64,000 nucleotides of DNA from Vicinamibacterales bacterium (GCA_036496585.1 DASXLB010000029.1:1535-65534); one strand, 5' to 3'; shown: positions 1-64,000, counted from the stretch's first letter. The notes: generated by a model from the letters alone, not told the origin. Numbers and translations: made by a program.

Positions 1-401
1 TGGGCCAGCTCCTGTGGGACTACGTCGGCATGGCCCGCAACGCCGAGGGGCTCAGACACGCCCTCGCCGAGATCCCGCGGCTGCGCGACGAGTTCTGGCA
101 GAACCTCTCGGTTCCGGGCGAACCCGGCAACCTGAACAAGAACCTCGAGTACGCCGGCCGCGTCGCCGACTACCTCGAATTCGCCGAAGTCCTGGCGCTC
201 GACGCGCTGCAGCGCACGGAATCGTGCGGCGGCCACTTCCGCGAGGAGAGTCAGACGCCCGACGGCGAAGCGCTGCGCGACGACGAGCGCTTCTCGTACG
301 TGGCCGCGTGGGAATTCAAGGGCGTCGGCGCGCCGCCCGAGCTCCACAAGGAGCCGCTCACCTTCGAGTACGTGAAACCGTCACAGCGCAGCTACAAGTA
401 A
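1..401 (+). CDS. sdhA: Succinate dehydrogenase/fumarate reductase flavoprotein subunit, C-terminal fragment (gene starts upstream of the window)
   Basis: The frame-3 ORF is open from the window edge. The C-terminal motif '...[33 protein letters not shown]...' is typical of SdhA/FrdA. It is followed 3 nt later by the Fe-S subunit gene. Confidence 0.85.
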
Positions 402-404
402 CTC

Positions 405-1154
<750 letters not shown>

Positions 1155-1184
1155 GGAAGCCCCCGGCGCCGCCGCCACGGTCCC

Positions 1185-4079
1185 CTATCGCGTAAAGGCG
1201 ATCGGCGCGGAACGGCCGCTCCCCGACGCGTTCACCGCCGACACCGTCAACTGGTAGTTGCCCAGCGCCAGCGCGCTGAAGAACGTGGGCACCGACACCG
1301 TGATGGTATTGGTGCCGTCGGGAGTTGGCTTGCCGGCGTCCATGGTTGCCACCGGCGTCGCGGTGTTGGGATCGGCGCCCGCCGCGAAGACGTCGATGCG
1401 ATACGACGTAACCGTGGCGTTGTCGGGCGACGCCGTGAACGCGATGCCGGTCGGCGGTGCCACGGCGGCAGTGACCGTCACCGATACCGCCGCCGAGCGG
1501 GTGCTGAGGCCACCGGCGTCATAGGCGACGACCGTCAGGGAGTAGGTGCCGGCCGCGATCGACGACCACGTGAACGAGTAGGGAGACGAGGTGTCGGTGC
1601 CGAGCAGGGTCGTGCCGTTGTAGAACTCGACTTTGCTCATCTTGTTCTCTGGATCCGACGCATTCGCCGCGATGGTGATCAACGCGGGAGCAGTGAAGGA
1701 CGCCCCGGACGCCGGCGACGAAATCGACACCGTCGGCGGCTGGTTCGCGGCGGCGTTCACCGTGACGCTGACAGCCGACGAACGCGTGTTCAGCCCGCTC
1801 GTGTCATACGCAACCGCGGTCAGCGAATACGTCCCGGCCGCGACCGACGACCACGTGAACGAATAGGGAGACGAGGTGTCGGTGCCGAGCAGGGTCGTGC
1901 CGTTGTAGAACTCGACCTTGCTCAGCTGATTCTCCGGATCCGACGCATTCGCCGCAATGGTGATCGACGCGGGCGCCGTGAAAGACGCTCCGGCCGCCGG
2001 CGACGAGATCGACGCGGTCGGTGGCTGGTTCGCGGCGGCGTTGACGGTGACGCTGACAGCCGACGAACGCGTGTTCAGCCCGCTCGTGTCATAGGCTACG
2101 GCGGTCAGCGAATACGTCCCGGCCGCGACCGACGACCACCTGAACGAATAGGGAGACGAGGTGTCGGTGCCGAGCAGGGTCGTGCCGTTGTAGAACTCGA
2201 CTTTGCTCAGCTTGTTCTCCGGATCGGACGCATTCGCCGCGATGGTGATCGACGCGGGAGCGGTGAAGGACGCCCCGGACGCCGGCGACGAAATCGACAC
2301 CGTCGGCGGCTGATTGGCCCCGGTGACGGTGACCGTGACCGGTGCCGAGCGGGTGGTCGCGCCCGCTCCGTCGTAGGCCAGCGCCGTGATGGAGTAGGTG
2401 CCGGCCGGGACCGACGCCCAGGTATCGGCGTATGGTGCGGTGAATTCCGTCCACAGCAAGGCGGTGCCGCTGTAGAACTCTACCTTCGTGAGTTGCCCTT
2501 CCGGATCGGACGCGGTCGCCGACAACGGGATGGAGGCGGGCGCCGCGTACGTCGCGCCATTTGTTGGTGACGTCATCGAGACCGTCGGCGGCTGGTTCCC
2601 AGCCCCGCTCACCGTCACGCTTACGAGTGAGGAGGTGGTATGGAGCCCGCCGCTGTCATACGCAATTGCCGTCAGCGAATACGTGCCGGCCGCGACCGAC
2701 GACCACGTGAACGAATACGGAGATGAGGTGTCGGTGCCGAGCAGGGTCGTGCCGTTGTAGAACTCGACCTTGCTCAGTTGGTTCTCCGGGTCCGACGCGC
2801 TGGCGGTCATCGTGATCGACGCCGGCGCGCTGTAGGTCGCACCGGCCGCGGGTGATGTCAGCGAGACCGTCGGCGGCTGGTTCGTCGCCTGCGCGGAGGT
2901 AATGACCAGCGAATCGGCGGTCACGTCGGTGGCGGCCTTTGGATTGTGGCTCGTCGCCGCGATGCCGACGTAGACCGTGTCTGCCATCGCGATCGAGTCG
3001 GACCCGATCAGCGTCCAGTTCTTCCCGTCGGTGGACTGATAGGCCGTCAGCAGGGAGCCGGCGCGGGTCAGACGCACCCAGCCGGGCGCGACGCCGGACG
3101 ATCCGGACGTACTCACGCTGTCGCCGCCGGCTTGCGGGCGCCGCTGGAACGCGTAGCCGTGGCCCGCCGAGAGCAGCGCAAAGGCTTGCGGCGAGTTCGC
3201 GTTGAGCGTCTCACGAATCATGACGCCCGCCTTCGACCACGCCGAGGCGGCGCTGACGGAATCGACGCGCGTTGACACGTCGACGTCGCCGGTCACCGGC
3301 TGATAGACGAAATGAAATTGATCGGAAGTGCCCCAGATGTCGGTGCCGCCGGCGTGAACCTGATAGACGCCGTTGGCGAAGCTCGCCGCGCCGGCGACGG
3401 CGGGTGCGCCGATGTCGGCATGCTGCTGGCCGGCCGGCAGCCCGAGCGGGGTCACCGAGATCTGCGAGAGCGCCGCAGTCGTCGCGCCAGACGCGTTATG
3501 GCTCGTCACCGCGAGTCCGACGTAGGCCGACGCCGAGAGCTGAATGGTGTCGCTCGAAATCAGCGTCCAGGCGCTGCCATCGGCAGAGGTGTAGGCGGAT
3601 ACGGTGCTGCCCTGACGAACCAGGCGCACCCACTGAGGAGCCGACTTGGCGGGACCTGCCGTGTGCGAGCTGGAGGCGCCCGTAACCGTGCGGCGCTGGA
3701 AGGCGGTGCCGTTCGCCGCCGACACCAGCGCAAACCCCTGCGCGGCATTGGCGGCGAGCGAGCCGCGAATCATGACGCCCGCTTTCGACCACGACGAGGC
3801 GTTGGTCACGCTGTCGACTCGCGCGCGGACATCGACGTCGCCGCTCACCTGCTGATAGACGAAATGAAATTGATCGGACGTGCCCCAGATGTCGGTGCCG
3901 CCGGCGGTGATGGTGAACCCGGTGGCCGTACTCGAGGCGCTGCCGGCGATCGCGGGCGACCCGATGTCCTGATCGGCCCACGTGACTTGATCCGCCTGCT
4001 GCGCGCGCACGTGCGCACCACTGCCAATCGCCACGATCGCCGCCGCGATAAGAGCCCATCGACCAACTCGCACACGCAT
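1185..4079 (-). CDS. Large secreted surface/adhesin-like protein: signal peptide, two ~190-aa ConA/LamG-like modules, five Ig-like repeats, one Fn3-like C-terminal module
   Basis: The ORF in the track runs to 4652, but that extension overlaps mdh. An in-frame ATG at 4079 gives 'MRVRVGRWALIAAAIVAIGSGAHVRAQQ', a clear signal peptide. The duplicated module contains 'GGTDIWGTSDQFHFVYQ.V.GDVDV..RVDSV....WSKAGVMIR'. Five repeats of 'NQPPTVS..SP..GA...AP..I...A.ASDPE....KVEFY.GT.LL......PY...W.SV.AGTYSLTA.AYD' follow. Confidence 0.8.
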   Translation of the reverse strand: MRVRVGRWALIAAAIVAIGSGAHVRAQQADQVTWADQDIGSPAIAGSASSTATGFTITAGGTDIWGTSDQFHFVYQQVSGDVDVRARVDSVTNASSWSKAGVMIRGSLAANAAQGFALVSAANGTAFQRRTVTGASSSHTAGPAKSAPQWVRLVRQGSTVSAYTSADGSAWTLISSDTIQLSASAYVGLAVTSHNASGATTAALSQISVTPLGLPAGQQHADIGAPAVAGAASFANGVYQVHAGGTDIWGTSDQFHFVYQPVTGDVDVSTRVDSVSAASAWSKAGVMIRETLNANSPQAFALLSAGHGYAFQRRPQAGGDSVSTSGSSGVAPGWVRLTRAGSLLTAYQSTDGKNWTLIGSDSIAMADTVYVGIAATSHNPKAATDVTADSLVITSAQATNQPPTVSLTSPAAGATYSAPASITMTASASDPENQLSKVEFYNGTTLLGTDTSSPYSFTWSSVAAGTYSLTAIAYDSGGLHTTSSLVSVTVSGAGNQPPTVSMTSPTNGATYAAPASIPLSATASDPEGQLTKVEFYSGTALLWTEFTAPYADTWASVPAGTYSITALAYDGAGATTRSAPVTVTVTGANQPPTVSISSPASGASFTAPASITIAANASDPENKLSKVEFYNGTTLLGTDTSSPYSFRWSSVAAGTYSLTAVAYDTSGLNTRSSAVSVTVNAAANQPPTASISSPAAGASFTAPASITIAANASDPENQLSKVEFYNGTTLLGTDTSSPYSFTWSSVAAGTYSLTAVAYDTSGLNTRSSAVSVTVNAAANQPPTVSISSPASGASFTAPALITIAANASDPENKMSKVEFYNGTTLLGTDTSSPYSFTWSSIAAGTYSLTVVAYDAGGLSTRSAAVSVTVTAAVAPPTGIAFTASPDNATVTSYRIDVFAAGADPNTATPVATMDAGKPTPDGTNTITVSVPTFFSALALGNYQLTVSAVNASGSGRSAPIAFTR
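1458..2882 (-). repeat. Five tandem 285-bp coding repeats (Ig-like domains); repeats 3-5 are nearly identical
   Basis: The string 'cggcggctggtt' (reverse complement of the NQPP codons), or a close variant of it, recurs at about 1733, 2018, 2303, 2587 and 2872. The period is 285 bp. The translated repeats 3-5 differ at only a few residues. Confidence 0.85.
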
Positions 4080-4254
4080 GCGCACTCTCCCCCATGCGTG
4101 TCCGCAGCGCCACGCACGCGATCCATCGGCAAGGCAAGAATGCTGCCCGCTCGATGCCGACGAGCTCTGCCGCAAATCACGGAGAAAAAACGGGAGAGCG
4201 ATGCGCGCCTCGTTTACGGATGAGCGGCGTCGCGCGGATGCGCGGCAGATCGCT

Positions 4255-4285
4255 GTGTAACTATGCGTGCGGCGGGTGTAACTAT
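4255..4285. promoter_or_regulatory. Perfect 10-bp direct repeat GTGTAACTAT x2 with 21-bp centre spacing, upstream of the adhesin-like gene
   Basis: 'gtgtaactat' occurs at 4255-4264 and again at 4276-4285. Both lie in a visibly lower-GC 390-bp intergenic region, about 180-200 bp upstream of the ATG at 4079. A regulatory function is inferred only. Confidence 0.3.
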
Positions 4286-4471
4286 TGCGATGCGACTTGC
4301 TTTTCGGCGGGCCGCCGATCGAACCGATGCGCTGGCGCGCGGCGCCGAACCATCCGTGCGGTGGCTGGTTGAAGAGGGTAATTCGGGACTGAATGTGGGA
4401 AGTAATGAATGACTGACTGACGGCCGCAGGCGCGGCCGCCAGCTCTACCGGGCGAGACCCTATCTTTTGGA

Positions 4472-5416
4472 CTAGACCTTGATGACGTCGGTCAATTCCT
4501 TGACCGCCGCGGCCGATTTCTTCAGCGCCGCGTCTTCCTCGGACGTCAACTTGATTTCGATGATCTGCTCGACGCCGCGCGCGCCGAGCTTGACCGGAAC
4601 CCCGACGAACAGATCGCGGATCCCGTACTCGCCCTGGAGGAACACCGAGCACGGCACGATCTTCTTCTTGTCCTTCAGGATGATCTCGACCATTTCGGCC
4701 GCCGCCGAGCCCGGCGCGTACCAGGCGCTCGTCCCCACCAGCTTGGTGATCTCGGCGCCGCCGCTGGCGGTCCGTACGCAGATCGCGTCGATGACCTCCT
4801 TGGTCAGCCCCGGGTACTCGGGCAGCGGAATCCCGGAGATCGTCGAGTAGCGCGGCAGCGGCACCATCGTGTCGCCGTGGCCGCCGAGCACGAACGCGTG
4901 GATGTTCTCCACCGACACGCCGGTCTCCATCGCGATGAACGCGCGCATGCGGGCCGAATCGAGCACGCCCGCCATGCCGATCACCCGCTCACGCGGAAAC
5001 TTGCTCAGCCGGTACACCGCCTGGCACATCGCGTCGAGCGGGTTGGCCACCGGGACGATGATGGTATTGGGCGAATACCTGACGATCTGCTCGGTGACCG
5101 ACTGCATGATCCCGAAGTTGACGTTGAGCAGATCGTCGCGGCTCATGCCAGGCTTGCGCGGCACGCCGGAGGTGATGACGACGACGTCGGAGTTCGCGGT
5201 CTCCTGCCAGCCGGCCTCGTTGGCGCCGGCGCCGATGATCCGCGAATCGGAGCCCTCGATCGGGCACGCCTCGTACATGTCGAGCGCGATCCCCTGCGCC
5301 TTCTGCTCGGCGATGTCGATGATGACGACGTCGGCGAGCTCCTTGTCGGCGATCGCCCGCGCGACGGTCGCGCCGACGTTGCCGGCGCCTCCTACGACGG
5401 TGACTTTTCTGTTCAT
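4472..5416 (-). CDS. mdh: Malate dehydrogenase (LDH-like family)
   Basis: 314 aa. The N-terminal Rossmann motif is '[32 protein letters not shown]'. Also present: '[17 protein letters not shown]' and 'GGHGDTMVP'. Confidence 0.92.
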
Positions 5417-5466
5417 GGGTCCTCTGGCTGTCTCGTGCTATGGAAGATCCGCCGCCGCGGCGGCGT

Positions 5467-6798
5467 CTACATGTGCGCTATGAGGCGGTCGCCGAACTCA
5501 GAGCACTTCACCTCGGTCGCCCCGTCCATCAGCCGGGCGAAGTCGTAGGTGACCGTCCTGGCTGAAATGGCTCCGTCCATACCCTTCACCACCAGGTCCG
5601 CAGCTTCCGGCCAGCCCATGTGCCGCAGCATCATTTCGCCGGAGAGCACCACCGAGCCGGGATTGACCTTGTCGAGGTTCGCGTACTTCGGCGCGGTGCC
5701 GTGCGTCGCTTCGAAAATGGCGTGGCCGGTCACGTAGTTGATGTTGCCGCCCGGCGCGATGCCGATGCCGCCGACCTGCGCCGCCAGCGCGTCGGAGAGA
5801 TAGTCGCCATTCAGGTTGGGCGTGGCGATGACGTCGAATTCGTCGGGGCGGGTCAGCACCTGCTGCAGCGTGATGTCGGCGATGGCATCCTTGATCAGGA
5901 GGCCGGCGCCCGGCTTCCCGTCCGCGATTCGGCACCACGGGCCGCCGTCCACCTCCACGGCGCCGAAGAACTGCTTCGCGACCTGATAGCCCCAGTCGCG
6001 GAAGGCGCCTTCGGTGAACTTCATGATGTTGCCCTTGTGGACAAGGGTCACGCTCTTGCGCCGGTTCTGGATGGCGTAGGTGATGGCGCTGTGAATCAGC
6101 CGCTCCGAGCCCAGATAGCTGATCGGTTTGAGGCCGACGCCCACCTGCACCGCCACCTCGCGGTGCGGCGCGCCGATCTCCTCGAGCCCACGCTGCCATC
6201 CCTGCGAGGCCTCGGCGGTGCCGAACCGCACTTTCTTGAAGTCCTTCGGGAATTCGCGCGCGAAGAAGTCGAGGACCTTCTGCGCTTCCGGCGTGCCGCT
6301 GGCGTACTCGATGCCGGCGTAGATATCCTCCGTATTCTCCCGGAAGATCACCATGTCGATCTTTTCGGGGTGCTTCACGGGCGACGGCACGCCCCGATAC
6401 CAGCGGACCGGCCGCAGGCAGACATAGAGATCGAGCAGCTGCCGGAGCGCGACGTTCAACGAGCGAATGCCGCCGCCCACCGGCGTCGTCAACGGCCCTT
6501 TGATGCCAACGTAGTACTCGCGAAACGCCTCGACGGTGTCGGCCGGCAGCCAGTCGTTGAACTGCTTGGCGCTCTTCTCGCCGGCGAACACCTCGAACCA
6601 CGCGATCTTGCGCGTCCCGCCATACGCCTTGGCGATCGCCGCGTCCAGCACCCGCACGCTGGCGCGCCAGATGTCGGGACCCGTGCCGTCACCTTCGATA
6701 TAAGGAATGATCGGATCGTCGGGTACGACGAGGCGTCCGTTCTTCCGGGTGATGGCAGTGCCGGTGGTCGGCGGCTTCAAGATCGAGAAATTCGGCAT
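5467..6798 (-). CDS. icd: Isocitrate dehydrogenase (NADP-dependent, homodimeric type)
   Basis: 443 aa. Motifs '[14 protein letters not shown]', '[22 protein letters not shown]' and '[10 protein letters not shown]' are characteristic of Icd. Confidence 0.92.
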
Positions 6799-6965
6799 TA
6801 GGTCACGTCCCCGTCCCGGCGTTACCGGTTGTTCACAGAAACTGTGGAAAAGTTTGTGGAAAACCTCGTCCAGTTCGCGGCTCTCGCCGCGTCAAATCGA
6901 GGGTTTCAGCGGTTTGCACCATCATGGTGCGTGCCGCGCATGCAAACGCGACATTATAATCTGGC

Positions 6966-8537
6966 GTGCACATCGTCATTGCAGATTCTCTCCCCGCTTC
7001 CGCCGCCGATTCGCTTCGTGCCGCCGGATACACCGTCGATGCCCGCTCCGGGCGCAAACCCGATGAACTCGCCCGCGACCTTGCCAATGCGGATGCGTTG
7101 ATCGTCCGCAGCGCGACGCAGGTGACCGCGGCGCTGATCGCAGCCGCTCCCAACCTGCGCGTCGTCGCGCGCGCCGGCACCGGCGTCGACAACGTCGACG
7201 TGCCGGCAGCGACCGCGCGCGGCGTCCTCGTGATGAATGCCGCCGGCGCCAACAGCATCAGCGTGGCCGAGCTGGCAGTCGGGATGATCCTCGCGCTGGC
7301 GCGCATGCTGCCCGCCGCCGACGCCTCGATGAAGGCCGGCATCTGGGACAAGAAGCGCTTCATGGGCACAGAGGTCCGCGGCCACAAGCTCGGCGTCATC
7401 GGCTTTGGCCGCATCGGCCGCGAAGTCGCCGCGCGCGCCAGGGCGCTCGGCATGGACATTCTGGCGTACGACCCGTTCTTCACCGCGCGCGCCGCCGACG
7501 CGGCGGGCGTATCGCTCGTCGATCTCGACGAGATCGTCGCCCAGGCCGACTGGATCTCGCTGCACGTCCCGGCGCTGCCGGAGACCCGGCACCTGATCAA
7601 CGCGGAGCGGCTGCAGAAGATGAAGAAGGGGGTCCGGATCATCAACACCGCGCGCGGCGAGCTGATCGACGAAAAGGCGCTGGCCGACGCCATCGAGTCG
7701 GGCCACGTCGCCGGTGCGGGTCTCGACGTGTTCGAGCAGGAGCCGCCTCCCGACAAGCGGCTGCAGATGCTGCCGCAGGTGGTGGCGACGCCGCACATCG
7801 CGGCCTCGACGCACGAAGCGCAGGAGGCCGTCGGCACCGAGATTGCCGTGCAGGTGCGTGACTATCTGCAGGAAGGGATCATCCGCAACGCCGTCAACTT
7901 CCCGTCGGTCCCGCAGGACGACGTCCCGACGTTGCGGCCGTATCTGCAGCTCGCGCAGAAGCTCGGATCGATCGTGGCGCAGCTCCTGACGGAACGTCCG
8001 ACCTCGGTCGGCGTCCGCTACTACGGTCCGTTGGTCACGGCCTACGAGAACGTGATCGGCAGCGCGGTGCTGACCGGCGTGCTCGGGCGTTCGGCCGACA
8101 GCGTGACCGCGGTCAACAGCCGCGCGGTCGCGGTCGAGCGCGGCATCGAGCTGGTCGAATCGCGGAGCTCGCGCTCCCGCGATTTCACGCACGTGATTTC
8201 CGTCAAGCTGGGCGGCGAGACGCAGGAACGCTGGGTCGAAGGGGTGGTGGTCGAGCCGGGCCATCCGCGGCTGTGCAGCCTCGACGGCGTGCCGGTGGAG
8301 GCGAACCTCGCCGGCACCATCGTCGTCACCGCCAACGACGACCGTCCCGGCGTGATCGGCGACATCGGGACGATGTTCGGCCGCCACGGGGTGAACATCG
8401 CGAGCTTCGCGCTCGGGCGGGCCGGCCACACCGCGGTCGGCGTCATCACGGTGGACGAAGGCGTCGGGCTGGAAACGGCGGTGAGCGAAATCCGCAAGCT
8501 GAAGGCGATTCGCGAAGCCACTATCGCCCGGGTCTAG
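6966..8537 (+). CDS. serA: D-3-phosphoglycerate dehydrogenase (long form with C-terminal ACT domain)
   Basis: 523 aa with a GTG start. It has the 2-hydroxyacid dehydrogenase NAD motif 'LGVIGFGRIGREVA' and 'TPHIAASTHEAQ'. The C-terminal ACT-like segment is 'IVVTANDDRPGVIGDIGTMFGRHGVNIASF'. Confidence 0.9.
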   Translation: MHIVIADSLPASAADSLRAAGYTVDARSGRKPDELARDLANADALIVRSATQVTAALIAAAPNLRVVARAGTGVDNVDVPAATARGVLVMNAAGANSISVAELAVGMILALARMLPAADASMKAGIWDKKRFMGTEVRGHKLGVIGFGRIGREVAARARALGMDILAYDPFFTARAADAAGVSLVDLDEIVAQADWISLHVPALPETRHLINAERLQKMKKGVRIINTARGELIDEKALADAIESGHVAGAGLDVFEQEPPPDKRLQMLPQVVATPHIAASTHEAQEAVGTEIAVQVRDYLQEGIIRNAVNFPSVPQDDVPTLRPYLQLAQKLGSIVAQLLTERPTSVGVRYYGPLVTAYENVIGSAVLTGVLGRSADSVTAVNSRAVAVERGIELVESRSSRSRDFTHVISVKLGGETQERWVEGVVVEPGHPRLCSLDGVPVEANLAGTIVVTANDDRPGVIGDIGTMFGRHGVNIASFALGRAGHTAVGVITVDEGVGLETAVSEIRKLKAIREATIARV

Positions 8538-9055
8538 CGAAGCGCCAGTCGGCGATAGCCTTTCGTCAGCTGGTCTTCGAGTTCGACGGCGTCGGCGCCG
8601 ATCTTGGTGACCCGGTAGCGGTCGCCGACGGCGTCCCCTTCCGCCACCATATAGATGGTGTCGCCGTCGCCGCCGACGATCGCGGTGCGCTTCGAGCCGG
8701 CCGCCGTCTGCTCTTCCGCGATGCCCATCAGTGTGAGGGTCGGGGTCGGCGGCGAGAGGAGCGGGACGGCGGCGGCGACAGCCGGAGCGGAGACGGGCGC
8801 GTCGCGCAGATCGCGGCGTTCCTGGAACATGAAAGGGTTGCGCGCGTGCGAGCCTGGCACCGGCGCGTGCTCGAGGGCGTCGTGGAGGCGCGAGGCCTGC
8901 ACGCCGACTTCGGTGGCAATCGCCTCGGGGGCATCGCGGTGTGATACGCGCACGGGGACATCGGCTGTCGTCGCGTCCTGCGGCAGGTTCGCCGCGGCGG
9001 CATACGCGACGAGGAGCACACCGCCGACACTGTAGAGCGCACGGCGCGTCTTCAT
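8534..9055 (-). CDS. Hypothetical membrane-anchored protein with a PilP/GspC-HR-like C-terminal region
   Basis: 173 aa. It has an N-terminal TM/signal segment ('ALYSVGGVLLVAYAAAA') and the motif 'RNPFMF'. The C-terminus 'LTLMGIAEE...KRTAIVGGDGDTIYMVAEGDAVGDRYRVTKIGADAVELED' resembles the PilP / GspC HR-domain pattern. This is a by-eye similarity only. Confidence 0.55.
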   Translation of the reverse strand: MKTRRALYSVGGVLLVAYAAAANLPQDATTADVPVRVSHRDAPEAIATEVGVQASRLHDALEHAPVPGSHARNPFMFQERRDLRDAPVSAPAVAAAVPLLSPPTPTLTLMGIAEEQTAAGSKRTAIVGGDGDTIYMVAEGDAVGDRYRVTKIGADAVELEDQLTKGYRRLALR

Positions 9056-9142
9056 GGTGGGCTGTTCCGGTAACTACATCGTAGCACCGAAGCGTGGGCG
9101 CGGCGCGCGGCGCGGCGCGATCGGCGGCATCGTGCGACGGCT

Positions 9143-11568
<2,426 letters not shown>

Positions 11569-11572
11569 GCGC

Positions 11573-12409
11573 GTGACACCCCGCACCGTCGACGCCGGTG
11601 GCGTCAGCATTGGCGGCGGCCCGCTGGTGCTCATCGCGGGTCCGTGCGTCATCGAAAGCGAGGCGCACGCCGTCGACACGGCGCTCGCGCTCGTTGAGAT
11701 TACCCGGCGCGCCGGCGTGCCGTTCGTGTTCAAGGCGTCGTACGACAAGGCGAACCGCACCTCGACGACCTCCTTCCGCGGGCCAGGCCTTGCCGACGGC
11801 CTTCGGGTGCTGGCGCGCGTACGCGAAACGGCCCGGGTGCCGATCCTGACCGACATCCACGAGGCGTCGCACGCCGCGCCGGCCGCCGAGGTCGCCGACG
11901 TGCTCCAGATCCCGGCCTTCCTGTCGCGACAGACCGACTTGATCCAGGCGGCGGCCCGCACCCAGCGCGCGGTCAACATCAAGAAGGGACAGTTCCTCGC
12001 GCCGCTCGACATGCGCCACGCCGTCGACAAGGCGGCGGCTGAGGGCAACCACAAGGTGATCCTCACCGAACGCGGCGTCAGCTTCGGCTATCACAACCTC
12101 GTCGTCGACATGCGCGCATTTCCGATCATGCGCGGGCTCGGCTGCCCGGTCGTCTACGACGTGACCCACAGCCTGCAGCTGCCGGGCGCCGGCAACGGCG
12201 TGACCGCGGGACAGGCCGAGTTCATCGAGCCGATGGCCTGCGCCGGCGTCGCCGCCGGCGTCGACGGCGTGTTCATGGAAGTGCACGAAGAGCCGGCGCG
12301 GGCGAAGAGCGACGCCCAGAACGCGCTGAGGCTGGATCTGCTGCCGGCCCTCCTCGACAAGCTCGTGCAGATTCACGACATCGCGCATCGCACGGTGGCG
12401 GTCCAATGA
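11573..12409 (+). CDS. kdsA: 2-dehydro-3-deoxyphosphooctonate aldolase (Kdo-8-P synthase)
   Basis: 278 aa with a GTG start. Motifs 'LIAGPCVIES', 'FKASYDKANR' and 'VYDVTHSLQLPG'. Confidence 0.92.
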   Translation: MTPRTVDAGGVSIGGGPLVLIAGPCVIESEAHAVDTALALVEITRRAGVPFVFKASYDKANRTSTTSFRGPGLADGLRVLARVRETARVPILTDIHEASHAAPAAEVADVLQIPAFLSRQTDLIQAAARTQRAVNIKKGQFLAPLDMRHAVDKAAAEGNHKVILTERGVSFGYHNLVVDMRAFPIMRGLGCPVVYDVTHSLQLPGAGNGVTAGQAEFIEPMACAGVAAGVDGVFMEVHEEPARAKSDAQNALRLDLLPALLDKLVQIHDIAHRTVAVQ

Positions 12410-13416
12410 GCGAGCGCGCGCCGCGAGCGACCGTCGCGGAGGACGGCACCCGCGCGGCCCTCGATCTGGCGAGGAAGGTGCTGCGCATCGAGGCGGCCGC
12501 CATCCTGGGCCTCGTCGATCGCCTCGACGGCGACTTCGAGCGGGCGCTCGACATCCTCTACCGGTGCCGCGGCCGCGTCATCGTCACCGGCATGGGCAAG
12601 TCCGGGATCATCAGCCGCAAGATCGCCGCGACGTTCTCGAGCACCGGCACCTCGGCGTTCTTCCTGCATCCGGCAGAGGCGATCCACGGCGATCTCGGCG
12701 CCATCCGCGAAGACGACGTGGTCGTCGCGCTGTCGCACAGCGGCGAGACCGAGGAGCTGCTGCGGCTGCTCGAGTCGCTCCGCCGCATCGGCGCCAAGCT
12801 GATCGCGATTACCGGCGCGCCGCGCTCGACGCTCGGACGCGCCGCCGACGTCGCGCTCGACTGCAGCATCGCCGAGGAAGCCTGCCCGATGAATCTGGTG
12901 CCGACCGCCAGCACCACCGCGTCGCTGGCGCTCGGCGACGCGCTGGCGATGACGCTGCTGGTGCGCAAGGGGTTCCGCGAGGAGCAGTTCGCGTCGCTCC
13001 ATCCAGGCGGCAAGATCGGGCGGCGGCTGATGACCGTCGAGAACGCGATGGTGGCGGGGGACGCGGCGCCGCGAGTGCGTCCGTCGGCCGCGATGCCCGA
13101 CATCATCCACGAGATGTCGAGCAAGCGCCTCGGCATGACCGCGGTCGTCGACGAGAGCGGTCGCCTGATCGGCGTCTTCACCGACGGCGATCTCCGCCGC
13201 CTGATGATGACCCGTCCGCCCAATGCGGTCATGGCGATGACCGCGCACGAGGTGCTGACCCCCAACCCGCTGACCATCGGTCGCAGCCTGCTCGCCGTCG
13301 AGGCGCTCCGGATCATGGAAGCCCACAAGGTCACTTCGGTGATCGTCGTCGACGCCGACCGCGTCGTCGAAGGGGTCGTGCACCTGCACGACCTGTGGCG
13401 CACCCAGATGATTTGA
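12406..13416 (+). CDS. kdsD: Arabinose-5-phosphate isomerase (SIS domain plus tandem CBS)
   Basis: ATGA overlap with the kdsA stop. The SIS motif 'GRVIVTGMGKSG' is followed by CBS-like segments ('GMTAVVDESGRLIGVFTDGDLRR'). Confidence 0.9.
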   Translation: MSERAPRATVAEDGTRAALDLARKVLRIEAAAILGLVDRLDGDFERALDILYRCRGRVIVTGMGKSGIISRKIAATFSSTGTSAFFLHPAEAIHGDLGAIREDDVVVALSHSGETEELLRLLESLRRIGAKLIAITGAPRSTLGRAADVALDCSIAEEACPMNLVPTASTTASLALGDALAMTLLVRKGFREEQFASLHPGGKIGRRLMTVENAMVAGDAAPRVRPSAAMPDIIHEMSSKRLGMTAVVDESGRLIGVFTDGDLRRLMMTRPPNAVMAMTAHEVLTPNPLTIGRSLLAVEALRIMEAHKVTSVIVVDADRVVEGVVHLHDLWRTQMI

Positions 13417-13438
13417 GCCGCCGAATAGATACGGATTG

Positions 13439-13945
13439 ATGACCCGTCTGAAGCTGTTGTTGTTCGACGTGGATGGCGTGCTGACCGACGGCACGATCCT
13501 GGTGCACGCCGACGGCAGCGAATCGAAGTCGTTCAACATCAAGGATGGCGCCGCGATGGTGTGGGCGCAGCGCGGAGGGCTTCGCGTCGGGCTGCTCTCG
13601 GCGCGTACTGCCGATGCGACCGCGGTGCGCGCCGCGCAGCTCGGCCTCAGCGTGGTCGTCCAGGGCTCGACCGACAAGCTGGCGGGCTACGAACGGATCC
13701 GCGCAGAGCATGGGCTCACCGACGATGAGATCGGATACATGGGCGACGACCTGCAGGATCTGCCGGTGCTCCGCCGCGCCGGCTTCTCGGCGGCGCCGGC
13801 CGACGCGGCGGCCGAGGTACGCGCCGCCGTCCACTGGGTCAGCGCCTCGGCCGGCGGCCGCGGCGCCGCTCGCGAATGCATCGAGCACGTCATGCGGGCG
13901 CAGGGCCTCTGGGCCGCCGCGGTCGCTGAGTTCCTGCCCCGCTGA
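13439..13945 (+). CDS. kdsC: Kdo-8-phosphate phosphatase (HAD family)
   Basis: HAD motif I 'LLLFDVDGVLTDG' and 'GDDLQDLP'. The ATG is at 13439; the track starts 3 nt earlier at a TTG. Confidence 0.85.
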   Translation: MTRLKLLLFDVDGVLTDGTILVHADGSESKSFNIKDGAAMVWAQRGGLRVGLLSARTADATAVRAAQLGLSVVVQGSTDKLAGYERIRAEHGLTDDEIGYMGDDLQDLPVLRRAGFSAAPADAAAEVRAAVHWVSASAGGRGAARECIEHVMRAQGLWAAAVAEFLPR

Positions 13946-15177
13946 TGTCCGCCGCCGCTCCCCTACTCCTGCTCACCGGGCTGGTGATGCTTCTCCTCGG
14001 TCTTGCCGTCGGCAAGGCATGGGAGCGCTACAAGCTGCAGGACGGCGTCTGGGTCGATCGCCGCCGCGCCCGCGAGTCGCCCCACTACATGCTCGGCCTC
14101 AACTTTCTCGTCGCCAGCCAGGTCGATCAGGCAATCGACGAGCTGACCAAGGCGGCCAAGGCGGCCGGCGACCCGCTCGAGATCCATCTCATTCTCGGCA
14201 ACCTCTATCGGGAGAAGGGGCAGGTCGGCCGCGCGATCCAGGAGCATCAAGGGCTGCTGCAGCGGCCGAAGCTGCGCAGGCTCGAGCACGCCAACGTGTT
14301 GCTCTGTCTCGGGCTCGACTACCGCAGCGGCGGCTTCGTCGACCGCGCGATCGAGGCCTTCAGCGAGGTGCTGCGGCTCGACCCCGAGAACCGCTATGCG
14401 CTCTCGAATCTCGAGAAGCTCTATGAAGATCAGCACCAGTGGGACGAAGCCTATGCGGCGCGTCAGAAGCTGGCCGCGCTGGCGACCGCGGGCGACGGGG
14501 GGCTCGAATCCCCGCGCCACAACGAGGTGCTGGCGTTTCTCGAGAACGAGTTCGGGCAGGCGGCGCTACGCGGCGGCGATCTCGCCGAGGCGGCGCGCCG
14601 CTTCGAGGCCGCGATCGACCGCGATACCCGCAACGTGCCGGCGCGTCTGAGCCTCGGCGACGTGCGGTTCAAGGAAGGACGCACCGCCGACGCGGTCGGC
14701 GTATGGGAGCGGCTGTTCGACGCGTCTCCCGAGCGCGGCTATCTCGCCTTCGCACGGCTCGAGCACGGTTACGCGTCGCTCGGCGCGCCGGAACGGTTTC
14801 CGGCGCTGTGCCAGAAGCTGATCGACGGCGGCGGCCCGAACTGGCGCGCCGGCCTCGCCCTGGCCCGCCACGTGGGCGCCCGTGGGCAGCACGACGAAGC
14901 CCTGACGCTCCTGTTCGACGCGCTCGTCGTCAACCCGCACTCGCTGGCGCTCCACCAGACCATCTGGGAAACGCTGTCGGCGCTGCACCTGCCGCCGGCA
15001 CTCGTCACGCGCTACGTGGAGCTGACACGCGACGCCGTGTTCTATCTCGATCCCCACGTCTGCGTGCGCTGCCGCTACCGCTCGACGGAGCTGCTCTGGC
15101 AGTGTCCGCACTGCCACGAGTGGAACACGTTTGTGGAGGAGCGGATCGCGCCGGCAAAGGACAACGCCGAGGCCTGA
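13945..15177 (+). CDS. lapB: Lipopolysaccharide assembly protein B-like (N-terminal TM, TPR repeats, C-terminal rubredoxin-type zinc finger)
   Basis: TGATG overlap with the kdsC stop. It has an N-terminal TM ('LLLLTGLVMLLLGLAVG'), multiple TPR-like repeats, and the C-terminal 'CVRCRYRSTELLWQCPHCHEWNTF'. Confidence 0.8.
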   Translation: MSAAAPLLLLTGLVMLLLGLAVGKAWERYKLQDGVWVDRRRARESPHYMLGLNFLVASQVDQAIDELTKAAKAAGDPLEIHLILGNLYREKGQVGRAIQEHQGLLQRPKLRRLEHANVLLCLGLDYRSGGFVDRAIEAFSEVLRLDPENRYALSNLEKLYEDQHQWDEAYAARQKLAALATAGDGGLESPRHNEVLAFLENEFGQAALRGGDLAEAARRFEAAIDRDTRNVPARLSLGDVRFKEGRTADAVGVWERLFDASPERGYLAFARLEHGYASLGAPERFPALCQKLIDGGGPNWRAGLALARHVGARGQHDEALTLLFDALVVNPHSLALHQTIWETLSALHLPPALVTRYVELTRDAVFYLDPHVCVRCRYRSTELLWQCPHCHEWNTFVEERIAPAKDNAEA

Positions 15178-15182
15178 CGGCC

Positions 15183-15299
15183 ATGAAACCAGTGAACATA
15201 CGCCTGTGGGGAAACTGGCACGCGACGATTTTTCCCCCGCCGCTGTGGGTCTTGTCCCTCGCTGTAATGATCGTCATCGCAGCCGGAGTGTTCATATAG
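15183..15299 (+). CDS. Candidate 38-aa small membrane protein
   Basis: ATG lies 5 nt after the lapB stop. Sequence: 'MKPVNIRLWGNWHATIFPPPLWVLSLAVMIVIAAGVFI', with one hydrophobic helix. It sits in a locally lower-GC patch. No homology was recognised. Confidence 0.25.
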   Translation: MKPVNIRLWGNWHATIFPPPLWVLSLAVMIVIAAGVFI

Positions 15300-15472
15300 C
15301 CCGATCTCGCAGCAGGTCACGCAGGCGGTGAGCAGACGCGTCACCGCGCCGCGGTAGCCAGGTTCGAATACACGTCCGCCCAAGGGCCTCCCGCCGCGCG
15401 CACACGCGAGTGAAACTGCCGTTCACCGGCGCACCGTCGGGCATGGCACAACGATCCGGGTCCGCTGCCCGA

Positions 15473-16072
15473 TCAGGCGGTCGCTGCCTCGAGCGCTGTG
15501 TATACATCACGCACCTGATGGCTCGTCTGGTCGTGGCCGCGATCGGTCCAGATGACGTGCGTGGCGCGATTCACCTTCTCGGTGATCGGCCACTGCGCGG
15601 CAAGACGCGCGCGGGCGTCGCCGTCGGTCAGCCGGTCGCGCGCCATGACGCGGCGGACCTGTTCCTCGGGTCCGCACGCCGCGACGATGACCTGGTCGAA
15701 GTCGTGCTGATGCCCCGTCTCGAAGACGAGCGGAATATCCGCGACGGCAACGACGTGGGCCGACGGCAGGTTGGCGTACCACTCGCGGATGCGGCGGTAG
15801 ACCTCGGGATGGACGATCGCCTCGAGCGCCGCCCGGGCCTTCGAATCGGCGAACACGATCCGGCCGAGCGCGGCGCGATCGAGCGCACCGTCAGCGGCCA
15901 CCACGCCGCTGCCGAAACGGTCGGCGACTGCCTGCAACCCTGGCGATCCGGGCGCGACCGCTTCGCGGGCCAGCACGTCGGCATCGATCGTCGAGGCCCC
16001 CAGCGCGGCAAAGCGCGCGAGGCAGTAGGACTTCCCCGTCGCGATCCCGCCGGTCAGCGCAACACGGAGCAA
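15473..16072 (-). CDS. coaE: Dephospho-CoA kinase
   Basis: The P-loop 'VALTGGIATGKS' lies close to a TTG start at 16072, which overlaps the folD stop by 19 nt. The longer ORF in the track (to 16561) is out of frame with the real folD coding sequence. Typical CoaE length (about 200 aa). Confidence 0.8.
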   Translation of the reverse strand: MLRVALTGGIATGKSYCLARFAALGASTIDADVLAREAVAPGSPGLQAVADRFGSGVVAADGALDRAALGRIVFADSKARAALEAIVHPEVYRRIREWYANLPSAHVVAVADIPLVFETGHQHDFDQVIVAACGPEEQVRRVMARDRLTDGDARARLAAQWPITEKVNRATHVIWTDRGHDQTSHQVRDVYTALEAATA

Positions 16073-16998
16073 CGCGCCTCCGCGGCTGCGAGCGTATTCA
16101 TCAGAAGCATCGCAATCGTCAGCGGCCCGACCCCGCCCGGCACCGGCGTCATCGCCCCGGCCCGTTCCGCGGCGTTCGGATGCACGTCGCCGACGACGAT
16201 CGAGCCGCGGCGGTCGAAGCTCTCCAGCCGCTTCGAACCGGCGCCGAAGATCTTGTCGGCCAGCGCGCGGTCGGACACCGGCGTCGTCCCGACGTCGATC
16301 ACCGTCGCGCCGGGCTTGACGAACTCGCGCGTCACGAACGCCGGACGGCCGAGCGCCGCCACGAGGATGTCGGCCCGCGCCGCGACCGCCGGCAGGTCCG
16401 GCGTCTTCGAGTGGCAGATCGTCACGGTCGCGTCGCGCTGCAGCAGCAGCATCGCCATCGGCTTGCCGACGATCTCGCTCCGCCCGATGACCACGGCGTG
16501 CTGGCCGCCGATCGCGATCCCCGAGCGATCCAGGATCTCGATCACCCCGGAAGGCGTGCACGGCTTCAGGTGCGCGCGCCCCTGCACCAGCTTACCGACA
16601 TTGACGGGATGGAAGCCGTCGACGTCCTTAGCCGGGTCGATGGCGTCGAACACCTGCTGCGATGCGCCCTTGCCCATCGCTCCGGGTAGCGGCGACTGCA
16701 CGAGAATGCCGTCGTGGGTCTCGCTGGCGTTCAGCCGCCCGACCAGCGCCAGCAGGTCGGCGAGCGACGCCGACGCAGGCAGGCGCTGCAGATCGACCCA
16801 TAGCCCGGCCTCGGCTCCCGCCTTCACCTTGTTCCGGACGTACACGTCGGATGCCGGATCGTCGCCGACGAGGACGATGCCCAATCCGGGCGGGCGGCCG
16901 GTGCGCTCGGCGAACGCCCGCACCCGCGGCAGCGCCGCCGCGCGGATCGCCGCGCCGACGCCCGTGCCGTCAAGTAATCGCGCGCTCACGGGCACCAT
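16054..16998 (-). CDS. folD: Bifunctional methylenetetrahydrofolate dehydrogenase/cyclohydrolase
   Basis: 314 aa. Motifs 'LVGDDPASDVYVRNKVKA', 'GILVQSPLP', 'VVIGRSEIVGKPMAMLL' and 'TPVPGGVGPLT'. Confidence 0.92.
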   Translation of the reverse strand: MVPVSARLLDGTGVGAAIRAAALPRVRAFAERTGRPPGLGIVLVGDDPASDVYVRNKVKAGAEAGLWVDLQRLPASASLADLLALVGRLNASETHDGILVQSPLPGAMGKGASQQVFDAIDPAKDVDGFHPVNVGKLVQGRAHLKPCTPSGVIEILDRSGIAIGGQHAVVIGRSEIVGKPMAMLLLQRDATVTICHSKTPDLPAVAARADILVAALGRPAFVTREFVKPGATVIDVGTTPVSDRALADKIFGAGSKRLESFDRRGSIVVGDVHPNAAERAGAMTPVPGGVGPLTIAMLLMNTLAAAEARCSVLR

Positions 16999-18013
16999 TC
17001 TTCGCCGCCGCCGCCGCTTCGAGCTCCCTGAGGTTGCTCCCGCGGCCGAGCACGACCAGGTCGTCGCCGGCCCGCATCACCATCTCGGGCTCGGGGTTGA
17101 AGTCCATGCGGCCATCCGCGTGGCGGATGCCGACAACGACGACGCCGAAGCGCTGGCGCACCCCGGCTTCGATCAGGTTGGACCCGTCGAGCGACGAGCC
17201 GCTGCCGATGTGCACCTGCTCCAGGTTCAGGTCCATGTTGTCGGACGATGTGGCCAGCTGTACGAAATCGACCACCGCCGGCCGCAGCGCGGTCTGCGCC
17301 AGCTGCACGCCGCCCAGATGGTACGGCGAAATGACGCGATCCGCGCCGGCGCGCTTCAGCTTGGTGCGGGCATCGTCGGTTTCGGCGCGTCCGACGATGA
17401 AGAGGTCGGGACGAAGCAGCCGCGCGCTCAGCACCGCATAGACGTTTTCGGCGTCGGTGCTGACCGCGGCGACGAGGCCGCGGGCGCGGCCGATGTGGAC
17501 CCGCCGCAGCACGTCCTCGCTCGAGGCGTCGGCCTCGACCGCGACGAAGCCCTGCTCCATCGCCAGGTGCATCCGGTCGGGATTGCGTTCGATGATCACG
17601 AACGGCACGTTGTGGCGGGCGAATTCACGGGCGATGATCTCGCCCATGCGGCCGAAGCCGCAGATGATGAAATGGTCCTGCAGTTCGTCAAGCATGCGCG
17701 TCAGCCGCTTGCGTTCACGCCGTTCGGTCCAGTCTTCCGCCGAGAGCAGCGTCAGGAACAGCGTGAACGCGTAGAAGAACGTGCCCACGCCGGTCAGAAG
17801 GATCACCACCGTGAAGGCCTGTCCCGCGCGCGTGAGCGGGTGGACTTCCTCGTAGCCGACCGTGGTGATGGTGATCACGGTCATGTAGAACGAGTCCCAC
17901 AGCGGCCAGCCCTCGATGAGCGTATAGCCGGCCGTCCCCACCGCCATCAATGCGAGGATGAGCAACGCCAGCAGGCGCCAGCCCACTCCCCACCATGGCT
18001 GCGGACGCGCCAC
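16970..18013 (-). CDS. 2TM potassium-channel family protein with cytoplasmic RCK (TrkA-N/TrkA-C) domains; atypical filter TVGYE
   Basis: TM1, pore helix and filter 'FYMTVITITTVGYEEVHP', then TM2. The NAD-type fold 'FIICGFGRMGEIIA' and a TrkA-C-like C-terminus follow. Confidence 0.85.
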   Translation of the reverse strand: MARPQPWWGVGWRLLALLILALMAVGTAGYTLIEGWPLWDSFYMTVITITTVGYEEVHPLTRAGQAFTVVILLTGVGTFFYAFTLFLTLLSAEDWTERRERKRLTRMLDELQDHFIICGFGRMGEIIAREFARHNVPFVIIERNPDRMHLAMEQGFVAVEADASSEDVLRRVHIGRARGLVAAVSTDAENVYAVLSARLLRPDLFIVGRAETDDARTKLKRAGADRVISPYHLGGVQLAQTALRPAVVDFVQLATSSDNMDLNLEQVHIGSGSSLDGSNLIEAGVRQRFGVVVVGIRHADGRMDFNPEPEMVMRAGDDLVVLGRGSNLRELEAAAAAKNGARERAIT

Positions 18014-18022
18014 CCCCGCGCC

Positions 18023-19498
18023 TCAGGCGTCCTTGAGGCGGCTGTGGCTGCGGCCGTACCCGAAGTAGAAGACCATCCCGATGATCAGCCACACGAGGAG
18101 CCGGGCCCAGTTCGTCCAGCCCAGGCCGTAGATCATCGCGCCACAGACGATCACGCCCAGCGTCGAGACGACCGGCAGCGCCGGCACCGTGAACCCGCGC
18201 GGTATGTCGGGCCGGCGGTTGCGCATGATCCATACGCCGATGCACACCAGGATGAACGCGAACAACGTACCGATGCTCGTCATTTCGCCGACGATGTCGC
18301 CGGGAATGAACGCGGCGAACAGCCCCGTGAACACGAAGAACACCAGGTTCGACTTGTAGGGGGTGCGGTACTTCGGGTGCACGTCGGAGAAGATCGCCGG
18401 CACCAGGCCGTCGTGGCTCATCGAATAGAACACGCGCGACTGGCCGAGCAGCATCACCAGGATGACCGACGAGAAGCCGAAGAGGATCGCCACCGTCACC
18501 GACTTCGACAGCCACTCGTAGCCGATCATGTACTTGGAGATGGCGAACGCCACCGAGGCCTCGCGGCCGGTCGAGCGGAAGTCTTCCACCGTCGCGACTC
18601 CGCTCAGCACGTAGGAGAACAGCACGTAGAGAATCGTGCAGACCACCAGCGACCCGAGAATTCCGATCGGCATGTCGCGCTTCGGGTTCTTGGCTTCCTG
18701 CGCCGCGGTCGACACCGCGTCGAACCCGATGTAGGCGAAGAAGACGACCCCGGCTGCGCCGAGAATCCCCATGATGCCGCCGTAGTTGTGCGTGACCCCT
18801 TCCGGCGTGGTGTAGAGCGCGGCCGCGGGCACGAGCGGCGTGTGGTTCGCCGGGTTGATGAAGCCCCAGCCGATCCCGATCACCAGCAGGACGATCGACA
18901 CCTTGACGACGACGATCACCCCGTTGACGAACGCCGATTCCTTGGTGCCACGGATCAGCAGCGCCGTGAGCGCCGCGAGAATGAACACGGCCGGGAGGTT
19001 CATGATGCCGTGCACGCCGGTGTCGGCGGCACGCTCGAAGGGGGAATGCGTCCATTCGTAGGGAATGCGCGGCCCGAACCAGGCGATCACGCGATTGGCG
19101 TACTCACTCCAGGCGATCGCCACCGTCGCGGCGCCGACCGCGTATTCGAGGACCAGGTCCCAGCCGATGATCCACGCCACCAGCTCCCCCATCGTCGCGT
19201 ACGAATAGGTGTAGGCGCTGCCGGCGACCGGAATCATCGAGGCGAACTCGGCGTAGCAGAGCCCTGCGAACGCGCAGCCGACTCCCGCCACCATGAACGC
19301 CAGGACCACCGACGGGCCGGCGCGGTCCGCAATCGCGGCCGCGGTGCGGACGAACAGGCCGGCGCCGATGATCGCTCCAATGCCGAGCGCCACTAGCGAC
19401 AACGGTCCGAGCGTCCGCTTGAGCGTGCCTTCACCGGTCGCGGCGGCCTCGCTCATCAGGCGGTCGATGGATTTGACCCTGAACAGTGAACCAGCCAC
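18023..19498 (-). CDS. Amino acid permease (APC superfamily, cationic amino acid transporter-like)
   Basis: 491 aa, about 12 hydrophobic segments. The N-terminal signature is 'LKRTLGPLSLVALGIGAIIGAGLF'. Confidence 0.88.
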   Translation of the reverse strand: MAGSLFRVKSIDRLMSEAAATGEGTLKRTLGPLSLVALGIGAIIGAGLFVRTAAAIADRAGPSVVLAFMVAGVGCAFAGLCYAEFASMIPVAGSAYTYSYATMGELVAWIIGWDLVLEYAVGAATVAIAWSEYANRVIAWFGPRIPYEWTHSPFERAADTGVHGIMNLPAVFILAALTALLIRGTKESAFVNGVIVVVKVSIVLLVIGIGWGFINPANHTPLVPAAALYTTPEGVTHNYGGIMGILGAAGVVFFAYIGFDAVSTAAQEAKNPKRDMPIGILGSLVVCTILYVLFSYVLSGVATVEDFRSTGREASVAFAISKYMIGYEWLSKSVTVAILFGFSSVILVMLLGQSRVFYSMSHDGLVPAIFSDVHPKYRTPYKSNLVFFVFTGLFAAFIPGDIVGEMTSIGTLFAFILVCIGVWIMRNRRPDIPRGFTVPALPVVSTLGVIVCGAMIYGLGWTNWARLLVWLIIGMVFYFGYGRSHSRLKDA

Positions 19499-19549
19499 TA
19501 CTCCCCCTTGTTGATGGTTGACGCTGCAGGTCTGGCGGAACCGGAGCGA

Positions 19550-20203
19550 TTATACGCGACGTCCGGACAGGCTCTCGAGGAAGGCGCGGACGCGTGCGGC
19601 AGGGTCGTCGCCGGCCAGCAGATCGGAGATCACCGCGACCGACGCCGCGCCGGCGGCGATCACCGCAGGAGCCCGCTCGAGGGTGATGCCGCCGATCGCC
19701 ACGATCGGCCGCCGGCGGGCGGCCGGCTCGCCGCCGAGATGGCGCACCGCGGCGCGTACGAAATCGAGCCCGCGGGCCGTGTAGCCGGTGTCCTTGGTGG
19801 CGGTGCCGTAGACAGGCCCGACGGCGATGTAGTCGGCGCTCGTCGCTGCCGCGGCGCGCACCTGCGCCTCGTCATGCGTCGACACGCCGACGATCGCCTC
19901 CCGCCCGGCGATGCGCCGCACCTCCTCGACCGGCAGGTCGTCCTGGCCGACGTGGACGCCCGCCGCGCCACTGAGGCGGGCGAGGTCGGCGCGGTCGTTG
20001 ACGATGATCCGCGCTCCGGCCGGCCGTGCCAGCGCCACCGCCGCCTCGGCCCGCGCCAGCCGCGCGCCGCTCGACGGATCCTTGTCGCGAAGCTGCAGGA
20101 AACGGGCGCCCCCCTCGAGACACGCCGCGAGCACGGCGAGCGGGTCGACGCCGCGGGCGCGGCACAGATCGACGTCGACGATCGGATAGAGGGGAGGCAG
20201 CAT
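19550..20203 (-). CDS. thiE: Thiamine-phosphate synthase
   Basis: 217 aa. Motifs 'LYPIVD', 'FLQLRDKD', 'IVNDRADLA', 'GVHVGQDDLP' and 'IAIGGI'. Confidence 0.88.
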   Translation of the reverse strand: MLPPLYPIVDVDLCRARGVDPLAVLAACLEGGARFLQLRDKDPSSGARLARAEAAVALARPAGARIIVNDRADLARLSGAAGVHVGQDDLPVEEVRRIAGREAIVGVSTHDEAQVRAAAATSADYIAVGPVYGTATKDTGYTARGLDFVRAAVRHLGGEPAARRRPIVAIGGITLERAPAVIAAGAASVAVISDLLAGDDPAARVRAFLESLSGRRV

Positions 20204-20211
20204 GCTCGTGT

Positions 20212-20400
20212 GTGGAGGCAGGGCTGAAGCCCTGCGCTACGGCGGCTGACCGCGAGCGGCCCCTGTAGCACTCCCTGTAGCGCTCCTTGTCGCGCTCCCT
20301 GTAGCGCAGGCCCTCAGGCCTGCCTCCACAGCGTTGGTGTAGCGCAGGCCCTCAGGCCTGCCTCCACTGCGTTGGTGTAGCGCAGGCCTTCAGGCCTGCC
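20212..20400. repeat. REP-like intergenic hairpin repeat cluster: three tandem 38-bp units, one inverted copy, and 12-bp mini-repeats
   Basis: 'gtagcgcaggccctcaggcctgcctccac' occurs at 20301-20329 and 20339-20367. A truncated variant is at 20377-20400. An inverted variant, 'gtggaggcagggctgaagccctgcgctac', is at 20212-20240. Each unit contains the hairpin GCAGGCC-nnnn-GGCCTGC. In addition, 'tccctgtagcgc'-like 12-mers occur four times at 20261-20307. Confidence 0.7.
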
Positions 20401-20404
20401 GTTG

Positions 20405-21781
20405 TCACGCGGTCTCGGCCAACGATGCGCTGGAGGGCTTCTTCTCGACCAGGTAGCGCTCCATGAACGAGGTCGAGAGGCGCCCGGCGATGAAATCGGG
20501 CTCGGCGAGGATCTTCAGATGCAGCGGAATCGACGTTTTGATCCCTTCGATCACCGTCATCTCGAGCGTGCGCCGCATGCGCGCGATCGCTTCCTGCCGA
20601 TCGCGGCCGTGGCAGATGATCTTGGCGATCATCGAATCGTAGTACGGCGACACGGTGCACTCCGAGTGCGCGAACGTGTCGATGCGCACCCCGGGGCCGC
20701 CCGGGACGCTGAACGCGTGGATCACGCCCGGCGAGGGCGCGAACGTCTCCGGATCCTCGGCGTTGACCCGGCACTCGATCGCATGGCCGCTGAAGGTCAC
20801 GTCCCCCTGCTTGAACGACAGGCGCTCCCCCGCCGCCACCCGGATCTGCTCCTTCACGATGTCGACGCCGGTGATGAATTCGGTCACTGGGTGCTCGACC
20901 TGCACGCGGGTGTTGACTTCGAGGAAAAAGAAGTTCTGCTTGTCGTCGAGCAGGAACTCGAACGTGCCGGCATTGGTGTACTGGACGGCGCGCGCGGCGT
21001 CGACCACGGCGCTGCCCAGCTTGCGCCGCATCTTGTCGGTGACCGCGACCGACGGGCCCTCTTCGAGCAGCTTCTGGTGGCGGCGCTGAATCGAGCACTC
21101 GCGCTCGCCGAGATGGACGACGGCGCCGTGGTGATCGCCGAGCACCTGGAACTCGATGTGGCGCGGATGCTCGACGTACTTCTCGATGTAGACGTCGCCC
21201 ACGCCAAACGCGGCCTCGGCCTCCCGCTGCGCGGTCTTGAGCGCTTTGGGCAGCTCCTTGAAATCGCGGATGACGCGCATGCCGCGGCCGCCGCCGCCCG
21301 CCACAGCCTTGATGATGACCGGCAGCCCCAAATCCTTCGCAACCTTGAGCGCCTTCTCCTCGCTCTCGATCGGACCGTCGCTCCCCGGCAGGATCGGCAC
21401 GCCAGCCTTCTTCATCGCGCGGCGCGCGCGAGCCTTGTCGCCGAGCAGCCGGATGACGTTCGGCGAGGGACCGATGAACTTGATGTGGCACGCCTCGCAG
21501 ACTTCCGCGAGATAGGCGCTCTCCGACAGGAAGCCGTAGCCCGGATGGATCGCGTCGGCGCCGGTGATTTCCGCGGCGCTGATGATCGCCGGTACGCTCA
21601 GGTAGCTTTCGGCGCTGCGCGCCGGCCCGATGCAGACGTCCTCGTCGGCGAAGCGGACGTGCAGCGAGTTCTCGTCGGCCTCTGAATAGACGGCGACGGT
21701 GCGGATGCCGAGCTCCCGGCAGGCGTAGATGACCCGGAGCGCGATTTCCCCGCGGTTGGCGATCAGAATTTTTTTGAACAT
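20405..21781 (-). CDS. accC: Acetyl-CoA carboxylase, biotin carboxylase subunit
   Basis: 458 aa. Motifs '[18 protein letters not shown]', 'GGGGRGMR' and '[14 protein letters not shown]'. Confidence 0.95.
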
Positions 21782-21809
21782 GCGTCAGGCCGCAGCCGTG
21801 GATCCGTGG

Positions 21810-22322
<513 letters not shown>

Positions 22323-22396
22323 TCCGCTCCGCTGCGGAGGTTGGGCCTCCGGGTAGTGGCCTTCCAAAACACTCGCCAACACCCGGCCGCCAACCC

Positions 22397-23524
22397 CTAC
22401 CTAGTCAGTACCTCGCACCCACTCTCGGTCACCAGCACGTCGTCTTCGATGCGTACCCCGCCGACCCCGGGAACGTAGGCGCCGGGCTCGATCGTGAACA
22501 CCATCCCGGCCTCGACGCGCACATCCGGAAGCCGCGGAGACGGCTTGCCGATGCGCGGCTCCTCGTGCACCTCGAGGCCCAGACCGTGGCCCGTGCCATG
22601 GCCGAAGGCCTCTCCAAGACCGTGTCGTTCCAGCACGCCGCGCGCAGCGGCGTCGATCGCGCTCGCCGCGACCCCTGGCCGGACCGTCGCCAACGCGGCC
22701 TGCTGCGCCTCCGACACCGCCGCGTACAAGCCTCGCAGCGCCTCGGAAGGGGCGCCAAGCTGAACCGTACGCGTAAGATCCACGCAGTATCCTGCGTAGA
22801 CCCCCCCAAAGTCCAGCACCGTCGCGTCCCCAGTCTGGACCGTCCGCAGCGTCGGGCGGGCGTGCGGCAACGCGCTGTTGGGCCCGGACGCGACGATCGT
22901 CTCGAACGCCGGCCGGGAGAACCCGGCGGCGCGGAGCGCCTGCTCGATGTCTTCGGCGATCGCCCGTTCCGTGCGCCCCTCCAGGATCAGCGCGGTCAAC
23001 CCGGAAGCGACCCGCGACAGCCGCCGGCCGGCTTCGCGGAGCGCCGCGATCTCCTCCGCATCCTTGATCACTCGCGCCTGCTCGACCAGCCGCTCGGTCG
23101 GTACCAGCACCGGCGTTGGCGCATGCGATCGCAACGGCAGCGGCGCGCGGGACGCCAGGCCGGCCGAGATCGCATTGAAGCGGCCGACCGGCAGGTAGGC
23201 AGCCTCGATGCCGACCCGTGCGACGCGTTCGCGGCCCAACAGCTCGACGATCGCCTCGTCGTACGAGCGCTCGACCGTGCCGATGCTGAGCAGATCGCCG
23301 AGTGAGGCGACCAGCGCCGACGCGGCGGTCACGTAGCGGAAGTCGACCACGAGGAGACACCGGCGCTCCGGCAGCACGATGGCGGTGCCGGCGGTGCCGA
23401 CGAAGCCGGTCAGGTAGCGCAGATTGGGCAGGTGCGTGATCACCAGCGCGTCGAGCCCGGCCGCAGCCATGCTGCCGCGAACCCGGGCCAGCCGATCCGC
23501 GATGTGAGCTGGGTTCGGGGTCAC
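22397..23524 (-). CDS. pepP: Xaa-Pro aminopeptidase (M24B family)
   Basis: 375 aa. Metal-binding motifs 'DFGGVYAGYCVDLTRT', 'HGTGHGLGLEVHEEP' and 'TIEPGAYVPGVGGVRIED'. GTGA overlap with the upstream TPR gene. Confidence 0.85.
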   Translation of the reverse strand: MTPNPAHIADRLARVRGSMAAAGLDALVITHLPNLRYLTGFVGTAGTAIVLPERRCLLVVDFRYVTAASALVASLGDLLSIGTVERSYDEAIVELLGRERVARVGIEAAYLPVGRFNAISAGLASRAPLPLRSHAPTPVLVPTERLVEQARVIKDAEEIAALREAGRRLSRVASGLTALILEGRTERAIAEDIEQALRAAGFSRPAFETIVASGPNSALPHARPTLRTVQTGDATVLDFGGVYAGYCVDLTRTVQLGAPSEALRGLYAAVSEAQQAALATVRPGVAASAIDAAARGVLERHGLGEAFGHGTGHGLGLEVHEEPRIGKPSPRLPDVRVEAGMVFTIEPGAYVPGVGGVRIEDDVLVTESGCEVLTR

Positions 23525-24270
23525 GCGTGGCGCGCCGACTCGATCGCGCCAAGAAAGCGTTCGAGACGCACCAGCATGGCCGCGACGTAGGGATCGGGGC
23601 CGTCGGGCGCGACATCCCGGTCCGCGAAGACCGCCGCCTCGAGCGGGACCGATGGCGGATCGGCAGCCGCACGCGCGCCCGGCAGCGGCCCGGGCTCGGG
23701 CTCCTGCTCTGGGGCGGAGTCGGCCGCCGCCGGGTCGGTCCGGACAACGACGGGAGCCTCGAATGCGATGGTTGCGGCTTCGAACGCGATCGGCGGCGGC
23801 GCCGGCAGTTTGAGCGCGGCGGACAACATGTCGATCGGTTCGGCGGCAGGGGCCGGGGCCGGCACCGGCGGCGGCGCTTCGGCCTGCCGGGCCCGGCTTT
23901 CGGCGGCGAGCCGAATCGGCTCCTGCGCCAGCGCGTGGAGATCCGGATGCATCTCAGCCGATTGACCGAGCCGATCGTGGATTTGGGCGAGGCCGCGGAT
24001 CGCGGCCAGATTCTCGGGTGCCGAGCGAAGGACCGTCTCGAGCTCTTCGCGCGCGGCCTCGAGCGCGCCCATCTCGATGAGCGCGCGGCCAAGCGTGACG
24101 CGCGCCGAGAGGTAGGCGGGATGCCGCTGAAGCCCGGTGCGGCAGGTTTCGATCGCCTCGTCGAACCGGCCGGTGCGGCGATACTCCTCGGCGAGCGCCG
24201 CGAAGGCGATCGACGCCGGGTCCGCCTGGACCCGGCGTCGCAATTCCTCTATCCGAGGGTTCTCCGGCAC
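23521..24270 (-). CDS. TPR-repeat protein with a proline/alanine-rich C-terminal half (no signal peptide seen)
   Basis: 249 aa. The N-terminus has about three TPR-like repeats ('AFAALAEEYRRTGRFDEAIETCRTGLQRHPAYLSARVTLGRALIEMGALEAAREELETVL'). A low-complexity P/A-rich tail follows. Confidence 0.65.
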   Translation of the reverse strand: MPENPRIEELRRRVQADPASIAFAALAEEYRRTGRFDEAIETCRTGLQRHPAYLSARVTLGRALIEMGALEAAREELETVLRSAPENLAAIRGLAQIHDRLGQSAEMHPDLHALAQEPIRLAAESRARQAEAPPPVPAPAPAAEPIDMLSAALKLPAPPPIAFEAATIAFEAPVVVRTDPAAADSAPEQEPEPGPLPGARAAADPPSVPLEAAVFADRDVAPDGPDPYVAAMLVRLERFLGAIESARHA

Positions 24271-24294
24271 GAGTACGACTTTACCACCAGGCCG

Positions 24295-25584
24295 TCACGG
24301 ATTGATCGTGATGGCCTTGGTGATGCTGCCTGTCTTACCGGCGCTGTCGGTGACCGTTAGCAGGACGTTGTAGGTCGTCGCCACGCCGCCCACGACCGGG
24401 AACGAGTGGTTGACGACCTGGCCCGTGCCCGAGCCTCCGTCGCCGAACGACCACGAGTAGGACACGATCGTGCGTCCACCGAACGGCTGCGACGGCGAGC
24501 CGTCGAAGGTGACATTCTGGCCGGCGCGCGGGGCCGACGGGTTGAAGGTGAAGTCGGGCGCCGGGTTGCCGTTCGTCACGGTGATCGCCTGCGACGTCAG
24601 GTCCGACTTGCGGCCGGCATCGTCGGTCGTCTTGAGGGTCACGGTATAGCTGCCGGCCAGCGGGTACGAGTGGGTCACGAGCGGACCGTCGGCGAGCGTG
24701 CCGTCGCCGAAATTCCACGCCCACGACGTGATGGTGTGGCCCGGCTCGGCCTGCGAGCCCGACGCGTTGAAGTTGATCTGTTGATCGATGATCGGGGACG
24801 ACGGCGAAGTCACGAACGTGGCCGTCGGGATCTGTCCCTGGCCGATCGTCAGCGAGTGCGTCACGTTCTGGGTGCGGCCGAGACTGTCCGTGATCGTCAG
24901 CGACACGGGGAACGAGCCAGACTTGGTGTAGGTGTGGGTGACGTTGCGGCCGCTTCCGCTGCCGCCGTCGCCGAACGTCCACTGGTACGACGACACCTGC
25001 GCGGTGGCGTCCGCACCTGAGGCATCGACGACCGTCGCCTGGAACTGCGTCGGGTTGCCCACCGTCACGGTCGGCACGACGAAGTCGGGCTTCAGGGTAC
25101 TCGGCGGCGCGCCGACGGCGCCGGGCGGCATCAGGCGGATCGAGGCCTGCACCGGATTGTTGTTGGCGAAGTCGGTGCTGAGCGGCGCGATGCTGATTGC
25201 CACGATCGTGCCGCTGTCCTGGTTGAGGACCGGTGCCGGTGGCGCCGTGTAGGTGACCGTGGCGCGGCCGGCCGCGTCGGTCACCAGGTTGCGCGCCGAC
25301 AAGGAGCCGAAGTCGGTGACGGCGCCGCCGACGCTGATCTGCGCGCGAAGCGGCAGGCTGGCGTACGGCTGCCCGTTCGGCCCGAAGGCGCTGATCAGTA
25401 CCAGCGATTGCGATTGCCCGTCCTGCGTGAGAATGTCGGGCGTCACCGTCACCTGGAGTGACGTGCCGTTGCCCGAGGGACCGCTCAACGCCGGCGCCGC
25501 CTGCTGATCGTGCACCGTGCAGGAGGACAGCGCGGTGAGCGCGCAGACGAACGGAAGAATGCGAAGTGATCGTGCCATAGCCAT
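24295..25584 (-). CDS. Lipoprotein with an Ig-like N-terminal region and three PKD domains
   Basis: Start at ATG 25584 (or 25578) gives 'MAMARSLRILPFVCALTALSSC' with a lipobox. There are three PKD signatures: 'WTFGDGGSGSGRNVTHTYTKSGSFPVSLTITD', 'WNFGDGTLADGPLVTHSYPLAGSYTVTLKTTD' and 'WSFGDGGSGTGQVVNHSF...YNVLLTVTD'. Confidence 0.75.
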   Translation of the reverse strand: MAMARSLRILPFVCALTALSSCTVHDQQAAPALSGPSGNGTSLQVTVTPDILTQDGQSQSLVLISAFGPNGQPYASLPLRAQISVGGAVTDFGSLSARNLVTDAAGRATVTYTAPPAPVLNQDSGTIVAISIAPLSTDFANNNPVQASIRLMPPGAVGAPPSTLKPDFVVPTVTVGNPTQFQATVVDASGADATAQVSSYQWTFGDGGSGSGRNVTHTYTKSGSFPVSLTITDSLGRTQNVTHSLTIGQGQIPTATFVTSPSSPIIDQQINFNASGSQAEPGHTITSWAWNFGDGTLADGPLVTHSYPLAGSYTVTLKTTDDAGRKSDLTSQAITVTNGNPAPDFTFNPSAPRAGQNVTFDGSPSQPFGGRTIVSYSWSFGDGGSGTGQVVNHSFPVVGGVATTYNVLLTVTDSAGKTGSITKAITINP

Positions 25585-25591
25585 ATCCGCC

Positions 25592-26239
25592 CTAGTCGCC
25601 CCAGTTGCCAAAATCGACGTTGATGCGGCCGACGACCGTGACGGCATTGCCGTTCTGGTCGCGCCCGTAGAGGGTCACTTCGGCGACCGTCGAGATCACC
25701 TGACCGTTGCCGCCCGCCAGCGCCGCGAGCGGCGCCTCCTGCTTGGCCTGAACGCGCACCAGCGTGAAGCCGACGCTGCCGGTGTTGGTGCCGGCCGGGC
25801 TGCCGATGGTCGCGCCGAGGCCGCCGTCGAATTCATACGGGACATCGACGCCCTGCACGTTGTGACCGTCGGAGCGGATGTACTTGACGTGATACTGCGT
25901 CATCGTCACCGCGTTGGCTGCTGACGGCGTCGCGAGCACGTCCTTCATCTGCAGTTCGAGCGAGGCCTGGCCGTTGTCGGCGAAGACCGTCGACACGCCG
26001 TTGACCATCGTGACCACGTCCGACGCCAGGTTGCCGCTGAACGTGCCGGAGTTCGCGCCGCCGCCCTTGGCACCCTGCAGGCTGGTCAACACCAGGTAGG
26101 CCGGCGAGTTGCCGGTGCGCACCGCGTCGCTGCACGAGGTCGCCGCGAGCGCGGCGATCACGACGCCGAGCAACCGGATCCGTCCGCCCCAGACAGCCTT
26201 GCCGCGGCCCGCGGCCTTCGTGTGTTCGAGATTCGACAT
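25592..26239 (-). CDS. Hypothetical lipoprotein immediately downstream of pilQ
   Basis: 215 aa. The lipobox-like signal is 'LLGVVIAALAATSCSD'. The rest looks beta-rich. No family was recognised. ATG lies 4 nt after the pilQ stop. Confidence 0.6.
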   Translation of the reverse strand: MSNLEHTKAAGRGKAVWGGRIRLLGVVIAALAATSCSDAVRTGNSPAYLVLTSLQGAKGGGANSGTFSGNLASDVVTMVNGVSTVFADNGQASLELQMKDVLATPSAANAVTMTQYHVKYIRSDGHNVQGVDVPYEFDGGLGATIGSPAGTNTGSVGFTLVRVQAKQEAPLAALAGGNGQVISTVAEVTLYGRDQNGNAVTVVGRINVDFGNWGD

Positions 26240-26243
26240 GCAA

Positions 26244-28712
26244 CTACCCTCGGAGGATGCGCGGCGTGATGAAGATCAACAGCTCGCGGCTCGAATCGGT
26301 GACCGAGTTGCGCTGGAACAGCCATTTCAGGATCGGAACGCGATAGAGGTACGGCGTGCGGTCGTTCGAGTCCGTCTCGGTGCTGACGAAGATGCCGCCG
26401 ATCACGGTCGTGGCGCCGTCGTTCACCTGTACGGTCGTCGTCGCACGCTGTGTGTCGATCGGCGGAATGCCGTTGACCTGCCGGCTGAAGTCGGGGGTCT
26501 CGTTGGTCAGCGCGACGTTCATGATCACGGTATTGGCGGCGGTGATCTGCGGCGTCACGCTCAGCTTCAGCGTCGCGTCGCGGAAGCTGACCGCCACAGT
26601 GTTGTTGGCGACGGTCTGAATCGGGATCTGGACGCCCTGCGCGACCTCGGCCTGCTGGTTGTTCTGTGTCGTCAGCCGCGGCGTCGAGAGGATGCGCCCC
26701 TTGCCGGTGTTCTCGAGCGCGGTCAGGGCCACGTCGAGGTTGAACGCGCCGTTGATCGATCCGAGAGCCAGCCCGATCGCGGAGGTCGGCGCCGCCGCCG
26801 GCAGGTTGACCGCCGTCGCCGTGTCTGAGGTCGGCGTCGTCGACGGACGCGGATCGGTCGGCCCCTGGGTCCCGCCGACGCGGCCGCCGACCGATCCGTT
26901 GTTCGGGAAAGCCAGCCCGGTCGTGTTGCCGATCTGCGCGTTGGCGCGGCCGTTGAAGCCCCACTGGATGCCGAGCGCGCGCGCGAAGTCACGCGAGGTC
27001 TGCACGATGCGCGCTTCCACTTCGACCTGCGGCTGCGGTTTGTCGAGCGTGCCGATGAGCGACTGCGCGGTCTGCAGGTGATCGGGCAGATCCATCAGGA
27101 TGAGCGTGTTCGTCCGGGTGTCGGTCTGGATCTGGCCGCGCGCCGACATCGCCGATTTCAGGATCACCGGGCCGAGATCGTTCGCCTTGGCGTAGCTCAG
27201 GTTGAAGGTGCGAACCTGCAGCTCGCCGGCGAGCGCCTGCTGGGCCTGGTAATCCGCCTGCTCCTTCTTCTCTGCGCTGAGCACCGCGATCGGCGCGATC
27301 CGCATGATGTTGCCGTCGACGGTGTAGCTCAACTTGTTGGAGCGGAGGATCTGCTCGAGCGCCTGGTCCCACGGCACGTCGGTGAGCACGACGTTGACAC
27401 GCCCCTGCACCGCCGGGTCGATGATCATGTTGAGGCCGCTGATCTGCGAGAAGAGCCGCAGCACGACGCGCAGGTCGGAATCCTCGAAGTCGAAACTGAC
27501 CGGCGGACCGGTGTACTGCTTCGGCGCGGTGCCGGGCACCTCCTGGGTCAGGGTCGGCTGCGCCCCCGGCGCCGGGGTCTGCGGGGCCTGCGTCTGCGGC
27601 GCCTGCGTCGTGGTCACGGGCGGCGGGAGCTGACGACCGGGAGACGACGATGCCGGCGCCGCCACCGCCGCAGGTGATCGCGGCTGCGGACGCGCCGCCG
27701 GGACGACCGGGACGGCGCCGTCGATTCGTTTGCCGGAATCCGCCGGGGCCGCCACCAGTGCGTCCACCGGATCCTGTGGCACGAGCGGCGCCGCGTTCGC
27801 CATCGCCTGCGCCATCGTCAGCACGTCGCCGTCGTTCTTTTCCGTTCTCTCCGCCGCGCTCGATCCGACCGGCGGCGCGACCATGATCGCTCCGCCGGCC
27901 TTCGGGCCTTCGAACACGACCGCGAGATCGCGCCCGTCGGCGCCCGTGCGCTCGACGTGATACGTGGCGGTCGGCGAAATCTCCATGACGACCCGCGTCA
28001 GCAGCGGATCCCGGCTGTTCAGCGCGACCCGCACCTGCTTGACGAAAGCGCCGTCGACGCTCGTCTTGCTGATCGAGCCGGGGGACACGTTCGGGAAATC
28101 GAGGACCAGCCGGCGCGGCGCCTCGTCCGACTCGGTCAGCGACGACGGCACGAGACGCCCGTTGCCGGAGAGCGTGACGGTGGTCGACGTGCGGGTATGG
28201 CTGGCATGGACCTTCTGAATCGTCGTGGCGGTCGCGACGGTCGTATCGTCGGAACCAGCGGCGTGGCGGACGTCCGTCGGCGTTCCGCCTTCACGCGCGG
28301 CGGCGGCGTGCGGCGCCTCGGGCTCGAGGTCCAGGCGGATCACGTTACGCGCGCTCCGCACCGTATAGGCGGCCGGCGAGGCCAGCGCGACGCGCACGCG
28401 GGCGAGGTCCTGTCCGTCGACAGCGGTTGCCTGCTCGAGGGTGACCCCGGCCAGCGGTCCGATGCGGGCGACCTGGGCGGCCGCGTCGGCGACGCGCACG
28501 TTTCGCAGATCGACGAGCACCGTCATCGGATCGGGGCGGCTCACCGCGTACGCGACCGGTTCGGTCGCCTCGATCAGCACCGCGGCCGTGCGGCCGGTCC
28601 CCTGCGACGACACACCGAGGAGGCGGACGCCGGGCGATGCCGCCGCGGCCGTCAGGCCTCCGCACAGCGCCGCCGCCAGCGTCGCAGCGGCGAGCTTCTT
28701 GATCAGTGTCAT
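26244..28712 (-). CDS. pilQ: Type IV pilus secretin PilQ (AMIN domains plus secretin core)
   Basis: The N-terminal AMIN-like repeats include 'AAVLIEATEPVAYAVSRPDPMTVLVDLRNV' and 'LVLDFPNV'. The secretin C-terminus is 'GGIFVSTETDSNDRTPYLYRVPILKWLFQRNSV...LLIFITPRIL'. ATG 28712 is preceded by GGAG. An alternative GTG at 28733 overlaps the pilP stop. Confidence 0.9.
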   Translation of the reverse strand: MTLIKKLAAATLAAALCGGLTAAAASPGVRLLGVSSQGTGRTAAVLIEATEPVAYAVSRPDPMTVLVDLRNVRVADAAAQVARIGPLAGVTLEQATAVDGQDLARVRVALASPAAYTVRSARNVIRLDLEPEAPHAAAAREGGTPTDVRHAAGSDDTTVATATTIQKVHASHTRTSTTVTLSGNGRLVPSSLTESDEAPRRLVLDFPNVSPGSISKTSVDGAFVKQVRVALNSRDPLLTRVVMEISPTATYHVERTGADGRDLAVVFEGPKAGGAIMVAPPVGSSAAERTEKNDGDVLTMAQAMANAAPLVPQDPVDALVAAPADSGKRIDGAVPVVPAARPQPRSPAAVAAPASSSPGRQLPPPVTTTQAPQTQAPQTPAPGAQPTLTQEVPGTAPKQYTGPPVSFDFEDSDLRVVLRLFSQISGLNMIIDPAVQGRVNVVLTDVPWDQALEQILRSNKLSYTVDGNIMRIAPIAVLSAEKKEQADYQAQQALAGELQVRTFNLSYAKANDLGPVILKSAMSARGQIQTDTRTNTLILMDLPDHLQTAQSLIGTLDKPQPQVEVEARIVQTSRDFARALGIQWGFNGRANAQIGNTTGLAFPNNGSVGGRVGGTQGPTDPRPSTTPTSDTATAVNLPAAAPTSAIGLALGSINGAFNLDVALTALENTGKGRILSTPRLTTQNNQQAEVAQGVQIPIQTVANNTVAVSFRDATLKLSVTPQITAANTVIMNVALTNETPDFSRQVNGIPPIDTQRATTTVQVNDGATTVIGGIFVSTETDSNDRTPYLYRVPILKWLFQRNSVTDSSRELLIFITPRILRG

Positions 28713-28729
28713 CTTTGTCTCCGCGCCCT

Positions 28730-29377
28730 TCACCGTGCCTCCGCCCGGATGGCTTTCCGCACTTCGCGCTGCTTCACCAGCGACAGCGGATCGTTGACGT
28801 CCTGGGTGAACACCACCTCGACGGCGGTGACGGCCTTGATCGCGCCGTCGAGCACCTTCTCGCCGGCGTGCCCGATGTAGGACTTGCTGTCGGGTGCCTG
28901 CAGCAGCGCCACGAACTCCCCTTTCGGCGTCTTCATCACGCCCTTCAATGTCAGCTCGTTGATCATGAGCCCCGGCAGGCCCTGCGGCCGCGCGCCAGTC
29001 GCTACCCCGTCGTTGCCACGGCCGAGCAGCGACACGAACGGATCGCGGCGTCCCGCCGGATCGTAGGTGTAGCCGGAGGCGGAGCCCGGTTGCGCGCCTG
29101 ACCTAACTGGCGGGGCCGGGGCGGCCGGCGGTGCCGGCGGGACCTGTTCCGCAGGCTTCTGCCCTGACGGGGTCAGCGCTTCCGCGTTCTTCTGCTGGGC
29201 CGCTTCAGTCTTGGCTCTCGCGTCCTTCGCGGCGTTGATGGCGGCCGCGGCATTGGGGATCTGCGCCGCCACGACGGACGACCACGCGAACGCCGCGAGC
29301 GCTGCCGCGACAACACCGAGGCTCCCCTGCCAGATTCCCATTCTGTTGGCGCGATTCATCGTCAGTCTCATCGCCAT
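28730..29377 (-). CDS. pilP: Type IV pilus assembly protein PilP
   Basis: 215 aa from ATG 29377, a TGATG 1-nt overlap with the pilO stop. Motifs: 'RRDPFVSL' and 'LTLKGVMKTPKGEFVALLQAPDSKSYIGHAGEKVLDGAIKAVTAVEVVF'. The longer track ORF (to 30013) is out of frame with pilO. Confidence 0.75.
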   Translation of the reverse strand: MAMRLTMNRANRMGIWQGSLGVVAAALAAFAWSSVVAAQIPNAAAAINAAKDARAKTEAAQQKNAEALTPSGQKPAEQVPPAPPAAPAPPVRSGAQPGSASGYTYDPAGRRDPFVSLLGRGNDGVATGARPQGLPGLMINELTLKGVMKTPKGEFVALLQAPDSKSYIGHAGEKVLDGAIKAVTAVEVVFTQDVNDPLSLVKQREVRKAIRAEAR

Positions 29378-29976
29378 CACCTCGCCGGCGGCGGGCCGCC
29401 GCGGCCGCCACGGCCGGCGCTCTCCTGGAGGACGAACGTGGTGGCGGTGAGTGTCGCGGTGATCGTGGAGTTGCTCGCCTGCACGGGCTTGGCGGAGATC
29501 GAGATGTCGCCGACGTTGATGATGCGCTGGAACTTGGCGACCCGATCGAAGAAGAGCGCGAGGTTGTGGAACGAGCCGTCGGCGATCAGCTGGTACGGCA
29601 CCTCGAGGTAGAGCGGCTGCTGCTTCGTCGGCGCGGGGGTGAAGCGCAGCAGGGTCAGGTTCGACTGCGTCGCCAGCGCCTGGATGCGGCGCAGCGTGTC
29701 GGCGACGTCCTTCTGCTCGGGCAGCACGTTCTTCAGGGCATCGAGGCGCCGCTCGAGATCGGTCACCTGGCTCTGGAATTCGCCGAGCCGGCGCGCCGTC
29801 GCGACGCCCTTGTTGATGTCGGCGCGCAGATTGGTGAGGCGGCTGTGCTTCATCGCGATTTCGGCGCTGACCTCGGTCACGTAGTAGGTGTAGAAGCCGT
29901 AGACCGACAGCACGGCCATCACGACGAAGGCCCCGATCTGGGCGTACCACGGCAGCTTGCTGAGCGAGATATCCAT
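29377..29976 (-). CDS. pilO: Type IV pilus assembly protein PilO
   Basis: 199 aa with one N-terminal TM and a coiled-coil segment. The C-terminal region 'VPYQLIADGSFHNLALFFDRVAKFQRIINVGDISI' is typical of PilO. Confidence 0.85.
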   Translation of the reverse strand: MDISLSKLPWYAQIGAFVVMAVLSVYGFYTYYVTEVSAEIAMKHSRLTNLRADINKGVATARRLGEFQSQVTDLERRLDALKNVLPEQKDVADTLRRIQALATQSNLTLLRFTPAPTKQQPLYLEVPYQLIADGSFHNLALFFDRVAKFQRIINVGDISISAKPVQASNSTITATLTATTFVLQESAGRGGRGGPPPAR

Positions 29977-30014
29977 CTAGAAGCGTTCCCTGTTCACTTC
30001 CGACAACGGCCAAC

Positions 30015-30644
30015 TCATTTCGCCGGCGCGGCTCCGCGCGCGACCGGCGCCGGCGCCGGCGGTGCGTCCGGGTTGTCCGACGTCGCCCGCACCGTGAAGC
30101 GCACCAGATCGCCGCCCGGCGTCGGCTCCACGGTGCTGTCCACGATCTCGACCGGGCGCTTGAACCATCGGCTGGCTTCGAGATTGGCGACGAAATCCGA
30201 GAGCGCGGTCAGCGACGTCGTCTGGCCGGCGATCGAGAACTCGGCGCCGTGCTGCTGCATCGCGATCAGCCAGAGCCGATCGGGCAGCGCCTTGCTGACC
30301 TCGTCGAGGAGGTGCACCGGTCCCTGCTGGCCGTGGCGGAGCTGCTCGATGAGCGTGACGCGCTGCTGCAGCTGCGCCTTGCGCGTCTCGAACTTCTGCA
30401 CCGACGAGAGGACGGTGCGGAGCTGGTTGGCTTCCACCTCGGCGCGGGCGATGTCGGTGTCGAGCCGCAGGTTCTCCTGGCGCAGCGCCCAGAACCACCA
30501 GCCGACGCCGACGACCGTCGAGAGCAGGATCAGCGCCGCGCCGATCGTCACGCGCTGCGCCGCGGTGACGATGCTGCCGCCGGCCGCGACCTTCTTCTTC
30601 GCCGGGGCGCCGCGCTCGCTGGCCAGCAGGTTGATGCGGATCAT
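30015..30644 (-). CDS. pilN: Type IV pilus assembly protein PilN
   Basis: 'MIRINLL' N-terminus, a single TM, a coiled coil and 'QGPVHLLDEVSKALPDRLWL'. ATGA overlap with the pilM stop. Confidence 0.85.
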   Translation of the reverse strand: MIRINLLASERGAPAKKKVAAGGSIVTAAQRVTIGAALILLSTVVGVGWWFWALRQENLRLDTDIARAEVEANQLRTVLSSVQKFETRKAQLQQRVTLIEQLRHGQQGPVHLLDEVSKALPDRLWLIAMQQHGAEFSIAGQTTSLTALSDFVANLEASRWFKRPVEIVDSTVEPTPGGDLVRFTVRATSDNPDAPPAPAPVARGAAPAK

Positions 30645-31699
30645 CGGTCACCCACCCGGCGGAGCGCCAGCCCCACCGCGACCGCCACCGTCGGCGCGAT
30701 CTCCGACGGATCGATCTTGAACTTCTTGGCGTCGAACGCCACCTTCCTGAACGGATCGAACGTTTCGACCGGCGCCTCGAACCGCTCGGTGAGCATCTCG
30801 GTGAAGCTCTCGGCGCGCGACGCGCCGCCGCTCAGCACGATGCGGTCGATCTTTTCCGACGCCGCGGTCGCCTTGAAAAAATCGAAGGTCTTCTGGATTT
30901 CCAGCATGACGTTCTCGGTCACGGCGCGCAGCACGGGCCGGGCATCGTCGTAGCTGACGCCGTCGGCCGGCTGGCCGCGCTTGAGCGCGTCGGCGGTGTC
31001 GAACGGCAGGCTCAGTTCGCGCTGCAGCGCCTCGGTGTAGGCGTTGCCGCCGATCGAGATGTCGCGGGTGAAGACCGACTGGTCGCCGTGCAGGATGTTG
31101 ATGTTGGTGGCGCTGGCGCCGGCGTTGAGGAGCACGATGACCGCGTTCCCCTCGATCCCGTAGTTGACCTCGTAGGCGTTCTGCAGGGCGAAGGCGTCGA
31201 CGTCGACGACCACCGCGCTGCGCCCCGCCTGCGCGATGACGCCGGTGTAGTCGGCGATCTTCTCCTTCTTGGCGGCCACCAGCAGCACATCCATCGTGCC
31301 CTTGCCGGCGGCGGCGTCGCCCTTGTCGAGAATCTGGTAGTCGAGGTTGACGTCCTGGATGTCGAACGGGATGTACTGCTCCGCCTCCCAGTAAATCGAT
31401 TCCGAGAGCTCCGCTTCCGACATGACCGGCAGCGAGATCTTCTTGACGATGACGGCGTTGCCGGAGAGCGAGGCGGCAACGTCGCGGGTCTTGATCCCGC
31501 GCCCGTCGAACAGCCGGCGGATCGAGTCGGCGACGGCGGTCGCGTCAATGATGGCTCCGTCGACAATGCTGTCGGGCGGCAGCGGCTCGGTGCCGAAGCC
31601 GGTGACGCGGTACGACTTGCCGACCGCCTTCAGTTCGACGGCCTTGACGGCCGCCGATCCGATGTCGAGCCCGACAAGCGCCTTCGCTCTACGAAACAC
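30641..31699 (-). CDS. pilM: Type IV pilus assembly ATPase-fold protein PilM
   Basis: 352 aa with an actin-like fold. Motifs 'LVGLDIGSAAVKAVEL', 'VVVDVDAFAL' and 'IVLSGGASR'. Confidence 0.9.
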   Translation of the reverse strand: MFRRAKALVGLDIGSAAVKAVELKAVGKSYRVTGFGTEPLPPDSIVDGAIIDATAVADSIRRLFDGRGIKTRDVAASLSGNAVIVKKISLPVMSEAELSESIYWEAEQYIPFDIQDVNLDYQILDKGDAAAGKGTMDVLLVAAKKEKIADYTGVIAQAGRSAVVVDVDAFALQNAYEVNYGIEGNAVIVLLNAGASATNINILHGDQSVFTRDISIGGNAYTEALQRELSLPFDTADALKRGQPADGVSYDDARPVLRAVTENVMLEIQKTFDFFKATAASEKIDRIVLSGGASRAESFTEMLTERFEAPVETFDPFRKVAFDAKKFKIDPSEIAPTVAVAVGLALRRVGDR

Positions 31700-31885
31700 A
31701 GTTCACCCCAGAGTCCATCGCGTGGTTTATCGGCTGGTCGAGGTTGCGAGATAGGGGAGGGCAAGCGAGGTGCCACTGCCGGTCCACGTTCAATTCCGGT
31801 AGATTCACGCAGATCTGGTATCGACGGCGGCGTGGCGGCCGTGGCACGGTTACGTCTTTGTCGGGTCGGTCACAATTGTGTAATC

Positions 31886-31914
31886 TTGACAACATGCCTA
31901 ATTGGCGGTATCCT
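31886..31914 (+). promoter_or_regulatory. Candidate sigma70-type promoter for the rplM operon (TTGACA-N17-TATCCT)
   Basis: TTGACA is at 31886-31891, a 17-nt spacer follows, and TATCCT is at 31909-31914. The site is about 40 nt upstream of the rplM ATG, in a lower-GC divergent intergenic region shared with pilM. Confidence 0.45.
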
Positions 31915-31954
31915 CTTGGTTTGCCGTCCTTTGAAAGGTAGAGAGAGGGATTCC

Positions 31955-32416
31955 ATGCGTTCGTTTGTACCCACGGCCGGCCCCAACGGGGTCCACGTGG
32001 AGCGGCAGTGGCATGTCATCGACGCGGAGGGCCAGGTGCTCGGCCGCGTGGCGACCGAGGCGGCCCGGCTGCTGCAGGGCAAGCACAAGGCGATCTATAC
32101 CCCGCACATCGACACCGGCGATCACGTGGTGATCGTGAACGCTGCGAAGGTGCGGTTGACCGGCCGCAAGGAAGAACAGAAGCTCTATCGCTACCACTCG
32201 GGCTACGAGGGGGGCGTGCGTGAAGAGCGCGCCAAGGACGTACGCGTCAAGCAGCCGGCGCGGATTGTCGAGGAAGCGGTGCGCGGCATGCTGCCGAAGA
32301 CACGGATGGGCGAGGCCATGTGGCGCAAGCTGAAGGTCTACGCCGGCGGCACGCACCCGCACGCGCCGCAGCAGCCGAAGGAAAAGAAGCTTACCAGCAG
32401 GAGCGAGGTCGTATAA
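31955..32416 (+). CDS. rplM: 50S ribosomal protein L13
   Basis: ATG 31955 is preceded by the purine-rich 'gagagaggga'. Motifs: 'WHVIDAEGQVLGRVATEAARLLQGKHK' and 'GDHVVIVNA'. The longer upstream track ORF (from 31088) is rejected. Confidence 0.93.
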   Translation: MRSFVPTAGPNGVHVERQWHVIDAEGQVLGRVATEAARLLQGKHKAIYTPHIDTGDHVVIVNAAKVRLTGRKEEQKLYRYHSGYEGGVREERAKDVRVKQPARIVEEAVRGMLPKTRMGEAMWRKLKVYAGGTHPHAPQQPKEKKLTSRSEVV

Positions 32417-32419
32417 GTC

Positions 32420-32815
32420 GTGGCAGCAGCAATCCAGTATTACGGCACCGGCCGGCGCAAGACATCGACGGCCCGAGTATTCCTCAGACCCGGTAGCGGC
32501 GTCGTCACGATCAACCGGAGGCCCCTCGATCAGGCCTTCCCCACCGAAGCGCTCCGCACCCAGATCAGACGACCGCTGGCCATCACCGAAACGACCGACA
32601 AGTTCGACATCCTGGCCACGATCGCCGGCGGCGGCCTGTCCGGCCAGGCTGGCGCGCTGCGGCTCGGCATCGCCCGCGCGCTCGTCGAATACAACCTCGA
32701 GCTGCGGCCGCAGTTGAAGAAGGAAGGCTTCCTGACGCGCGACGCGCGCATCAAGGAGCGCAAGAAGTACGGACAGAAGGGCGCGCGCAAGCGCTTCCAG
32801 TTCAGCAAGCGCTAG
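32420..32815 (+). CDS. rpsI: 30S ribosomal protein S9
   Basis: 131 aa with a GTG start. Motifs: '[16 protein letters not shown]' and the C-terminal '[18 protein letters not shown]'. Confidence 0.93.
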
Positions 32816-32817
32816 TC

Positions 32818-33645
32818 ATGGGCTCAGTGGCAGTGAATGATGGAGGGACTTTGAACGGGATCGCGCTGAAGGATCTACTCGAGGCCGGCGTCCACTTCGG
32901 ACATCAGACGAAGCGCTGGAACCCGAAGATGAAGCAGTACATCTTCGGCGAGCGCAACGGGATCTACATCATCGACCTCGCCAAGACGGCCAAGCTGTTC
33001 AAGGACGCCGAACGGTTCATCCACGACCTGGCCGCCGAGGGGCGCACGATTCTGTTCGTCGGCACCAAGCGGCAGGCCCAGGATGCGATCGCGGAAGAAG
33101 CCCAGCGCTCCGGCATGTACTTCGTGAACCAGCGCTGGCTCGGTGGCCTGCTCACCAACTTCACCACCATTCAGCGCAGTCTGGCCCGGCTCCGCGATCT
33201 CGAGGCGATGGAAACCGACGGCCGCTACGAAACCGCGACCAAGAAGGAAATCGCCCAGTTCGAGAAGGAAAAGAAGAAGCTCCAGAAGAACCTGGAAGGC
33301 ATCCGCACGATGAGCCGCCTGCCCGACGCCATCTTCGTGGTCGACACCCGCAAGGAGAAGATCGCGGTCGACGAGGCGCGCAAGCTCAAGATTCCGGTGA
33401 TCGGCGTGGTCGACACCAACTGTGATCCGGACGAAGTCGACTACGTCATCCCCGGCAACGACGACGCGCTGCGCGCCATCCGCCTCTTCGCCAGCAAGGT
33501 CGCCGACGCGGCCATCGCCGGCCGCGGCATCGCCGACGCGAATCGCGGCGACGACGCCGGCGACGGCGACGATCGCGGCCGCCGTTCGCGTCCGAACCGC
33601 CCGGCGCCGCGCGCCGAAGCAGCCACGACACCGGCATCGGTCTAG
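32818..33645 (+). CDS. rpsB: 30S ribosomal protein S2 (with an acidic/arginine-rich C-terminal extension)
   Basis: Motifs '[19 protein letters not shown]', 'IYIIDL' and 'VVDTNCDPD'. It starts 2 nt after the rpsI stop. Confidence 0.93.
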
Positions 33646-33743
33646 GAACGGCAGCAGCCGTTCGATGAACGCCGGCCGAATCCCTGGCCGGCGTTTGTAT
33701 GTACAGCGCCGCCGCAGCAGCAACCCAGTGGAGTGATAAGAGA

Positions 33744-34349
33744 ATGGCGACTATGGCAATTACCGCAGACCAGGTGAAGAAGCTCCGCGACGCGACCGGC
33801 GCGGGGATGATGGAGTGCAAGTCGGCGCTGACCGAGGCCAACGGCGACTTCGAGGGCGCGATGACGCTGCTCCGCAAGCGAGGCCTGGCGACGGCGGCGA
33901 AGAAGGCCGGCCGCGCCACCTCCGAGGGGCTGATCGGCCACTACATCCACATGGGCGGCAAGATCGGCGTGCTCGTCGAGATCAACTGCGAGTCCGATTT
34001 CGTGGCGCGCACCGACAAGTTCCAGGAGCTGACCAGGGAGATCGCGATGCACGTCGCCGCCGCCAGCCCGACCTACGTCCGCCGCGAGGAAGTGCCCGCC
34101 GACGTGATCGCTCGCGAGAAGGACATCTACCGCGACCAGGTGAAGGACAAGCCGGCGCAGGTGATCGACAAGATCGTCGAGGGCAAACTCAACAGCTACT
34201 ACCAGCAGTTCTGCCTGCTGGATCAGGCTTCGGTGCGCGACCCCAATGTCACGATCGGGCAGCTCGTGCAGGACGCCATCCGCATCCTGGGCGAGAACAT
34301 CACGGTCGCGCGCTTCGTCCGCATGAAGGTGGGCGAACAAACGGCCTGA
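33744..34349 (+). CDS. tsf: Elongation factor Ts (short form)
   Basis: 'ITADQVKKLRDATGAGMMECKSAL' is the UBA-like N-terminus. ATG 33744 lies 10 nt after GGAG. An alternative ATG is at 33753. Confidence 0.9.
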   Translation: MATMAITADQVKKLRDATGAGMMECKSALTEANGDFEGAMTLLRKRGLATAAKKAGRATSEGLIGHYIHMGGKIGVLVEINCESDFVARTDKFQELTREIAMHVAAASPTYVRREEVPADVIAREKDIYRDQVKDKPAQVIDKIVEGKLNSYYQQFCLLDQASVRDPNVTIGQLVQDAIRILGENITVARFVRMKVGEQTA

Positions 34350-34352
34350 AAC

Positions 34353-34394
34353 ATCGGGTGATCGGGTGATCACCCGATTACCCGATCACCCGAT
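34353..34394. repeat. Perfect 15-bp inverted repeat built from ATCGGGTG / CACCCGAT octamers, between tsf and pyrH
   Basis: ATCGGGTGATCGGGT (34353-34367) is the exact reverse complement of ACCCGATCACCCGAT (34380-34394). The 12-nt loop contains a third CACCCGAT copy, which allows an alternative inner hairpin, CGGGT-GATC-ACCCG. The repeat is followed by TATAAT (34394-34399). Confidence 0.6.
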
Positions 34395-34407
34395 ATAATT
34401 GCGGGAT

Positions 34408-35124
34408 ATGACAGCGCGTTACGAGCGGGTCCTGCTGAAGCTCTCCGGTGAAGCCCTGATGGGGGAACACCAGTTCGGCATTGACCCCGCCGTGACGACC
34501 CAGATCGCCAAGGACATCGCCGAGATCCAGGGGCTCGGCGTCCAGGTCGGCGTGGTCATCGGCGGCGGCAATCTGTTCCGGGGCCTGGCGGCGAGCGCCA
34601 AGGGAATGGACCGGGCGACCGCCGACTACATGGGCATGCTGGCCACCGTGATCAACGGCCTGGCCCTGCAGGATTCTCTCGAGAAGAACGGCGTCACCAC
34701 CCGCGTGCTGAGCGCCATCGAGATGCGCGCGGTCGCCGAACCCTTCATCCGCCGCCGCGCCGTCCGCCACCTCGAAAAAGGCCGCGTCGTCGTTTTCGCC
34801 GCCGGTACCGGCAATCCCTATTTCACGACCGACACCGCGGCGGCCTTGCGTGCGATGGAGATCAAGGCCGACGTGATCCTCAAGGGCACCAAGGTCGACG
34901 GCATCTATACCGCCGATCCGATGCTCGATCCGACGGCGACCAAGTACGAGCGCATCTCGTACATCCAGGTCCTCGGACGCGGCTTGAAGGTCATGGACGC
35001 GACCGCCATTTCCCTGTGCATGGACAACAAGCTGCCGATCGTGGTGTTCAACCTGCGCACGGCGGGCAACATCCGCCGCGTGATCACGGGCGAGACCGTC
35101 GGCACCACCGTCACCGCTGAATGA
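34408..35124 (+). CDS. pyrH: UMP kinase
   Basis: Motifs '[11 protein letters not shown]', '[11 protein letters not shown]' and '[17 protein letters not shown]'. ATG is at 34408; the track begins at a TTG 9 nt upstream. Confidence 0.93.
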
Positions 35125-35130
35125 GGACAT

Positions 35131-35700
35131 ATGGACGTCAGTGATCTGAAGGGGCTGTTTGGCGAAGTCAAGACGCGCATGGACGGTCAGCTCGACCACG
35201 TGCGCCGCGAGCTTGGCGGCGTGCGCACGGGCCGCGCCTCGGTCAACATCCTCGACGCCGTGCACGTCGACGCGTACGGCTCGGCCTTGCCGCTGAACCA
35301 GGTCGCATCGCTGTCGGTGCCGGAGCCAACGTTGATCGTCGCGCAGCCGTTCGATCCGTCGCTGCTCGGCGCGATCGAAAAGGCGATCCGAGGCGCCAAC
35401 CTCGGCCTCAACCCCGCCAACGACGGCAAGGTCGTCCGCATCCCGCTGCCGGCGCTCACCGAGGAGCGCCGCAAGGAGATGTCGAAACTGGTGCACAAAT
35501 TCGCCGAGGACGGGCGCAACGGCGTCCGCCAGGTGCGCCGCGACGCGAACGACAAGCTGAAGAAGCTCCTCAAGGACCACACGATCTCCGAAGACGACGA
35601 GCGCAAGAGCCTCGACGAGGTCCAGAAGATCACCGACCAGCACGTTGCCCTGATCGACGACATCCAGAAGAAGAAGGACGCGGAGCTGCTCGGAAAGTAG
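35131..35700 (+). CDS. frr: Ribosome recycling factor
   Basis: 189 aa. Motifs 'VRTGRASVNILD', 'IPLPALTEERRKE' and 'ISEDDERK'. Confidence 0.93.
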   Translation: MDVSDLKGLFGEVKTRMDGQLDHVRRELGGVRTGRASVNILDAVHVDAYGSALPLNQVASLSVPEPTLIVAQPFDPSLLGAIEKAIRGANLGLNPANDGKVVRIPLPALTEERRKEMSKLVHKFAEDGRNGVRQVRRDANDKLKKLLKDHTISEDDERKSLDEVQKITDQHVALIDDIQKKKDAELLGK

Positions 35701-35733
35701 CCGATCGGCGCCATCGCCCGTCGGCCTCCGCCA

Positions 35734-36909
35734 ATGAGCTTCTTCACCGACCTCCAATGCAGCGTCCCCTGCAGCGCTGAGCGCTACGACGGGCGGGTGG
35801 AACAACACCTCTGCCCCACATGCGGCATGCCGCTGCTCGCCCGCTACGACCTGGCCGCCGCGCGCGCCTGGAGGCGGGACTCGCTCGCCGGCCGCGAGGC
35901 GTCGATGTGGCGCTATCGCGAGATGATGCCGCTCTTCGACGGCGAGCAGCCGGTATCGCTTGGCGAAGGCTGGACGCCGCTCATTCACTCGGCGAGACTC
36001 GGCGCGGCGCTCGGACTCCCCCGCCTCTTCGTCAAGGACGAATCGCTCAATCCGACCAACTCGTTCAAGGCGCGCGGACTGTCGGCCGCGGTGACCAGGG
36101 CGAAGTACCTCGGCGCCAGGACGCTGTCCGTGCCGTCGGCTGGCAACGCCGCGAACGCGATGGCCGCCTATGCGGCGGCGGCGGGCATTCCAGCCCGGGT
36201 CTTCATGCCGAAGGACGTCAAGGTCCCCTTCATCCGCGAGTGCGAGCTCTACGGCGCCGACGTCACGCTCGTCGACGGCCTGATCACCGACGCCGGCCGC
36301 GTCGCCGCCGAGCAAGGCAAGCCGCTCGGCTGGTACGACGTCTCGACGCTGAAAGAGCCTTACCGCATCGAAGGAAAAAAGACGATGGCCTACGAGCTGG
36401 GGGAACAGCTCGACTGGCAGTTCCCCGACTGGATCGTCTATCCGACCGGCGGCGGCACCGGCATGGTCGGGATGTGGAAGGCGTTCGAGGAAATGGAAGC
36501 GATCGGCTGGAAGCAGCCGGGACGCCGGCCGAAAATGGTCTCGGTGCAGGCCGAGCACTGCGCGCCGATCGTCAAGGCCTTCGACGAAGGCAGGGAACGC
36601 TCGGAGCTCTACCCCAACGCGCGCACGGTGGCCGACGGCCTGCGCGTGCCGAAGGCGATCGGCGACTTCCTCGTCCTGCGCGCGGTGCGCGAGAGCGGTG
36701 GCACCGCGCTCGCCGTCTCCGACGCCGAGATGGTGCGCGACATGAAAGAGCTGGGCGCGATGGAGGGGATCAGCGCGGCACCCGAGGGCGGCGCGGCGCT
36801 CTCAGCGCTCAAGCACTTGCTGGCCCGCGGCCTCGTCGCCTCCTCCGACACCGTGGTGCTCTTCAACACCGGCGGCGCGCTCAAGTACCTCGATGTGCTC
36901 GAGCGGTAA
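35734..36909 (+). CDS. thrC: Threonine synthase (PLP-dependent, with an N-terminal zinc-ribbon-like segment)
   Basis: 391 aa. The PLP lysine motif is 'NPTNSFKARGLS'. Also present: 'CPTCGMPL' and 'PTGGGTGMVG'. Confidence 0.85.
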   Translation: MSFFTDLQCSVPCSAERYDGRVEQHLCPTCGMPLLARYDLAAARAWRRDSLAGREASMWRYREMMPLFDGEQPVSLGEGWTPLIHSARLGAALGLPRLFVKDESLNPTNSFKARGLSAAVTRAKYLGARTLSVPSAGNAANAMAAYAAAAGIPARVFMPKDVKVPFIRECELYGADVTLVDGLITDAGRVAAEQGKPLGWYDVSTLKEPYRIEGKKTMAYELGEQLDWQFPDWIVYPTGGGTGMVGMWKAFEEMEAIGWKQPGRRPKMVSVQAEHCAPIVKAFDEGRERSELYPNARTVADGLRVPKAIGDFLVLRAVRESGGTALAVSDAEMVRDMKELGAMEGISAAPEGGAALSALKHLLARGLVASSDTVVLFNTGGALKYLDVLER

Positions 36910-36940
36910 CGATTCGCTCCGCAGTTGACGCGTCTGCGCG

Positions 36941-38488
36941 TCAGTCGTTCATCACGAACGCCCACAGCGTGTCGCCGGCGCCCACCACCACGTACTGCAG
37001 CCCGTCCATCTCGTAGGTGATCGCTCCGTTGCTGACCGGCGCGCGGAGGCTCGCGTGCCACAGCGGATCGCCGGTCGCCGCGTTCAGCGCGACGAAATTG
37101 CCGCTCGATCCGTCGCCCGTGAAGAGCAGGTTGCCCGCCGTGGTCAGGATGCCCGACATGCCGCCCCCTTCCCACGCATGGCTCCAGCGCACCTTGCCGG
37201 TCTTGTAGTCGACGGCCTGCACCTTGTACTGGGACCACCCGCCGCGGTCGGTGCCGCCCCATCCCTGCGGGTTGTCGCCCGGATCGTAGATGTACCAGAC
37301 GCTGTAGGCCTGCGCCGCGCTGACGTAGAACAGCCCCGTCTGCGGATTGAACGACGGCGGCGGCCAATTCGCGGCGCCCCCCTGGTTCGGCGTCACCAGC
37401 GCGCCGGCGATCTGCGGGTTCTTGTCGGGGTTCGGGATCGGCTGTCCCCTCTCGTTGAAACCGGTGGACCAGTTGGTGTGCACGAACTCCGACGAGACGA
37501 GCGCCTTGCCGGTGGCGCGATCGAGGACGTAGAACTTGCCGTTGCGCGACGCCTGCGCCAGCAGCTTGCGCGGCTGCCCGTCGAACTCGCCGTCGAAGAG
37601 GACCGGCGTCTGCGTCGCGTCCCAGTCGTGCGTGTCGTGCGGCGACGACTGGAAGTACCACTTCATCGTCCCGTCATCCGGATTCAGCGCCACGATGCTG
37701 GCGGTGAACAGGTTGTCGCCCATCCGGTTCTTGAACGCGACGACCGGCTGCGGGTTGCCGGTGGTGACATAGATCAGGTTCAGTTCTTGATCGTAGGTGA
37801 CTGGCTGCCAGGTCATGCCGCCGCCATGCTGCGCCGCCTCGAGGTTCGGCCACGACTCGATCCCGGCGTCGCCGGCCTTCTGCGGCACGACGTACCAGCG
37901 CCATTCGCGCTCGCCCGTCTCGGCGTCGTGCGATTCGAGATAGCCCGGCACGTCGAGATCGTCGCCGCTGACGCCGGCGATCACGTGGGTGCCGACGATG
38001 ATCGGCGCGACCGAGGCGTAATAGTACTGATCGAGGTTGCAGAGATTCTTGCGCCAGCGCTCCTTGCCGTCCTTGATCGTCAGCGACACGAGGTTGCAGT
38101 CGCGCGTCTCGACGTAGAGGTAGTCGCCCTTGACGGCGGCGCCGCGATTGCCGATCGGAATGCCGCCGAGCGACTTGTTCTCCCAGTGCCAGATCTCGCG
38201 GCTGCTACGCGCGTCGATCGCCCAGACGTGGTCCGGCGCGGTGAGATAGATGACGCCGTTGATCATCAGCGGCGTGCCCTTGATCGGGCCGGCGCCAGGT
38301 GCGCTCAGGCGGTAGGTCCACGCCAGGCTCAGGTGCTGCACGTTCTTGTCGGTGACCTTGGTCAGCGTGCTGAAGCGGCGGCCGGTGTAGTCGCCGTTGT
38401 AGCTGGGCCACGCGTCGGTCGGCATCGGCTGCTGCGCGGCGAGCGCCGCCGAGGACAGCAGGACGGCGAGGAGCATGAATCGCTTCAT
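36941..38488 (-). CDS. PQQ-dependent dehydrogenase (beta-propeller quinoprotein, methanol/ethanol-family-like), secreted
   Basis: Signal peptide 'MKRFMLLAVLLSSAALAAQQ'. Motifs: 'WPSYNGDYTGRRFSTL', 'GTPLMINGVIYLTAPDHVWAIDARSSREIWHW' and repeated W-containing propeller blades. No vicinal Cys-Cys precedes the '...IGNRGAA' segment. Confidence 0.85.
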   Translation of the reverse strand: MKRFMLLAVLLSSAALAAQQPMPTDAWPSYNGDYTGRRFSTLTKVTDKNVQHLSLAWTYRLSAPGAGPIKGTPLMINGVIYLTAPDHVWAIDARSSREIWHWENKSLGGIPIGNRGAAVKGDYLYVETRDCNLVSLTIKDGKERWRKNLCNLDQYYYASVAPIIVGTHVIAGVSGDDLDVPGYLESHDAETGEREWRWYVVPQKAGDAGIESWPNLEAAQHGGGMTWQPVTYDQELNLIYVTTGNPQPVVAFKNRMGDNLFTASIVALNPDDGTMKWYFQSSPHDTHDWDATQTPVLFDGEFDGQPRKLLAQASRNGKFYVLDRATGKALVSSEFVHTNWSTGFNERGQPIPNPDKNPQIAGALVTPNQGGAANWPPPSFNPQTGLFYVSAAQAYSVWYIYDPGDNPQGWGGTDRGGWSQYKVQAVDYKTGKVRWSHAWEGGGMSGILTTAGNLLFTGDGSSGNFVALNAATGDPLWHASLRAPVSNGAITYEMDGLQYVVVGAGDTLWAFVMND

Positions 38489-39603
38489 TTCAGTGTCCAG
38501 AGATACGCGACGACGTCGTGGATCTGGGTGTCGGTGATGTGCTCGAGCAGCGCAACGTGCGCCGCAAATGGATCGTCCTTGACGACCTCGACGCCGGGCG
38601 CGCGGCGGAAGGTGCGGGGCTGCCCGTCTTCGGCGCGGAGCGTGACGTTGAAGTCGTCCATCTGGACGAGCTCACCGGTCACTGCCTGGCCAGACGGCGG
38701 CGTCACCGTGACGCGCACGACCGGTGCGGGCCGGCTGCCGGCGGCGCGGCGCGCGCTCACGACCCCCGCGGGGAACAGGAAACGCTGCTGCAGATTGACC
38801 GGCTCCGTGAAACGGCCGCCGATGCCGGCAAGGTCGCCAGTCGCCGAGTGGCAGTGCGCGCAGCCGCCCTCGCCGCTGAAATACGTGGCGCCCGCCTTCG
38901 CGTCGCCGACGAGGATGTTCCCCGGCTTGAACATCGGCGCGCCGCGCAGGGTATCGTTCAGGCGCGAGCGCAGGAGATGCGCGAAGAGCAGCACCTGCGT
39001 GTCGGTCGGCTCGAGAATCTTCCCCGACGGCAGCTTCGGATGTTGCGACCGCAGGTAGGGGCCGATCTGGCTGCCGTAGCGATCGCTCAGCACGAGCAGC
39101 GAGCGCACCAGGTTCGGTCCTTTCGGCGTCCCGCGCGCATCCTTACCGTGACAGACCGCGCAGTCTTCCGTCCACAGCGGCTCGGCGCTCTCGACGGCCT
39201 TCGCATCGACGATCGGCTTGTCGTCGGCGCCCGGCGACCAGCCACCGGTACTGGGAGCCGTCAGCCCGTACTTCTCCGACAGGAAGTCGACGACGGCCGC
39301 GAAGTCGTCCGGTGTGCCGCGGGCGCCGCGGCCGACCATGTTCTCGATCGTCGCTTCCCACTGCGCGCGGGTACGGCGGATGGCGACGACGTTCTCGAAG
39401 GGGTGACACTGCGTGCACAGGCGGCGCGCGGTCGCCTCCCGCGCGTCCGACCCGCCGCCGGTCGCCGGGGGACGGGCTACCTGCCCCGCCGCGGCGGGCC
39501 GCTGAGGAGCCGCTCCACGCTGCGCGCCGGCCGACGCCGTCAGCGCCACCACCCACATGCCCGCCGCAACCGGGGTCAGCACTCGCCTCGGGAAAGAAAA
39601 CAT
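38485..39603 (-). CDS. Triheme c-type cytochrome, secreted
   Basis: It has a signal peptide and three CXXCH motifs: 'CTQCH', 'CAVCH' and 'CAHCH'. Its stop forms an ATGA overlap with the start of the downstream PQQ dehydrogenase gene. Confidence 0.8.
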   Translation of the reverse strand: MFSFPRRVLTPVAAGMWVVALTASAGAQRGAAPQRPAAAGQVARPPATGGGSDAREATARRLCTQCHPFENVVAIRRTRAQWEATIENMVGRGARGTPDDFAAVVDFLSEKYGLTAPSTGGWSPGADDKPIVDAKAVESAEPLWTEDCAVCHGKDARGTPKGPNLVRSLLVLSDRYGSQIGPYLRSQHPKLPSGKILEPTDTQVLLFAHLLRSRLNDTLRGAPMFKPGNILVGDAKAGATYFSGEGGCAHCHSATGDLAGIGGRFTEPVNLQQRFLFPAGVVSARRAAGSRPAPVVRVTVTPPSGQAVTGELVQMDDFNVTLRAEDGQPRTFRRAPGVEVVKDDPFAAHVALLEHITDTQIHDVVAYLWTLK

Positions 39604-39643
39604 GCGCGCCGATTATACTTGCCGCGATGTTGAAGGAGGATTC

Positions 39644-40513
39644 ATGGCTACCTTGACCAGGCGCGAGGCGCTCGGCGCCACGCTGGGACTGACGGCATTC
39701 ACGGCACACTCGTTTGCGCAGGGCACCACGCCGCCCGACGGACGCGTCGTCAAGAGCGGCCGCTTGAAACAGTCGGTGTCGCGCTGGTGCTACGGCAAGA
39801 TTCCGATGCCGGAGTTCTGCGACGCCGTGAAGGCGATGGGACTGACGGCGATCGACCTGCTCGAGGAGCCGGAGTGGCAGGTGGTCGCCGACCATGGCCT
39901 CGTCTGCTCGATGGCCTATGCGGGCGGCGGATCGATCAAGGACGGCCTCAACTACACCCGCAACCACGACGCCATCGTCAAGGGCTTCACCGAGAAGATC
40001 CCGAAGGCGGCGAAGATGCGGATTCCCAACGTCATCACCTTTTTCGGCAACCGCATGGGGCTCGGCGACCCGGAGGCCAAGGCCAACTGCATCGACGGCT
40101 TGAACAAGGTGAAGAAGCTCGGCGAGGACAACGGGGTGACGATCTGCGTGGAGCTGCTCAACAGCAAGGTCGATCACAAGGACTATCAGGGCGATCACAC
40201 CGCGTTCGGCCTCGAGATCGTCAAGGCGGTCAACTCGCCGCGCGTCAAGCTGCTCTACGACGCGTATCACATGCAGATCATGGAGGGCGATCTGATCAGG
40301 ACGATCCGCGACACCAAGGACTGGATCGCGCACGTCCACACCGGCGGCGTGCCCGGACGGCACGAGATCGACGGCACCCAGGAAGTGAACTGGCGCGCCA
40401 TCGCGCAGGCGCTGGTCGACGTCGGGTTCCCGGGCTACATGGCGCACGAATTCGTCCCGACGCGGGATCCGTTGACGTCGCTGCGGGAAGCGGTCGCGCT
40501 GTGTGACGTCTAG
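39644..40513 (+). CDS. Tat-exported xylose-isomerase-like TIM-barrel protein (hydroxypyruvate isomerase / sugar-phosphate isomerase-epimerase family)
   Basis: ATG 39644 follows 'gaaggagga'. The twin-arginine signal is 'MATLTRREALGATLGLTAF'. Motifs: 'ICVELLNSKVDHKDYQGDH' and 'LLYDAYHMQIMEGD...HVHTGG'. Confidence 0.8.
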   Translation: MATLTRREALGATLGLTAFTAHSFAQGTTPPDGRVVKSGRLKQSVSRWCYGKIPMPEFCDAVKAMGLTAIDLLEEPEWQVVADHGLVCSMAYAGGGSIKDGLNYTRNHDAIVKGFTEKIPKAAKMRIPNVITFFGNRMGLGDPEAKANCIDGLNKVKKLGEDNGVTICVELLNSKVDHKDYQGDHTAFGLEIVKAVNSPRVKLLYDAYHMQIMEGDLIRTIRDTKDWIAHVHTGGVPGRHEIDGTQEVNWRAIAQALVDVGFPGYMAHEFVPTRDPLTSLREAVALCDV

Positions 40514-40542
40514 CGCCGGGAGGAAGATTGCGTGGGGCTTCG

Positions 40543-40571
40543 TTGCTCTCAAATGCAGGCAATGGTAGACT
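40543..40571 (+). promoter_or_regulatory. Candidate promoter for tRNA-Ala (TTGCTC-N17-TAGACT)
   Basis: TTGCTC is at 40543-40548, a 17-nt spacer follows, and TAGACT is at 40566-40571. This is about 35 nt upstream of the mature tRNA 5' end. Confidence 0.3.
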
Positions 40572-40605
40572 TACGCGTTCGCATCACTGCGCGGATCGTG
40601 AGTGG

Positions 40606-40681
40606 GGGCGCGTAGCTCAGCTGGGAGAGCGCTGCGTTCGCAATGCAGAGGCCGAGAGTTCGATCCTCTCCGCGTCCACCA
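40606..40681 (+). tRNA. tRNA-Ala (anticodon CGC), CCA encoded
   Basis: Manually folded cloverleaf. The acceptor is GGGCGCG/CGCGTCC with the G3:U70 Ala identity pair. The D arm is GCTC-AGCTGGGA-GAGC. The anticodon arm is CTGCG-TTCGCAA-TGCAG, giving anticodon CGC. The variable loop is AGGCC. The T arm is GAGAG-TTCGATC-CTCTC. Discriminator A, then CCA. Confidence 0.93.
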
Positions 40682-40712
40682 ACCGTTTCCGAAAGCAATT
40701 TCGCGATTTCAG

Positions 40713-40743
40713 CGGCCTCCACCTCGGAGGCCGTTGTCGTTTG
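40713..40743 (+). terminator. Candidate intrinsic terminator after tRNA-Ala
   Basis: An 8-bp GC-rich stem, CGGCCTCC (40713-40720) paired with GGAGGCCG (40726-40733), has a 5-nt loop. It is followed by the T-rich 'ttgtcgtttgt'. Confidence 0.55.
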
Positions 40744-40917
40744 TGGCGGGAGTGTGCCGCGCCGGCGGCGTGAACGTTCGACGCCGGGCATCCGGCTTCC
40801 GCTCAGTTCCGAATCGATCGCTTATGCGTAGTCGGCGCGCATTTCCACTGCGTCATGGCCCCACTGCCTGCGCACCACATCCGGATTGTTGACGACACTT
40901 CTGCGCCAAGTTCTTGA

Positions 40918-40946
40918 CAGCAGTCTTACTATGCGTAAGACTGCTG
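40918..40946. promoter_or_regulatory. Perfect 12-bp inverted repeat (candidate operator) overlapping a TTGACA box, directly upstream of the wHTH regulator gene
   Basis: CAGCAGTCTTAC (40918-40929), a 5-bp spacer, then GTAAGACTGCTG (40935-40946). TTGACA is at 40914-40919. The regulator's GTG start is at 40948. Confidence 0.5.
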
Positions 40947-40947
40947 C

Positions 40948-41262
40948 GTGCCAAGCCCGCGCGCCCGCGCGCCCCAGCTCTCGGCGAAGGAATCAGAGAT
41001 TCTCGATCGACTCGCTCACGGCGAGGAGTTATACGGCCTGCAACTCGTCGCCACCTCGAAAGGACGCCTCAAGCGGGGCACGGTCTACGTCACGCTTGGG
41101 CGCATGGAAGACAAGGGCTTCGTCACTTCGCGCGCCGAGGAGGCGCCCGTCGGCGCCGGCGGCCTGCCCCGCCGTCTCTACGCGGCGACGCCGTACGGCC
41201 TCCGCGTGCTGAAGGCGTGGACGGTGATGCTGCAGCACCTGTCGCCGGAGCATGCGCGATGA
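40948..41262 (+). CDS. Winged-helix transcriptional regulator (PadR/BlaI-like)
   Basis: 104 aa. The pattern 'SEILDRLAHGEELYGLQLV......KRGTVYVTLGRMEDKGFVTS.........RRLYAATPYGLRVL' fits the PadR-type wHTH pattern. The start codon is uncertain (GTG). Confidence 0.7.
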   Translation: MPSPRARAPQLSAKESEILDRLAHGEELYGLQLVATSKGRLKRGTVYVTLGRMEDKGFVTSRAEEAPVGAGGLPRRLYAATPYGLRVLKAWTVMLQHLSPEHAR

Positions 41263-42230
41263 CGGGCGACCATCCCGTCCGCCGGTTCCTGGCCCGCATC
41301 TGCCCTGACGAGACGATGGCGCGCATCGTCGATCCTGTACTGGCGGACATGCGGTTTGAAGGCGGCCCCGCGTGGCGCGGCTATCTCGTGCTGGCGCGCG
41401 CGCTCACTGTGCACACGATCGTCTCCATACCCGCTGCCCTCGTCCGCGTCTGTGCCGACGACGACGGGGCGATCCCGCGGGCGGCGGCGATTTCGCTGGG
41501 CGGAGCGCTCGTCACTGCACTCCCGTTCGTGCTGGTCCCATTGCTCGGAGCGCTGCGTAGCGGATTGCTTGGCCCGCTCTGGGGGCTGCGGCTGAAGACC
41601 GCGCACACGCCCGCGATGTTTTTGTTGCTCGTGCCCCAGGCGATGGCGCTGACGCTGCCAGCGGCGATCCTGCTGGCCTTCCCCGTCGCTCTCCGAGGAC
41701 TGACGGTGACCCGACGCATTCGGCGCCGCGCGATAGCACTCGTCTTCCTATTCGCAGCGCTGACCGGTTTCGTCATCGACCGCGTCGTACCGCGCACCAA
41801 CCAGGCGTTCCGGGTACTTGTGAGCGGCCGGCCGCTGCCGCCGGGCCCGAACGAGACGGCGTTTGCCGGACTTCGTCGGGAGCTCGCCACGCTGAAGACG
41901 TTTCACGGCGGCGAGACAATCCGGCGCGGCGTCGAATATACCCTGCACCAGCGCCTCGCCCTGAGCTGCGCGCCGCTGCCGCTCGGACTGCTCGCGCTCG
42001 CGTTGACCACGACGCGCGTCGGCCGCCGATGGCCGTGGGTCGCTGCATGTACGGGGCTCGCCGGCTATCTCTTCATCCTCTTCCCTCTTGATAGTGTCGC
42101 GCAGGTGTTATTGAGGCAAACGACTGCTCCGCCTGCGTTGCTCGCGTGGAGCCCGACGATTGTCATCGCACTGCTCGCGCTCGCGATCCAGCGACGCGCA
42201 TCGGTACAGTCGCTTGCCGCATGCAGTTAG
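41259..42230 (+). CDS. Polytopic membrane protein, LptF/LptG (YjgP/YjgQ)-like permease fold without the periplasmic beta-jellyroll insert
   Basis: ATGA overlap with the regulator stop. 323 aa, about 6 hydrophobic segments. 'MFLLLVPQAMALTLPAAILLAFPVAL', 'PGPNETAFAGLRRELATL' and 'HQRLALSCAPLPLGLLALAL' resemble conserved LptF/G segments. This is a by-eye similarity. Confidence 0.6.
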   Translation: MTGDHPVRRFLARICPDETMARIVDPVLADMRFEGGPAWRGYLVLARALTVHTIVSIPAALVRVCADDDGAIPRAAAISLGGALVTALPFVLVPLLGALRSGLLGPLWGLRLKTAHTPAMFLLLVPQAMALTLPAAILLAFPVALRGLTVTRRIRRRAIALVFLFAALTGFVIDRVVPRTNQAFRVLVSGRPLPPGPNETAFAGLRRELATLKTFHGGETIRRGVEYTLHQRLALSCAPLPLGLLALALTTTRVGRRWPWVAACTGLAGYLFILFPLDSVAQVLLRQTTAPPALLAWSPTIVIALLALAIQRRASVQSLAACS

Positions 42231-42355
42231 TCGTCGGCTTCATCGGCCTTGTCGCGATGCTCGGCGCCGCACTTAGCATCTGCTACGTCATCTCGTACGC
42301 CGTGCTCTTCCTCGTCGGCAAGGCACTCCCATTGGCCGGCCGGCGGCGGCGCTGA
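42221..42355 (+). CDS. Candidate 44-aa hydrophobic peptide
   Basis: ATG overlaps the end of the preceding permease gene. Sequence: '[44 protein letters not shown]', with TM helices and a basic tail. No homology was recognised. Confidence 0.2.
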
Positions 42356-42399
42356 GCGCGAGGCAACGATCGATCGTTCACACGATGGAGCCGCTCACC

Positions 42400-42981
42400 A
42401 TGTCGAGAATCCTTCGACTCCTGTCCGTACTTCTCGTGACCGTCCCGGCGATGGTGTCCGCGCAGACCACTGGGGCCGGATACGCGGACGCGCTCAGTCC
42501 CTCGCTGGCGAGCGTCGCTCAGAAAATGCACGCGACGATCCGCCGTGATCTCGCGGAGGCCGCCGCGAGCATGCCGGCCAACGAGTATTCGTTCCGGCCG
42601 ACGCCCGACGTGCGCACGTTCGCGCAGGTCATCGGCCACGTCATCAACGCCGAGTGGTTCTTCTGCGCGCAGGCACGAGGAGCGTCTTCGCCCAACACGA
42701 TCAGCTTCGAGCAGGGGACCGACAAAGCGACGTTGGTGAAAGCCTTGGACGACGCGCTGGCGTACTGCGACCGCGCCTACGAGGAAACGACGGACGCAAA
42801 CTTCAACGATCCGGTCCAGATGCAGGCAGGCGTGGGAATGGGTCCGGCCCGAACCGTCCGCGGCGCGATTCTCATCTTCAACACCACGCACGACAACGAG
42901 CACTACGGGAATATCGTCGTCTACATGCGCTTGAAGGGACACGTGCCGCCGTCGACCGCCCGCACGCAATCGCCCAAGTGA
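42400..42981 (+). CDS. DinB-family four-helix-bundle protein with an N-terminal signal peptide
   Basis: ATG 42400 lies 9 nt after GGAG. The signal peptide is '[23 protein letters not shown]'. DinB-like His motifs: '[15 protein letters not shown]' and '[17 protein letters not shown]'. Confidence 0.8.
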
Positions 42982-43040
42982 GGCGGGCGCGCCTCGCACC
43001 CCACACCCCGCGTCTCGCCCTCGCCCCTCGGCCCTCAGCG

Positions 43041-43313
43041 CTACTCCTCGACGCCGGCGTTCCCCAAGTCGACTGACGCGGCGGCCGTCTTCCCGCGTCG
43101 CTTGAGCATCCCCTCCACGAGGCCGCGGAGCGCCTGAGCGGCGACCGCGTTGGCCAGCGACAGCCGCTGCAGGTCATCGAGATCCGCGTCGGCGACATCT
43201 GCGTGCGACGCCGGCGCGTCGATCCGTGCGGCCACCTCGCCCAACGCCGCCGCGGCGGTGTGGGCGCCGCGCAGGGAGGCTCGCAAGGCGTCGATTTCCG
43301 TCAGATCCGCCAT
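43041..43313 (-). CDS. Hypothetical 90-aa acidic/alanine-rich protein
   Basis: The ORF has an ATG start and is divergent from the pseudokinase gene. No motif was recognised, and the composition is typical of GC-rich ORFs, so it could be spurious. Confidence 0.35.
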   Translation of the reverse strand: MADLTEIDALRASLRGAHTAAAALGEVAARIDAPASHADVADADLDDLQRLSLANAVAAQALRGLVEGMLKRRGKTAAASVDLGNAGVEE

Positions 43314-43451
43314 GGCTGGTGACTGTACTGCAGTTACAGCTTCTGAACAGTTGCCGCCAGAATTGTGATCGGATAGTGTTCAGCCACAAGACATCCCCGC
43401 CGTAACTGCAACACCGGCAAGCCTTATCGGCGCCGACACACAAATCGCACG

Positions 43452-46382
43452 ATGGTGCGCGGGTTGCAATCCTGGTGGGCTCCGTTGCACATGTCCGCGC
43501 CCGACACCGCCTCGTCCGAGTCTTCGTCCGGCTATGAAGACGGTCTCGGCCGGCGTGTGCTCGTGTTCGATCGCGAGAGCGGCGAGGTACGCGAACGGCT
43601 GCGCCTGCGGCCCGAACTGAGAGTCTTTGCCAGGCCGCTGCAGGAGCGGCTGCCGATCGTCGCCGGCCTCGAAGACGAGCGCTTCGCCCGGCCGCGCAGC
43701 ATCGAAATGGAGTCGGATGGCCGACTGGCGGTCGTCTCCGGCTACGGTCCGGGACGCCGGCTGTCGGACCTGCTCGACGCGGCGGCCGACCAGGGGATCG
43801 TCGCGGGCCTCGACGCCGGCCTCGGCCTGCTGCTCGAACTGCTGCCGGCGCTCTCCCGCCTCCACGACGCCGGCATCACCCATGGCGCGATCGCGCCTGG
43901 GCGAATCATGGTCACGGCGGCTGGGCAAATCGTCCTGCTCGACGCCATTTTCGCGGAAGCCCTCGAGCGGCTGCAGCTGACGCGGCGCCGGCTGTGGACC
44001 GAGCTGCGCCTCGCGTTTCCGGACGGGCCAGGCGCGCCGTCCTTCGACAAGGGCGCGGATCTCACGCAGGTGGCGCTCGCCGCGGCGACGCTGATTGTCG
44101 GGCGACTGCTGCGCGACGACGAGTGGCCAGACGGACTGGCGGCGCTGCAGCAGGAGATCGTCGAGATCGCCAGCATCCGGGCGTCGAAGGGTTTCGCCGA
44201 CGGCATCGACGCGTTCTTTTCAGCCGCGCTGCCGCTGCCCGCTCGAAAGACATCGCTGACGTCCGCCGACGAGGCGGCCATCGATCTGCGCAAGCTGCTG
44301 CGGAAGGAAGTCGGGATTGCGACGTGCCGCACGGCGCTGGTCGAATTCGTACAGCAGGTCGAGACCATCGACAAGGGGCGGCCCGCGGCGAATGAACCCG
44401 ACGCCGCACACGAGCCGGAACACCGCCGCGGGCGCGGTGCCGACCGCGCCGCTCGCGACGAAGCCGAGCGCAAAGCTCGCGAAGAAGCCGAACTCAAGGC
44501 CCGCGAAGAAGCCGAACGCCAAGCCCGCGAACAAGCGGAGCGCCAAGCCCGCGAAGAGGCCGAGCGCCAAGCCCGGGAAGCCGCCGAGCTCAAGGTCCGC
44601 GAAGAAGCGGAGCACAAAGCGCGCGAAGAAGCCGAACTCAAGGCCCGCGAAGAGGCCGAACTCAAGGCCCGCCAAGCAGCCGAGCTCAAGGCCCGCGAAG
44701 AGGCCGAGCGCAAGGCTCGCGAAGAAGCCGAACTCAAGGCCCGCCAAGCAGCCGAGCTCAAAGCCCGCGAAGAGGCCGAGCGCAAGGCCCGTGAAGAGGC
44801 CGAACTCAAGGCCCGCCAAGCAGCCGAGCTCAAAGCCCGCGAAGCAGCCGAACTCAAAGCCCGCCAAGCAGCCGAGCTCAAAGCTCGCGAAGAGGCCGAG
44901 CGCAAAGCCCGCCAAGCAGCCGAGCTCAAAGCCCGTGAAGAGGCCGAGCGCAAGGCCCGCGAAGAGGCCGAGCGCAAGGCTCGCAAAGAGGCCGAGCGCA
45001 AAACCCGCGAAGAGGCCGAGCGCAAAGCCCGCGAAGAGGCCGAGCGCAAAGCCCGCGAGGAAGCCGAACGCAAAGCCCGCGAGGAAGCCGAACGCAAAGC
45101 CCGCGAGGAAGCCGAACGCAAAGCCCGCGAAGAGGCCGAGCGCAAAGCCCGCGAAGAGGCCGAGCGCAAAACCCGTGAAGAGGCCGAGCGCAAGTCGCAG
45201 GCCGAGGCAGCGCTGGCCTCAGCCCTTCCGCCTGCCGACCAGGCAAAGGGGGCCTGGCTGGTAGCGCCCCACAACGCCACTGCGTTCAATCCGGCTGTCG
45301 AACCGACCGGGACGCCGGCGGCCGATCGCGCCTACCCGATCTACCAGCCGCCAGCCGAGACGCAGTCGTGGACGCCGGAGGCCGAGCCGCCTCCTGCGAT
45401 CGAAATCGGATCCGGCCCCACACCCAACGCGTTCACGCCGCCGCTGGCCGCCGCCGGCATTCGCCTGAAGCACGAGAAGGGCGCGGCGTCCGCCTTCGCC
45501 TCACGCGCGGACAGCCGGCACGAGCCGACCGAGGACATGACGGCGGCCGATGCCTACAACCCGTTCAGCATCCCGGAGGAGCCGCAAGTCATTCCGTGGA
45601 AGCTGATCGCGGCCGGCGTAGTCCTGATCGCCGCCACGTTCGCGTTGACACGCGGATATATGCCGTCCGACATCCCGGCGCCGTCGCTCGTCGCGCTCCA
45701 GAAGCCCCTCGAAATCATCAAGAAACCGCCGCCTCCCGCGGCCCACGCCGGCAGCGGCTCCGACACCCATCTCGCGATCTCCAGCGAGCCGGTCGGGGCC
45801 CGCATCCTGCTCGACGGCAAGTTCGTCGGTGCCACGCCGATGACCATCGACGAGATCTCGGCGGGACGCCACGTGGTGACGCTGCAGGGCAGCGGCGGCG
45901 CGATCAAGAGAACGGTGCGCATCGAACCCGGCAAGACGACGACGCTCGACGTGCCGGTGTTCTCGGGGTTCGCGCTGATCGTGGCGCCGTTCGTGGTCGA
46001 GGTCGCCGAAGGCGGCCGGTCGCTCGGCACCAGCGAAGAGCAGATCATGCTCGGCCCAGGCCATCACGATCTGCACCTCGAGAACAAGGACCTGAACTAC
46101 TCCGGCACCCACGGCGTCGACGTGGAGCCGGGAGAGACCACGCGGATTACCGTCGATCCGAAGGGGCGCGCCAACATCAACGCGATTCCGTGGGCCGAGG
46201 TCTACATCGACGGCGAGTCGGCCGGCCAGACGCCGCTCGCCAACGTGCCGATCCGCCTCGGCGTGCGCGAAATCGTCTTCAAGAACCCGCAGTTTCCTGA
46301 GCGCAAGGTCGTCGTCACGATCAAGTCTGGCGATGCACCGACCACCACCGTCGTCGACTTCACGAAGGACAAAGTACAATAG
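43452..46382 (+). CDS. Membrane protein: N-terminal Ser/Thr-kinase-like pseudokinase domain, 248-aa ER/K repeat helix, P/A-rich linker, one TM, three PEGA-like periplasmic domains
   Basis: The kinase-like segments are 'GYGPGRRLSDLL', 'LHDAGITHGAIAPGRIMV' and 'IVLLDAIFAEAL'. There are 31 octads of EAE[RL]KARE. The TM is 'VIPWKLIAAGVVLIAATFAL'. PEGA motifs include 'ISSEPVGARILLDGKFVGATPMTIDEISAGRHVVTL' and 'INAIPWAEVYIDGESAGQTPLANVPIRLGVREIVF'. An alternative start is at M14 (43491). Confidence 0.85.
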   Translation: MVRGLQSWWAPLHMSAPDTASSESSSGYEDGLGRRVLVFDRESGEVRERLRLRPELRVFARPLQERLPIVAGLEDERFARPRSIEMESDGRLAVVSGYGPGRRLSDLLDAAADQGIVAGLDAGLGLLLELLPALSRLHDAGITHGAIAPGRIMVTAAGQIVLLDAIFAEALERLQLTRRRLWTELRLAFPDGPGAPSFDKGADLTQVALAAATLIVGRLLRDDEWPDGLAALQQEIVEIASIRASKGFADGIDAFFSAALPLPARKTSLTSADEAAIDLRKLLRKEVGIATCRTALVEFVQQVETIDKGRPAANEPDAAHEPEHRRGRGADRAARDEAERKAREEAELKAREEAERQAREQAERQAREEAERQAREAAELKVREEAEHKAREEAELKAREEAELKARQAAELKAREEAERKAREEAELKARQAAELKAREEAERKAREEAELKARQAAELKAREAAELKARQAAELKAREEAERKARQAAELKAREEAERKAREEAERKARKEAERKTREEAERKAREEAERKAREEAERKAREEAERKAREEAERKAREEAERKAREEAERKTREEAERKSQAEAALASALPPADQAKGAWLVAPHNATAFNPAVEPTGTPAADRAYPIYQPPAETQSWTPEAEPPPAIEIGSGPTPNAFTPPLAAAGIRLKHEKGAASAFASRADSRHEPTEDMTAADAYNPFSIPEEPQVIPWKLIAAGVVLIAATFALTRGYMPSDIPAPSLVALQKPLEIIKKPPPPAAHAGSGSDTHLAISSEPVGARILLDGKFVGATPMTIDEISAGRHVVTLQGSGGAIKRTVRIEPGKTTTLDVPVFSGFALIVAPFVVEVAEGGRSLGTSEEQIMLGPGHHDLHLENKDLNYSGTHGVDVEPGETTRITVDPKGRANINAIPWAEVYIDGESAGQTPLANVPIRLGVREIVFKNPQFPERKVVVTIKSGDAPTTTVVDFTKDKVQ
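44460..45203 (+). repeat. 31 tandem copies of a 24-bp coding repeat (octad EAE[R/L]KARE)
   Basis: Units such as 'gaagccgagcgcaaagcccgcgaa' and 'gaagccgaactcaaggcccgccaa' run uninterrupted and in frame from 44460 to 45203. Confidence 0.95.
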
Positions 46383-46407
46383 ACGTTCCGGTTGGTTCCG
46401 CGAACGT

Positions 46408-47814
46408 GTGAGCCCCCTGCCGTTTCTGCTCCGTCGTCTCAAGGAACTGCGTCTCATCGAGGAGGCGCAGACCCAGGCGCTCGTCCGCGATGGCATCGTC
46501 ACGCTGCCCGATCTCGAGATGGCGATCGCCGAGGATCGTCCGGCAGCTGCATCGGCGTCGCTGCGGCGCATCGCCGTCCCCTTTCGCGAAGAGCTCCGCA
46601 CCTTTTCGCTGGGCCGCGCCCTCGACATTCTTGACCCGCTCCTGGCAGCCATCGCGGCGGCGTACCCCGATGTGCGCGGGCTCGAACCCACCGGCGCCGT
46701 GCGGCGGGCCGAGCCGCTGATCACCACGCTCACGGTCGTCGGGTGCACATCGCAGCCGTCGGACGCCGTCGATGCCGTCGCGGGGCTGCCGATCCTGAGC
46801 GGCGTGATTTATCGCGCCAGCCGCCGGCTGCTGGTGCTGTTCGAGAGGCACGAAGTCGACATTCGTTTCACCACGGCCGACGACTACGGAACGCTCCTCT
46901 TCACGACGACCGGTCCTCCCTCCCACGTCGCCGCCGTGCAGAAGCGCCGCGGGATGCGGCTGAGCGCCTCCGAAACCGAGGTCTACACGCACGCCGGCCT
47001 CGCCTACCTGCCGCCGCAGGTCCGCGACAGCGCCGACGCGATCGAGGCGGCGGCGACTCGGCAGATCCCGCGGCTCGTCCAGCGCGAGGACATCCGCGGC
47101 GATCTGCATATGCACACGAGCTACAGCGACGGACGCGACTCGCTGCGGCGAATGGTGATGGAGGCCCACGCGCTCGGCTATGAGTACATCGCGATCACCG
47201 ATCATTCCGAGCACGCCGGCGCCTCACGGACGGTGACTCCGTCCGACCTGGCGCGTCAGCTCGACGAAATCGACGCGCTCCGAGACGACGCGTACGGTCT
47301 GACGATCCTGCAGGGGCTCGAGGTCGACATCCTGCCCGATGGTGAACTCGACTGCCCCGACGCGGTGCTGGCGCGCCTCGACATCGTGCTGGCCTCGCTG
47401 CACGACGCCGCCGGCCACGGGCGCCAGCGGCTCACCGAGCGGTGTCTCGCGGCCATCCGGCATCCGCTCGTCTCGGTCATCACGCATCCCGGCAATCAGC
47501 TCGTCGGCCACCGCCCGCCCTACGACATGGACTACGACGCCATCTACGCGGCCGCCGCCGAGACCGGCACGGCGCTCGAGATCGACGGAGCGCCGTCCCA
47601 TCTCGACCTCGACGGGGCGCGGGCGCGCGAGGCGGTCCGCGCCGGAGTGACGCTGGTCGTCGACAGCGACTGTCACCGGGCCCACGCGCTCGACCGCCAG
47701 ATGTGGATGGGTGTCGGGACCGCCCGCCGGGGATGGGTCGAATCGAGGCATGTCCTGAATACGCGGCCGGTCGACGAGGTCGTCGCCTTCGTCGCGCGCA
47801 AGCGCGGCCGGTGA
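46408..47814 (+). CDS. PolX-family protein with a degenerate polymerase palm/thumb and an intact C-terminal PHP phosphoesterase domain
   Basis: GTG 46408 lies 25 nt after the upstream stop. The palm-like segment is 'GAVRRAEPLITTLTVVG...VDIRFTTADDYGTLLFTTTG'. PHP motifs: 'DLHMHTSYSDG', 'IAITDHS' and 'SLHD'. Confidence 0.75.
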   Translation: MSPLPFLLRRLKELRLIEEAQTQALVRDGIVTLPDLEMAIAEDRPAAASASLRRIAVPFREELRTFSLGRALDILDPLLAAIAAAYPDVRGLEPTGAVRRAEPLITTLTVVGCTSQPSDAVDAVAGLPILSGVIYRASRRLLVLFERHEVDIRFTTADDYGTLLFTTTGPPSHVAAVQKRRGMRLSASETEVYTHAGLAYLPPQVRDSADAIEAAATRQIPRLVQREDIRGDLHMHTSYSDGRDSLRRMVMEAHALGYEYIAITDHSEHAGASRTVTPSDLARQLDEIDALRDDAYGLTILQGLEVDILPDGELDCPDAVLARLDIVLASLHDAAGHGRQRLTERCLAAIRHPLVSVITHPGNQLVGHRPPYDMDYDAIYAAAAETGTALEIDGAPSHLDLDGARAREAVRAGVTLVVDSDCHRAHALDRQMWMGVGTARRGWVESRHVLNTRPVDEVVAFVARKRGR

Positions 47815-47923
47815 CGGGCCGGGCAATTCCGTGCAATAACCCCCCGTCCGCCGCCGCAGCCGAGAGCAAAGCGCCTGGCGCGCCATAGCCGAAGGGGAAG
47901 GCGGGTGCTACACTCGAACGTGC

Positions 47924-48571
47924 TTGCTGCTTCTTGCTTTGCTGACGTTTCTCTTAGCGGCCGGTCCGGCCCGGCAGGCGCGTCCCGACGCAACGGACAC
48001 CGCGCGCGCCCTGCAGCAGAAGTATGACCGTGTCCGCGACTTCACCGCGGATTTCACGCACACCTACGAAGGCGGCGTACTCAAGAAGAAGTCGGTCGAA
48101 CAGGGGACGGTGACGATCAAAAAGCCCGGTCGAATGCGGTGGGACTACACGTCGCCCGACAAGAAGCTGTTCGTCTCAGACGGCCGCAAGATCTATTCGT
48201 ACATTCCCGCCGACAAGCAGGTGATCGTCGGAGACATGCCGTCGGATGACACGGCGACGACCGCGGTGCTGTTCCTGGCGGGCAAGGGCAACCTGACTCG
48301 CGATTTCGACGTCACCTATGCGCCGTCGGATGCGTCCGACAGCTGGGCGCTCCGGCTCGACCCCCGGCGCCCGCAGCGCGACTACGATTGGCTGGTCGTC
48401 GTCGTCGATCGGCAGACGCTGCAGATCCGGTCGCTGACCGCAGCCGACAAGCAGGGCGGCCGGTCCACGTTCGCGTTCACCAACTACCACGAGAACACCG
48501 GCGTGGCCGACACGGCGTTCGCGTTCAAGATTCCGAAGGGTGTCGATGTCATCACGGCAGGCGACCGCTGA
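47924..48571 (+). CDS. lolA: Outer-membrane lipoprotein carrier protein LolA
   Basis: 215 aa with a signal-like N-terminus. Motifs: 'LQQKYDRVRDFTADFTHTY......QGTVTIKKPGRMRWDYTSPDKKLFVSDGRKIYSYIP'. The start codon (TTG) is uncertain. Confidence 0.75.
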   Translation: MLLLALLTFLLAAGPARQARPDATDTARALQQKYDRVRDFTADFTHTYEGGVLKKKSVEQGTVTIKKPGRMRWDYTSPDKKLFVSDGRKIYSYIPADKQVIVGDMPSDDTATTAVLFLAGKGNLTRDFDVTYAPSDASDSWALRLDPRRPQRDYDWLVVVVDRQTLQIRSLTAADKQGGRSTFAFTNYHENTGVADTAFAFKIPKGVDVITAGDR

Positions 48572-50456
48572 ACTGTGTCGGACGCTGATCCTGCTGCTGC
48601 CACTGGCGGCGGGATGTGCCTCAGCCAATAATCTGCACCTCGGGCGCCAGGCCGAGCAGACGCAGGACTACGACCGCGCGGTCGTCGAGTACACCAAGGC
48701 GGTGCGGGCGAGCCCGGACAACGGCGAAGCGCGCGCCTCGCTCGAACGGGTAAAGCAGCGGGCCGCCCAGGAGCACGCCAACCGCGCCCGACGGCTGGCT
48801 GGCCTCGAGCGCTGGGAGGAGGCGGTGGTGGAGTATCAGCTCGCCGCCGAGCTCAACCCGACCGATTCGCGCGTCGACGATGCGCTGCGCGACGCGCGGC
48901 AGAAGCTGCGCGCCAAAGTCAGCGTGACGCGCGGCGGCAAGACCGAACTCGAGAACCTGATCGATCGCACCCGTGACCTGCCGGCGCCCGGCCTCGACCT
49001 GCCGCAGGACGTCAAGCTCCCAGGATCGCTCGTGTTCGGCAACGGCGCGACGGCGCGCGCGGTGTTCCTGGCCGTCGGCCGCTTCGCCAACATGAGCGTC
49101 ATCTTCGACCCGACGTTCCGCGATCAGCCGCTCAGCATCGATCTGCGCAACTCGACGCTCTCCGACGCGCTCGGCTCGCTGACCACCAGCACGCACACCT
49201 TCTACCGCGTCACCGCGCAGCGCACCGTCACCATCATCCCCGACACGCCGGCCAAGCGGCGCGAGTACGAGGAGTCGGTGATCCGCACGATCTACCTGAG
49301 CAACGCCGACGTCAAGGAGGCGATCGATCTGCTGCGTGTCGTCGTCGACATCCGCCAGATCTCGCCGGTCAGCGGCACCAACTCGATTTCCATCAAGGAC
49401 ACGCCCGAGCGGGTCGCCGCGGCCGTCAAGCTGATCGAGGCGATCGACAAGGCGCGGCCGGAGGTCATCATCGACGTCGAGCTGCTCGAAGTCGATCGGA
49501 CGAAGCTCAAGGAGTACGGACTCCAGGTCGCGTCGCCAGGATCCGACGGCATCAGCGGATCCGCCGACATCAACCGCACGGGTTTCACTCTGGCGGACCT
49601 GCAGAACCTGACCGCCGCCGACGTGTTCCTGTCGGGCATTCCCGGCCTCTACTACCGCCTGCTCAAGAACGACACCAATACGCGCGCGCTGGCCAACCCC
49701 CAGCTCCGAGCCATCGAGGGAGTCGCGGCCACGGCGCGGTTCGGCGATCGCGTGCCGGTGCCGATCACGACGTTCGCGCCAATCGCCGCCGGCGGCGTCA
49801 ACACCCAGCCGATCGTGTCGTACGCCTACGAGAACATCGGCGTCAACATCGACATCACCCCGCGTATGCACCATGACGACGAGGTATCGCTGGCGCTGAA
49901 GGTGTCGGTCTCGAACATCTCCGGCACCGGCTACGCGGGACTCCCGACGTTCGGCAACCGCGAGATCTCGACGACGATCCGGCTGAAGGACGGAGAAACC
50001 AACATGCTGGCGGGGCTGATCCGGGACGACGAGCGAACGGTGCTCGCCGGCGTGCCCGGGTTGTCGGACCTGCCGCTCATCGGGCATCTCTTCGCCAACA
50101 ACCACAAGGAAGCGCAGCAGACCGACATCATCCTGACGCTGACCCCTCACATCGTCCGGGTCCTGGACCTCTCGGAGACGGATCTGCGCCCGTTCCGCCT
50201 CGGGCACGAGTCGCAGATGACGGCGGGCGACGCGGTCGGCGGCGGCGCGCCGCGCGACGACCTGGAGGTGCAGTCCCCGGCAATCCCCGGCCCGCGGACA
50301 CCTCTACCGGCCGCGGCACCGCCCCCTGCGCCGCCCGAGACGGCTCCGGCCCAGCCACCGTTCCCACAGCCACTGCAGGGGCCGCTCCCCGGTATTCCGC
50401 AACCGGTGTCGACCCCCCCCGCGCCCAAAAAGCCGGGAGGCGGAAGCTCGTATTAA
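48546..50456 (+). CDS. Lipobox-bearing secretin with an N-terminal TPR region, N0/N1-like domains, a secretin core and a proline-rich C-terminal tail
   Basis: ATG 48546 follows AAGGG; GTG 48540 is an alternative. The signal and lipobox are 'LILLLPLAAGCAS'. A TPR-like stretch is 'DYDRAVVEYTKAVRASPDNGEA...WEEAVVEYQLAAELNPTD'. The secretin core is 'NPQLRAIEGVAATARFGDRVPV...AGVPGLSDLPLIGHLF....EAQQTDIILTLTPHIV'. The gene overlaps the lolA 3' end. Confidence 0.85.
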   Translation: MSSRQATAELCRTLILLLPLAAGCASANNLHLGRQAEQTQDYDRAVVEYTKAVRASPDNGEARASLERVKQRAAQEHANRARRLAGLERWEEAVVEYQLAAELNPTDSRVDDALRDARQKLRAKVSVTRGGKTELENLIDRTRDLPAPGLDLPQDVKLPGSLVFGNGATARAVFLAVGRFANMSVIFDPTFRDQPLSIDLRNSTLSDALGSLTTSTHTFYRVTAQRTVTIIPDTPAKRREYEESVIRTIYLSNADVKEAIDLLRVVVDIRQISPVSGTNSISIKDTPERVAAAVKLIEAIDKARPEVIIDVELLEVDRTKLKEYGLQVASPGSDGISGSADINRTGFTLADLQNLTAADVFLSGIPGLYYRLLKNDTNTRALANPQLRAIEGVAATARFGDRVPVPITTFAPIAAGGVNTQPIVSYAYENIGVNIDITPRMHHDDEVSLALKVSVSNISGTGYAGLPTFGNREISTTIRLKDGETNMLAGLIRDDERTVLAGVPGLSDLPLIGHLFANNHKEAQQTDIILTLTPHIVRVLDLSETDLRPFRLGHESQMTAGDAVGGGAPRDDLEVQSPAIPGPRTPLPAAAPPPAPPETAPAQPPFPQPLQGPLPGIPQPVSTPPAPKKPGGGSSY

Positions 50457-50540
50457 TCGGCAGCGGGCCGGGCCAGTTCGCGCTCAGCATTCCAACGGTC
50501 GATCTCGCCTGCGCGAGGCCAGTTGCTGACTGGCTGACTG

Positions 50541-51800
50541 CTAACCGCCCACTCTCTCCACTTGCGCCCCGAGGCTCCGCAGTCGCTCAATCAACGAGGC
50601 GTATCCCCGTTCAACCGTCTCGAGCGGCGTGATCTGGCTCTCTCCTTCGGCGGCGAGCGCCGCGGCGATGAGCGCCATTCCCGATCGCAGGTCGCGGCTG
50701 TCGAGCGCGCGCCCGCGGAGCTTCGCCGGCCCGCTCACGATGATGCGGTGGGGATCGCACAGGAAAAGGTCGGCGCGCATCGCGCTCATCTGCTCGAGCG
50801 CGAACAGGCGCAGTTCGTACAGCCAGTCGTGCACGAGCGTTCGGCCCTCCGCCTGGGTCGCCAGCACCGTCACCAGGCTGACGAGGTCGCTCGGAAACCC
50901 CGGCCACACGCCGGTCGTGATGCGGCGAACCGCGACGAGCGACGACGGCGCGACCCGCAGGGTGTCGTCTCGATACGAGCAGTCGAGGCCCATCCGCAGC
51001 AGCGGCGCCGAGATGACTTCGAGATCCTGCGAGCGCGCCCCGGTGACCTCGATGTGGCCGTTGGTGATCGCGGCGACGACGCCCCAGCTTCCCGCTTCGA
51101 TATAGTCGCCCCACAGCCGCTGTGAGGCGCCGCGCAGGCGCGCCGGCGGCTCGACGCGGATGGTTGACGTCCCTCCCCCTTCGATCCCGGCACCCATCGC
51201 CGCGAGGAACCGGCACAACTCGACGACGTGCGGCTCCATGGCGGCATGCCGGATCTCTGAGGGGCCTTTCGCGGCGACCGCGGCCAGGAGCGCCGTCTCT
51301 GTGCCGGTCACCGACGCTTCGTCGAGATAAAAAGACGCTCCGGTCAGGCCATCGGGGCACTCGATCGCGTGGCCCGGCTCATCGAGCGGGCGGGCGCCCA
51401 GCGCGATCAGCGCGGCGAGGTGGGTGGAGATCGTCCGGCGCGTCGGAAAATCGCCGCCCGGAGGGGCGAGCCGCGCCGCCCCGCGCCGCGCGAGTAGCGG
51501 CCCGAGGAGGAGCACCGAGCCGCGCAGCCGCCCGACCAGCGTAGGGTCGGGCCGGTCGCCGGTCACCTGCGCGCAAGTGATTCGCAGCGTGTTGGTGCCG
51601 CGTCCCTCGACCTGCGCGCCGAGCGACGCCATGAGGTCGAGCAGGACATCGACATCACGAATGCGCGGCACGTTCGAGAGCTCGCACGTCTGCTCGGTCA
51701 GCATGCAGGCGGCGATCAGCGGCAGCGCCGAGTTCTTGTTGCCTTCGACCGCGACACGTCCCGACAACGCCCGCCCGCCGATGACTTTCAGACTAGCCAT
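50541..51800 (-). CDS. murA: UDP-N-acetylglucosamine 1-carboxyvinyltransferase
   Basis: 419 aa. Motif 'VEGNKNSALPLIAACML', plus overall MurA-like length and pattern. Confidence 0.93.
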   Translation of the reverse strand: MASLKVIGGRALSGRVAVEGNKNSALPLIAACMLTEQTCELSNVPRIRDVDVLLDLMASLGAQVEGRGTNTLRITCAQVTGDRPDPTLVGRLRGSVLLLGPLLARRGAARLAPPGGDFPTRRTISTHLAALIALGARPLDEPGHAIECPDGLTGASFYLDEASVTGTETALLAAVAAKGPSEIRHAAMEPHVVELCRFLAAMGAGIEGGGTSTIRVEPPARLRGASQRLWGDYIEAGSWGVVAAITNGHIEVTGARSQDLEVISAPLLRMGLDCSYRDDTLRVAPSSLVAVRRITTGVWPGFPSDLVSLVTVLATQAEGRTLVHDWLYELRLFALEQMSAMRADLFLCDPHRIIVSGPAKLRGRALDSRDLRSGMALIAAALAAEGESQITPLETVERGYASLIERLRSLGAQVERVGG

Positions 51801-51858
51801 TCACCACCCTCCGCCCCAGCGCCAAGCTCAACTCCTCGACCTCCACGCTCCACCCTCC

Positions 51859-52797
51859 TCAGAATTCTCCCAGATAAACGATCTCGTCTCTGAGTTCGAC
51901 ACCGAATCTCGCGCGAACGCCGTCGCGACAGCGCTCGATGAGCCGCCGGATCGCGGCGGCGGTCGCGTTCCCTTCGTTGACGATGAAATTGGCATGCGTC
52001 TGCGAGACCTGCGCCCCATCGTGGCGAGCCCCCTTCAGTCCCGCCCGATCGACGAGCGCTCCGGCTGACGGCGGCACGCCGTCCGGCACGCAGTCCACGG
52101 CGGGATCCGGGTTCTGGAAAATGCACCCTGCGCTCGCCGCCTCGAGCGGCTGCGTTCGCTTGCGATAGGCAAGCGATTCCCGCGCCACCAGCCGTAGCGC
52201 GGCGGGATCGCCAGCGCCCACGCGGAAATCGGCGGATAGCACGACCTCGCGGGTCCGCTGCAGCCGGCTGCGGTCGTAGCCGAATTCCATCGCCGCAGTC
52301 GACAGCCGAATCACCTGGCCCTCGGCCGCGAGCAGCTCGACGCCGTCGACAAGATCGCCGATGAGGCGCCCCCTGAAGTGTGCGTTGCCGTAGATCGCGC
52401 CCCCGACCGTGCCCGGCGTGCCGGCCCAGGCTTCCAGTCCGGCCACGCCCCGGTTGATCGTCCATCGCACGAGCCCGTTGATCGTCAGCCCGGCATCCGC
52501 GCGGACCAGCCCGTCACCGATCGTGTTGGCTTCCCCGCCGTGCACACGAATGACGAGGCCGCGGACCCCGGCATCGGCGATGAGCACGTTCGAGCCACCG
52601 CCGAGGATCGTGAACGGCGCGCCGGCGGCTCTCGCCGCCTCGATTCCAGCACGCACCTCACGCGCATCGCGCGCCAGCAGCAGCCAGTCGGCTGGACCGC
52701 CGACTTTGAACGTGGAGAACGGCGCCAGCGGTGCGTTCTGCCGCAGGCGTTCGGCCGGCACCCCGGCGATCGCCGGCGGGCGGCCATCGAAGCTCAC
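51859..52797 (-). CDS. murB: UDP-N-acetylenolpyruvoylglucosamine reductase
   Basis: 312 aa. Motifs 'FKVGGPADWL', 'ILGGGSNVLI', 'GTPGTVGGAIYGNA' and 'SAGCIFQNP'. Confidence 0.9.
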   Translation of the reverse strand: MSFDGRPPAIAGVPAERLRQNAPLAPFSTFKVGGPADWLLLARDAREVRAGIEAARAAGAPFTILGGGSNVLIADAGVRGLVIRVHGGEANTIGDGLVRADAGLTINGLVRWTINRGVAGLEAWAGTPGTVGGAIYGNAHFRGRLIGDLVDGVELLAAEGQVIRLSTAAMEFGYDRSRLQRTREVVLSADFRVGAGDPAALRLVARESLAYRKRTQPLEAASAGCIFQNPDPAVDCVPDGVPPSAGALVDRAGLKGARHDGAQVSQTHANFIVNEGNATAAAIRRLIERCRDGVRARFGVELRDEIVYLGEF

Positions 52798-52821
52798 GGC
52801 GTCAATCGTGTCACAGGCACG

Positions 52822-55218
52822 CTAGTCCGCGCGCAGGGCCTGCGTCGGCTCAGTCGCCATCGCCCGCCGAGCCGGCAGGTAACAGGCGAGCGCTGCGACT
52901 GCAGCGAGCACCGCTGTCACGGCGACGAACGTCAGCGGATCGGCCGCGCCGATGCCGTAGAGCCAGCTGCGGATGGCCCGCGCCGCAACGAACGAACCCG
53001 CCAGGCCGAGCGCGATCCCGACCGCCGTCAGGCGCAGCCCGTCGCGCATGACCAGCCGCAGAATCGACGCCGGTGTCGCGCCGAGCGCGATACGGACGCC
53101 GATCTCGCGGGTCCGGCGGCTGACGACGTAGGACATTACGCCGTAGAGACCGCCGACGGCCAGGGCCAGCGCCACCGCGGCAAAGACGCCGAGGCCGACC
53201 ATCTCGAAGCGGTCCATCGAGAACGACGTCGAGATCAGCGAGTTCATCGCACGCACCCGCATCGCCGGCAGCGCCGGATCGACGGCCGCCAGTTCGTGTT
53301 CGATCGTGGCGGCGGCAGCCGGTGCGGCCAGCGGCGTTCGAACCACCAGCGACATGGCCGACCACGGCAGCTGTCGATACGGCACGTAGAACTCGGGCGC
53401 GAGCGGTTCGCGAAGACTGCCATGCTTGACGTTGCCGACGATGCCGACGATCTCCGTCCAACGCGTCCCGCCGCCGATGCGGAAGCGCTTTCCGATCGGA
53501 TCGGCGTTCGGCCAGTACTTGCGCGCCATGATCTCGTTGATCACCGCGACCAGCGGCGCCTCGGCGGTATCGCGTTCGTTGAAGCCACGTCCGCTACGGA
53601 GCGGCTGGCCCAGGACGTCGAAATACGACGGACTGACGACGCGAAAGCCGGCAACAGGGGTGTCGCTGCCGGCCGGCGTCTCCAGATCAAAGCTGCGGGT
53701 GCTGTTGCCGCTGACGAACGGCAGGCGGCCGGCCAGTGCCGCCGACGACACGCCTGGCGCCGACCCGACCCGTTCGAGCAGCCGGTCGAAGAATTGCGCC
53801 TGCCGCGCCGGCGTACCGTAGCGCTCGGCCGGGAGGGCGATGCGTGTCGTGACGAGGCCCGCCGACGTGAACCCGGGGTCGACGTGACGAAGCGACACGA
53901 AACTACGCAGCAACAGCCCGGCACCGACGAGCAGAACCACGGAGGCGGCGCATTCGGCGACGATCAACGCCTGGCGGACGCGTTCGCCCGAGCCGCCGGT
54001 CGTGCGGCCGACCGAGCGCAGCGTCGACGCAACCGCTCCGCGCGCAGCCTGGAGGGCCGGCACGCACCCGAAGATCGTCCCCGTCACGACCGAGACGCCA
54101 AGCGCGAACAGCACGACCGTCCTGTTCATCGCGGTGTTCACCCCCTGCACGTCTTCGGGCGACATCGCGAGCAGCACCGGCAGGATCCACCAGGCGGTCA
54201 ACACGCCGAGCCCGCCTCCCAGCACGGCCAGCACCACGCTCTCGGTCAGCAGCTGACGCGCGATCCGGCCGCGTCCGGCGCCGAGCGCCGTCCGGATGCC
54301 GATTTCCTGCGCGCGTCCGCTCGCCCTCGCGAGCATCAGATTCGCGATGTTCGCACACGCAATCAGCAGCACGAGACCGGCGACGGCAAGCAGCACCATC
54401 AAGGCCGGCGTGATGTCGCCGACCAGCCATTCGCGGAGCGGCACCAGCACGAGGTCGACGTCGTCCTGCGTCACGTCGTTCGGGTATTGCTGCAGGAGAC
54501 GCGTGAAGATCGCCCGCTGTTCGCGCTGCGCCGCGCCCAGCGTGACGCCGGGTTTGAGTCGGCCGTAGGCGCCAAGATAGTGGCCGCCGCGGTTCTGTGT
54601 CTGATCGACGGTCGGCGCCAGCGGGTACTCGGGAACCACGTGCCGCGGTGCAACCCAGAGCTCGGCGGCGCCCGGCGGAAACAGAAACGCCGCCGGCATC
54701 ACGCCGACGACCACGTGCGCCGCGCCGTTCAGCACGATCGAGCGGCCAACGATACCCGCGTCGGCGCCGAACCGCCGGCGCCAGGTCGCGTTGGACAAGA
54801 CGACCGGCCGCTGCCCGCTGTCGTCGTCGGCGGGCACGAGCGTCCGCCCGAGCGCCGGCGCCACGCCCATCACGTCGAAGAAGCTGCCGGTGACGATCGC
54901 GCCGGTCAGCCGCTCCGGTCGATCGCCGCCACTGAGATCGAAGTCCGCTTCGCGGAGCGTCGCGAGCGCAGTGAAGCTCGCCGCCTGGTTACGCCAGTCG
55001 AGAAACGTCCCCGGCGCGAGGTCGGCGGCCGTGACGATGCGATCCGCCGACGGATACGGCAGCGGCTTCAGGAGAGCGGCGTCGACCACCGCGAACACCG
55101 CCGTGTTGGCACCGACGCCGAGCGCCACGGTCAGCAGGACGACCGCAGTGAAGGCCGGAGACCTGCGCAGCACCCGGAGGGCATAGCCCAGATCCTGTCC
55201 GAGCGATTCGATCGTCAT
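52822..55218 (-). CDS. ADOP-type duplicated MacB/FtsX-family ABC transporter permease (no cognate ATPase adjacent)
   Basis: The N-terminus 'LGQDLGYALRVLRRSPAFTAVVLLTVALGVGANTAVFAVVDAALLKPLPYP' is typical of the family. There are two FtsX-like 4-TM halves. ATG 55218 forms an ATGA overlap with the pxpC stop. Confidence 0.85.
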   Translation of the reverse strand: MTIESLGQDLGYALRVLRRSPAFTAVVLLTVALGVGANTAVFAVVDAALLKPLPYPSADRIVTAADLAPGTFLDWRNQAASFTALATLREADFDLSGGDRPERLTGAIVTGSFFDVMGVAPALGRTLVPADDDSGQRPVVLSNATWRRRFGADAGIVGRSIVLNGAAHVVVGVMPAAFLFPPGAAELWVAPRHVVPEYPLAPTVDQTQNRGGHYLGAYGRLKPGVTLGAAQREQRAIFTRLLQQYPNDVTQDDVDLVLVPLREWLVGDITPALMVLLAVAGLVLLIACANIANLMLARASGRAQEIGIRTALGAGRGRIARQLLTESVVLAVLGGGLGVLTAWWILPVLLAMSPEDVQGVNTAMNRTVVLFALGVSVVTGTIFGCVPALQAARGAVASTLRSVGRTTGGSGERVRQALIVAECAASVVLLVGAGLLLRSFVSLRHVDPGFTSAGLVTTRIALPAERYGTPARQAQFFDRLLERVGSAPGVSSAALAGRLPFVSGNSTRSFDLETPAGSDTPVAGFRVVSPSYFDVLGQPLRSGRGFNERDTAEAPLVAVINEIMARKYWPNADPIGKRFRIGGGTRWTEIVGIVGNVKHGSLREPLAPEFYVPYRQLPWSAMSLVVRTPLAAPAAAATIEHELAAVDPALPAMRVRAMNSLISTSFSMDRFEMVGLGVFAAVALALAVGGLYGVMSYVVSRRTREIGVRIALGATPASILRLVMRDGLRLTAVGIALGLAGSFVAARAIRSWLYGIGAADPLTFVAVTAVLAAVAALACYLPARRAMATEPTQALRAD

Positions 55219-56141
55219 GCGCCGAGCGTATCGCGAAACCACTTCTCCCTGGCGCGAAGCGCCGCGATTGCCTCGTCTCTGCTACATGGGACGAACTGGA
55301 GCCAGTCGCCAGGCGCGAGCTGGCCGGCGATCGGCAAATCGGCACTGATGACGTTGGCGATGGTCGGATAGCCGCCCGTGGTCGCGCACTCGGCCATGAG
55401 CAGAATCGGCTGCCCCGACGGGGGTACCTGAATCGCGCCGACCGGCATCCCCTCTGAGAGGATTTCGCCGGCGCCGGCGTGCACCAATGGCGGCCCCTTG
55501 AGCCGGTAGCCCATGCGGTTGGACTGCGGCGTCACGGTGAACCGAGACTGGATCAGCAGATCCCAGGCGGCGCCGACGAAGCGATCGCGATGCACGGCAG
55601 GAAGGATCCGAATCACATTGCTGAAGGAAGCGCACGAAGGAGGCGAAGGACGCGAAGGTGGCGAAGGACGCGAGGGAGCGGCGACCGGGAGGATGTCGTC
55701 GGCCTTCAGCGCGCGGCCTCCGAAAGGGCCCATGCCGCTGGCCAGGTGAGTGGCGCGGCTGCCGAGAGTCAGGGGGACGTCGAAGCCACCGCGGACGGCC
55801 AGGGTCATGCGCGCGCCGCGGCGGCGGGCACCGAAGCGGATGCGCGAGCCTTGCGGCACGTCGAACGGGCGGTTTCTTTCGACCGGCACACCATCGACGG
55901 TCACGTCGATGTCGGCCCCCGCGACCGCGCACGTCACGCTGCCGCCGGCGACGAGTTCCGGACCGAGCAGCGTAATCTCCAGCGCTGCCGCCATCGGATC
56001 GTTGCCGAGAACGGCATTGGCGAGACGGTGTGAGCAGACGTCCATCGGCCCCGACACCGGCACGCCGACGTTCTGGTAGCCGCGGCGTCCAAGGTCCTGG
56101 ACGCTCGTCAGCATCCCGGGCTTGATCACCGTGAGGTTCAC
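55215..56141 (-). CDS. pxpC: 5-oxoprolinase subunit C / KipA (allophanate hydrolase subunit 2) family protein
   Basis: GTG 56141 forms a GTGA overlap with the pxpB stop. Motifs: 'VIKPGMLTSVQDLGRRGYQNVGVPVSGPMD' and 'TTGGYPTIANVISADL'. It contains an internal 'PSRPSPPSRPSPPS' low-complexity insert. Confidence 0.85.
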   Translation of the reverse strand: MNLTVIKPGMLTSVQDLGRRGYQNVGVPVSGPMDVCSHRLANAVLGNDPMAAALEITLLGPELVAGGSVTCAVAGADIDVTVDGVPVERNRPFDVPQGSRIRFGARRRGARMTLAVRGGFDVPLTLGSRATHLASGMGPFGGRALKADDILPVAAPSRPSPPSRPSPPSCASFSNVIRILPAVHRDRFVGAAWDLLIQSRFTVTPQSNRMGYRLKGPPLVHAGAGEILSEGMPVGAIQVPPSGQPILLMAECATTGGYPTIANVISADLPIAGQLAPGDWLQFVPCSRDEAIAALRAREKWFRDTLGA

Positions 56142-56824
56142 GCATCTCCCCACTGGCTGGCGGCGCGGTACTCCTCGGCGGAAAGCCGGTGGAAGCGGAC
56201 GCGGTCGCCGGCATGCAGGAGAAACGGCGCCGGCCGCGACGGATCGTAGGGACGAATCGGGCAGCGGCCGATCAGATGCCATCCGCCAGGCGTCGGCGCC
56301 GGATAGATGCCCGTTTGCCCCGCCGCAATCGCCACCGAACCCGCAGGAACCTTCAGGCGCGGCGATGCGCGGCGCGGCGCGGCAATGCGGGGATCGACGC
56401 GCGCCATGTACGCGAACCCGGGCACGAACCCGACGACGAACACGCGGTACTCCCGCGCCAGGTGCAGCGCGATCACCTCCTCCACCGACGCACCGGCGAA
56501 TGCCGCGACGTCTGCCAGGTCCGGCCCGTAGGGATCGTCGTAGCAGACCGGCACGTCGATCTGCCGGCTGGCGGTTGCGCCCTGGGTTCCAGGATCGGCG
56601 GCGATCCGTTCGAGCGCCGCCGGCACAGCGCCGGCGCCATCGGCGAGCGGATCCACGTAGACCATCACCGAGCGGTAGCCGACGACAACGTCGGTGACAG
56701 GCAGCGGCGCGTGCTCGATCGCCCGCGCGATCGCGATCGCCCGGCCGTTGACCTCTGGATCGATCCGCTCGGGCAACTCGACGAGCCACGCGGCATCGCC
56801 GGCCGGGAGGACGCGCGTCGTCAT
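56138..56824 (-). CDS. pxpB: 5-oxoprolinase subunit B / KipI (allophanate hydrolase subunit 1) family protein
   Basis: 228 aa. Motifs 'VLPAGDAAWLVEL', 'VVGYRSVMVYVDP' and 'GFVPGFAYM'. Confidence 0.85.
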   Translation of the reverse strand: MTTRVLPAGDAAWLVELPERIDPEVNGRAIAIARAIEHAPLPVTDVVVGYRSVMVYVDPLADGAGAVPAALERIAADPGTQGATASRQIDVPVCYDDPYGPDLADVAAFAGASVEEVIALHLAREYRVFVVGFVPGFAYMARVDPRIAAPRRASPRLKVPAGSVAIAAGQTGIYPAPTPGGWHLIGRCPIRPYDPSRPAPFLLHAGDRVRFHRLSAEEYRAASQWGDA

Positions 56825-58218
56825 CCGCGCGCGGCCAGCGCCGCGAGCAACTTCCCGTGGATGCCCTCGAAGCCGCCGTTCGACATTACGATGACGAGAT
56901 CGCCGTCGGCGGCCTCATCCGCGACGACGCCGACGATGTCGTCCACGTTCGGAATGTAGCGCGCAGACTTCCCTGCCGCATTGAGATCGGCCACCACCTG
57001 CTCGGCCGAGAGACGCTGATCCTCAGGCAGTGTCGAACGGAACACGGCCGGAAGCAGCACGCGATCGGCGGCCCCGAATGCTCGGGCGAAATCGGCCTGG
57101 AAGATGCGCCGGCACGAAGTGGCCGAACGCGGCTCGAAAATCGCCCAGATGCGGCGATCGGGATAGGCGGCGCGCACGCCGGCCAGCGTCTCCGCGATGG
57201 CGGTGGGATGGTGAGCAAAGTCGTCGTAGACCGCCACGCCCGAGGCCACGCCGCGCAGCTGCATCCGGCGGCGGACGCCCTTGAACGCGCGCAATCCCGC
57301 TCCGAGCGTCTCGAGGTCGATCCCGACCGCAGCGCCAGCCGCGATCGCCGCGACGGCGTTGCGCACGTTGTGCATGCCGAGCAGCGGCACTTCGAAGCGA
57401 CCGACCGCCGCACCGTTCCGCCGCAGTCCGAACGTGGTGTTGCCCGTGCCGGCGTGCAGGTCGTGCGCCTGCCAGTCGAGGCCGTCCGAGACGCCGAAGG
57501 TTTCGACGCGGCAGCGCGCGCCGGCGGCCAGCGCCCGGGCTTCCGGATCATCGCCGCCGAGCAGCAGCAGCCCCCGTCTCGGCACGAGGTTCACCAGGCG
57601 CCGGAACGCGATCCGAATCGCCTCGAGATCAGGATAGATGTCGGCATGGTCGTACTCGATGTTATTGACGACGGCGATGTCGGGGAGGTACTTGAGGAAT
57701 TTCGCCGTCTTGTCGAAGAAGGCGCTGTCGTATTCATCCCCTTCGATGACGAAGTCACGGCCGCCCCCGACACGATAGCTGCCGCCGAAGTTCTCGGCGA
57801 TGCCGCCGACGAGGACGCTGGGATCGGCGCCGCCATGGGTCAGCAGCCAGCCCGCGAGCGACGTCGTCGTCGTCTTGCCATGGGTGCCGGCAATCACGAT
57901 CGAGCGCGCCCCCCAGAGAAAGTGATCGCGGACGGCCTCGGGCAGCGAACAGAAGCGGATTTTTCGGTCGAGCACCTCCTCGAGCTCCGGGTTGCCGCGG
58001 GAAATCGCGTTGCCGACGACGACGAGATCGAGATCGCCGGTGATGTGCTCGGGCTTGAAACCCTGCAGCGTGGTGATCTGCTGCTCCGCGAGGAATTCGC
58101 TCATCGGCGGATAGACGTTCTGATCGCTGCCGCGCACTTCGTAGCCGCGCGATTTCAGCATCGCCGCCAGCGTCGCCATCGCGGTCCCGCAGACGCCAAT
58201 CAGATGCACCTTTGTCAT
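56821..58218 (-). CDS. mpl: UDP-N-acetylmuramate:L-alanyl-gamma-D-glutamyl-meso-diaminopimelate ligase
   Basis: 465 aa. 'HLIGVCGTAMATLAAMLKSRGYEVRGSDQNVYPPMSEFL' is the typical Mpl N-terminus. The Mur ligase P-loop is 'IAGTHGKTTTTS'. Confidence 0.9.
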   Translation of the reverse strand: MTKVHLIGVCGTAMATLAAMLKSRGYEVRGSDQNVYPPMSEFLAEQQITTLQGFKPEHITGDLDLVVVGNAISRGNPELEEVLDRKIRFCSLPEAVRDHFLWGARSIVIAGTHGKTTTTSLAGWLLTHGGADPSVLVGGIAENFGGSYRVGGGRDFVIEGDEYDSAFFDKTAKFLKYLPDIAVVNNIEYDHADIYPDLEAIRIAFRRLVNLVPRRGLLLLGGDDPEARALAAGARCRVETFGVSDGLDWQAHDLHAGTGNTTFGLRRNGAAVGRFEVPLLGMHNVRNAVAAIAAGAAVGIDLETLGAGLRAFKGVRRRMQLRGVASGVAVYDDFAHHPTAIAETLAGVRAAYPDRRIWAIFEPRSATSCRRIFQADFARAFGAADRVLLPAVFRSTLPEDQRLSAEQVVADLNAAGKSARYIPNVDDIVGVVADEAADGDLVIVMSNGGFEGIHGKLLAALAARG

Positions 58219-59141
58219 GACACCGCTGCCTCTTCGATGATCAATGCCGGGCCGCCGCTGGTCACCACGTGTGCGCGGACCCCAAGCGGGAGTGTCAGGC
58301 AGGCGCCATTCGTGTGCCCCGACGGCAGGCCGAACAGCACCGGCCCGGGGAAGCCGTCCAGCAGGTCGCCGAGAATATCGCGGATCACGAGGCCGCCCGG
58401 CTGCGGCTCGTCGCAGCGCGGCAACTCACCGAAGACGATGGCCGACGCGCGCCCCAGCACGCCGGCGAATCGCAGCTGCGTCAGCATCCGGTCGATTCGA
58501 TACGGCCGCTCGGCGACCTCGTCGATGAAAAGGATGTGCCCGGCAGGCGGATCGAACGCATAGGGAGTGCCGAGCGACGCCGCGAGCTGCGTGAGCGTGC
58601 CGCCGACCAGGATACCGGCTGCCTCGCCGGCACGGATGGTCTCGACGGCGGAATGGGCGATGCGGCCGGGCGGTTCGGCGCGGGTCAGGACGCGGGCGAA
58701 GGTGTCGGGATCGTAGCCGGCGGGTCCCCTGGCCAGCCGGCCCTCGATCATTGGACCGTGAAACGATACGAGGCCGCAATGGCCGGTCAGCCACGTCAGC
58801 AGCGACGTATTGTCGCTATAGCCGATGAACGCCTTCGGCGTGCGGCGGAGATCGTCGATCGGCAGCCTGGGCAGCAGCTCTACGCTGCCGTAACCACCGC
58901 GAACGGCCAGCAGCGCGCGGATAGCCGGATCGCGCCACGCGTCCACGAAGGCGCGCGTGCGCAAGGCTGCGTCACCCGCGGTGTAGCGGGAGCGTGCGAA
59001 GACGCGCTCGTCGTAGACCGGCTCGTAGCCCAGCCGCCGCAGCTCGGCAACGCCCGCATCGAATTCCTCGCGCGAGAACGGGCTGGCCGGCGCGACGAGC
59101 GCGATCCGATCGCCTGGACGAAGCGCCGGCGGCTTCAGCAT
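58215..59141 (-). CDS. ldcA: Muramoyltetrapeptide LD-carboxypeptidase (peptidase S66)
   Basis: 308 aa. Motifs 'GDRIALVAPASP', 'RGGYGS' and 'IGYSDNTSL' (nucleophile Ser context). ATGA overlap with mpl. Confidence 0.88.
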   Translation of the reverse strand: MLKPPALRPGDRIALVAPASPFSREEFDAGVAELRRLGYEPVYDERVFARSRYTAGDAALRTRAFVDAWRDPAIRALLAVRGGYGSVELLPRLPIDDLRRTPKAFIGYSDNTSLLTWLTGHCGLVSFHGPMIEGRLARGPAGYDPDTFARVLTRAEPPGRIAHSAVETIRAGEAAGILVGGTLTQLAASLGTPYAFDPPAGHILFIDEVAERPYRIDRMLTQLRFAGVLGRASAIVFGELPRCDEPQPGGLVIRDILGDLLDGFPGPVLFGLPSGHTNGACLTLPLGVRAHVVTSGGPALIIEEAAVS

Positions 59142-59232
59142 CGCTGGATCACTCGGCCTTCGTCATACGCCATGCGTCGTTCGCCATTCGTCGTTCGTCG
59201 TTCGTCGTTCGAGCCGGCGTCGTTCGGCGGCC

Positions 59233-60336
59233 CTAAGCCAGCCTCGCCATTTCGGCGGCAACCGCCTGGTGTGCGTCGCGCCCGAGGATCGCGCGCAGCG
59301 CGGCCCCGGACGCCGGCCGCGGACGCGACGGTGTCAGGAAGCGCTCCTTGACACGGCCATGGCGCTTGAGCGCGTCCTCGACACGCTCGACACGCAGCTC
59401 CCCGTCCTCGACCGCGTGGATCACCGCTTCGAGCGCGGCCCCCTGTTCTTCGGCGTTCGGCGCACACATCAGCACCGCGTCGCAGCCGGCCGCGATGGCG
59501 CGGACGGTCGCTTCGCTGTGGCCGTAGCGGCCGCTGATCGCTTTCATCTCCAAATCGTCGCTCAGCACGAGGCCGTCGTAGCCCAGCTTCTTCTTCAGCA
59601 GCCCGTCGACAATCGCCGGCGACAGCGTGGCGGGGTTCTCCTCGTCGAGCGCGGGGATCAGGATGTGGGCCGTCATGATCGAGGCGACGCCGGCGGCGAT
59701 GGCCGCCTCGAACGGGACCAGTTCCACGGCCGCGAGGCGATCCGGCGGATGTTCGAGCAGCGGCAGCTCGTGATGCGAGTCGGTGCCGGTATCGCCGTGG
59801 CCCGGGAAATGCTTGCCGCAGGCGGCGATGCCGGCGCCCTGGAGCACGCGGATGATCACCGTGCCGAGGCGGGCCACGTCCTCGGCGCGATCCGAGAGCG
59901 CGCGGTCGCCGATCACGGGGTTGCGCGGGTTGGTGTGCACGTCGAGCACCGGAGTGTAGTCGAGCGAGATGCCGACCGCCTGCAGTTCCGCGGCGAGCGC
60001 CGCCGCGAACCGCTCCGCCAGCCGTTCGCGCTCCGCGGCGGCGGCGCGACCGAGCGTGATCATCGGCGGCCATTCCGTGAACGGACGCTTCAGCCGCGCA
60101 ACCCGGCCGCCTTCCTGATCGACGCTCACCCACAGCGGCGTGCCGGTGGCGAGCGCTTGCGCCTGTCGCGACAGGTCGGCTACCTGCTCCGGCGCGTCGA
60201 CGTTGCGGGCAAAGAAGATCACGCCGCCGATATCGAACTCGCGCGCCAGCGATCGCAGCTCCGCTGGAATATCGTGCCCGTCGAAGCCGACGATCGCGAG
60301 CTGCCCGACATGCCGCCTGAGATCGCGCATCGACAT
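59233..60336 (-). CDS. nagZ: Beta-N-acetylhexosaminidase (GH3, NagZ)
   Basis: 367 aa. Motifs 'VDQEGGRVARL', 'KHFPGHGDTGTDSHHELP' and 'VLSDDLEM'. Confidence 0.9.
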   Translation of the reverse strand: MSMRDLRRHVGQLAIVGFDGHDIPAELRSLAREFDIGGVIFFARNVDAPEQVADLSRQAQALATGTPLWVSVDQEGGRVARLKRPFTEWPPMITLGRAAAAERERLAERFAAALAAELQAVGISLDYTPVLDVHTNPRNPVIGDRALSDRAEDVARLGTVIIRVLQGAGIAACGKHFPGHGDTGTDSHHELPLLEHPPDRLAAVELVPFEAAIAAGVASIMTAHILIPALDEENPATLSPAIVDGLLKKKLGYDGLVLSDDLEMKAISGRYGHSEATVRAIAAGCDAVLMCAPNAEEQGAALEAVIHAVEDGELRVERVEDALKRHGRVKERFLTPSRPRPASGAALRAILGRDAHQAVAAEMARLA

Positions 60337-60381
60337 CGGGTAAGTCTATCCGATCGCATCTCGCTCCCCTGCACGTCCCGC

Positions 60382-61392
60382 ATGTATGATCCCGCCGTGC
60401 ACATCCACGCTTCGGCGCCGACGCGCATCGACCTCGCCGGCGGCACGCTCGACATCTGGCCGCTCTACCTGTTTCACGAGGGAGCGCAGACGCTCAACGC
60501 CGCGATCAGCCTGCGCGCCAGCTGCGACGTCCGCTCGCGCTCCGACCAGCGGCTGGTCATCGTGTCGGAGGACTCGGGCGAGCGCGTCGAGGTGGATCAC
60601 TGGTCGCAGCTGCGCAACACCCACGACCTCAAGTTGATCGGCAAGCTGCTGCACTACTTCCAGGCCGAAGGGCTCGAGTTGACGACCCGATCCGATTCTC
60701 CGGTCGGCGCCGGCATCGCCGGGTCCTCGGCGCTCAACATCGCGGTCTGCGGCGCGCTCAACGCCTGGACGGGCGGACACCGGTCGGCGGACGACATCTT
60801 CCTGATCGCGATGAACGTCGAGGCGCAGGCGATCGACGTTCCCACCGGCGCCCAGGACTATCGGCCGGCCTACTACGGAGGGATCTCGGCCGTGGAGCTC
60901 GGCGTCAACGGCGTCCGCCGCATCGGGCTCGACGTCGCCCCCGCCGAACTGCAGCAGCGGATCGCGCTGGCCTATACCAACGCCTCACGCAACTCCGGCA
61001 TCAACAACTGGGAAGTCACCAAGCGCCACATCGACGGCGACTCCGGCGTCCGGACCGCCTTCGACCGCATCCGCGACATTGCCGCCGCGATGCGGCTGGC
61101 GCTCGAACGCCGCGACTGGCCGGAGGTGGGACGCCAGATCGCCGCCGAGTGGGACAACCGCAAGGCGCTGGCTCCAGGGGTCACTACCGCCGGCATCGAC
61201 GCCATGCTCGCGGCCGCGGCCCAGGCCGGCGCGCTCGGCGGCAAGGTCTGTGGCGCCGGCGGCGGCGGCTGCCTGTTCTGCTTCGGCGATCCGGCCAACA
61301 TTCCCGCCATCCGTCAGGCGCTGCACGCATCTGGCGCGCAGGTGCTCGAGTTCACGATCGAAGCGCGCGGCCTGCTGATCGACACGCTCTGA
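60382..61392 (+). CDS. GHMP-family sugar kinase (heptose/fucose-kinase-like)
   Basis: ATG is at 60382; the upstream part of the track ORF is antisense to nagZ. Motifs: 'SAPTRIDLAGGTLDIWPLY', the GHMP motif II 'PVGAGIAGSSALNIAV', and the C-terminal 'KVCGAGGGGCLF'. Confidence 0.8.
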   Translation: MYDPAVHIHASAPTRIDLAGGTLDIWPLYLFHEGAQTLNAAISLRASCDVRSRSDQRLVIVSEDSGERVEVDHWSQLRNTHDLKLIGKLLHYFQAEGLELTTRSDSPVGAGIAGSSALNIAVCGALNAWTGGHRSADDIFLIAMNVEAQAIDVPTGAQDYRPAYYGGISAVELGVNGVRRIGLDVAPAELQQRIALAYTNASRNSGINNWEVTKRHIDGDSGVRTAFDRIRDIAAAMRLALERRDWPEVGRQIAAEWDNRKALAPGVTTAGIDAMLAAAAQAGALGGKVCGAGGGGCLFCFGDPANIPAIRQALHASGAQVLEFTIEARGLLIDTL

Positions 61393-61451
61393 TCGCGGCC
61401 GACGACGCATGCCAGGCGCTCATCAAATGACGACCGCAGAACCATCGAGGT

Positions 61452-62729
61452 TTGTTTCAGCCCGTGGATAACCGCTCGATTGCGCGCGTCTTGAAGGAGA
61501 TCGCCGACCTCCTCGAAATCAAGGACGACAACCCGTTCAAGATTCGGGCCTACCGCGCCGCCGCGGAGACGGTCGGCGACGAACCCGATCCGATCGACGC
61601 GATGACGCCGCAGGCGCGGCTGGCGCTGCCAGGGATTGGCAAGGACCTCGCCGCCAAGATCGGCGAGCTGATCCAGACCGGCTCGATCGCCTATCACCAG
61701 CAGCTGCTCCAGGCATTCCCGTCAACGCTGCTCGACGTCCTCCGTCTGTCCGGCATCGGGCCGAAGACCGTGGCCCGTCTCTATCGCGAGATCGGCGTCA
61801 GTTCGCTCGACGATCTCGAGCGCGCCGCGCACGACGGACGGCTCCGCCGGATGAGCGGCATGGGGCTGAGGAAGGAAGCGCAGATTCTCAAGGCGCTCGA
61901 GCAGCGCCGCCGACAGCAGAACGGCGGGCTCTTCAGCAACGTCGACGACATCGCCGCGGCCCTCGACGCCGAACTGGCCGGCGCGGGGCCGCCGCTCGTC
62001 ACCGTCGCGGATCTGCGCGGCGACGTCCACTGCCACACGACCGCCACCGACGGCCGCGACACCATCGAGGCGATGGCGCGCGCCGCGCAAGCGGCCGGCC
62101 TCGAGTACCTGGCGGTGACGGATCACAGCCAGTCGCTGGCCATGGCCAACGGCCTCGACGAGCGCGGCGTCGACGCGCACGTCCGCGCGATTCGCGAAGT
62201 CGGCGCGCGCCTCGACGGCTTCACGCTGCTCGCCGGCATCGAGTGCGACATCCGCGCCGACGGCACGATGGATCTCGCCGACGACTGCCTCGCCGGGCTC
62301 GACATCGTCAACGCGTCGATCCACTCCGGCTTCTCCCAGGATCCGGCCCGCATGACCGATCGCCTGCTGCGGGCGATCGCCTGTCCGTGGGTCGACGTGC
62401 TCGCCCATCCGCTGGGGCGCCGGCTCTTCAAGCGTGAAGGGCACCAGGGGGACATGGACGTCGTGTTCGCGGCGGCGGCCACGGCCGGCGTGGCCATGGA
62501 GATCAACGCCCAGATCGAGCGGCTGGATCTCGACGAGACGCACGCGGGCCGGGCGCACGCCGCCGGCGTCGCGATCACCATCAGCTCCGACGCCCACAGC
62601 ACGCTCGCGCTCGGCGGCCTGCGATGGGGCGTCGCCGTCGGACGCCGCGCAGGGCTCGCGCCCGTCGACGTGATCAACACACGTTCTGTGCAAGAATTCA
62701 GGGCGTCGCTCCGCCGCCAGCGCAACTGA
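61452..62729 (+). CDS. Truncated PolX-family protein: 8-kDa/HhH fingers region fused directly to a PHP domain (palm/thumb missing)
   Basis: The N-terminus is 'NRSIARVLKEIADLLEIKDDNPFKIRAYRAAAETV'. HhH motifs: 'LPGIGKDLAAKI', 'LSGIGPKTVARL' and 'MSGMGLRKEAQIL'. About 40 aa later the PHP domain begins ('DLRGDVHCHTTATDG', 'LAVTDHS'). The start is TTG 61452 or GTG 61464. Confidence 0.78.
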   Translation: MFQPVDNRSIARVLKEIADLLEIKDDNPFKIRAYRAAAETVGDEPDPIDAMTPQARLALPGIGKDLAAKIGELIQTGSIAYHQQLLQAFPSTLLDVLRLSGIGPKTVARLYREIGVSSLDDLERAAHDGRLRRMSGMGLRKEAQILKALEQRRRQQNGGLFSNVDDIAAALDAELAGAGPPLVTVADLRGDVHCHTTATDGRDTIEAMARAAQAAGLEYLAVTDHSQSLAMANGLDERGVDAHVRAIREVGARLDGFTLLAGIECDIRADGTMDLADDCLAGLDIVNASIHSGFSQDPARMTDRLLRAIACPWVDVLAHPLGRRLFKREGHQGDMDVVFAAAATAGVAMEINAQIERLDLDETHAGRAHAAGVAITISSDAHSTLALGGLRWGVAVGRRAGLAPVDVINTRSVQEFRASLRRQRN

Positions 62730-62756
62730 CGCGACGGTCAGCGCCAATCGAGGACC

Positions 62757-62945
62757 ATGAGCTCCGACCAGATCGCCGAAATCCGACGGCTGTACTTCGG
62801 CGCAACCGCCGCGACGATTCAGCGGGACATCGAGCGCGCGATCGACATCCTCAAGACGCTGAAAGACGACGCCGAGCGGAGCAGGGCGGCGGTGTTCATG
62901 GAAGGACTGAACGAGATGCGGAAGGAGTGGAAGGGAAAATGCTAG
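62757..62945 (+). CDS. Hypothetical 62-aa helical protein
   Basis: ATG start. Sequence begins 'MSSDQIAEIRRLYFGATAATIQRDIERAIDILKTLKDDAERSRAAVFMEGL...'. The composition is less GC-biased than that of shadow ORFs. No family was recognised. Confidence 0.4.
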   Translation: MSSDQIAEIRRLYFGATAATIQRDIERAIDILKTLKDDAERSRAAVFMEGLNEMRKEWKGKC

Positions 62946-63721
62946 GCCTTGCCCTTGCTGACAATCTTCCGCGCCAGCACCCGAAGACCCTCCTGCACGT
63001 TGCGATCGGTCGTCAGCGTCTTCAGATCACGCTCGTGCAGCCGGTGCAGCAGCTGCATCGAGATGGCCGGCGGCGTCTTCGGATGCCGGCACACCCCGGC
63101 CAGGATGCCGTAGTTCTTCAGCCAGCCGCGGTTGGTGGCGATCGTGCGCATCGTGTCCTCGGACACATTGCCCATCTTGGTAAACGCTTCTACCTCGGCG
63201 TGGTTCAGCTTGGGGCTGCTCAACACCGCGGCGGCGACGAGGCGGTTCGTGTCCCGCACGAGCTGTGCGCGCTGTTCGCGCGAGCCTTTCATGGCCAGCT
63301 TCACGCGTTCGATGACCGGCAGCGACGACAACAGCTTGCGTACGTCCTCCCCTTCCCCGTCAGGGGCCTTGGGAAGCTCCGCCAGCGTGTCGAGCAATGG
63401 ATCGTCGCCAGCGGCGGATGCGCCAGCGGCGCCGGTTTCCACGACGACGCCGCGCGCGGCGAAAAACTCCCTGGTCTCTCGCGGGACGTCCGATCGGCCG
63501 AGAAACGCGGCCAGCGGTTCGCGCGGCAGCGCGTCAAGCGTCGCGGCGGTGGCGCGTGCGATGTCGGGATCGGCATCGTCGGCGAGCAGCACCAGCAGGG
63601 CGAGCTGTTCGTGGGCGCGAGGCGCCAGGGCTCCCTGGGCGGCGAGCAGCCGGACGTCGCGGGCCACTTCGCCGCGGCGGAAGAAGTCGATGAGCGGCGA
63701 CCGAAAGCCTGGATCCGGCAC
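62942..63721 (-). CDS. Hypothetical helical-repeat (HEAT/LRV-like) protein
   Basis: 259 aa. The C-terminal half, 'SPKLNHAEVEAFTKMGNVSEDTMRTIATNRGWLKNYGILAGVCRHPKTPPAISMQLL', looks like short helical repeats. No enzymatic motif is present. Confidence 0.55.
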   Translation of the reverse strand: MPDPGFRSPLIDFFRRGEVARDVRLLAAQGALAPRAHEQLALLVLLADDADPDIARATAATLDALPREPLAAFLGRSDVPRETREFFAARGVVVETGAAGASAAGDDPLLDTLAELPKAPDGEGEDVRKLLSSLPVIERVKLAMKGSREQRAQLVRDTNRLVAAAVLSSPKLNHAEVEAFTKMGNVSEDTMRTIATNRGWLKNYGILAGVCRHPKTPPAISMQLLHRLHERDLKTLTTDRNVQEGLRVLARKIVSKGKA

Positions 63722-63792
63722 TAGGAACCTGGCGACCGATCCGGCCCGAACGACTGGCGACTGCAGCGTGCCAACGAAACGGTCTCCTCTCT

Positions 63793-64000
63793 TCAGCGCA
63801 CGAACTGATCGACCGTCGCGGCCGTCAATCGCACCGTCCTGACCTGCCCTGGAGCGCCGAGCGATCGTCCCGGCCTGCCGTTGATCGTATATGAAAAGAC
63901 GCCGGCGTCTCCGACCTCGACGATCGCTTCCCTGGCGATATCCACCGATTCCTTCTGCCCGGCGCTCAACACGCGGGCGAACACCTTCCTGCCGTCGGCG
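63793..64000 (-). CDS. C-terminal DUF4115-like (RodZ-type) domain; the gene continues beyond the window end
   Basis: The frame stays open to the window edge. The segment 'KVFARVLSAGQKESVDIAREAIVEVGDAGVFSYTINGRPGRSLGAPGQVRTVRL' matches the RodZ C-terminal pattern (G.AG.....NG.....G..G.V). Confidence 0.6.
   Translation of the reverse strand, partial: ADGRKVFARVLSAGQKESVDIAREAIVEVGDAGVFSYTINGRPGRSLGAPGQVRTVRLTAATVDQFVR

What the first reader, a model, noticed from the sequence alone, without database searches (positions are those of the whole stretch)
43452..46382. Bitopic pseudokinase / 248-residue ER/K helix / triple-PEGA envelope protein
**Kinase-like domain.** The N-terminal ~300 aa read as a Hanks-type Ser/Thr kinase fold: 'GYGPGRRLSDLL', 'LHDAGITHGAIAPGRIMV...IVLLDAIFAEAL'. 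However, every catalytic signature I can place is substituted.
- There is no GxGxxG loop.
- The VAIK-Lys position reads 'RLRLRPEL'.
- HRDLKPxN has become 'HGAIAPGR', so the catalytic Asp is lost.
- DFG has become 'DAI'.

**Spacer and envelope part.** The domain is followed by 31 uninterrupted EAE[R/L]KARE octads. This composition is characteristic of ER/K single alpha-helices. At about 0.15 nm rise per residue, 248 aa would span roughly 37 nm. Next come a P/A-rich linker, one TM helix and three PEGA-like domains, which should be periplasmic.

**Interpretation.** A dead kinase held on a very long rigid spacer from an envelope-anchored PEGA module is not an architecture I recognise as characterised. 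It suggests a scaffold or molecular ruler rather than a phosphotransfer enzyme.
Basis: partly seen in the sequence, partly recalled or inferred. Interest (0 to 1): 0.72.

Follow-up and report, generated by a model that had tools for sequence, protein, structure and literature searches.

The report
Membrane pseudokinase on long charged helix
This soil-bacterium gene encodes a membrane-anchored, catalytically dead protein-kinase look-alike, joined by a roughly 37-nm charged single helix to three small envelope-facing domains; it belongs to a large, unstudied family that standard kinase profiles do not detect.

Summary
ORF 43452-46382 (976 aa; the real start is probably M14 at 43491) has five parts:
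- an N-terminal domain that Pfam Pkinase misses. A family profile matches Stk1/PknB, PAK and PknA (E 1.9e-8). An AlphaFold model built on the family alignment (pLDDT 90.7) matches PknA/PknB/Stk1 by Foldseek (E 2e-10).
- exactly 31 EAE[R/L]KAR[E/Q] octads (248 aa), with 134 attractive against 2 repulsive i,i+4 charge pairs and no heptad signal;
- a Pro/Ala-rich linker;
- one TM helix;
- three PEGA-like domains, two by Pfam and the middle one by profile-profile comparison.

None of 224 relatives has the beta3 Lys, the HRD Asp or the catalytic Asn. They share other invariants instead: DGLGxR, Glu48, Leu50, Arg66, His-Gly, Arg151, Asp/Glu164.

The family is large (791 clusters at E<=1e-30). Named members are Vicinamibacterales/Acidobacteriota, annotated only as 'PEGA domain-containing' or 'hypothetical'.

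The 'molecular ruler' idea is not supported. Across 107 full-length members the linker runs from 43 to 1375 aa and is mostly acidic/Pro-rich. Only 8 members carry an ER/K stretch.

Best reading: a non-catalytic bitopic scaffold or receptor-like pseudokinase, in which the single alpha-helix is a clade-specific, selected stiffening of the tether. I rate it a new variant of a known kind. The function is inferred, not shown.

The parts
43452..46382 (+). Whole ORF, 976 aa including the stop codon. The probable true start is ATG at 43491 (M14).
   Evidence: ORF list. Homologues begin at the residue aligned with M14. The orthologue in L001 is 986 aa and the one in L003 is 1099 aa, both with the same layout.
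43491..44387 (+). Cytoplasmic pseudokinase domain (ORF residues 14-312). It has the protein-kinase fold. The Gly-loop position holds D30-G31-L32-G33-R34-R35. The beta3 Lys is replaced by L50, with invariant E48 two residues before it. The alphaC Glu is replaced by R66. HRD reads H144-G145-A146. The catalytic Asn is replaced by R151. DFG reads D164-A165-I166.
   Evidence: No Pfam Pkinase hit. Family profile against PDB gives E 1.9e-8 to Stk1/PknB. AF2 pLDDT 90.7. Foldseek top hits are PknA, Stk1, PknB, PAK1 and PknI. Residues were mapped by HMM alignment to PknA/PknB and surveyed in 224 relatives.
44457..45200 (+). 31 tandem octads EAE[R/L]KAR[E/Q] (residues 336-583, 248 aa). Predicted ER/K-type single alpha-helix, about 37 nm if fully helical.
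   Evidence: TRF period 24 with 30.8 copies. Octad register. 134 attractive vs 2 repulsive i,i+4 charge pairs, against a shuffle mean of 0.5 (sd 10). No power at period 3.5, and 5% large hydrophobic residues. 21 distinct DNA units of 31, with EEAERKAR encoded in at least 5 ways.
45201..45596 (+). Pro/Ala-rich, probably disordered juxtamembrane linker (residues 584-715). It carries short motifs shared with part of the family: WLVAPHNATAF at 602, IRLK at 670 and IPWK at 714.
   Evidence: Sequence. Motif counts in 96 long relatives: 19, 24 and 44 respectively. The same motifs are visible in P0082, P0085, P0095 and P0099.
45597..45650 (+). Single transmembrane helix WKLIAAGVVLIAATFALT (residues 716-733).
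   Evidence: Hydropathy window and sequence. K+R bias on the N-terminal flank across 47 relatives is 2.79 vs 1.43. No N-terminal signal peptide is seen.
45768..45953 (+). PEGA domain 1 (residues 773-834), predicted periplasmic.
   Evidence: Pfam PF08308, E 6.6e-14, 52 bits against a cutoff of 20.8.
45960..46160 (+). Divergent PEGA-like domain 2 (residues 837-903). Its hydrophobic first strand (VPVFSGFALIVAPFVVEVA) scores as a weak false TM segment.
   Evidence: No Pfam hit even at E<=10. hhalign of family sub-alignments gives 95.7% to domain 1 (E 8.6e-9) and 90.5% to domain 3. Hydropathy 1.92.
46161..46367 (+). PEGA domain 3 (residues 904-972; Pfam match at 916-965).
   Evidence: Pfam PF08308, E 7.6e-6, 26.2 bits against a cutoff of 20.8. 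hhalign gives 96.4% to domain 1.

Best explanation
The gene encodes a bitopic (N-in, C-out) inner-membrane protein of a Vicinamibacterales-type acidobacterium. It belongs to a large, previously undescribed family of receptor-like bacterial pseudokinases.

**Shown**
- The cytoplasmic N-terminal domain has the Hanks kinase fold. Throughout the family it lacks the ATP-anchoring Lys, the catalytic Asp and the catalytic Asn.
- The former active-site positions carry a different, strongly conserved residue set: DGLGxR at the Gly-loop position, Glu48/Leu50 in beta3, Arg66 in alphaC, His-Gly, Arg151 and Asp/Glu164.
- The C-terminal part, after one TM helix, consists of three PEGA-type beta-sandwich domains.
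- The two ends are joined by a long cytoplasmic tether that varies greatly across the family.
- In this clade about 250-460 residues of that tether are an ER/K repeat with a near-perfect i,i+4 salt-bridge pattern.

**Inferred**
- The pseudokinase does not phosphorylate. It acts as a conserved binding or docking module for a partner protein or a small anionic ligand.
- The PEGA domains hold the protein to, or sense, an envelope component in the periplasm.
- The tether lets the docking module search a large volume under the membrane.
- In this clade the tether has been stiffened into a semi-flexible single alpha-helix of about 37 nm. Such a helix would keep the pseudokinase away from its own membrane anchor and lower its effective concentration there. 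This resembles the single-alpha-helix 'dog leash' that links Aurora B to its anchor in INCENP.
- The helix is selected at the protein level but is not a family-wide ruler.
For: **Kinase fold**
- Family profile against PDB gives E 1.9e-8.
- AF2 pLDDT 90.7, pTM 0.89.
- Foldseek top hits are PknA, Stk1 and PknB, E 2e-10.
- NCBIfam returns only far-sub-threshold hits, and all are kinase-fold families.

**Catalytic loss across the family**
- 0 of 224 members has Lys, Asp or Asn at the catalytic positions.
- Replacement residues are strongly conserved: Leu 205/217, Glu48 206/215, Arg66 186/218, Gly145 221/222, Arg151 216/222.

**Family size**
- 791 clusters (50% identity) at E<=1e-30.

**Architecture conserved**
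- L001 is 986 aa and L003 is 1099 aa.
- P0080, P0082, P0085, P0095, P0099 and P0177 show the same layout.

**Single alpha-helix signature**.

**Selection on the repeat**
- 21 of 31 DNA units are distinct in the window, and 26 of 27 in L001. None is shared between the two, yet the peptide is the same.

**Tether variability**.

**PEGA domains**.

**Topology**
- Single TM helix and K+R flank bias.

**Envelope context**
- LolA, secretin, MurA and MurB lie downstream, conserved down to 49% identity.
- Short-clade relatives sit next to a Peptidase_M23 gene.

**Precedents for non-catalytic membrane pseudokinases**
- MviN and EssB/YukC (PMC12599244).

**Precedents for a single alpha-helix as leash or spring**
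- PMC4571873, PMC4183817 and PMC5378345 (abstracts).
Against: - No experiment exists for any member, and no binding partner is identified.
- Synteny is only shown within one order and may simply reflect relatedness.
- The model coordinates could not be inspected, so the proposed salt-bridge network in the cleft (Glu48-Arg66 and others) is untested.
- Several conserved arginines in the cleft (R35, R66, R151) plus the retained DFG Asp could still bind a nucleotide.
- Helicity and monomeric state of the repeat are inferred from sequence statistics only.
- Topology was not run through a dedicated predictor.
Confidence: 0.55

Rival explanations
1. The N-terminal domain is not inert. It is an atypical enzyme or a nucleotide or phospho-ligand sensor that uses a re-wired pocket (Arg35, Arg66, Arg151, Asp164, His144). 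Precedents are SelO and SidJ, or the Arg-lined pockets proposed for DLHK pseudokinases.
For: The former active-site positions are among the most conserved in the family rather than decayed, and three or four are arginines. The metal-binding DFG Asp is kept as D or E in 220 of 221 members. The review describes DYD and DLHK families predicted to bind ATP despite lacking canonical residues, and SidJ as a kinase-fold protein with a different (polyglutamylase) activity.
Against: The position of the adenine-contacting Ala of VAIK holds an invariant Glu, and the Lys position holds Leu. This would be expected to fill or close the adenine pocket. The conserved Glu48/Arg66 pair fits an internal charge-swapped salt bridge better than ligand contacts.
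Confidence: 0.15
2. The ER/K array is a true molecular ruler. Its length sets a functionally required distance of about 37 nm between the membrane and the pseudokinase.
For: The repeat peptide is conserved under synonymous divergence. The nearest orthologue, L001 (81% identity in the N-terminal pseudokinase domain), has a similar array of 27 octads plus further ER-rich sequence, with an ER/K span of 279 aa against 263 aa here.
Against: ER/K spans differ among close relatives: 263, 279, 311-317, 380-396, 393, 417 and 427-445 aa, by two slightly different window criteria. The repeat unit itself differs (octad EAERKARE here, ERLEAERRER-type in L003 and P0045). 99 of 107 full-length family members have no ER/K stretch of 48 aa or more, and their linkers run from 43 to 1375 aa. 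From my own knowledge, the ER/K persistence length is about 15 nm, well below 37 nm.
Confidence: 0.12
3. The repeat is a coiled-coil dimerisation (or higher-order) domain that brings two pseudokinase domains together.
For: The central third of the array carries Leu every 8 or 16 residues (12 Leu in all) and an Ala stripe with period 4. Bacterial kinase and pseudokinase domains often dimerise (MviN back-to-back dimer).
Against: There is no power at period 3.5 or 7. The best heptad register has only 8% large hydrophobic residues and about 60% charged residues at a/d positions. The last 104 residues contain about 1% large hydrophobic residues.
Confidence: 0.05
4. It is a TolA-like envelope-spanning protein, with the long helix crossing the periplasm.
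For: Weak NCBIfam hits to TolA models lie over the repeat (E 1.2e-9, 37.9 bits). The neighbourhood is envelope-related.
Against: Scores are below the curated cutoffs (37.9 vs 59.45 bits; 28.9 vs 213 bits) and confined to the low-complexity repeat. The helix lies N-terminal to the only TM segment, on the same side as a kinase-fold domain with no signal peptide, so it is cytoplasmic. There is no TolA domain III.
Confidence: 0.03

Closest known systems
MviN (Rv3910) pseudokinase domain of Mycobacterium tuberculosis, ActPs3 family
   Same: It is an intracellular Hanks-fold pseudokinase domain fused to a membrane protein, with an extracytoplasmic carbohydrate-binding-type domain. It is non-catalytic and works as a docking scaffold in cell-wall control (PMC12599244).
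   Different: MviN is polytopic (a lipid II flippase core), actinobacterial, and fills its ATP pocket with aromatic residues. It has no long helical tether and no PEGA. Here there is one TM helix, a polar/charged set of cleft residues, and an acidobacterial host. Sequence membership in ActPs3 was not tested.
EssB/YukC, the transmembrane pseudokinase of the type VIIb secretion system
   Same: It is a single-pass membrane protein with an N-terminal cytoplasmic pseudokinase domain degraded in all catalytic motifs. It acts as an assembly scaffold (PMC12599244).
   Different: It is from Firmicutes, has a short linker and a different extracellular domain, and sits in a dedicated T7SSb locus. No T7SS genes were seen here, although a secretin gene lies about 2 kb downstream.
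GLW pseudokinase family (Proteobacteria)
   Same: The beta3 Lys is replaced by Leu (or Trp), and a TM segment lies C-terminal to the pseudokinase domain.
   Different: GLW is defined by Gly-Leu-Trp replacing HRD. Here HRD is replaced by His-Gly-[Ala/Thr/Leu]. The phylum also differs.
Active bacterial Hanks-type receptor kinases (PknB, PknA, Stk1)
   Same: These are the best fold and profile matches. The overall layout is the same: cytoplasmic kinase domain, linker, one TM helix, then repeated small extracytoplasmic domains (PASTA in those kinases, PEGA here).
   Different: All catalytic residues except the DFG Asp are replaced, in every family member. The juxtamembrane linker is 5-20 times longer.
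ER/K single alpha-helix tethers, e.g. the INCENP SAH domain linking Aurora B to its anchor, and the myosin VI/X SAH domains
   Same: They share the composition and the i,i+4 Glu-Arg/Lys pattern. They also share the role as a long semi-flexible connector between an anchor and a (pseudo)kinase or motor (PMC4571873, PMC4183817, PMC5378345).
   Different: Those are eukaryotic and non-repetitive at the DNA level. This one is a near-perfect 24-bp tandem array in a bacterium and lies between a pseudokinase and a TM helix. At 248 aa it is, to my knowledge, longer than the experimentally studied natural examples (about 200 aa or fewer).

Membership tests
Protein kinase-like (Hanks/ePK) fold | Bilobal kinase fold, significant by structure comparison | tested here: met
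   AF2 pLDDT 90.7. Foldseek top 50 hits are all Ser/Thr kinases, E 2e-10 to 1e-8, TM 0.5-0.7.
Protein kinase-like (Hanks/ePK) fold | Sequence homology to kinases at profile level | tested here: met
   Family profile against PDB gives Stk1/PknB at E 1.9e-8 over positions 54-275, plus PAK1 and PknA. Single-sequence search is only marginal (E 8e-4).
Protein kinase-like (Hanks/ePK) fold | Passes Pfam Pkinase (PF00069) or an NCBIfam kinase model threshold | tested here: not met
   No Pfam hit at E<=10. The best NCBIfam hit is 26 bits against a cutoff of 460.
Catalytically competent Ser/Thr kinase | beta3 Lys (VAIK) paired with alphaC Glu | tested here: not met
   The Lys position holds Leu in 205 of 217 members and never Lys. 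The alphaC Glu position holds Arg in 186 of 218.
Catalytically competent Ser/Thr kinase | HRD catalytic Asp and catalytic-loop Asn | tested here: not met
   The loop reads H-G-[A/T/L]-x-[A/G/S/D]-P-x-R, with 0 Asp in 222 members and Arg in 216 of 222 at the Asn position.
Catalytically competent Ser/Thr kinase | DFG metal-binding Asp | tested here: met
   Asp in 176 and Glu in 44 of 221 members. The Phe and Gly of the motif are lost.
Catalytically competent Ser/Thr kinase | GxGxxG glycine-rich loop | tested here: not met
   It is replaced by an invariant D-G-L-G-x-R, of which only two Gly align with loop glycines of PknA.
Pseudokinase (kinase fold lacking at least one of Lys / HRD-Asp / DFG-Asp) | Kinase fold present, with at least one catalytic-triad residue absent family-wide | tested here: met
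Pseudokinase | Absence of ATP binding and of phosphotransfer, shown experimentally | not testable with these tools
   Needs thermal shift or ITC and kinase assays.
GLW bacterial pseudokinase family | Gly-Leu-Trp motif in place of HRD | tested here: not met
   The motif here is H-G-[A/T/L]. The definition is taken from PMC12599244.
ActPs3 (MviN-type) pseudokinase family | Hallmark activation-loop deletion and aromatic residues filling the ATP pocket | not tested
   No ActPs3 profile was available. The cleft residues here are charged or aliphatic rather than aromatic.
PEGA domain (PF08308) | Passes the Pfam gathering score | tested here: met
   Domains 1 and 3 score 52 and 26.2 bits against a cutoff of 20.8.
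PEGA domain (PF08308) | The third (middle) copy is also PEGA | tested here: inconclusive
   No Pfam hit. hhalign gives 95.7% and 90.5% probability to the flanking PEGA domains.
ER/K single alpha-helix (SAH) | High E/R/K content with a dense i,i+4 opposite-charge network | tested here: met
   63% E+R+K. 134 attractive against 2 repulsive i,i+4 pairs, 13 sd above shuffles.
ER/K single alpha-helix (SAH) | No heptad hydrophobic seam | tested here: met
   Power at period 3.5 is at most 0.07. Occupancy of a/d positions by large hydrophobic residues is at most 8%.
ER/K single alpha-helix (SAH) | Monomeric, stably helical in solution | not testable with these tools
   Needs CD and AUC. Dedicated predictors (Waggawagga, SCAN4CSAH) are not available here.
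TolA | Passes the TIGR02794 or NF007065 cutoff, with an N-terminal TM helix followed by a periplasmic helix and domain III | tested here: not met
   Scores are 37.9 vs 59.45 bits and 28.9 vs 213 bits, over the repeat only. The domain order is the opposite.

The most novel reading that the evidence does not exclude
The conserved, arginine-rich remodelled cleft (DGLGxR, Glu48, Arg66, Arg151, Asp164) is a binding site for a nucleotide second messenger or a phosphorylated partner. The family would then be a new class of transmembrane signalling pseudokinases that couple the state of the envelope (PEGA side) to a cytoplasmic ligand-dependent switch. In this clade the 37-nm single alpha-helix would work as a mechanical element (a constant-force spring or stand-off) that gates the coupling. 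That would be a bacterial counterpart of the eukaryotic SAH-tethered kinase arrangement.
Probability: 0.15. Interest if true: 0.8.

Novelty: new variant of a known kind. Interest (0 to 1): 0.55.

Why it matters
**A family that current surveys may miss.** Bacterial pseudokinases are a young field. A 2025 review counts seven families, almost none with a known function. This is a further large family (about 800 clusters at 50% identity with E<=1e-30). Where sources name the organism it comes from Acidobacteriota, mostly Vicinamibacterales, a group recovered here mainly from metagenome assemblies. The Pfam and NCBIfam kinase profiles used here do not detect it, so surveys that rely on such profiles may miss it.

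**A testable cleft.** Its cleft is not decayed but re-fixed on a different residue set. This gives a clear mutational handle and a concrete question: is it a closed salt-bridged pocket or a new ligand site?

**A natural comparison of tethers.** In this clade a disordered tether has been replaced by a very long ER/K helix (248 to about 440 residues). The helix is maintained by protein-level selection. This offers a natural case of 'disordered versus stiff tether' in the same protein family. It is also a source of very long natural ER/K spacers for protein engineering.

Tried and rejected
1. Pfam and NCBIfam on the full protein and on the N-terminal domain alone gave no usable kinase call. The Cornifin hit and the TolA hits are compositional matches to the repeat, and the TolA scores are below the curated cutoffs.
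2. Single-sequence AF2 of the N-terminal domain was useless (pLDDT 39.8). It cost one of the two jobs, so the repeat and the PEGA region could not be modelled.
3. The search for related loci with the 30-sequence alignment failed for lack of a conserved 7-mer. A 7-sequence alignment worked. Most of its 26 loci (L006-L026) were unrelated kinases or pseudokinases sharing the LHDAGxxHG pattern, and these were unsuitable as canonical references.
I used it only for residue mapping, which agrees with the HMM alignment to PknA. That alignment reproduces the coordinates of the PDB hit.
5. A search with the triple-PEGA module, meant to find active kinases carrying the same ectodomain, returned only fragments of this same family. 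A link to PEGA-bearing active kinases therefore rests on my memory only and is not claimed.
6. Literature searches for 'pseudokinase' plus 'PEGA' and for 'PEGA domain' found nothing relevant to this architecture.
7. The promoter/terminator scan around the gene was uninformative.
8. The cluster look-up for taxonomy of distant members gave no organism names.
9. The PADLOC scan was not completed because of a frame error in my coordinates. A defence-system role was therefore not tested beyond the sub-threshold MAD6 kinase hit.
10. Assembly artefact or pseudogene was rejected. The reading frame is intact, the repeat units are diverged, and independent long-contig orthologues have the same layout.

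Full report
**1. The observation**

The window is about 68% G+C. It contains an intact ORF at 43452-46382 on the + strand, 976 aa. Homologues consistently begin at the residue aligned with Met14 ('MSAPD...'). The real start is therefore probably ATG 43491 (sequence).

Tandem Repeats Finder reports a 24-bp unit with 30.8 copies at 44454-45193. 21 of the 31 DNA units are different, and the commonest peptide, EEAERKAR, is encoded by at least five DNA versions. The array is thus neither an assembly collapse nor a very recent slippage product.

**2. The N-terminal domain is a kinase fold, but only sensitive methods see it**

- Pfam finds PEGA and a compositional 'Cornifin' hit, but no Pkinase, even on the isolated domain at E<=10.
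- NCBIfam gives only far-sub-threshold hits. All of them are to kinase-fold families.
- phmmer against PDB sequences gives marginal hits (best E 8e-4) that all align at the catalytic-loop region.
- I collected 79 homologues and built a 30-sequence alignment of the domain (A2). Its profile hits S. aureus Stk1/PknB at E 1.9e-8 over positions 54-275, then PAK1-6, PknA and PknG.
- AlphaFold2 on the single sequence failed (pLDDT 39.8). With A2 it gave pLDDT 90.7 and pTM 0.89, with the expected order of beta1-5, alphaC and alphaD-I.
- Foldseek against the PDB returned only Ser/Thr kinases. PknA, Stk1, PknB, MST2, PAK1 and PknI came first (E 2e-10 to 1e-8, TM 0.5-0.7).

The refutation criterion 'no statistically significant kinase-fold hit' is therefore not met.

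**3. Catalytic residues**

An HMM alignment of the family to PknA reproduces the coordinates of the PDB hit. Together with the alignment to PknB, it gives the following mapping in ORF numbering.

| Canonical kinase element | Residues in this ORF |
|---|---|
| Gly-rich loop | D30-G31-L32-G33-R34-R35 |
| VAIK Ala | E48 |
| VAIK Lys | L50 |
| alphaC Glu | R66 |
| HRD | H144-G145-A146 |
| Lys of HRDxK | A148 |
| Catalytic Asn | R151 |
| DFG | D164-A165-I166 |

I then aligned 224 family sequences to the profile.
- None has Lys, Asp or Asn at the three catalytic positions.
- The replacement residues are among the best conserved in the domain: D30 191/191, G33 191/191, R35 192/192, E48 206/215, L50 205/217, R66 186/218, H144 198/222, G145 221/222, R151 216/222, D/E164 220/221.
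- The structural landmarks W182, D203 (alphaF) and G217-R218 are also conserved.

This is an old, fixed pseudokinase, not a decaying one. The pairing of an invariant Glu in beta3 with an invariant Arg at the alphaC Glu position suggests a charge-swapped version of the Lys-Glu bridge. I could not check this because model coordinates are not exposed.

**4. The repeat**

- Composition is E 78, A 65, R 48, K 29, L 12 and Q 10 of 248 residues, with net charge -2.
- Opposite-charge pairs at i,i+4 number 134 against 2 like-charge pairs. Shuffled sequences give a net mean of 0.5 (sd 10). No other spacing shows any excess.
- Hydrophobic periodicity has no power at 3.5, 3.6 or 7 residues.
- In the best heptad register only 8% of a/d positions hold a large hydrophobic residue, and about 60% are charged.
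- The last 104 residues have about 1% large hydrophobic residues.

This is the textbook sequence signature of an ER/K single alpha-helix and is incompatible with a canonical coiled coil. At 0.15 nm per residue the helix would be 37 nm long. From my own knowledge, the persistence length measured for ER/K helices is about 15 nm. It should therefore be pictured as a semi-flexible rod or spring. [quoted passage not shown]

**5. The rest of the protein**

- Residues 584-715 are Pro/Ala-rich. They carry short motifs shared with part of the family: WLVAPHNATAF, IRLK and IPWK immediately before the membrane.
- One hydrophobic segment, WKLIAAGVVLIAATFALT (716-733), is the TM helix.
- A second weak hydropathy peak at 831-849 is the first strand of the middle PEGA-like domain, conserved as 'PVFSGW...'.
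- Pfam scores PEGA for 773-834 (E 6.6e-14) and 916-965 (E 7.6e-6), but gives nothing for 837-903.
- Profile-profile comparison of family sub-alignments links the middle segment to both neighbours (95.7% and 90.5%). 'Triple PEGA' is therefore acceptable, with the middle copy divergent.
- There is no signal peptide, and 700 residues including a folded kinase domain precede the only TM helix. K+R residues are enriched on the N-terminal flank across 47 relatives (2.79 vs 1.43). An N-in topology with PEGA in the periplasm is the only reasonable arrangement, though I could not run a dedicated predictor.

**6. The family**

- A profile search of 1.84 billion cluster representatives finds 791 clusters at E<=1e-30 and 1217 at E<=1e-10.
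- Where named, members come from Vicinamibacterales or Acidobacteriota MAGs. They are annotated 'hypothetical protein' or 'PEGA domain-containing protein', and occasionally 'serine/threonine protein kinase' by JGI.
- Typical full-length members are 800-1100 aa, with the same order: pseudokinase, long linker, TM helix, three PEGA.
- A short clade (about 450 aa) has a 45-60 aa linker and one PEGA.
- A few giants (1700-2050 aa) have linkers of 1100-1375 aa.
- In 107 full-length sequences the linker spans 43-1375 aa (median 340). In the 99 members without a long ER/K stretch its mean composition is 13% D+E, 8% K+R, 20% Pro and 19% Ala, which is low-complexity and probably disordered.
- Only 8 have an ER/K stretch of 48 aa or more. 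The seven with 100 aa or more are the window protein (263 aa by my window criterion), L001 (279), L003 (417), P0081 (393), P0083 (317), P0105 (445) and P0114 (396).
- The repeat unit differs between close relatives. It is an octad here and in L001, and an ERLEAERRER-type unit in L003, P0008 and P0045.
- L001 (81% identical in the kinase domain, on a 408-kb contig) has 27 octads with 26 distinct DNA units. None is shared with the window.

The ER/K helix is thus a clade-specific, protein-level-selected version of a tether that is long and floppy elsewhere. That argues against a family-wide ruler function. It is compatible with a stand-off or spring role in this clade.

**7. Context**

Downstream on the same strand lie a PolX-like PHP protein, LolA (above the NCBIfam cutoff) and a TPR-secretin. 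MurA and MurB follow on the opposite strand. The block from the target gene through PHP, LolA and the secretin is kept in relatives down to 49% identity (L027, L030), with MurA and MurB following in L027. L001 and L003 keep the downstream PHP gene. Short-clade relatives lie between RmuC and a Peptidase_M23 gene. One distant member follows a HAMP-SpoIIE (PP2C) gene. These hints point to the cell envelope and to Ser/Thr phospho-signalling. They are weak, because the sampling is within one lineage.

**8. Mechanism**

*Shown:* the fold, the loss of catalytic residues, the conserved alternative cleft residues, the SAH-type sequence pattern, a single TM helix, the PEGA-type ectodomain, and the variable tether.

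*Inferred:* the protein is a non-catalytic, receptor-like scaffold. The PEGA domains engage an envelope component. The pseudokinase is a docking or switch module for a cytoplasmic partner or ligand. The tether defines the volume that module explores. Stiffening the tether into an ER/K helix keeps the module tens of nanometres from its own anchor. An analogy is INCENP, whose SAH 'dog leash' links Aurora B to its anchor (PMC4571873).

*Precedents:* non-catalytic membrane pseudokinases in bacteria include MviN (recruits FhaA after phosphorylation by PknB) and EssB/YukC (T7SSb assembly) (PMC12599244).

*Main rival:* the arginine-rich cleft binds a nucleotide or catalyses other chemistry, as predicted for DLHK/DYD or shown for SidJ/SelO. 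I give that about 15%.

**9. Comparison and novelty**

The seven bacterial pseudokinase families reviewed in 2025 are ActPs1-3, GLW, CP1, DYD and DLHK. None is described from Acidobacteria, none carries PEGA, and none has this motif set. GLW shares the Leu at the beta3 Lys position and a C-terminal TM helix, but it is defined by GLW in place of HRD, which is not the case here.

I therefore rate this as a new variant of a known kind (transmembrane bacterial pseudokinases). It is a new family with a new architecture, and within it a clade carries an unusually long natural ER/K helix. Function is unknown and all evidence is computational, so interest is moderate at 0.55.

Noticed in passing
window 46333-52797: An envelope-biogenesis block lies downstream of the target: a PolX-like PHP protein (46333-47814, whose annotated start overlaps the target's last 50 bp), LolA (47924-48571, above the NCBIfam cutoff), a TPR-secretin related to GspD/PilQ (48540-50456), and MurA (50541-51800, - strand) and MurB (51859-52797, - strand). 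The order from the target through PHP, LolA and the secretin is conserved in relatives down to 49% identity (L027, L030), with MurA and MurB following in L027.
   Followed up: partly
L028 8001-10568; L029 8001-10470: Short-clade relatives (about 340-460 aa, one PEGA or none, no repeat) sit between an RmuC gene and a Peptidase_M23 gene on the same strand. This may link them to peptidoglycan remodelling.
   Followed up: no
L031 4785-9984: A distant full-length family member (P0177, 956 aa) directly follows a HAMP-SpoIIE (PP2C-type phosphatase) gene on the same strand. This is a single instance.
   Followed up: no
P0169, P0170, P0171, P0197, P0207, P0209 (family members, not in the window): Giant family members of 1700-2050 aa whose cytoplasmic linker is roughly 790-1375 aa of acidic, Ala/Pro-rich low-complexity sequence between the pseudokinase and the TM helix.
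   Followed up: partly
L027 8001-11043; many P00xx fragments: Gene calls for this family in MAGs are very often truncated at contig ends inside the repeat or split in two by frameshifts in the linker (for example 405 aa + 595 aa in L027). Databases therefore mostly hold separate 'hypothetical' N-terminal halves and 'PEGA domain-containing' C-terminal halves.
   Followed up: partly
window 43742-45289 (-), 44220-44915 (-), 44317-45264 (+), 44926-45246 (-): Long alternative-frame and antisense ORFs (up to 515 aa, Ser/Ala/Arg- or Pro/Lys-rich) run across the repeat. They are by-products of the periodic high-GC sequence, not genes. The repeat also causes the AT-skew spike (0.39) in the 44001-46000 composition bin.
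   Followed up: partly
window 37055-39058 (+), 52378-55371 (+), 34378-36558 (-): Three large ORFs (667, 997 and 726 aa) have no Pfam family at E<=1e-3. I did not check whether they are real genes.
   Followed up: no
window 40914-42230 (+) and 42385-42981 (+): Upstream neighbours are an ORF with a weak LptF/LptG permease match in its C-terminal part only, whose N-terminal 100 aa look non-coding (so the start is probably wrong), and a DinB-superfamily protein that appears to have a signal-peptide-like N-terminus.
   Followed up: no
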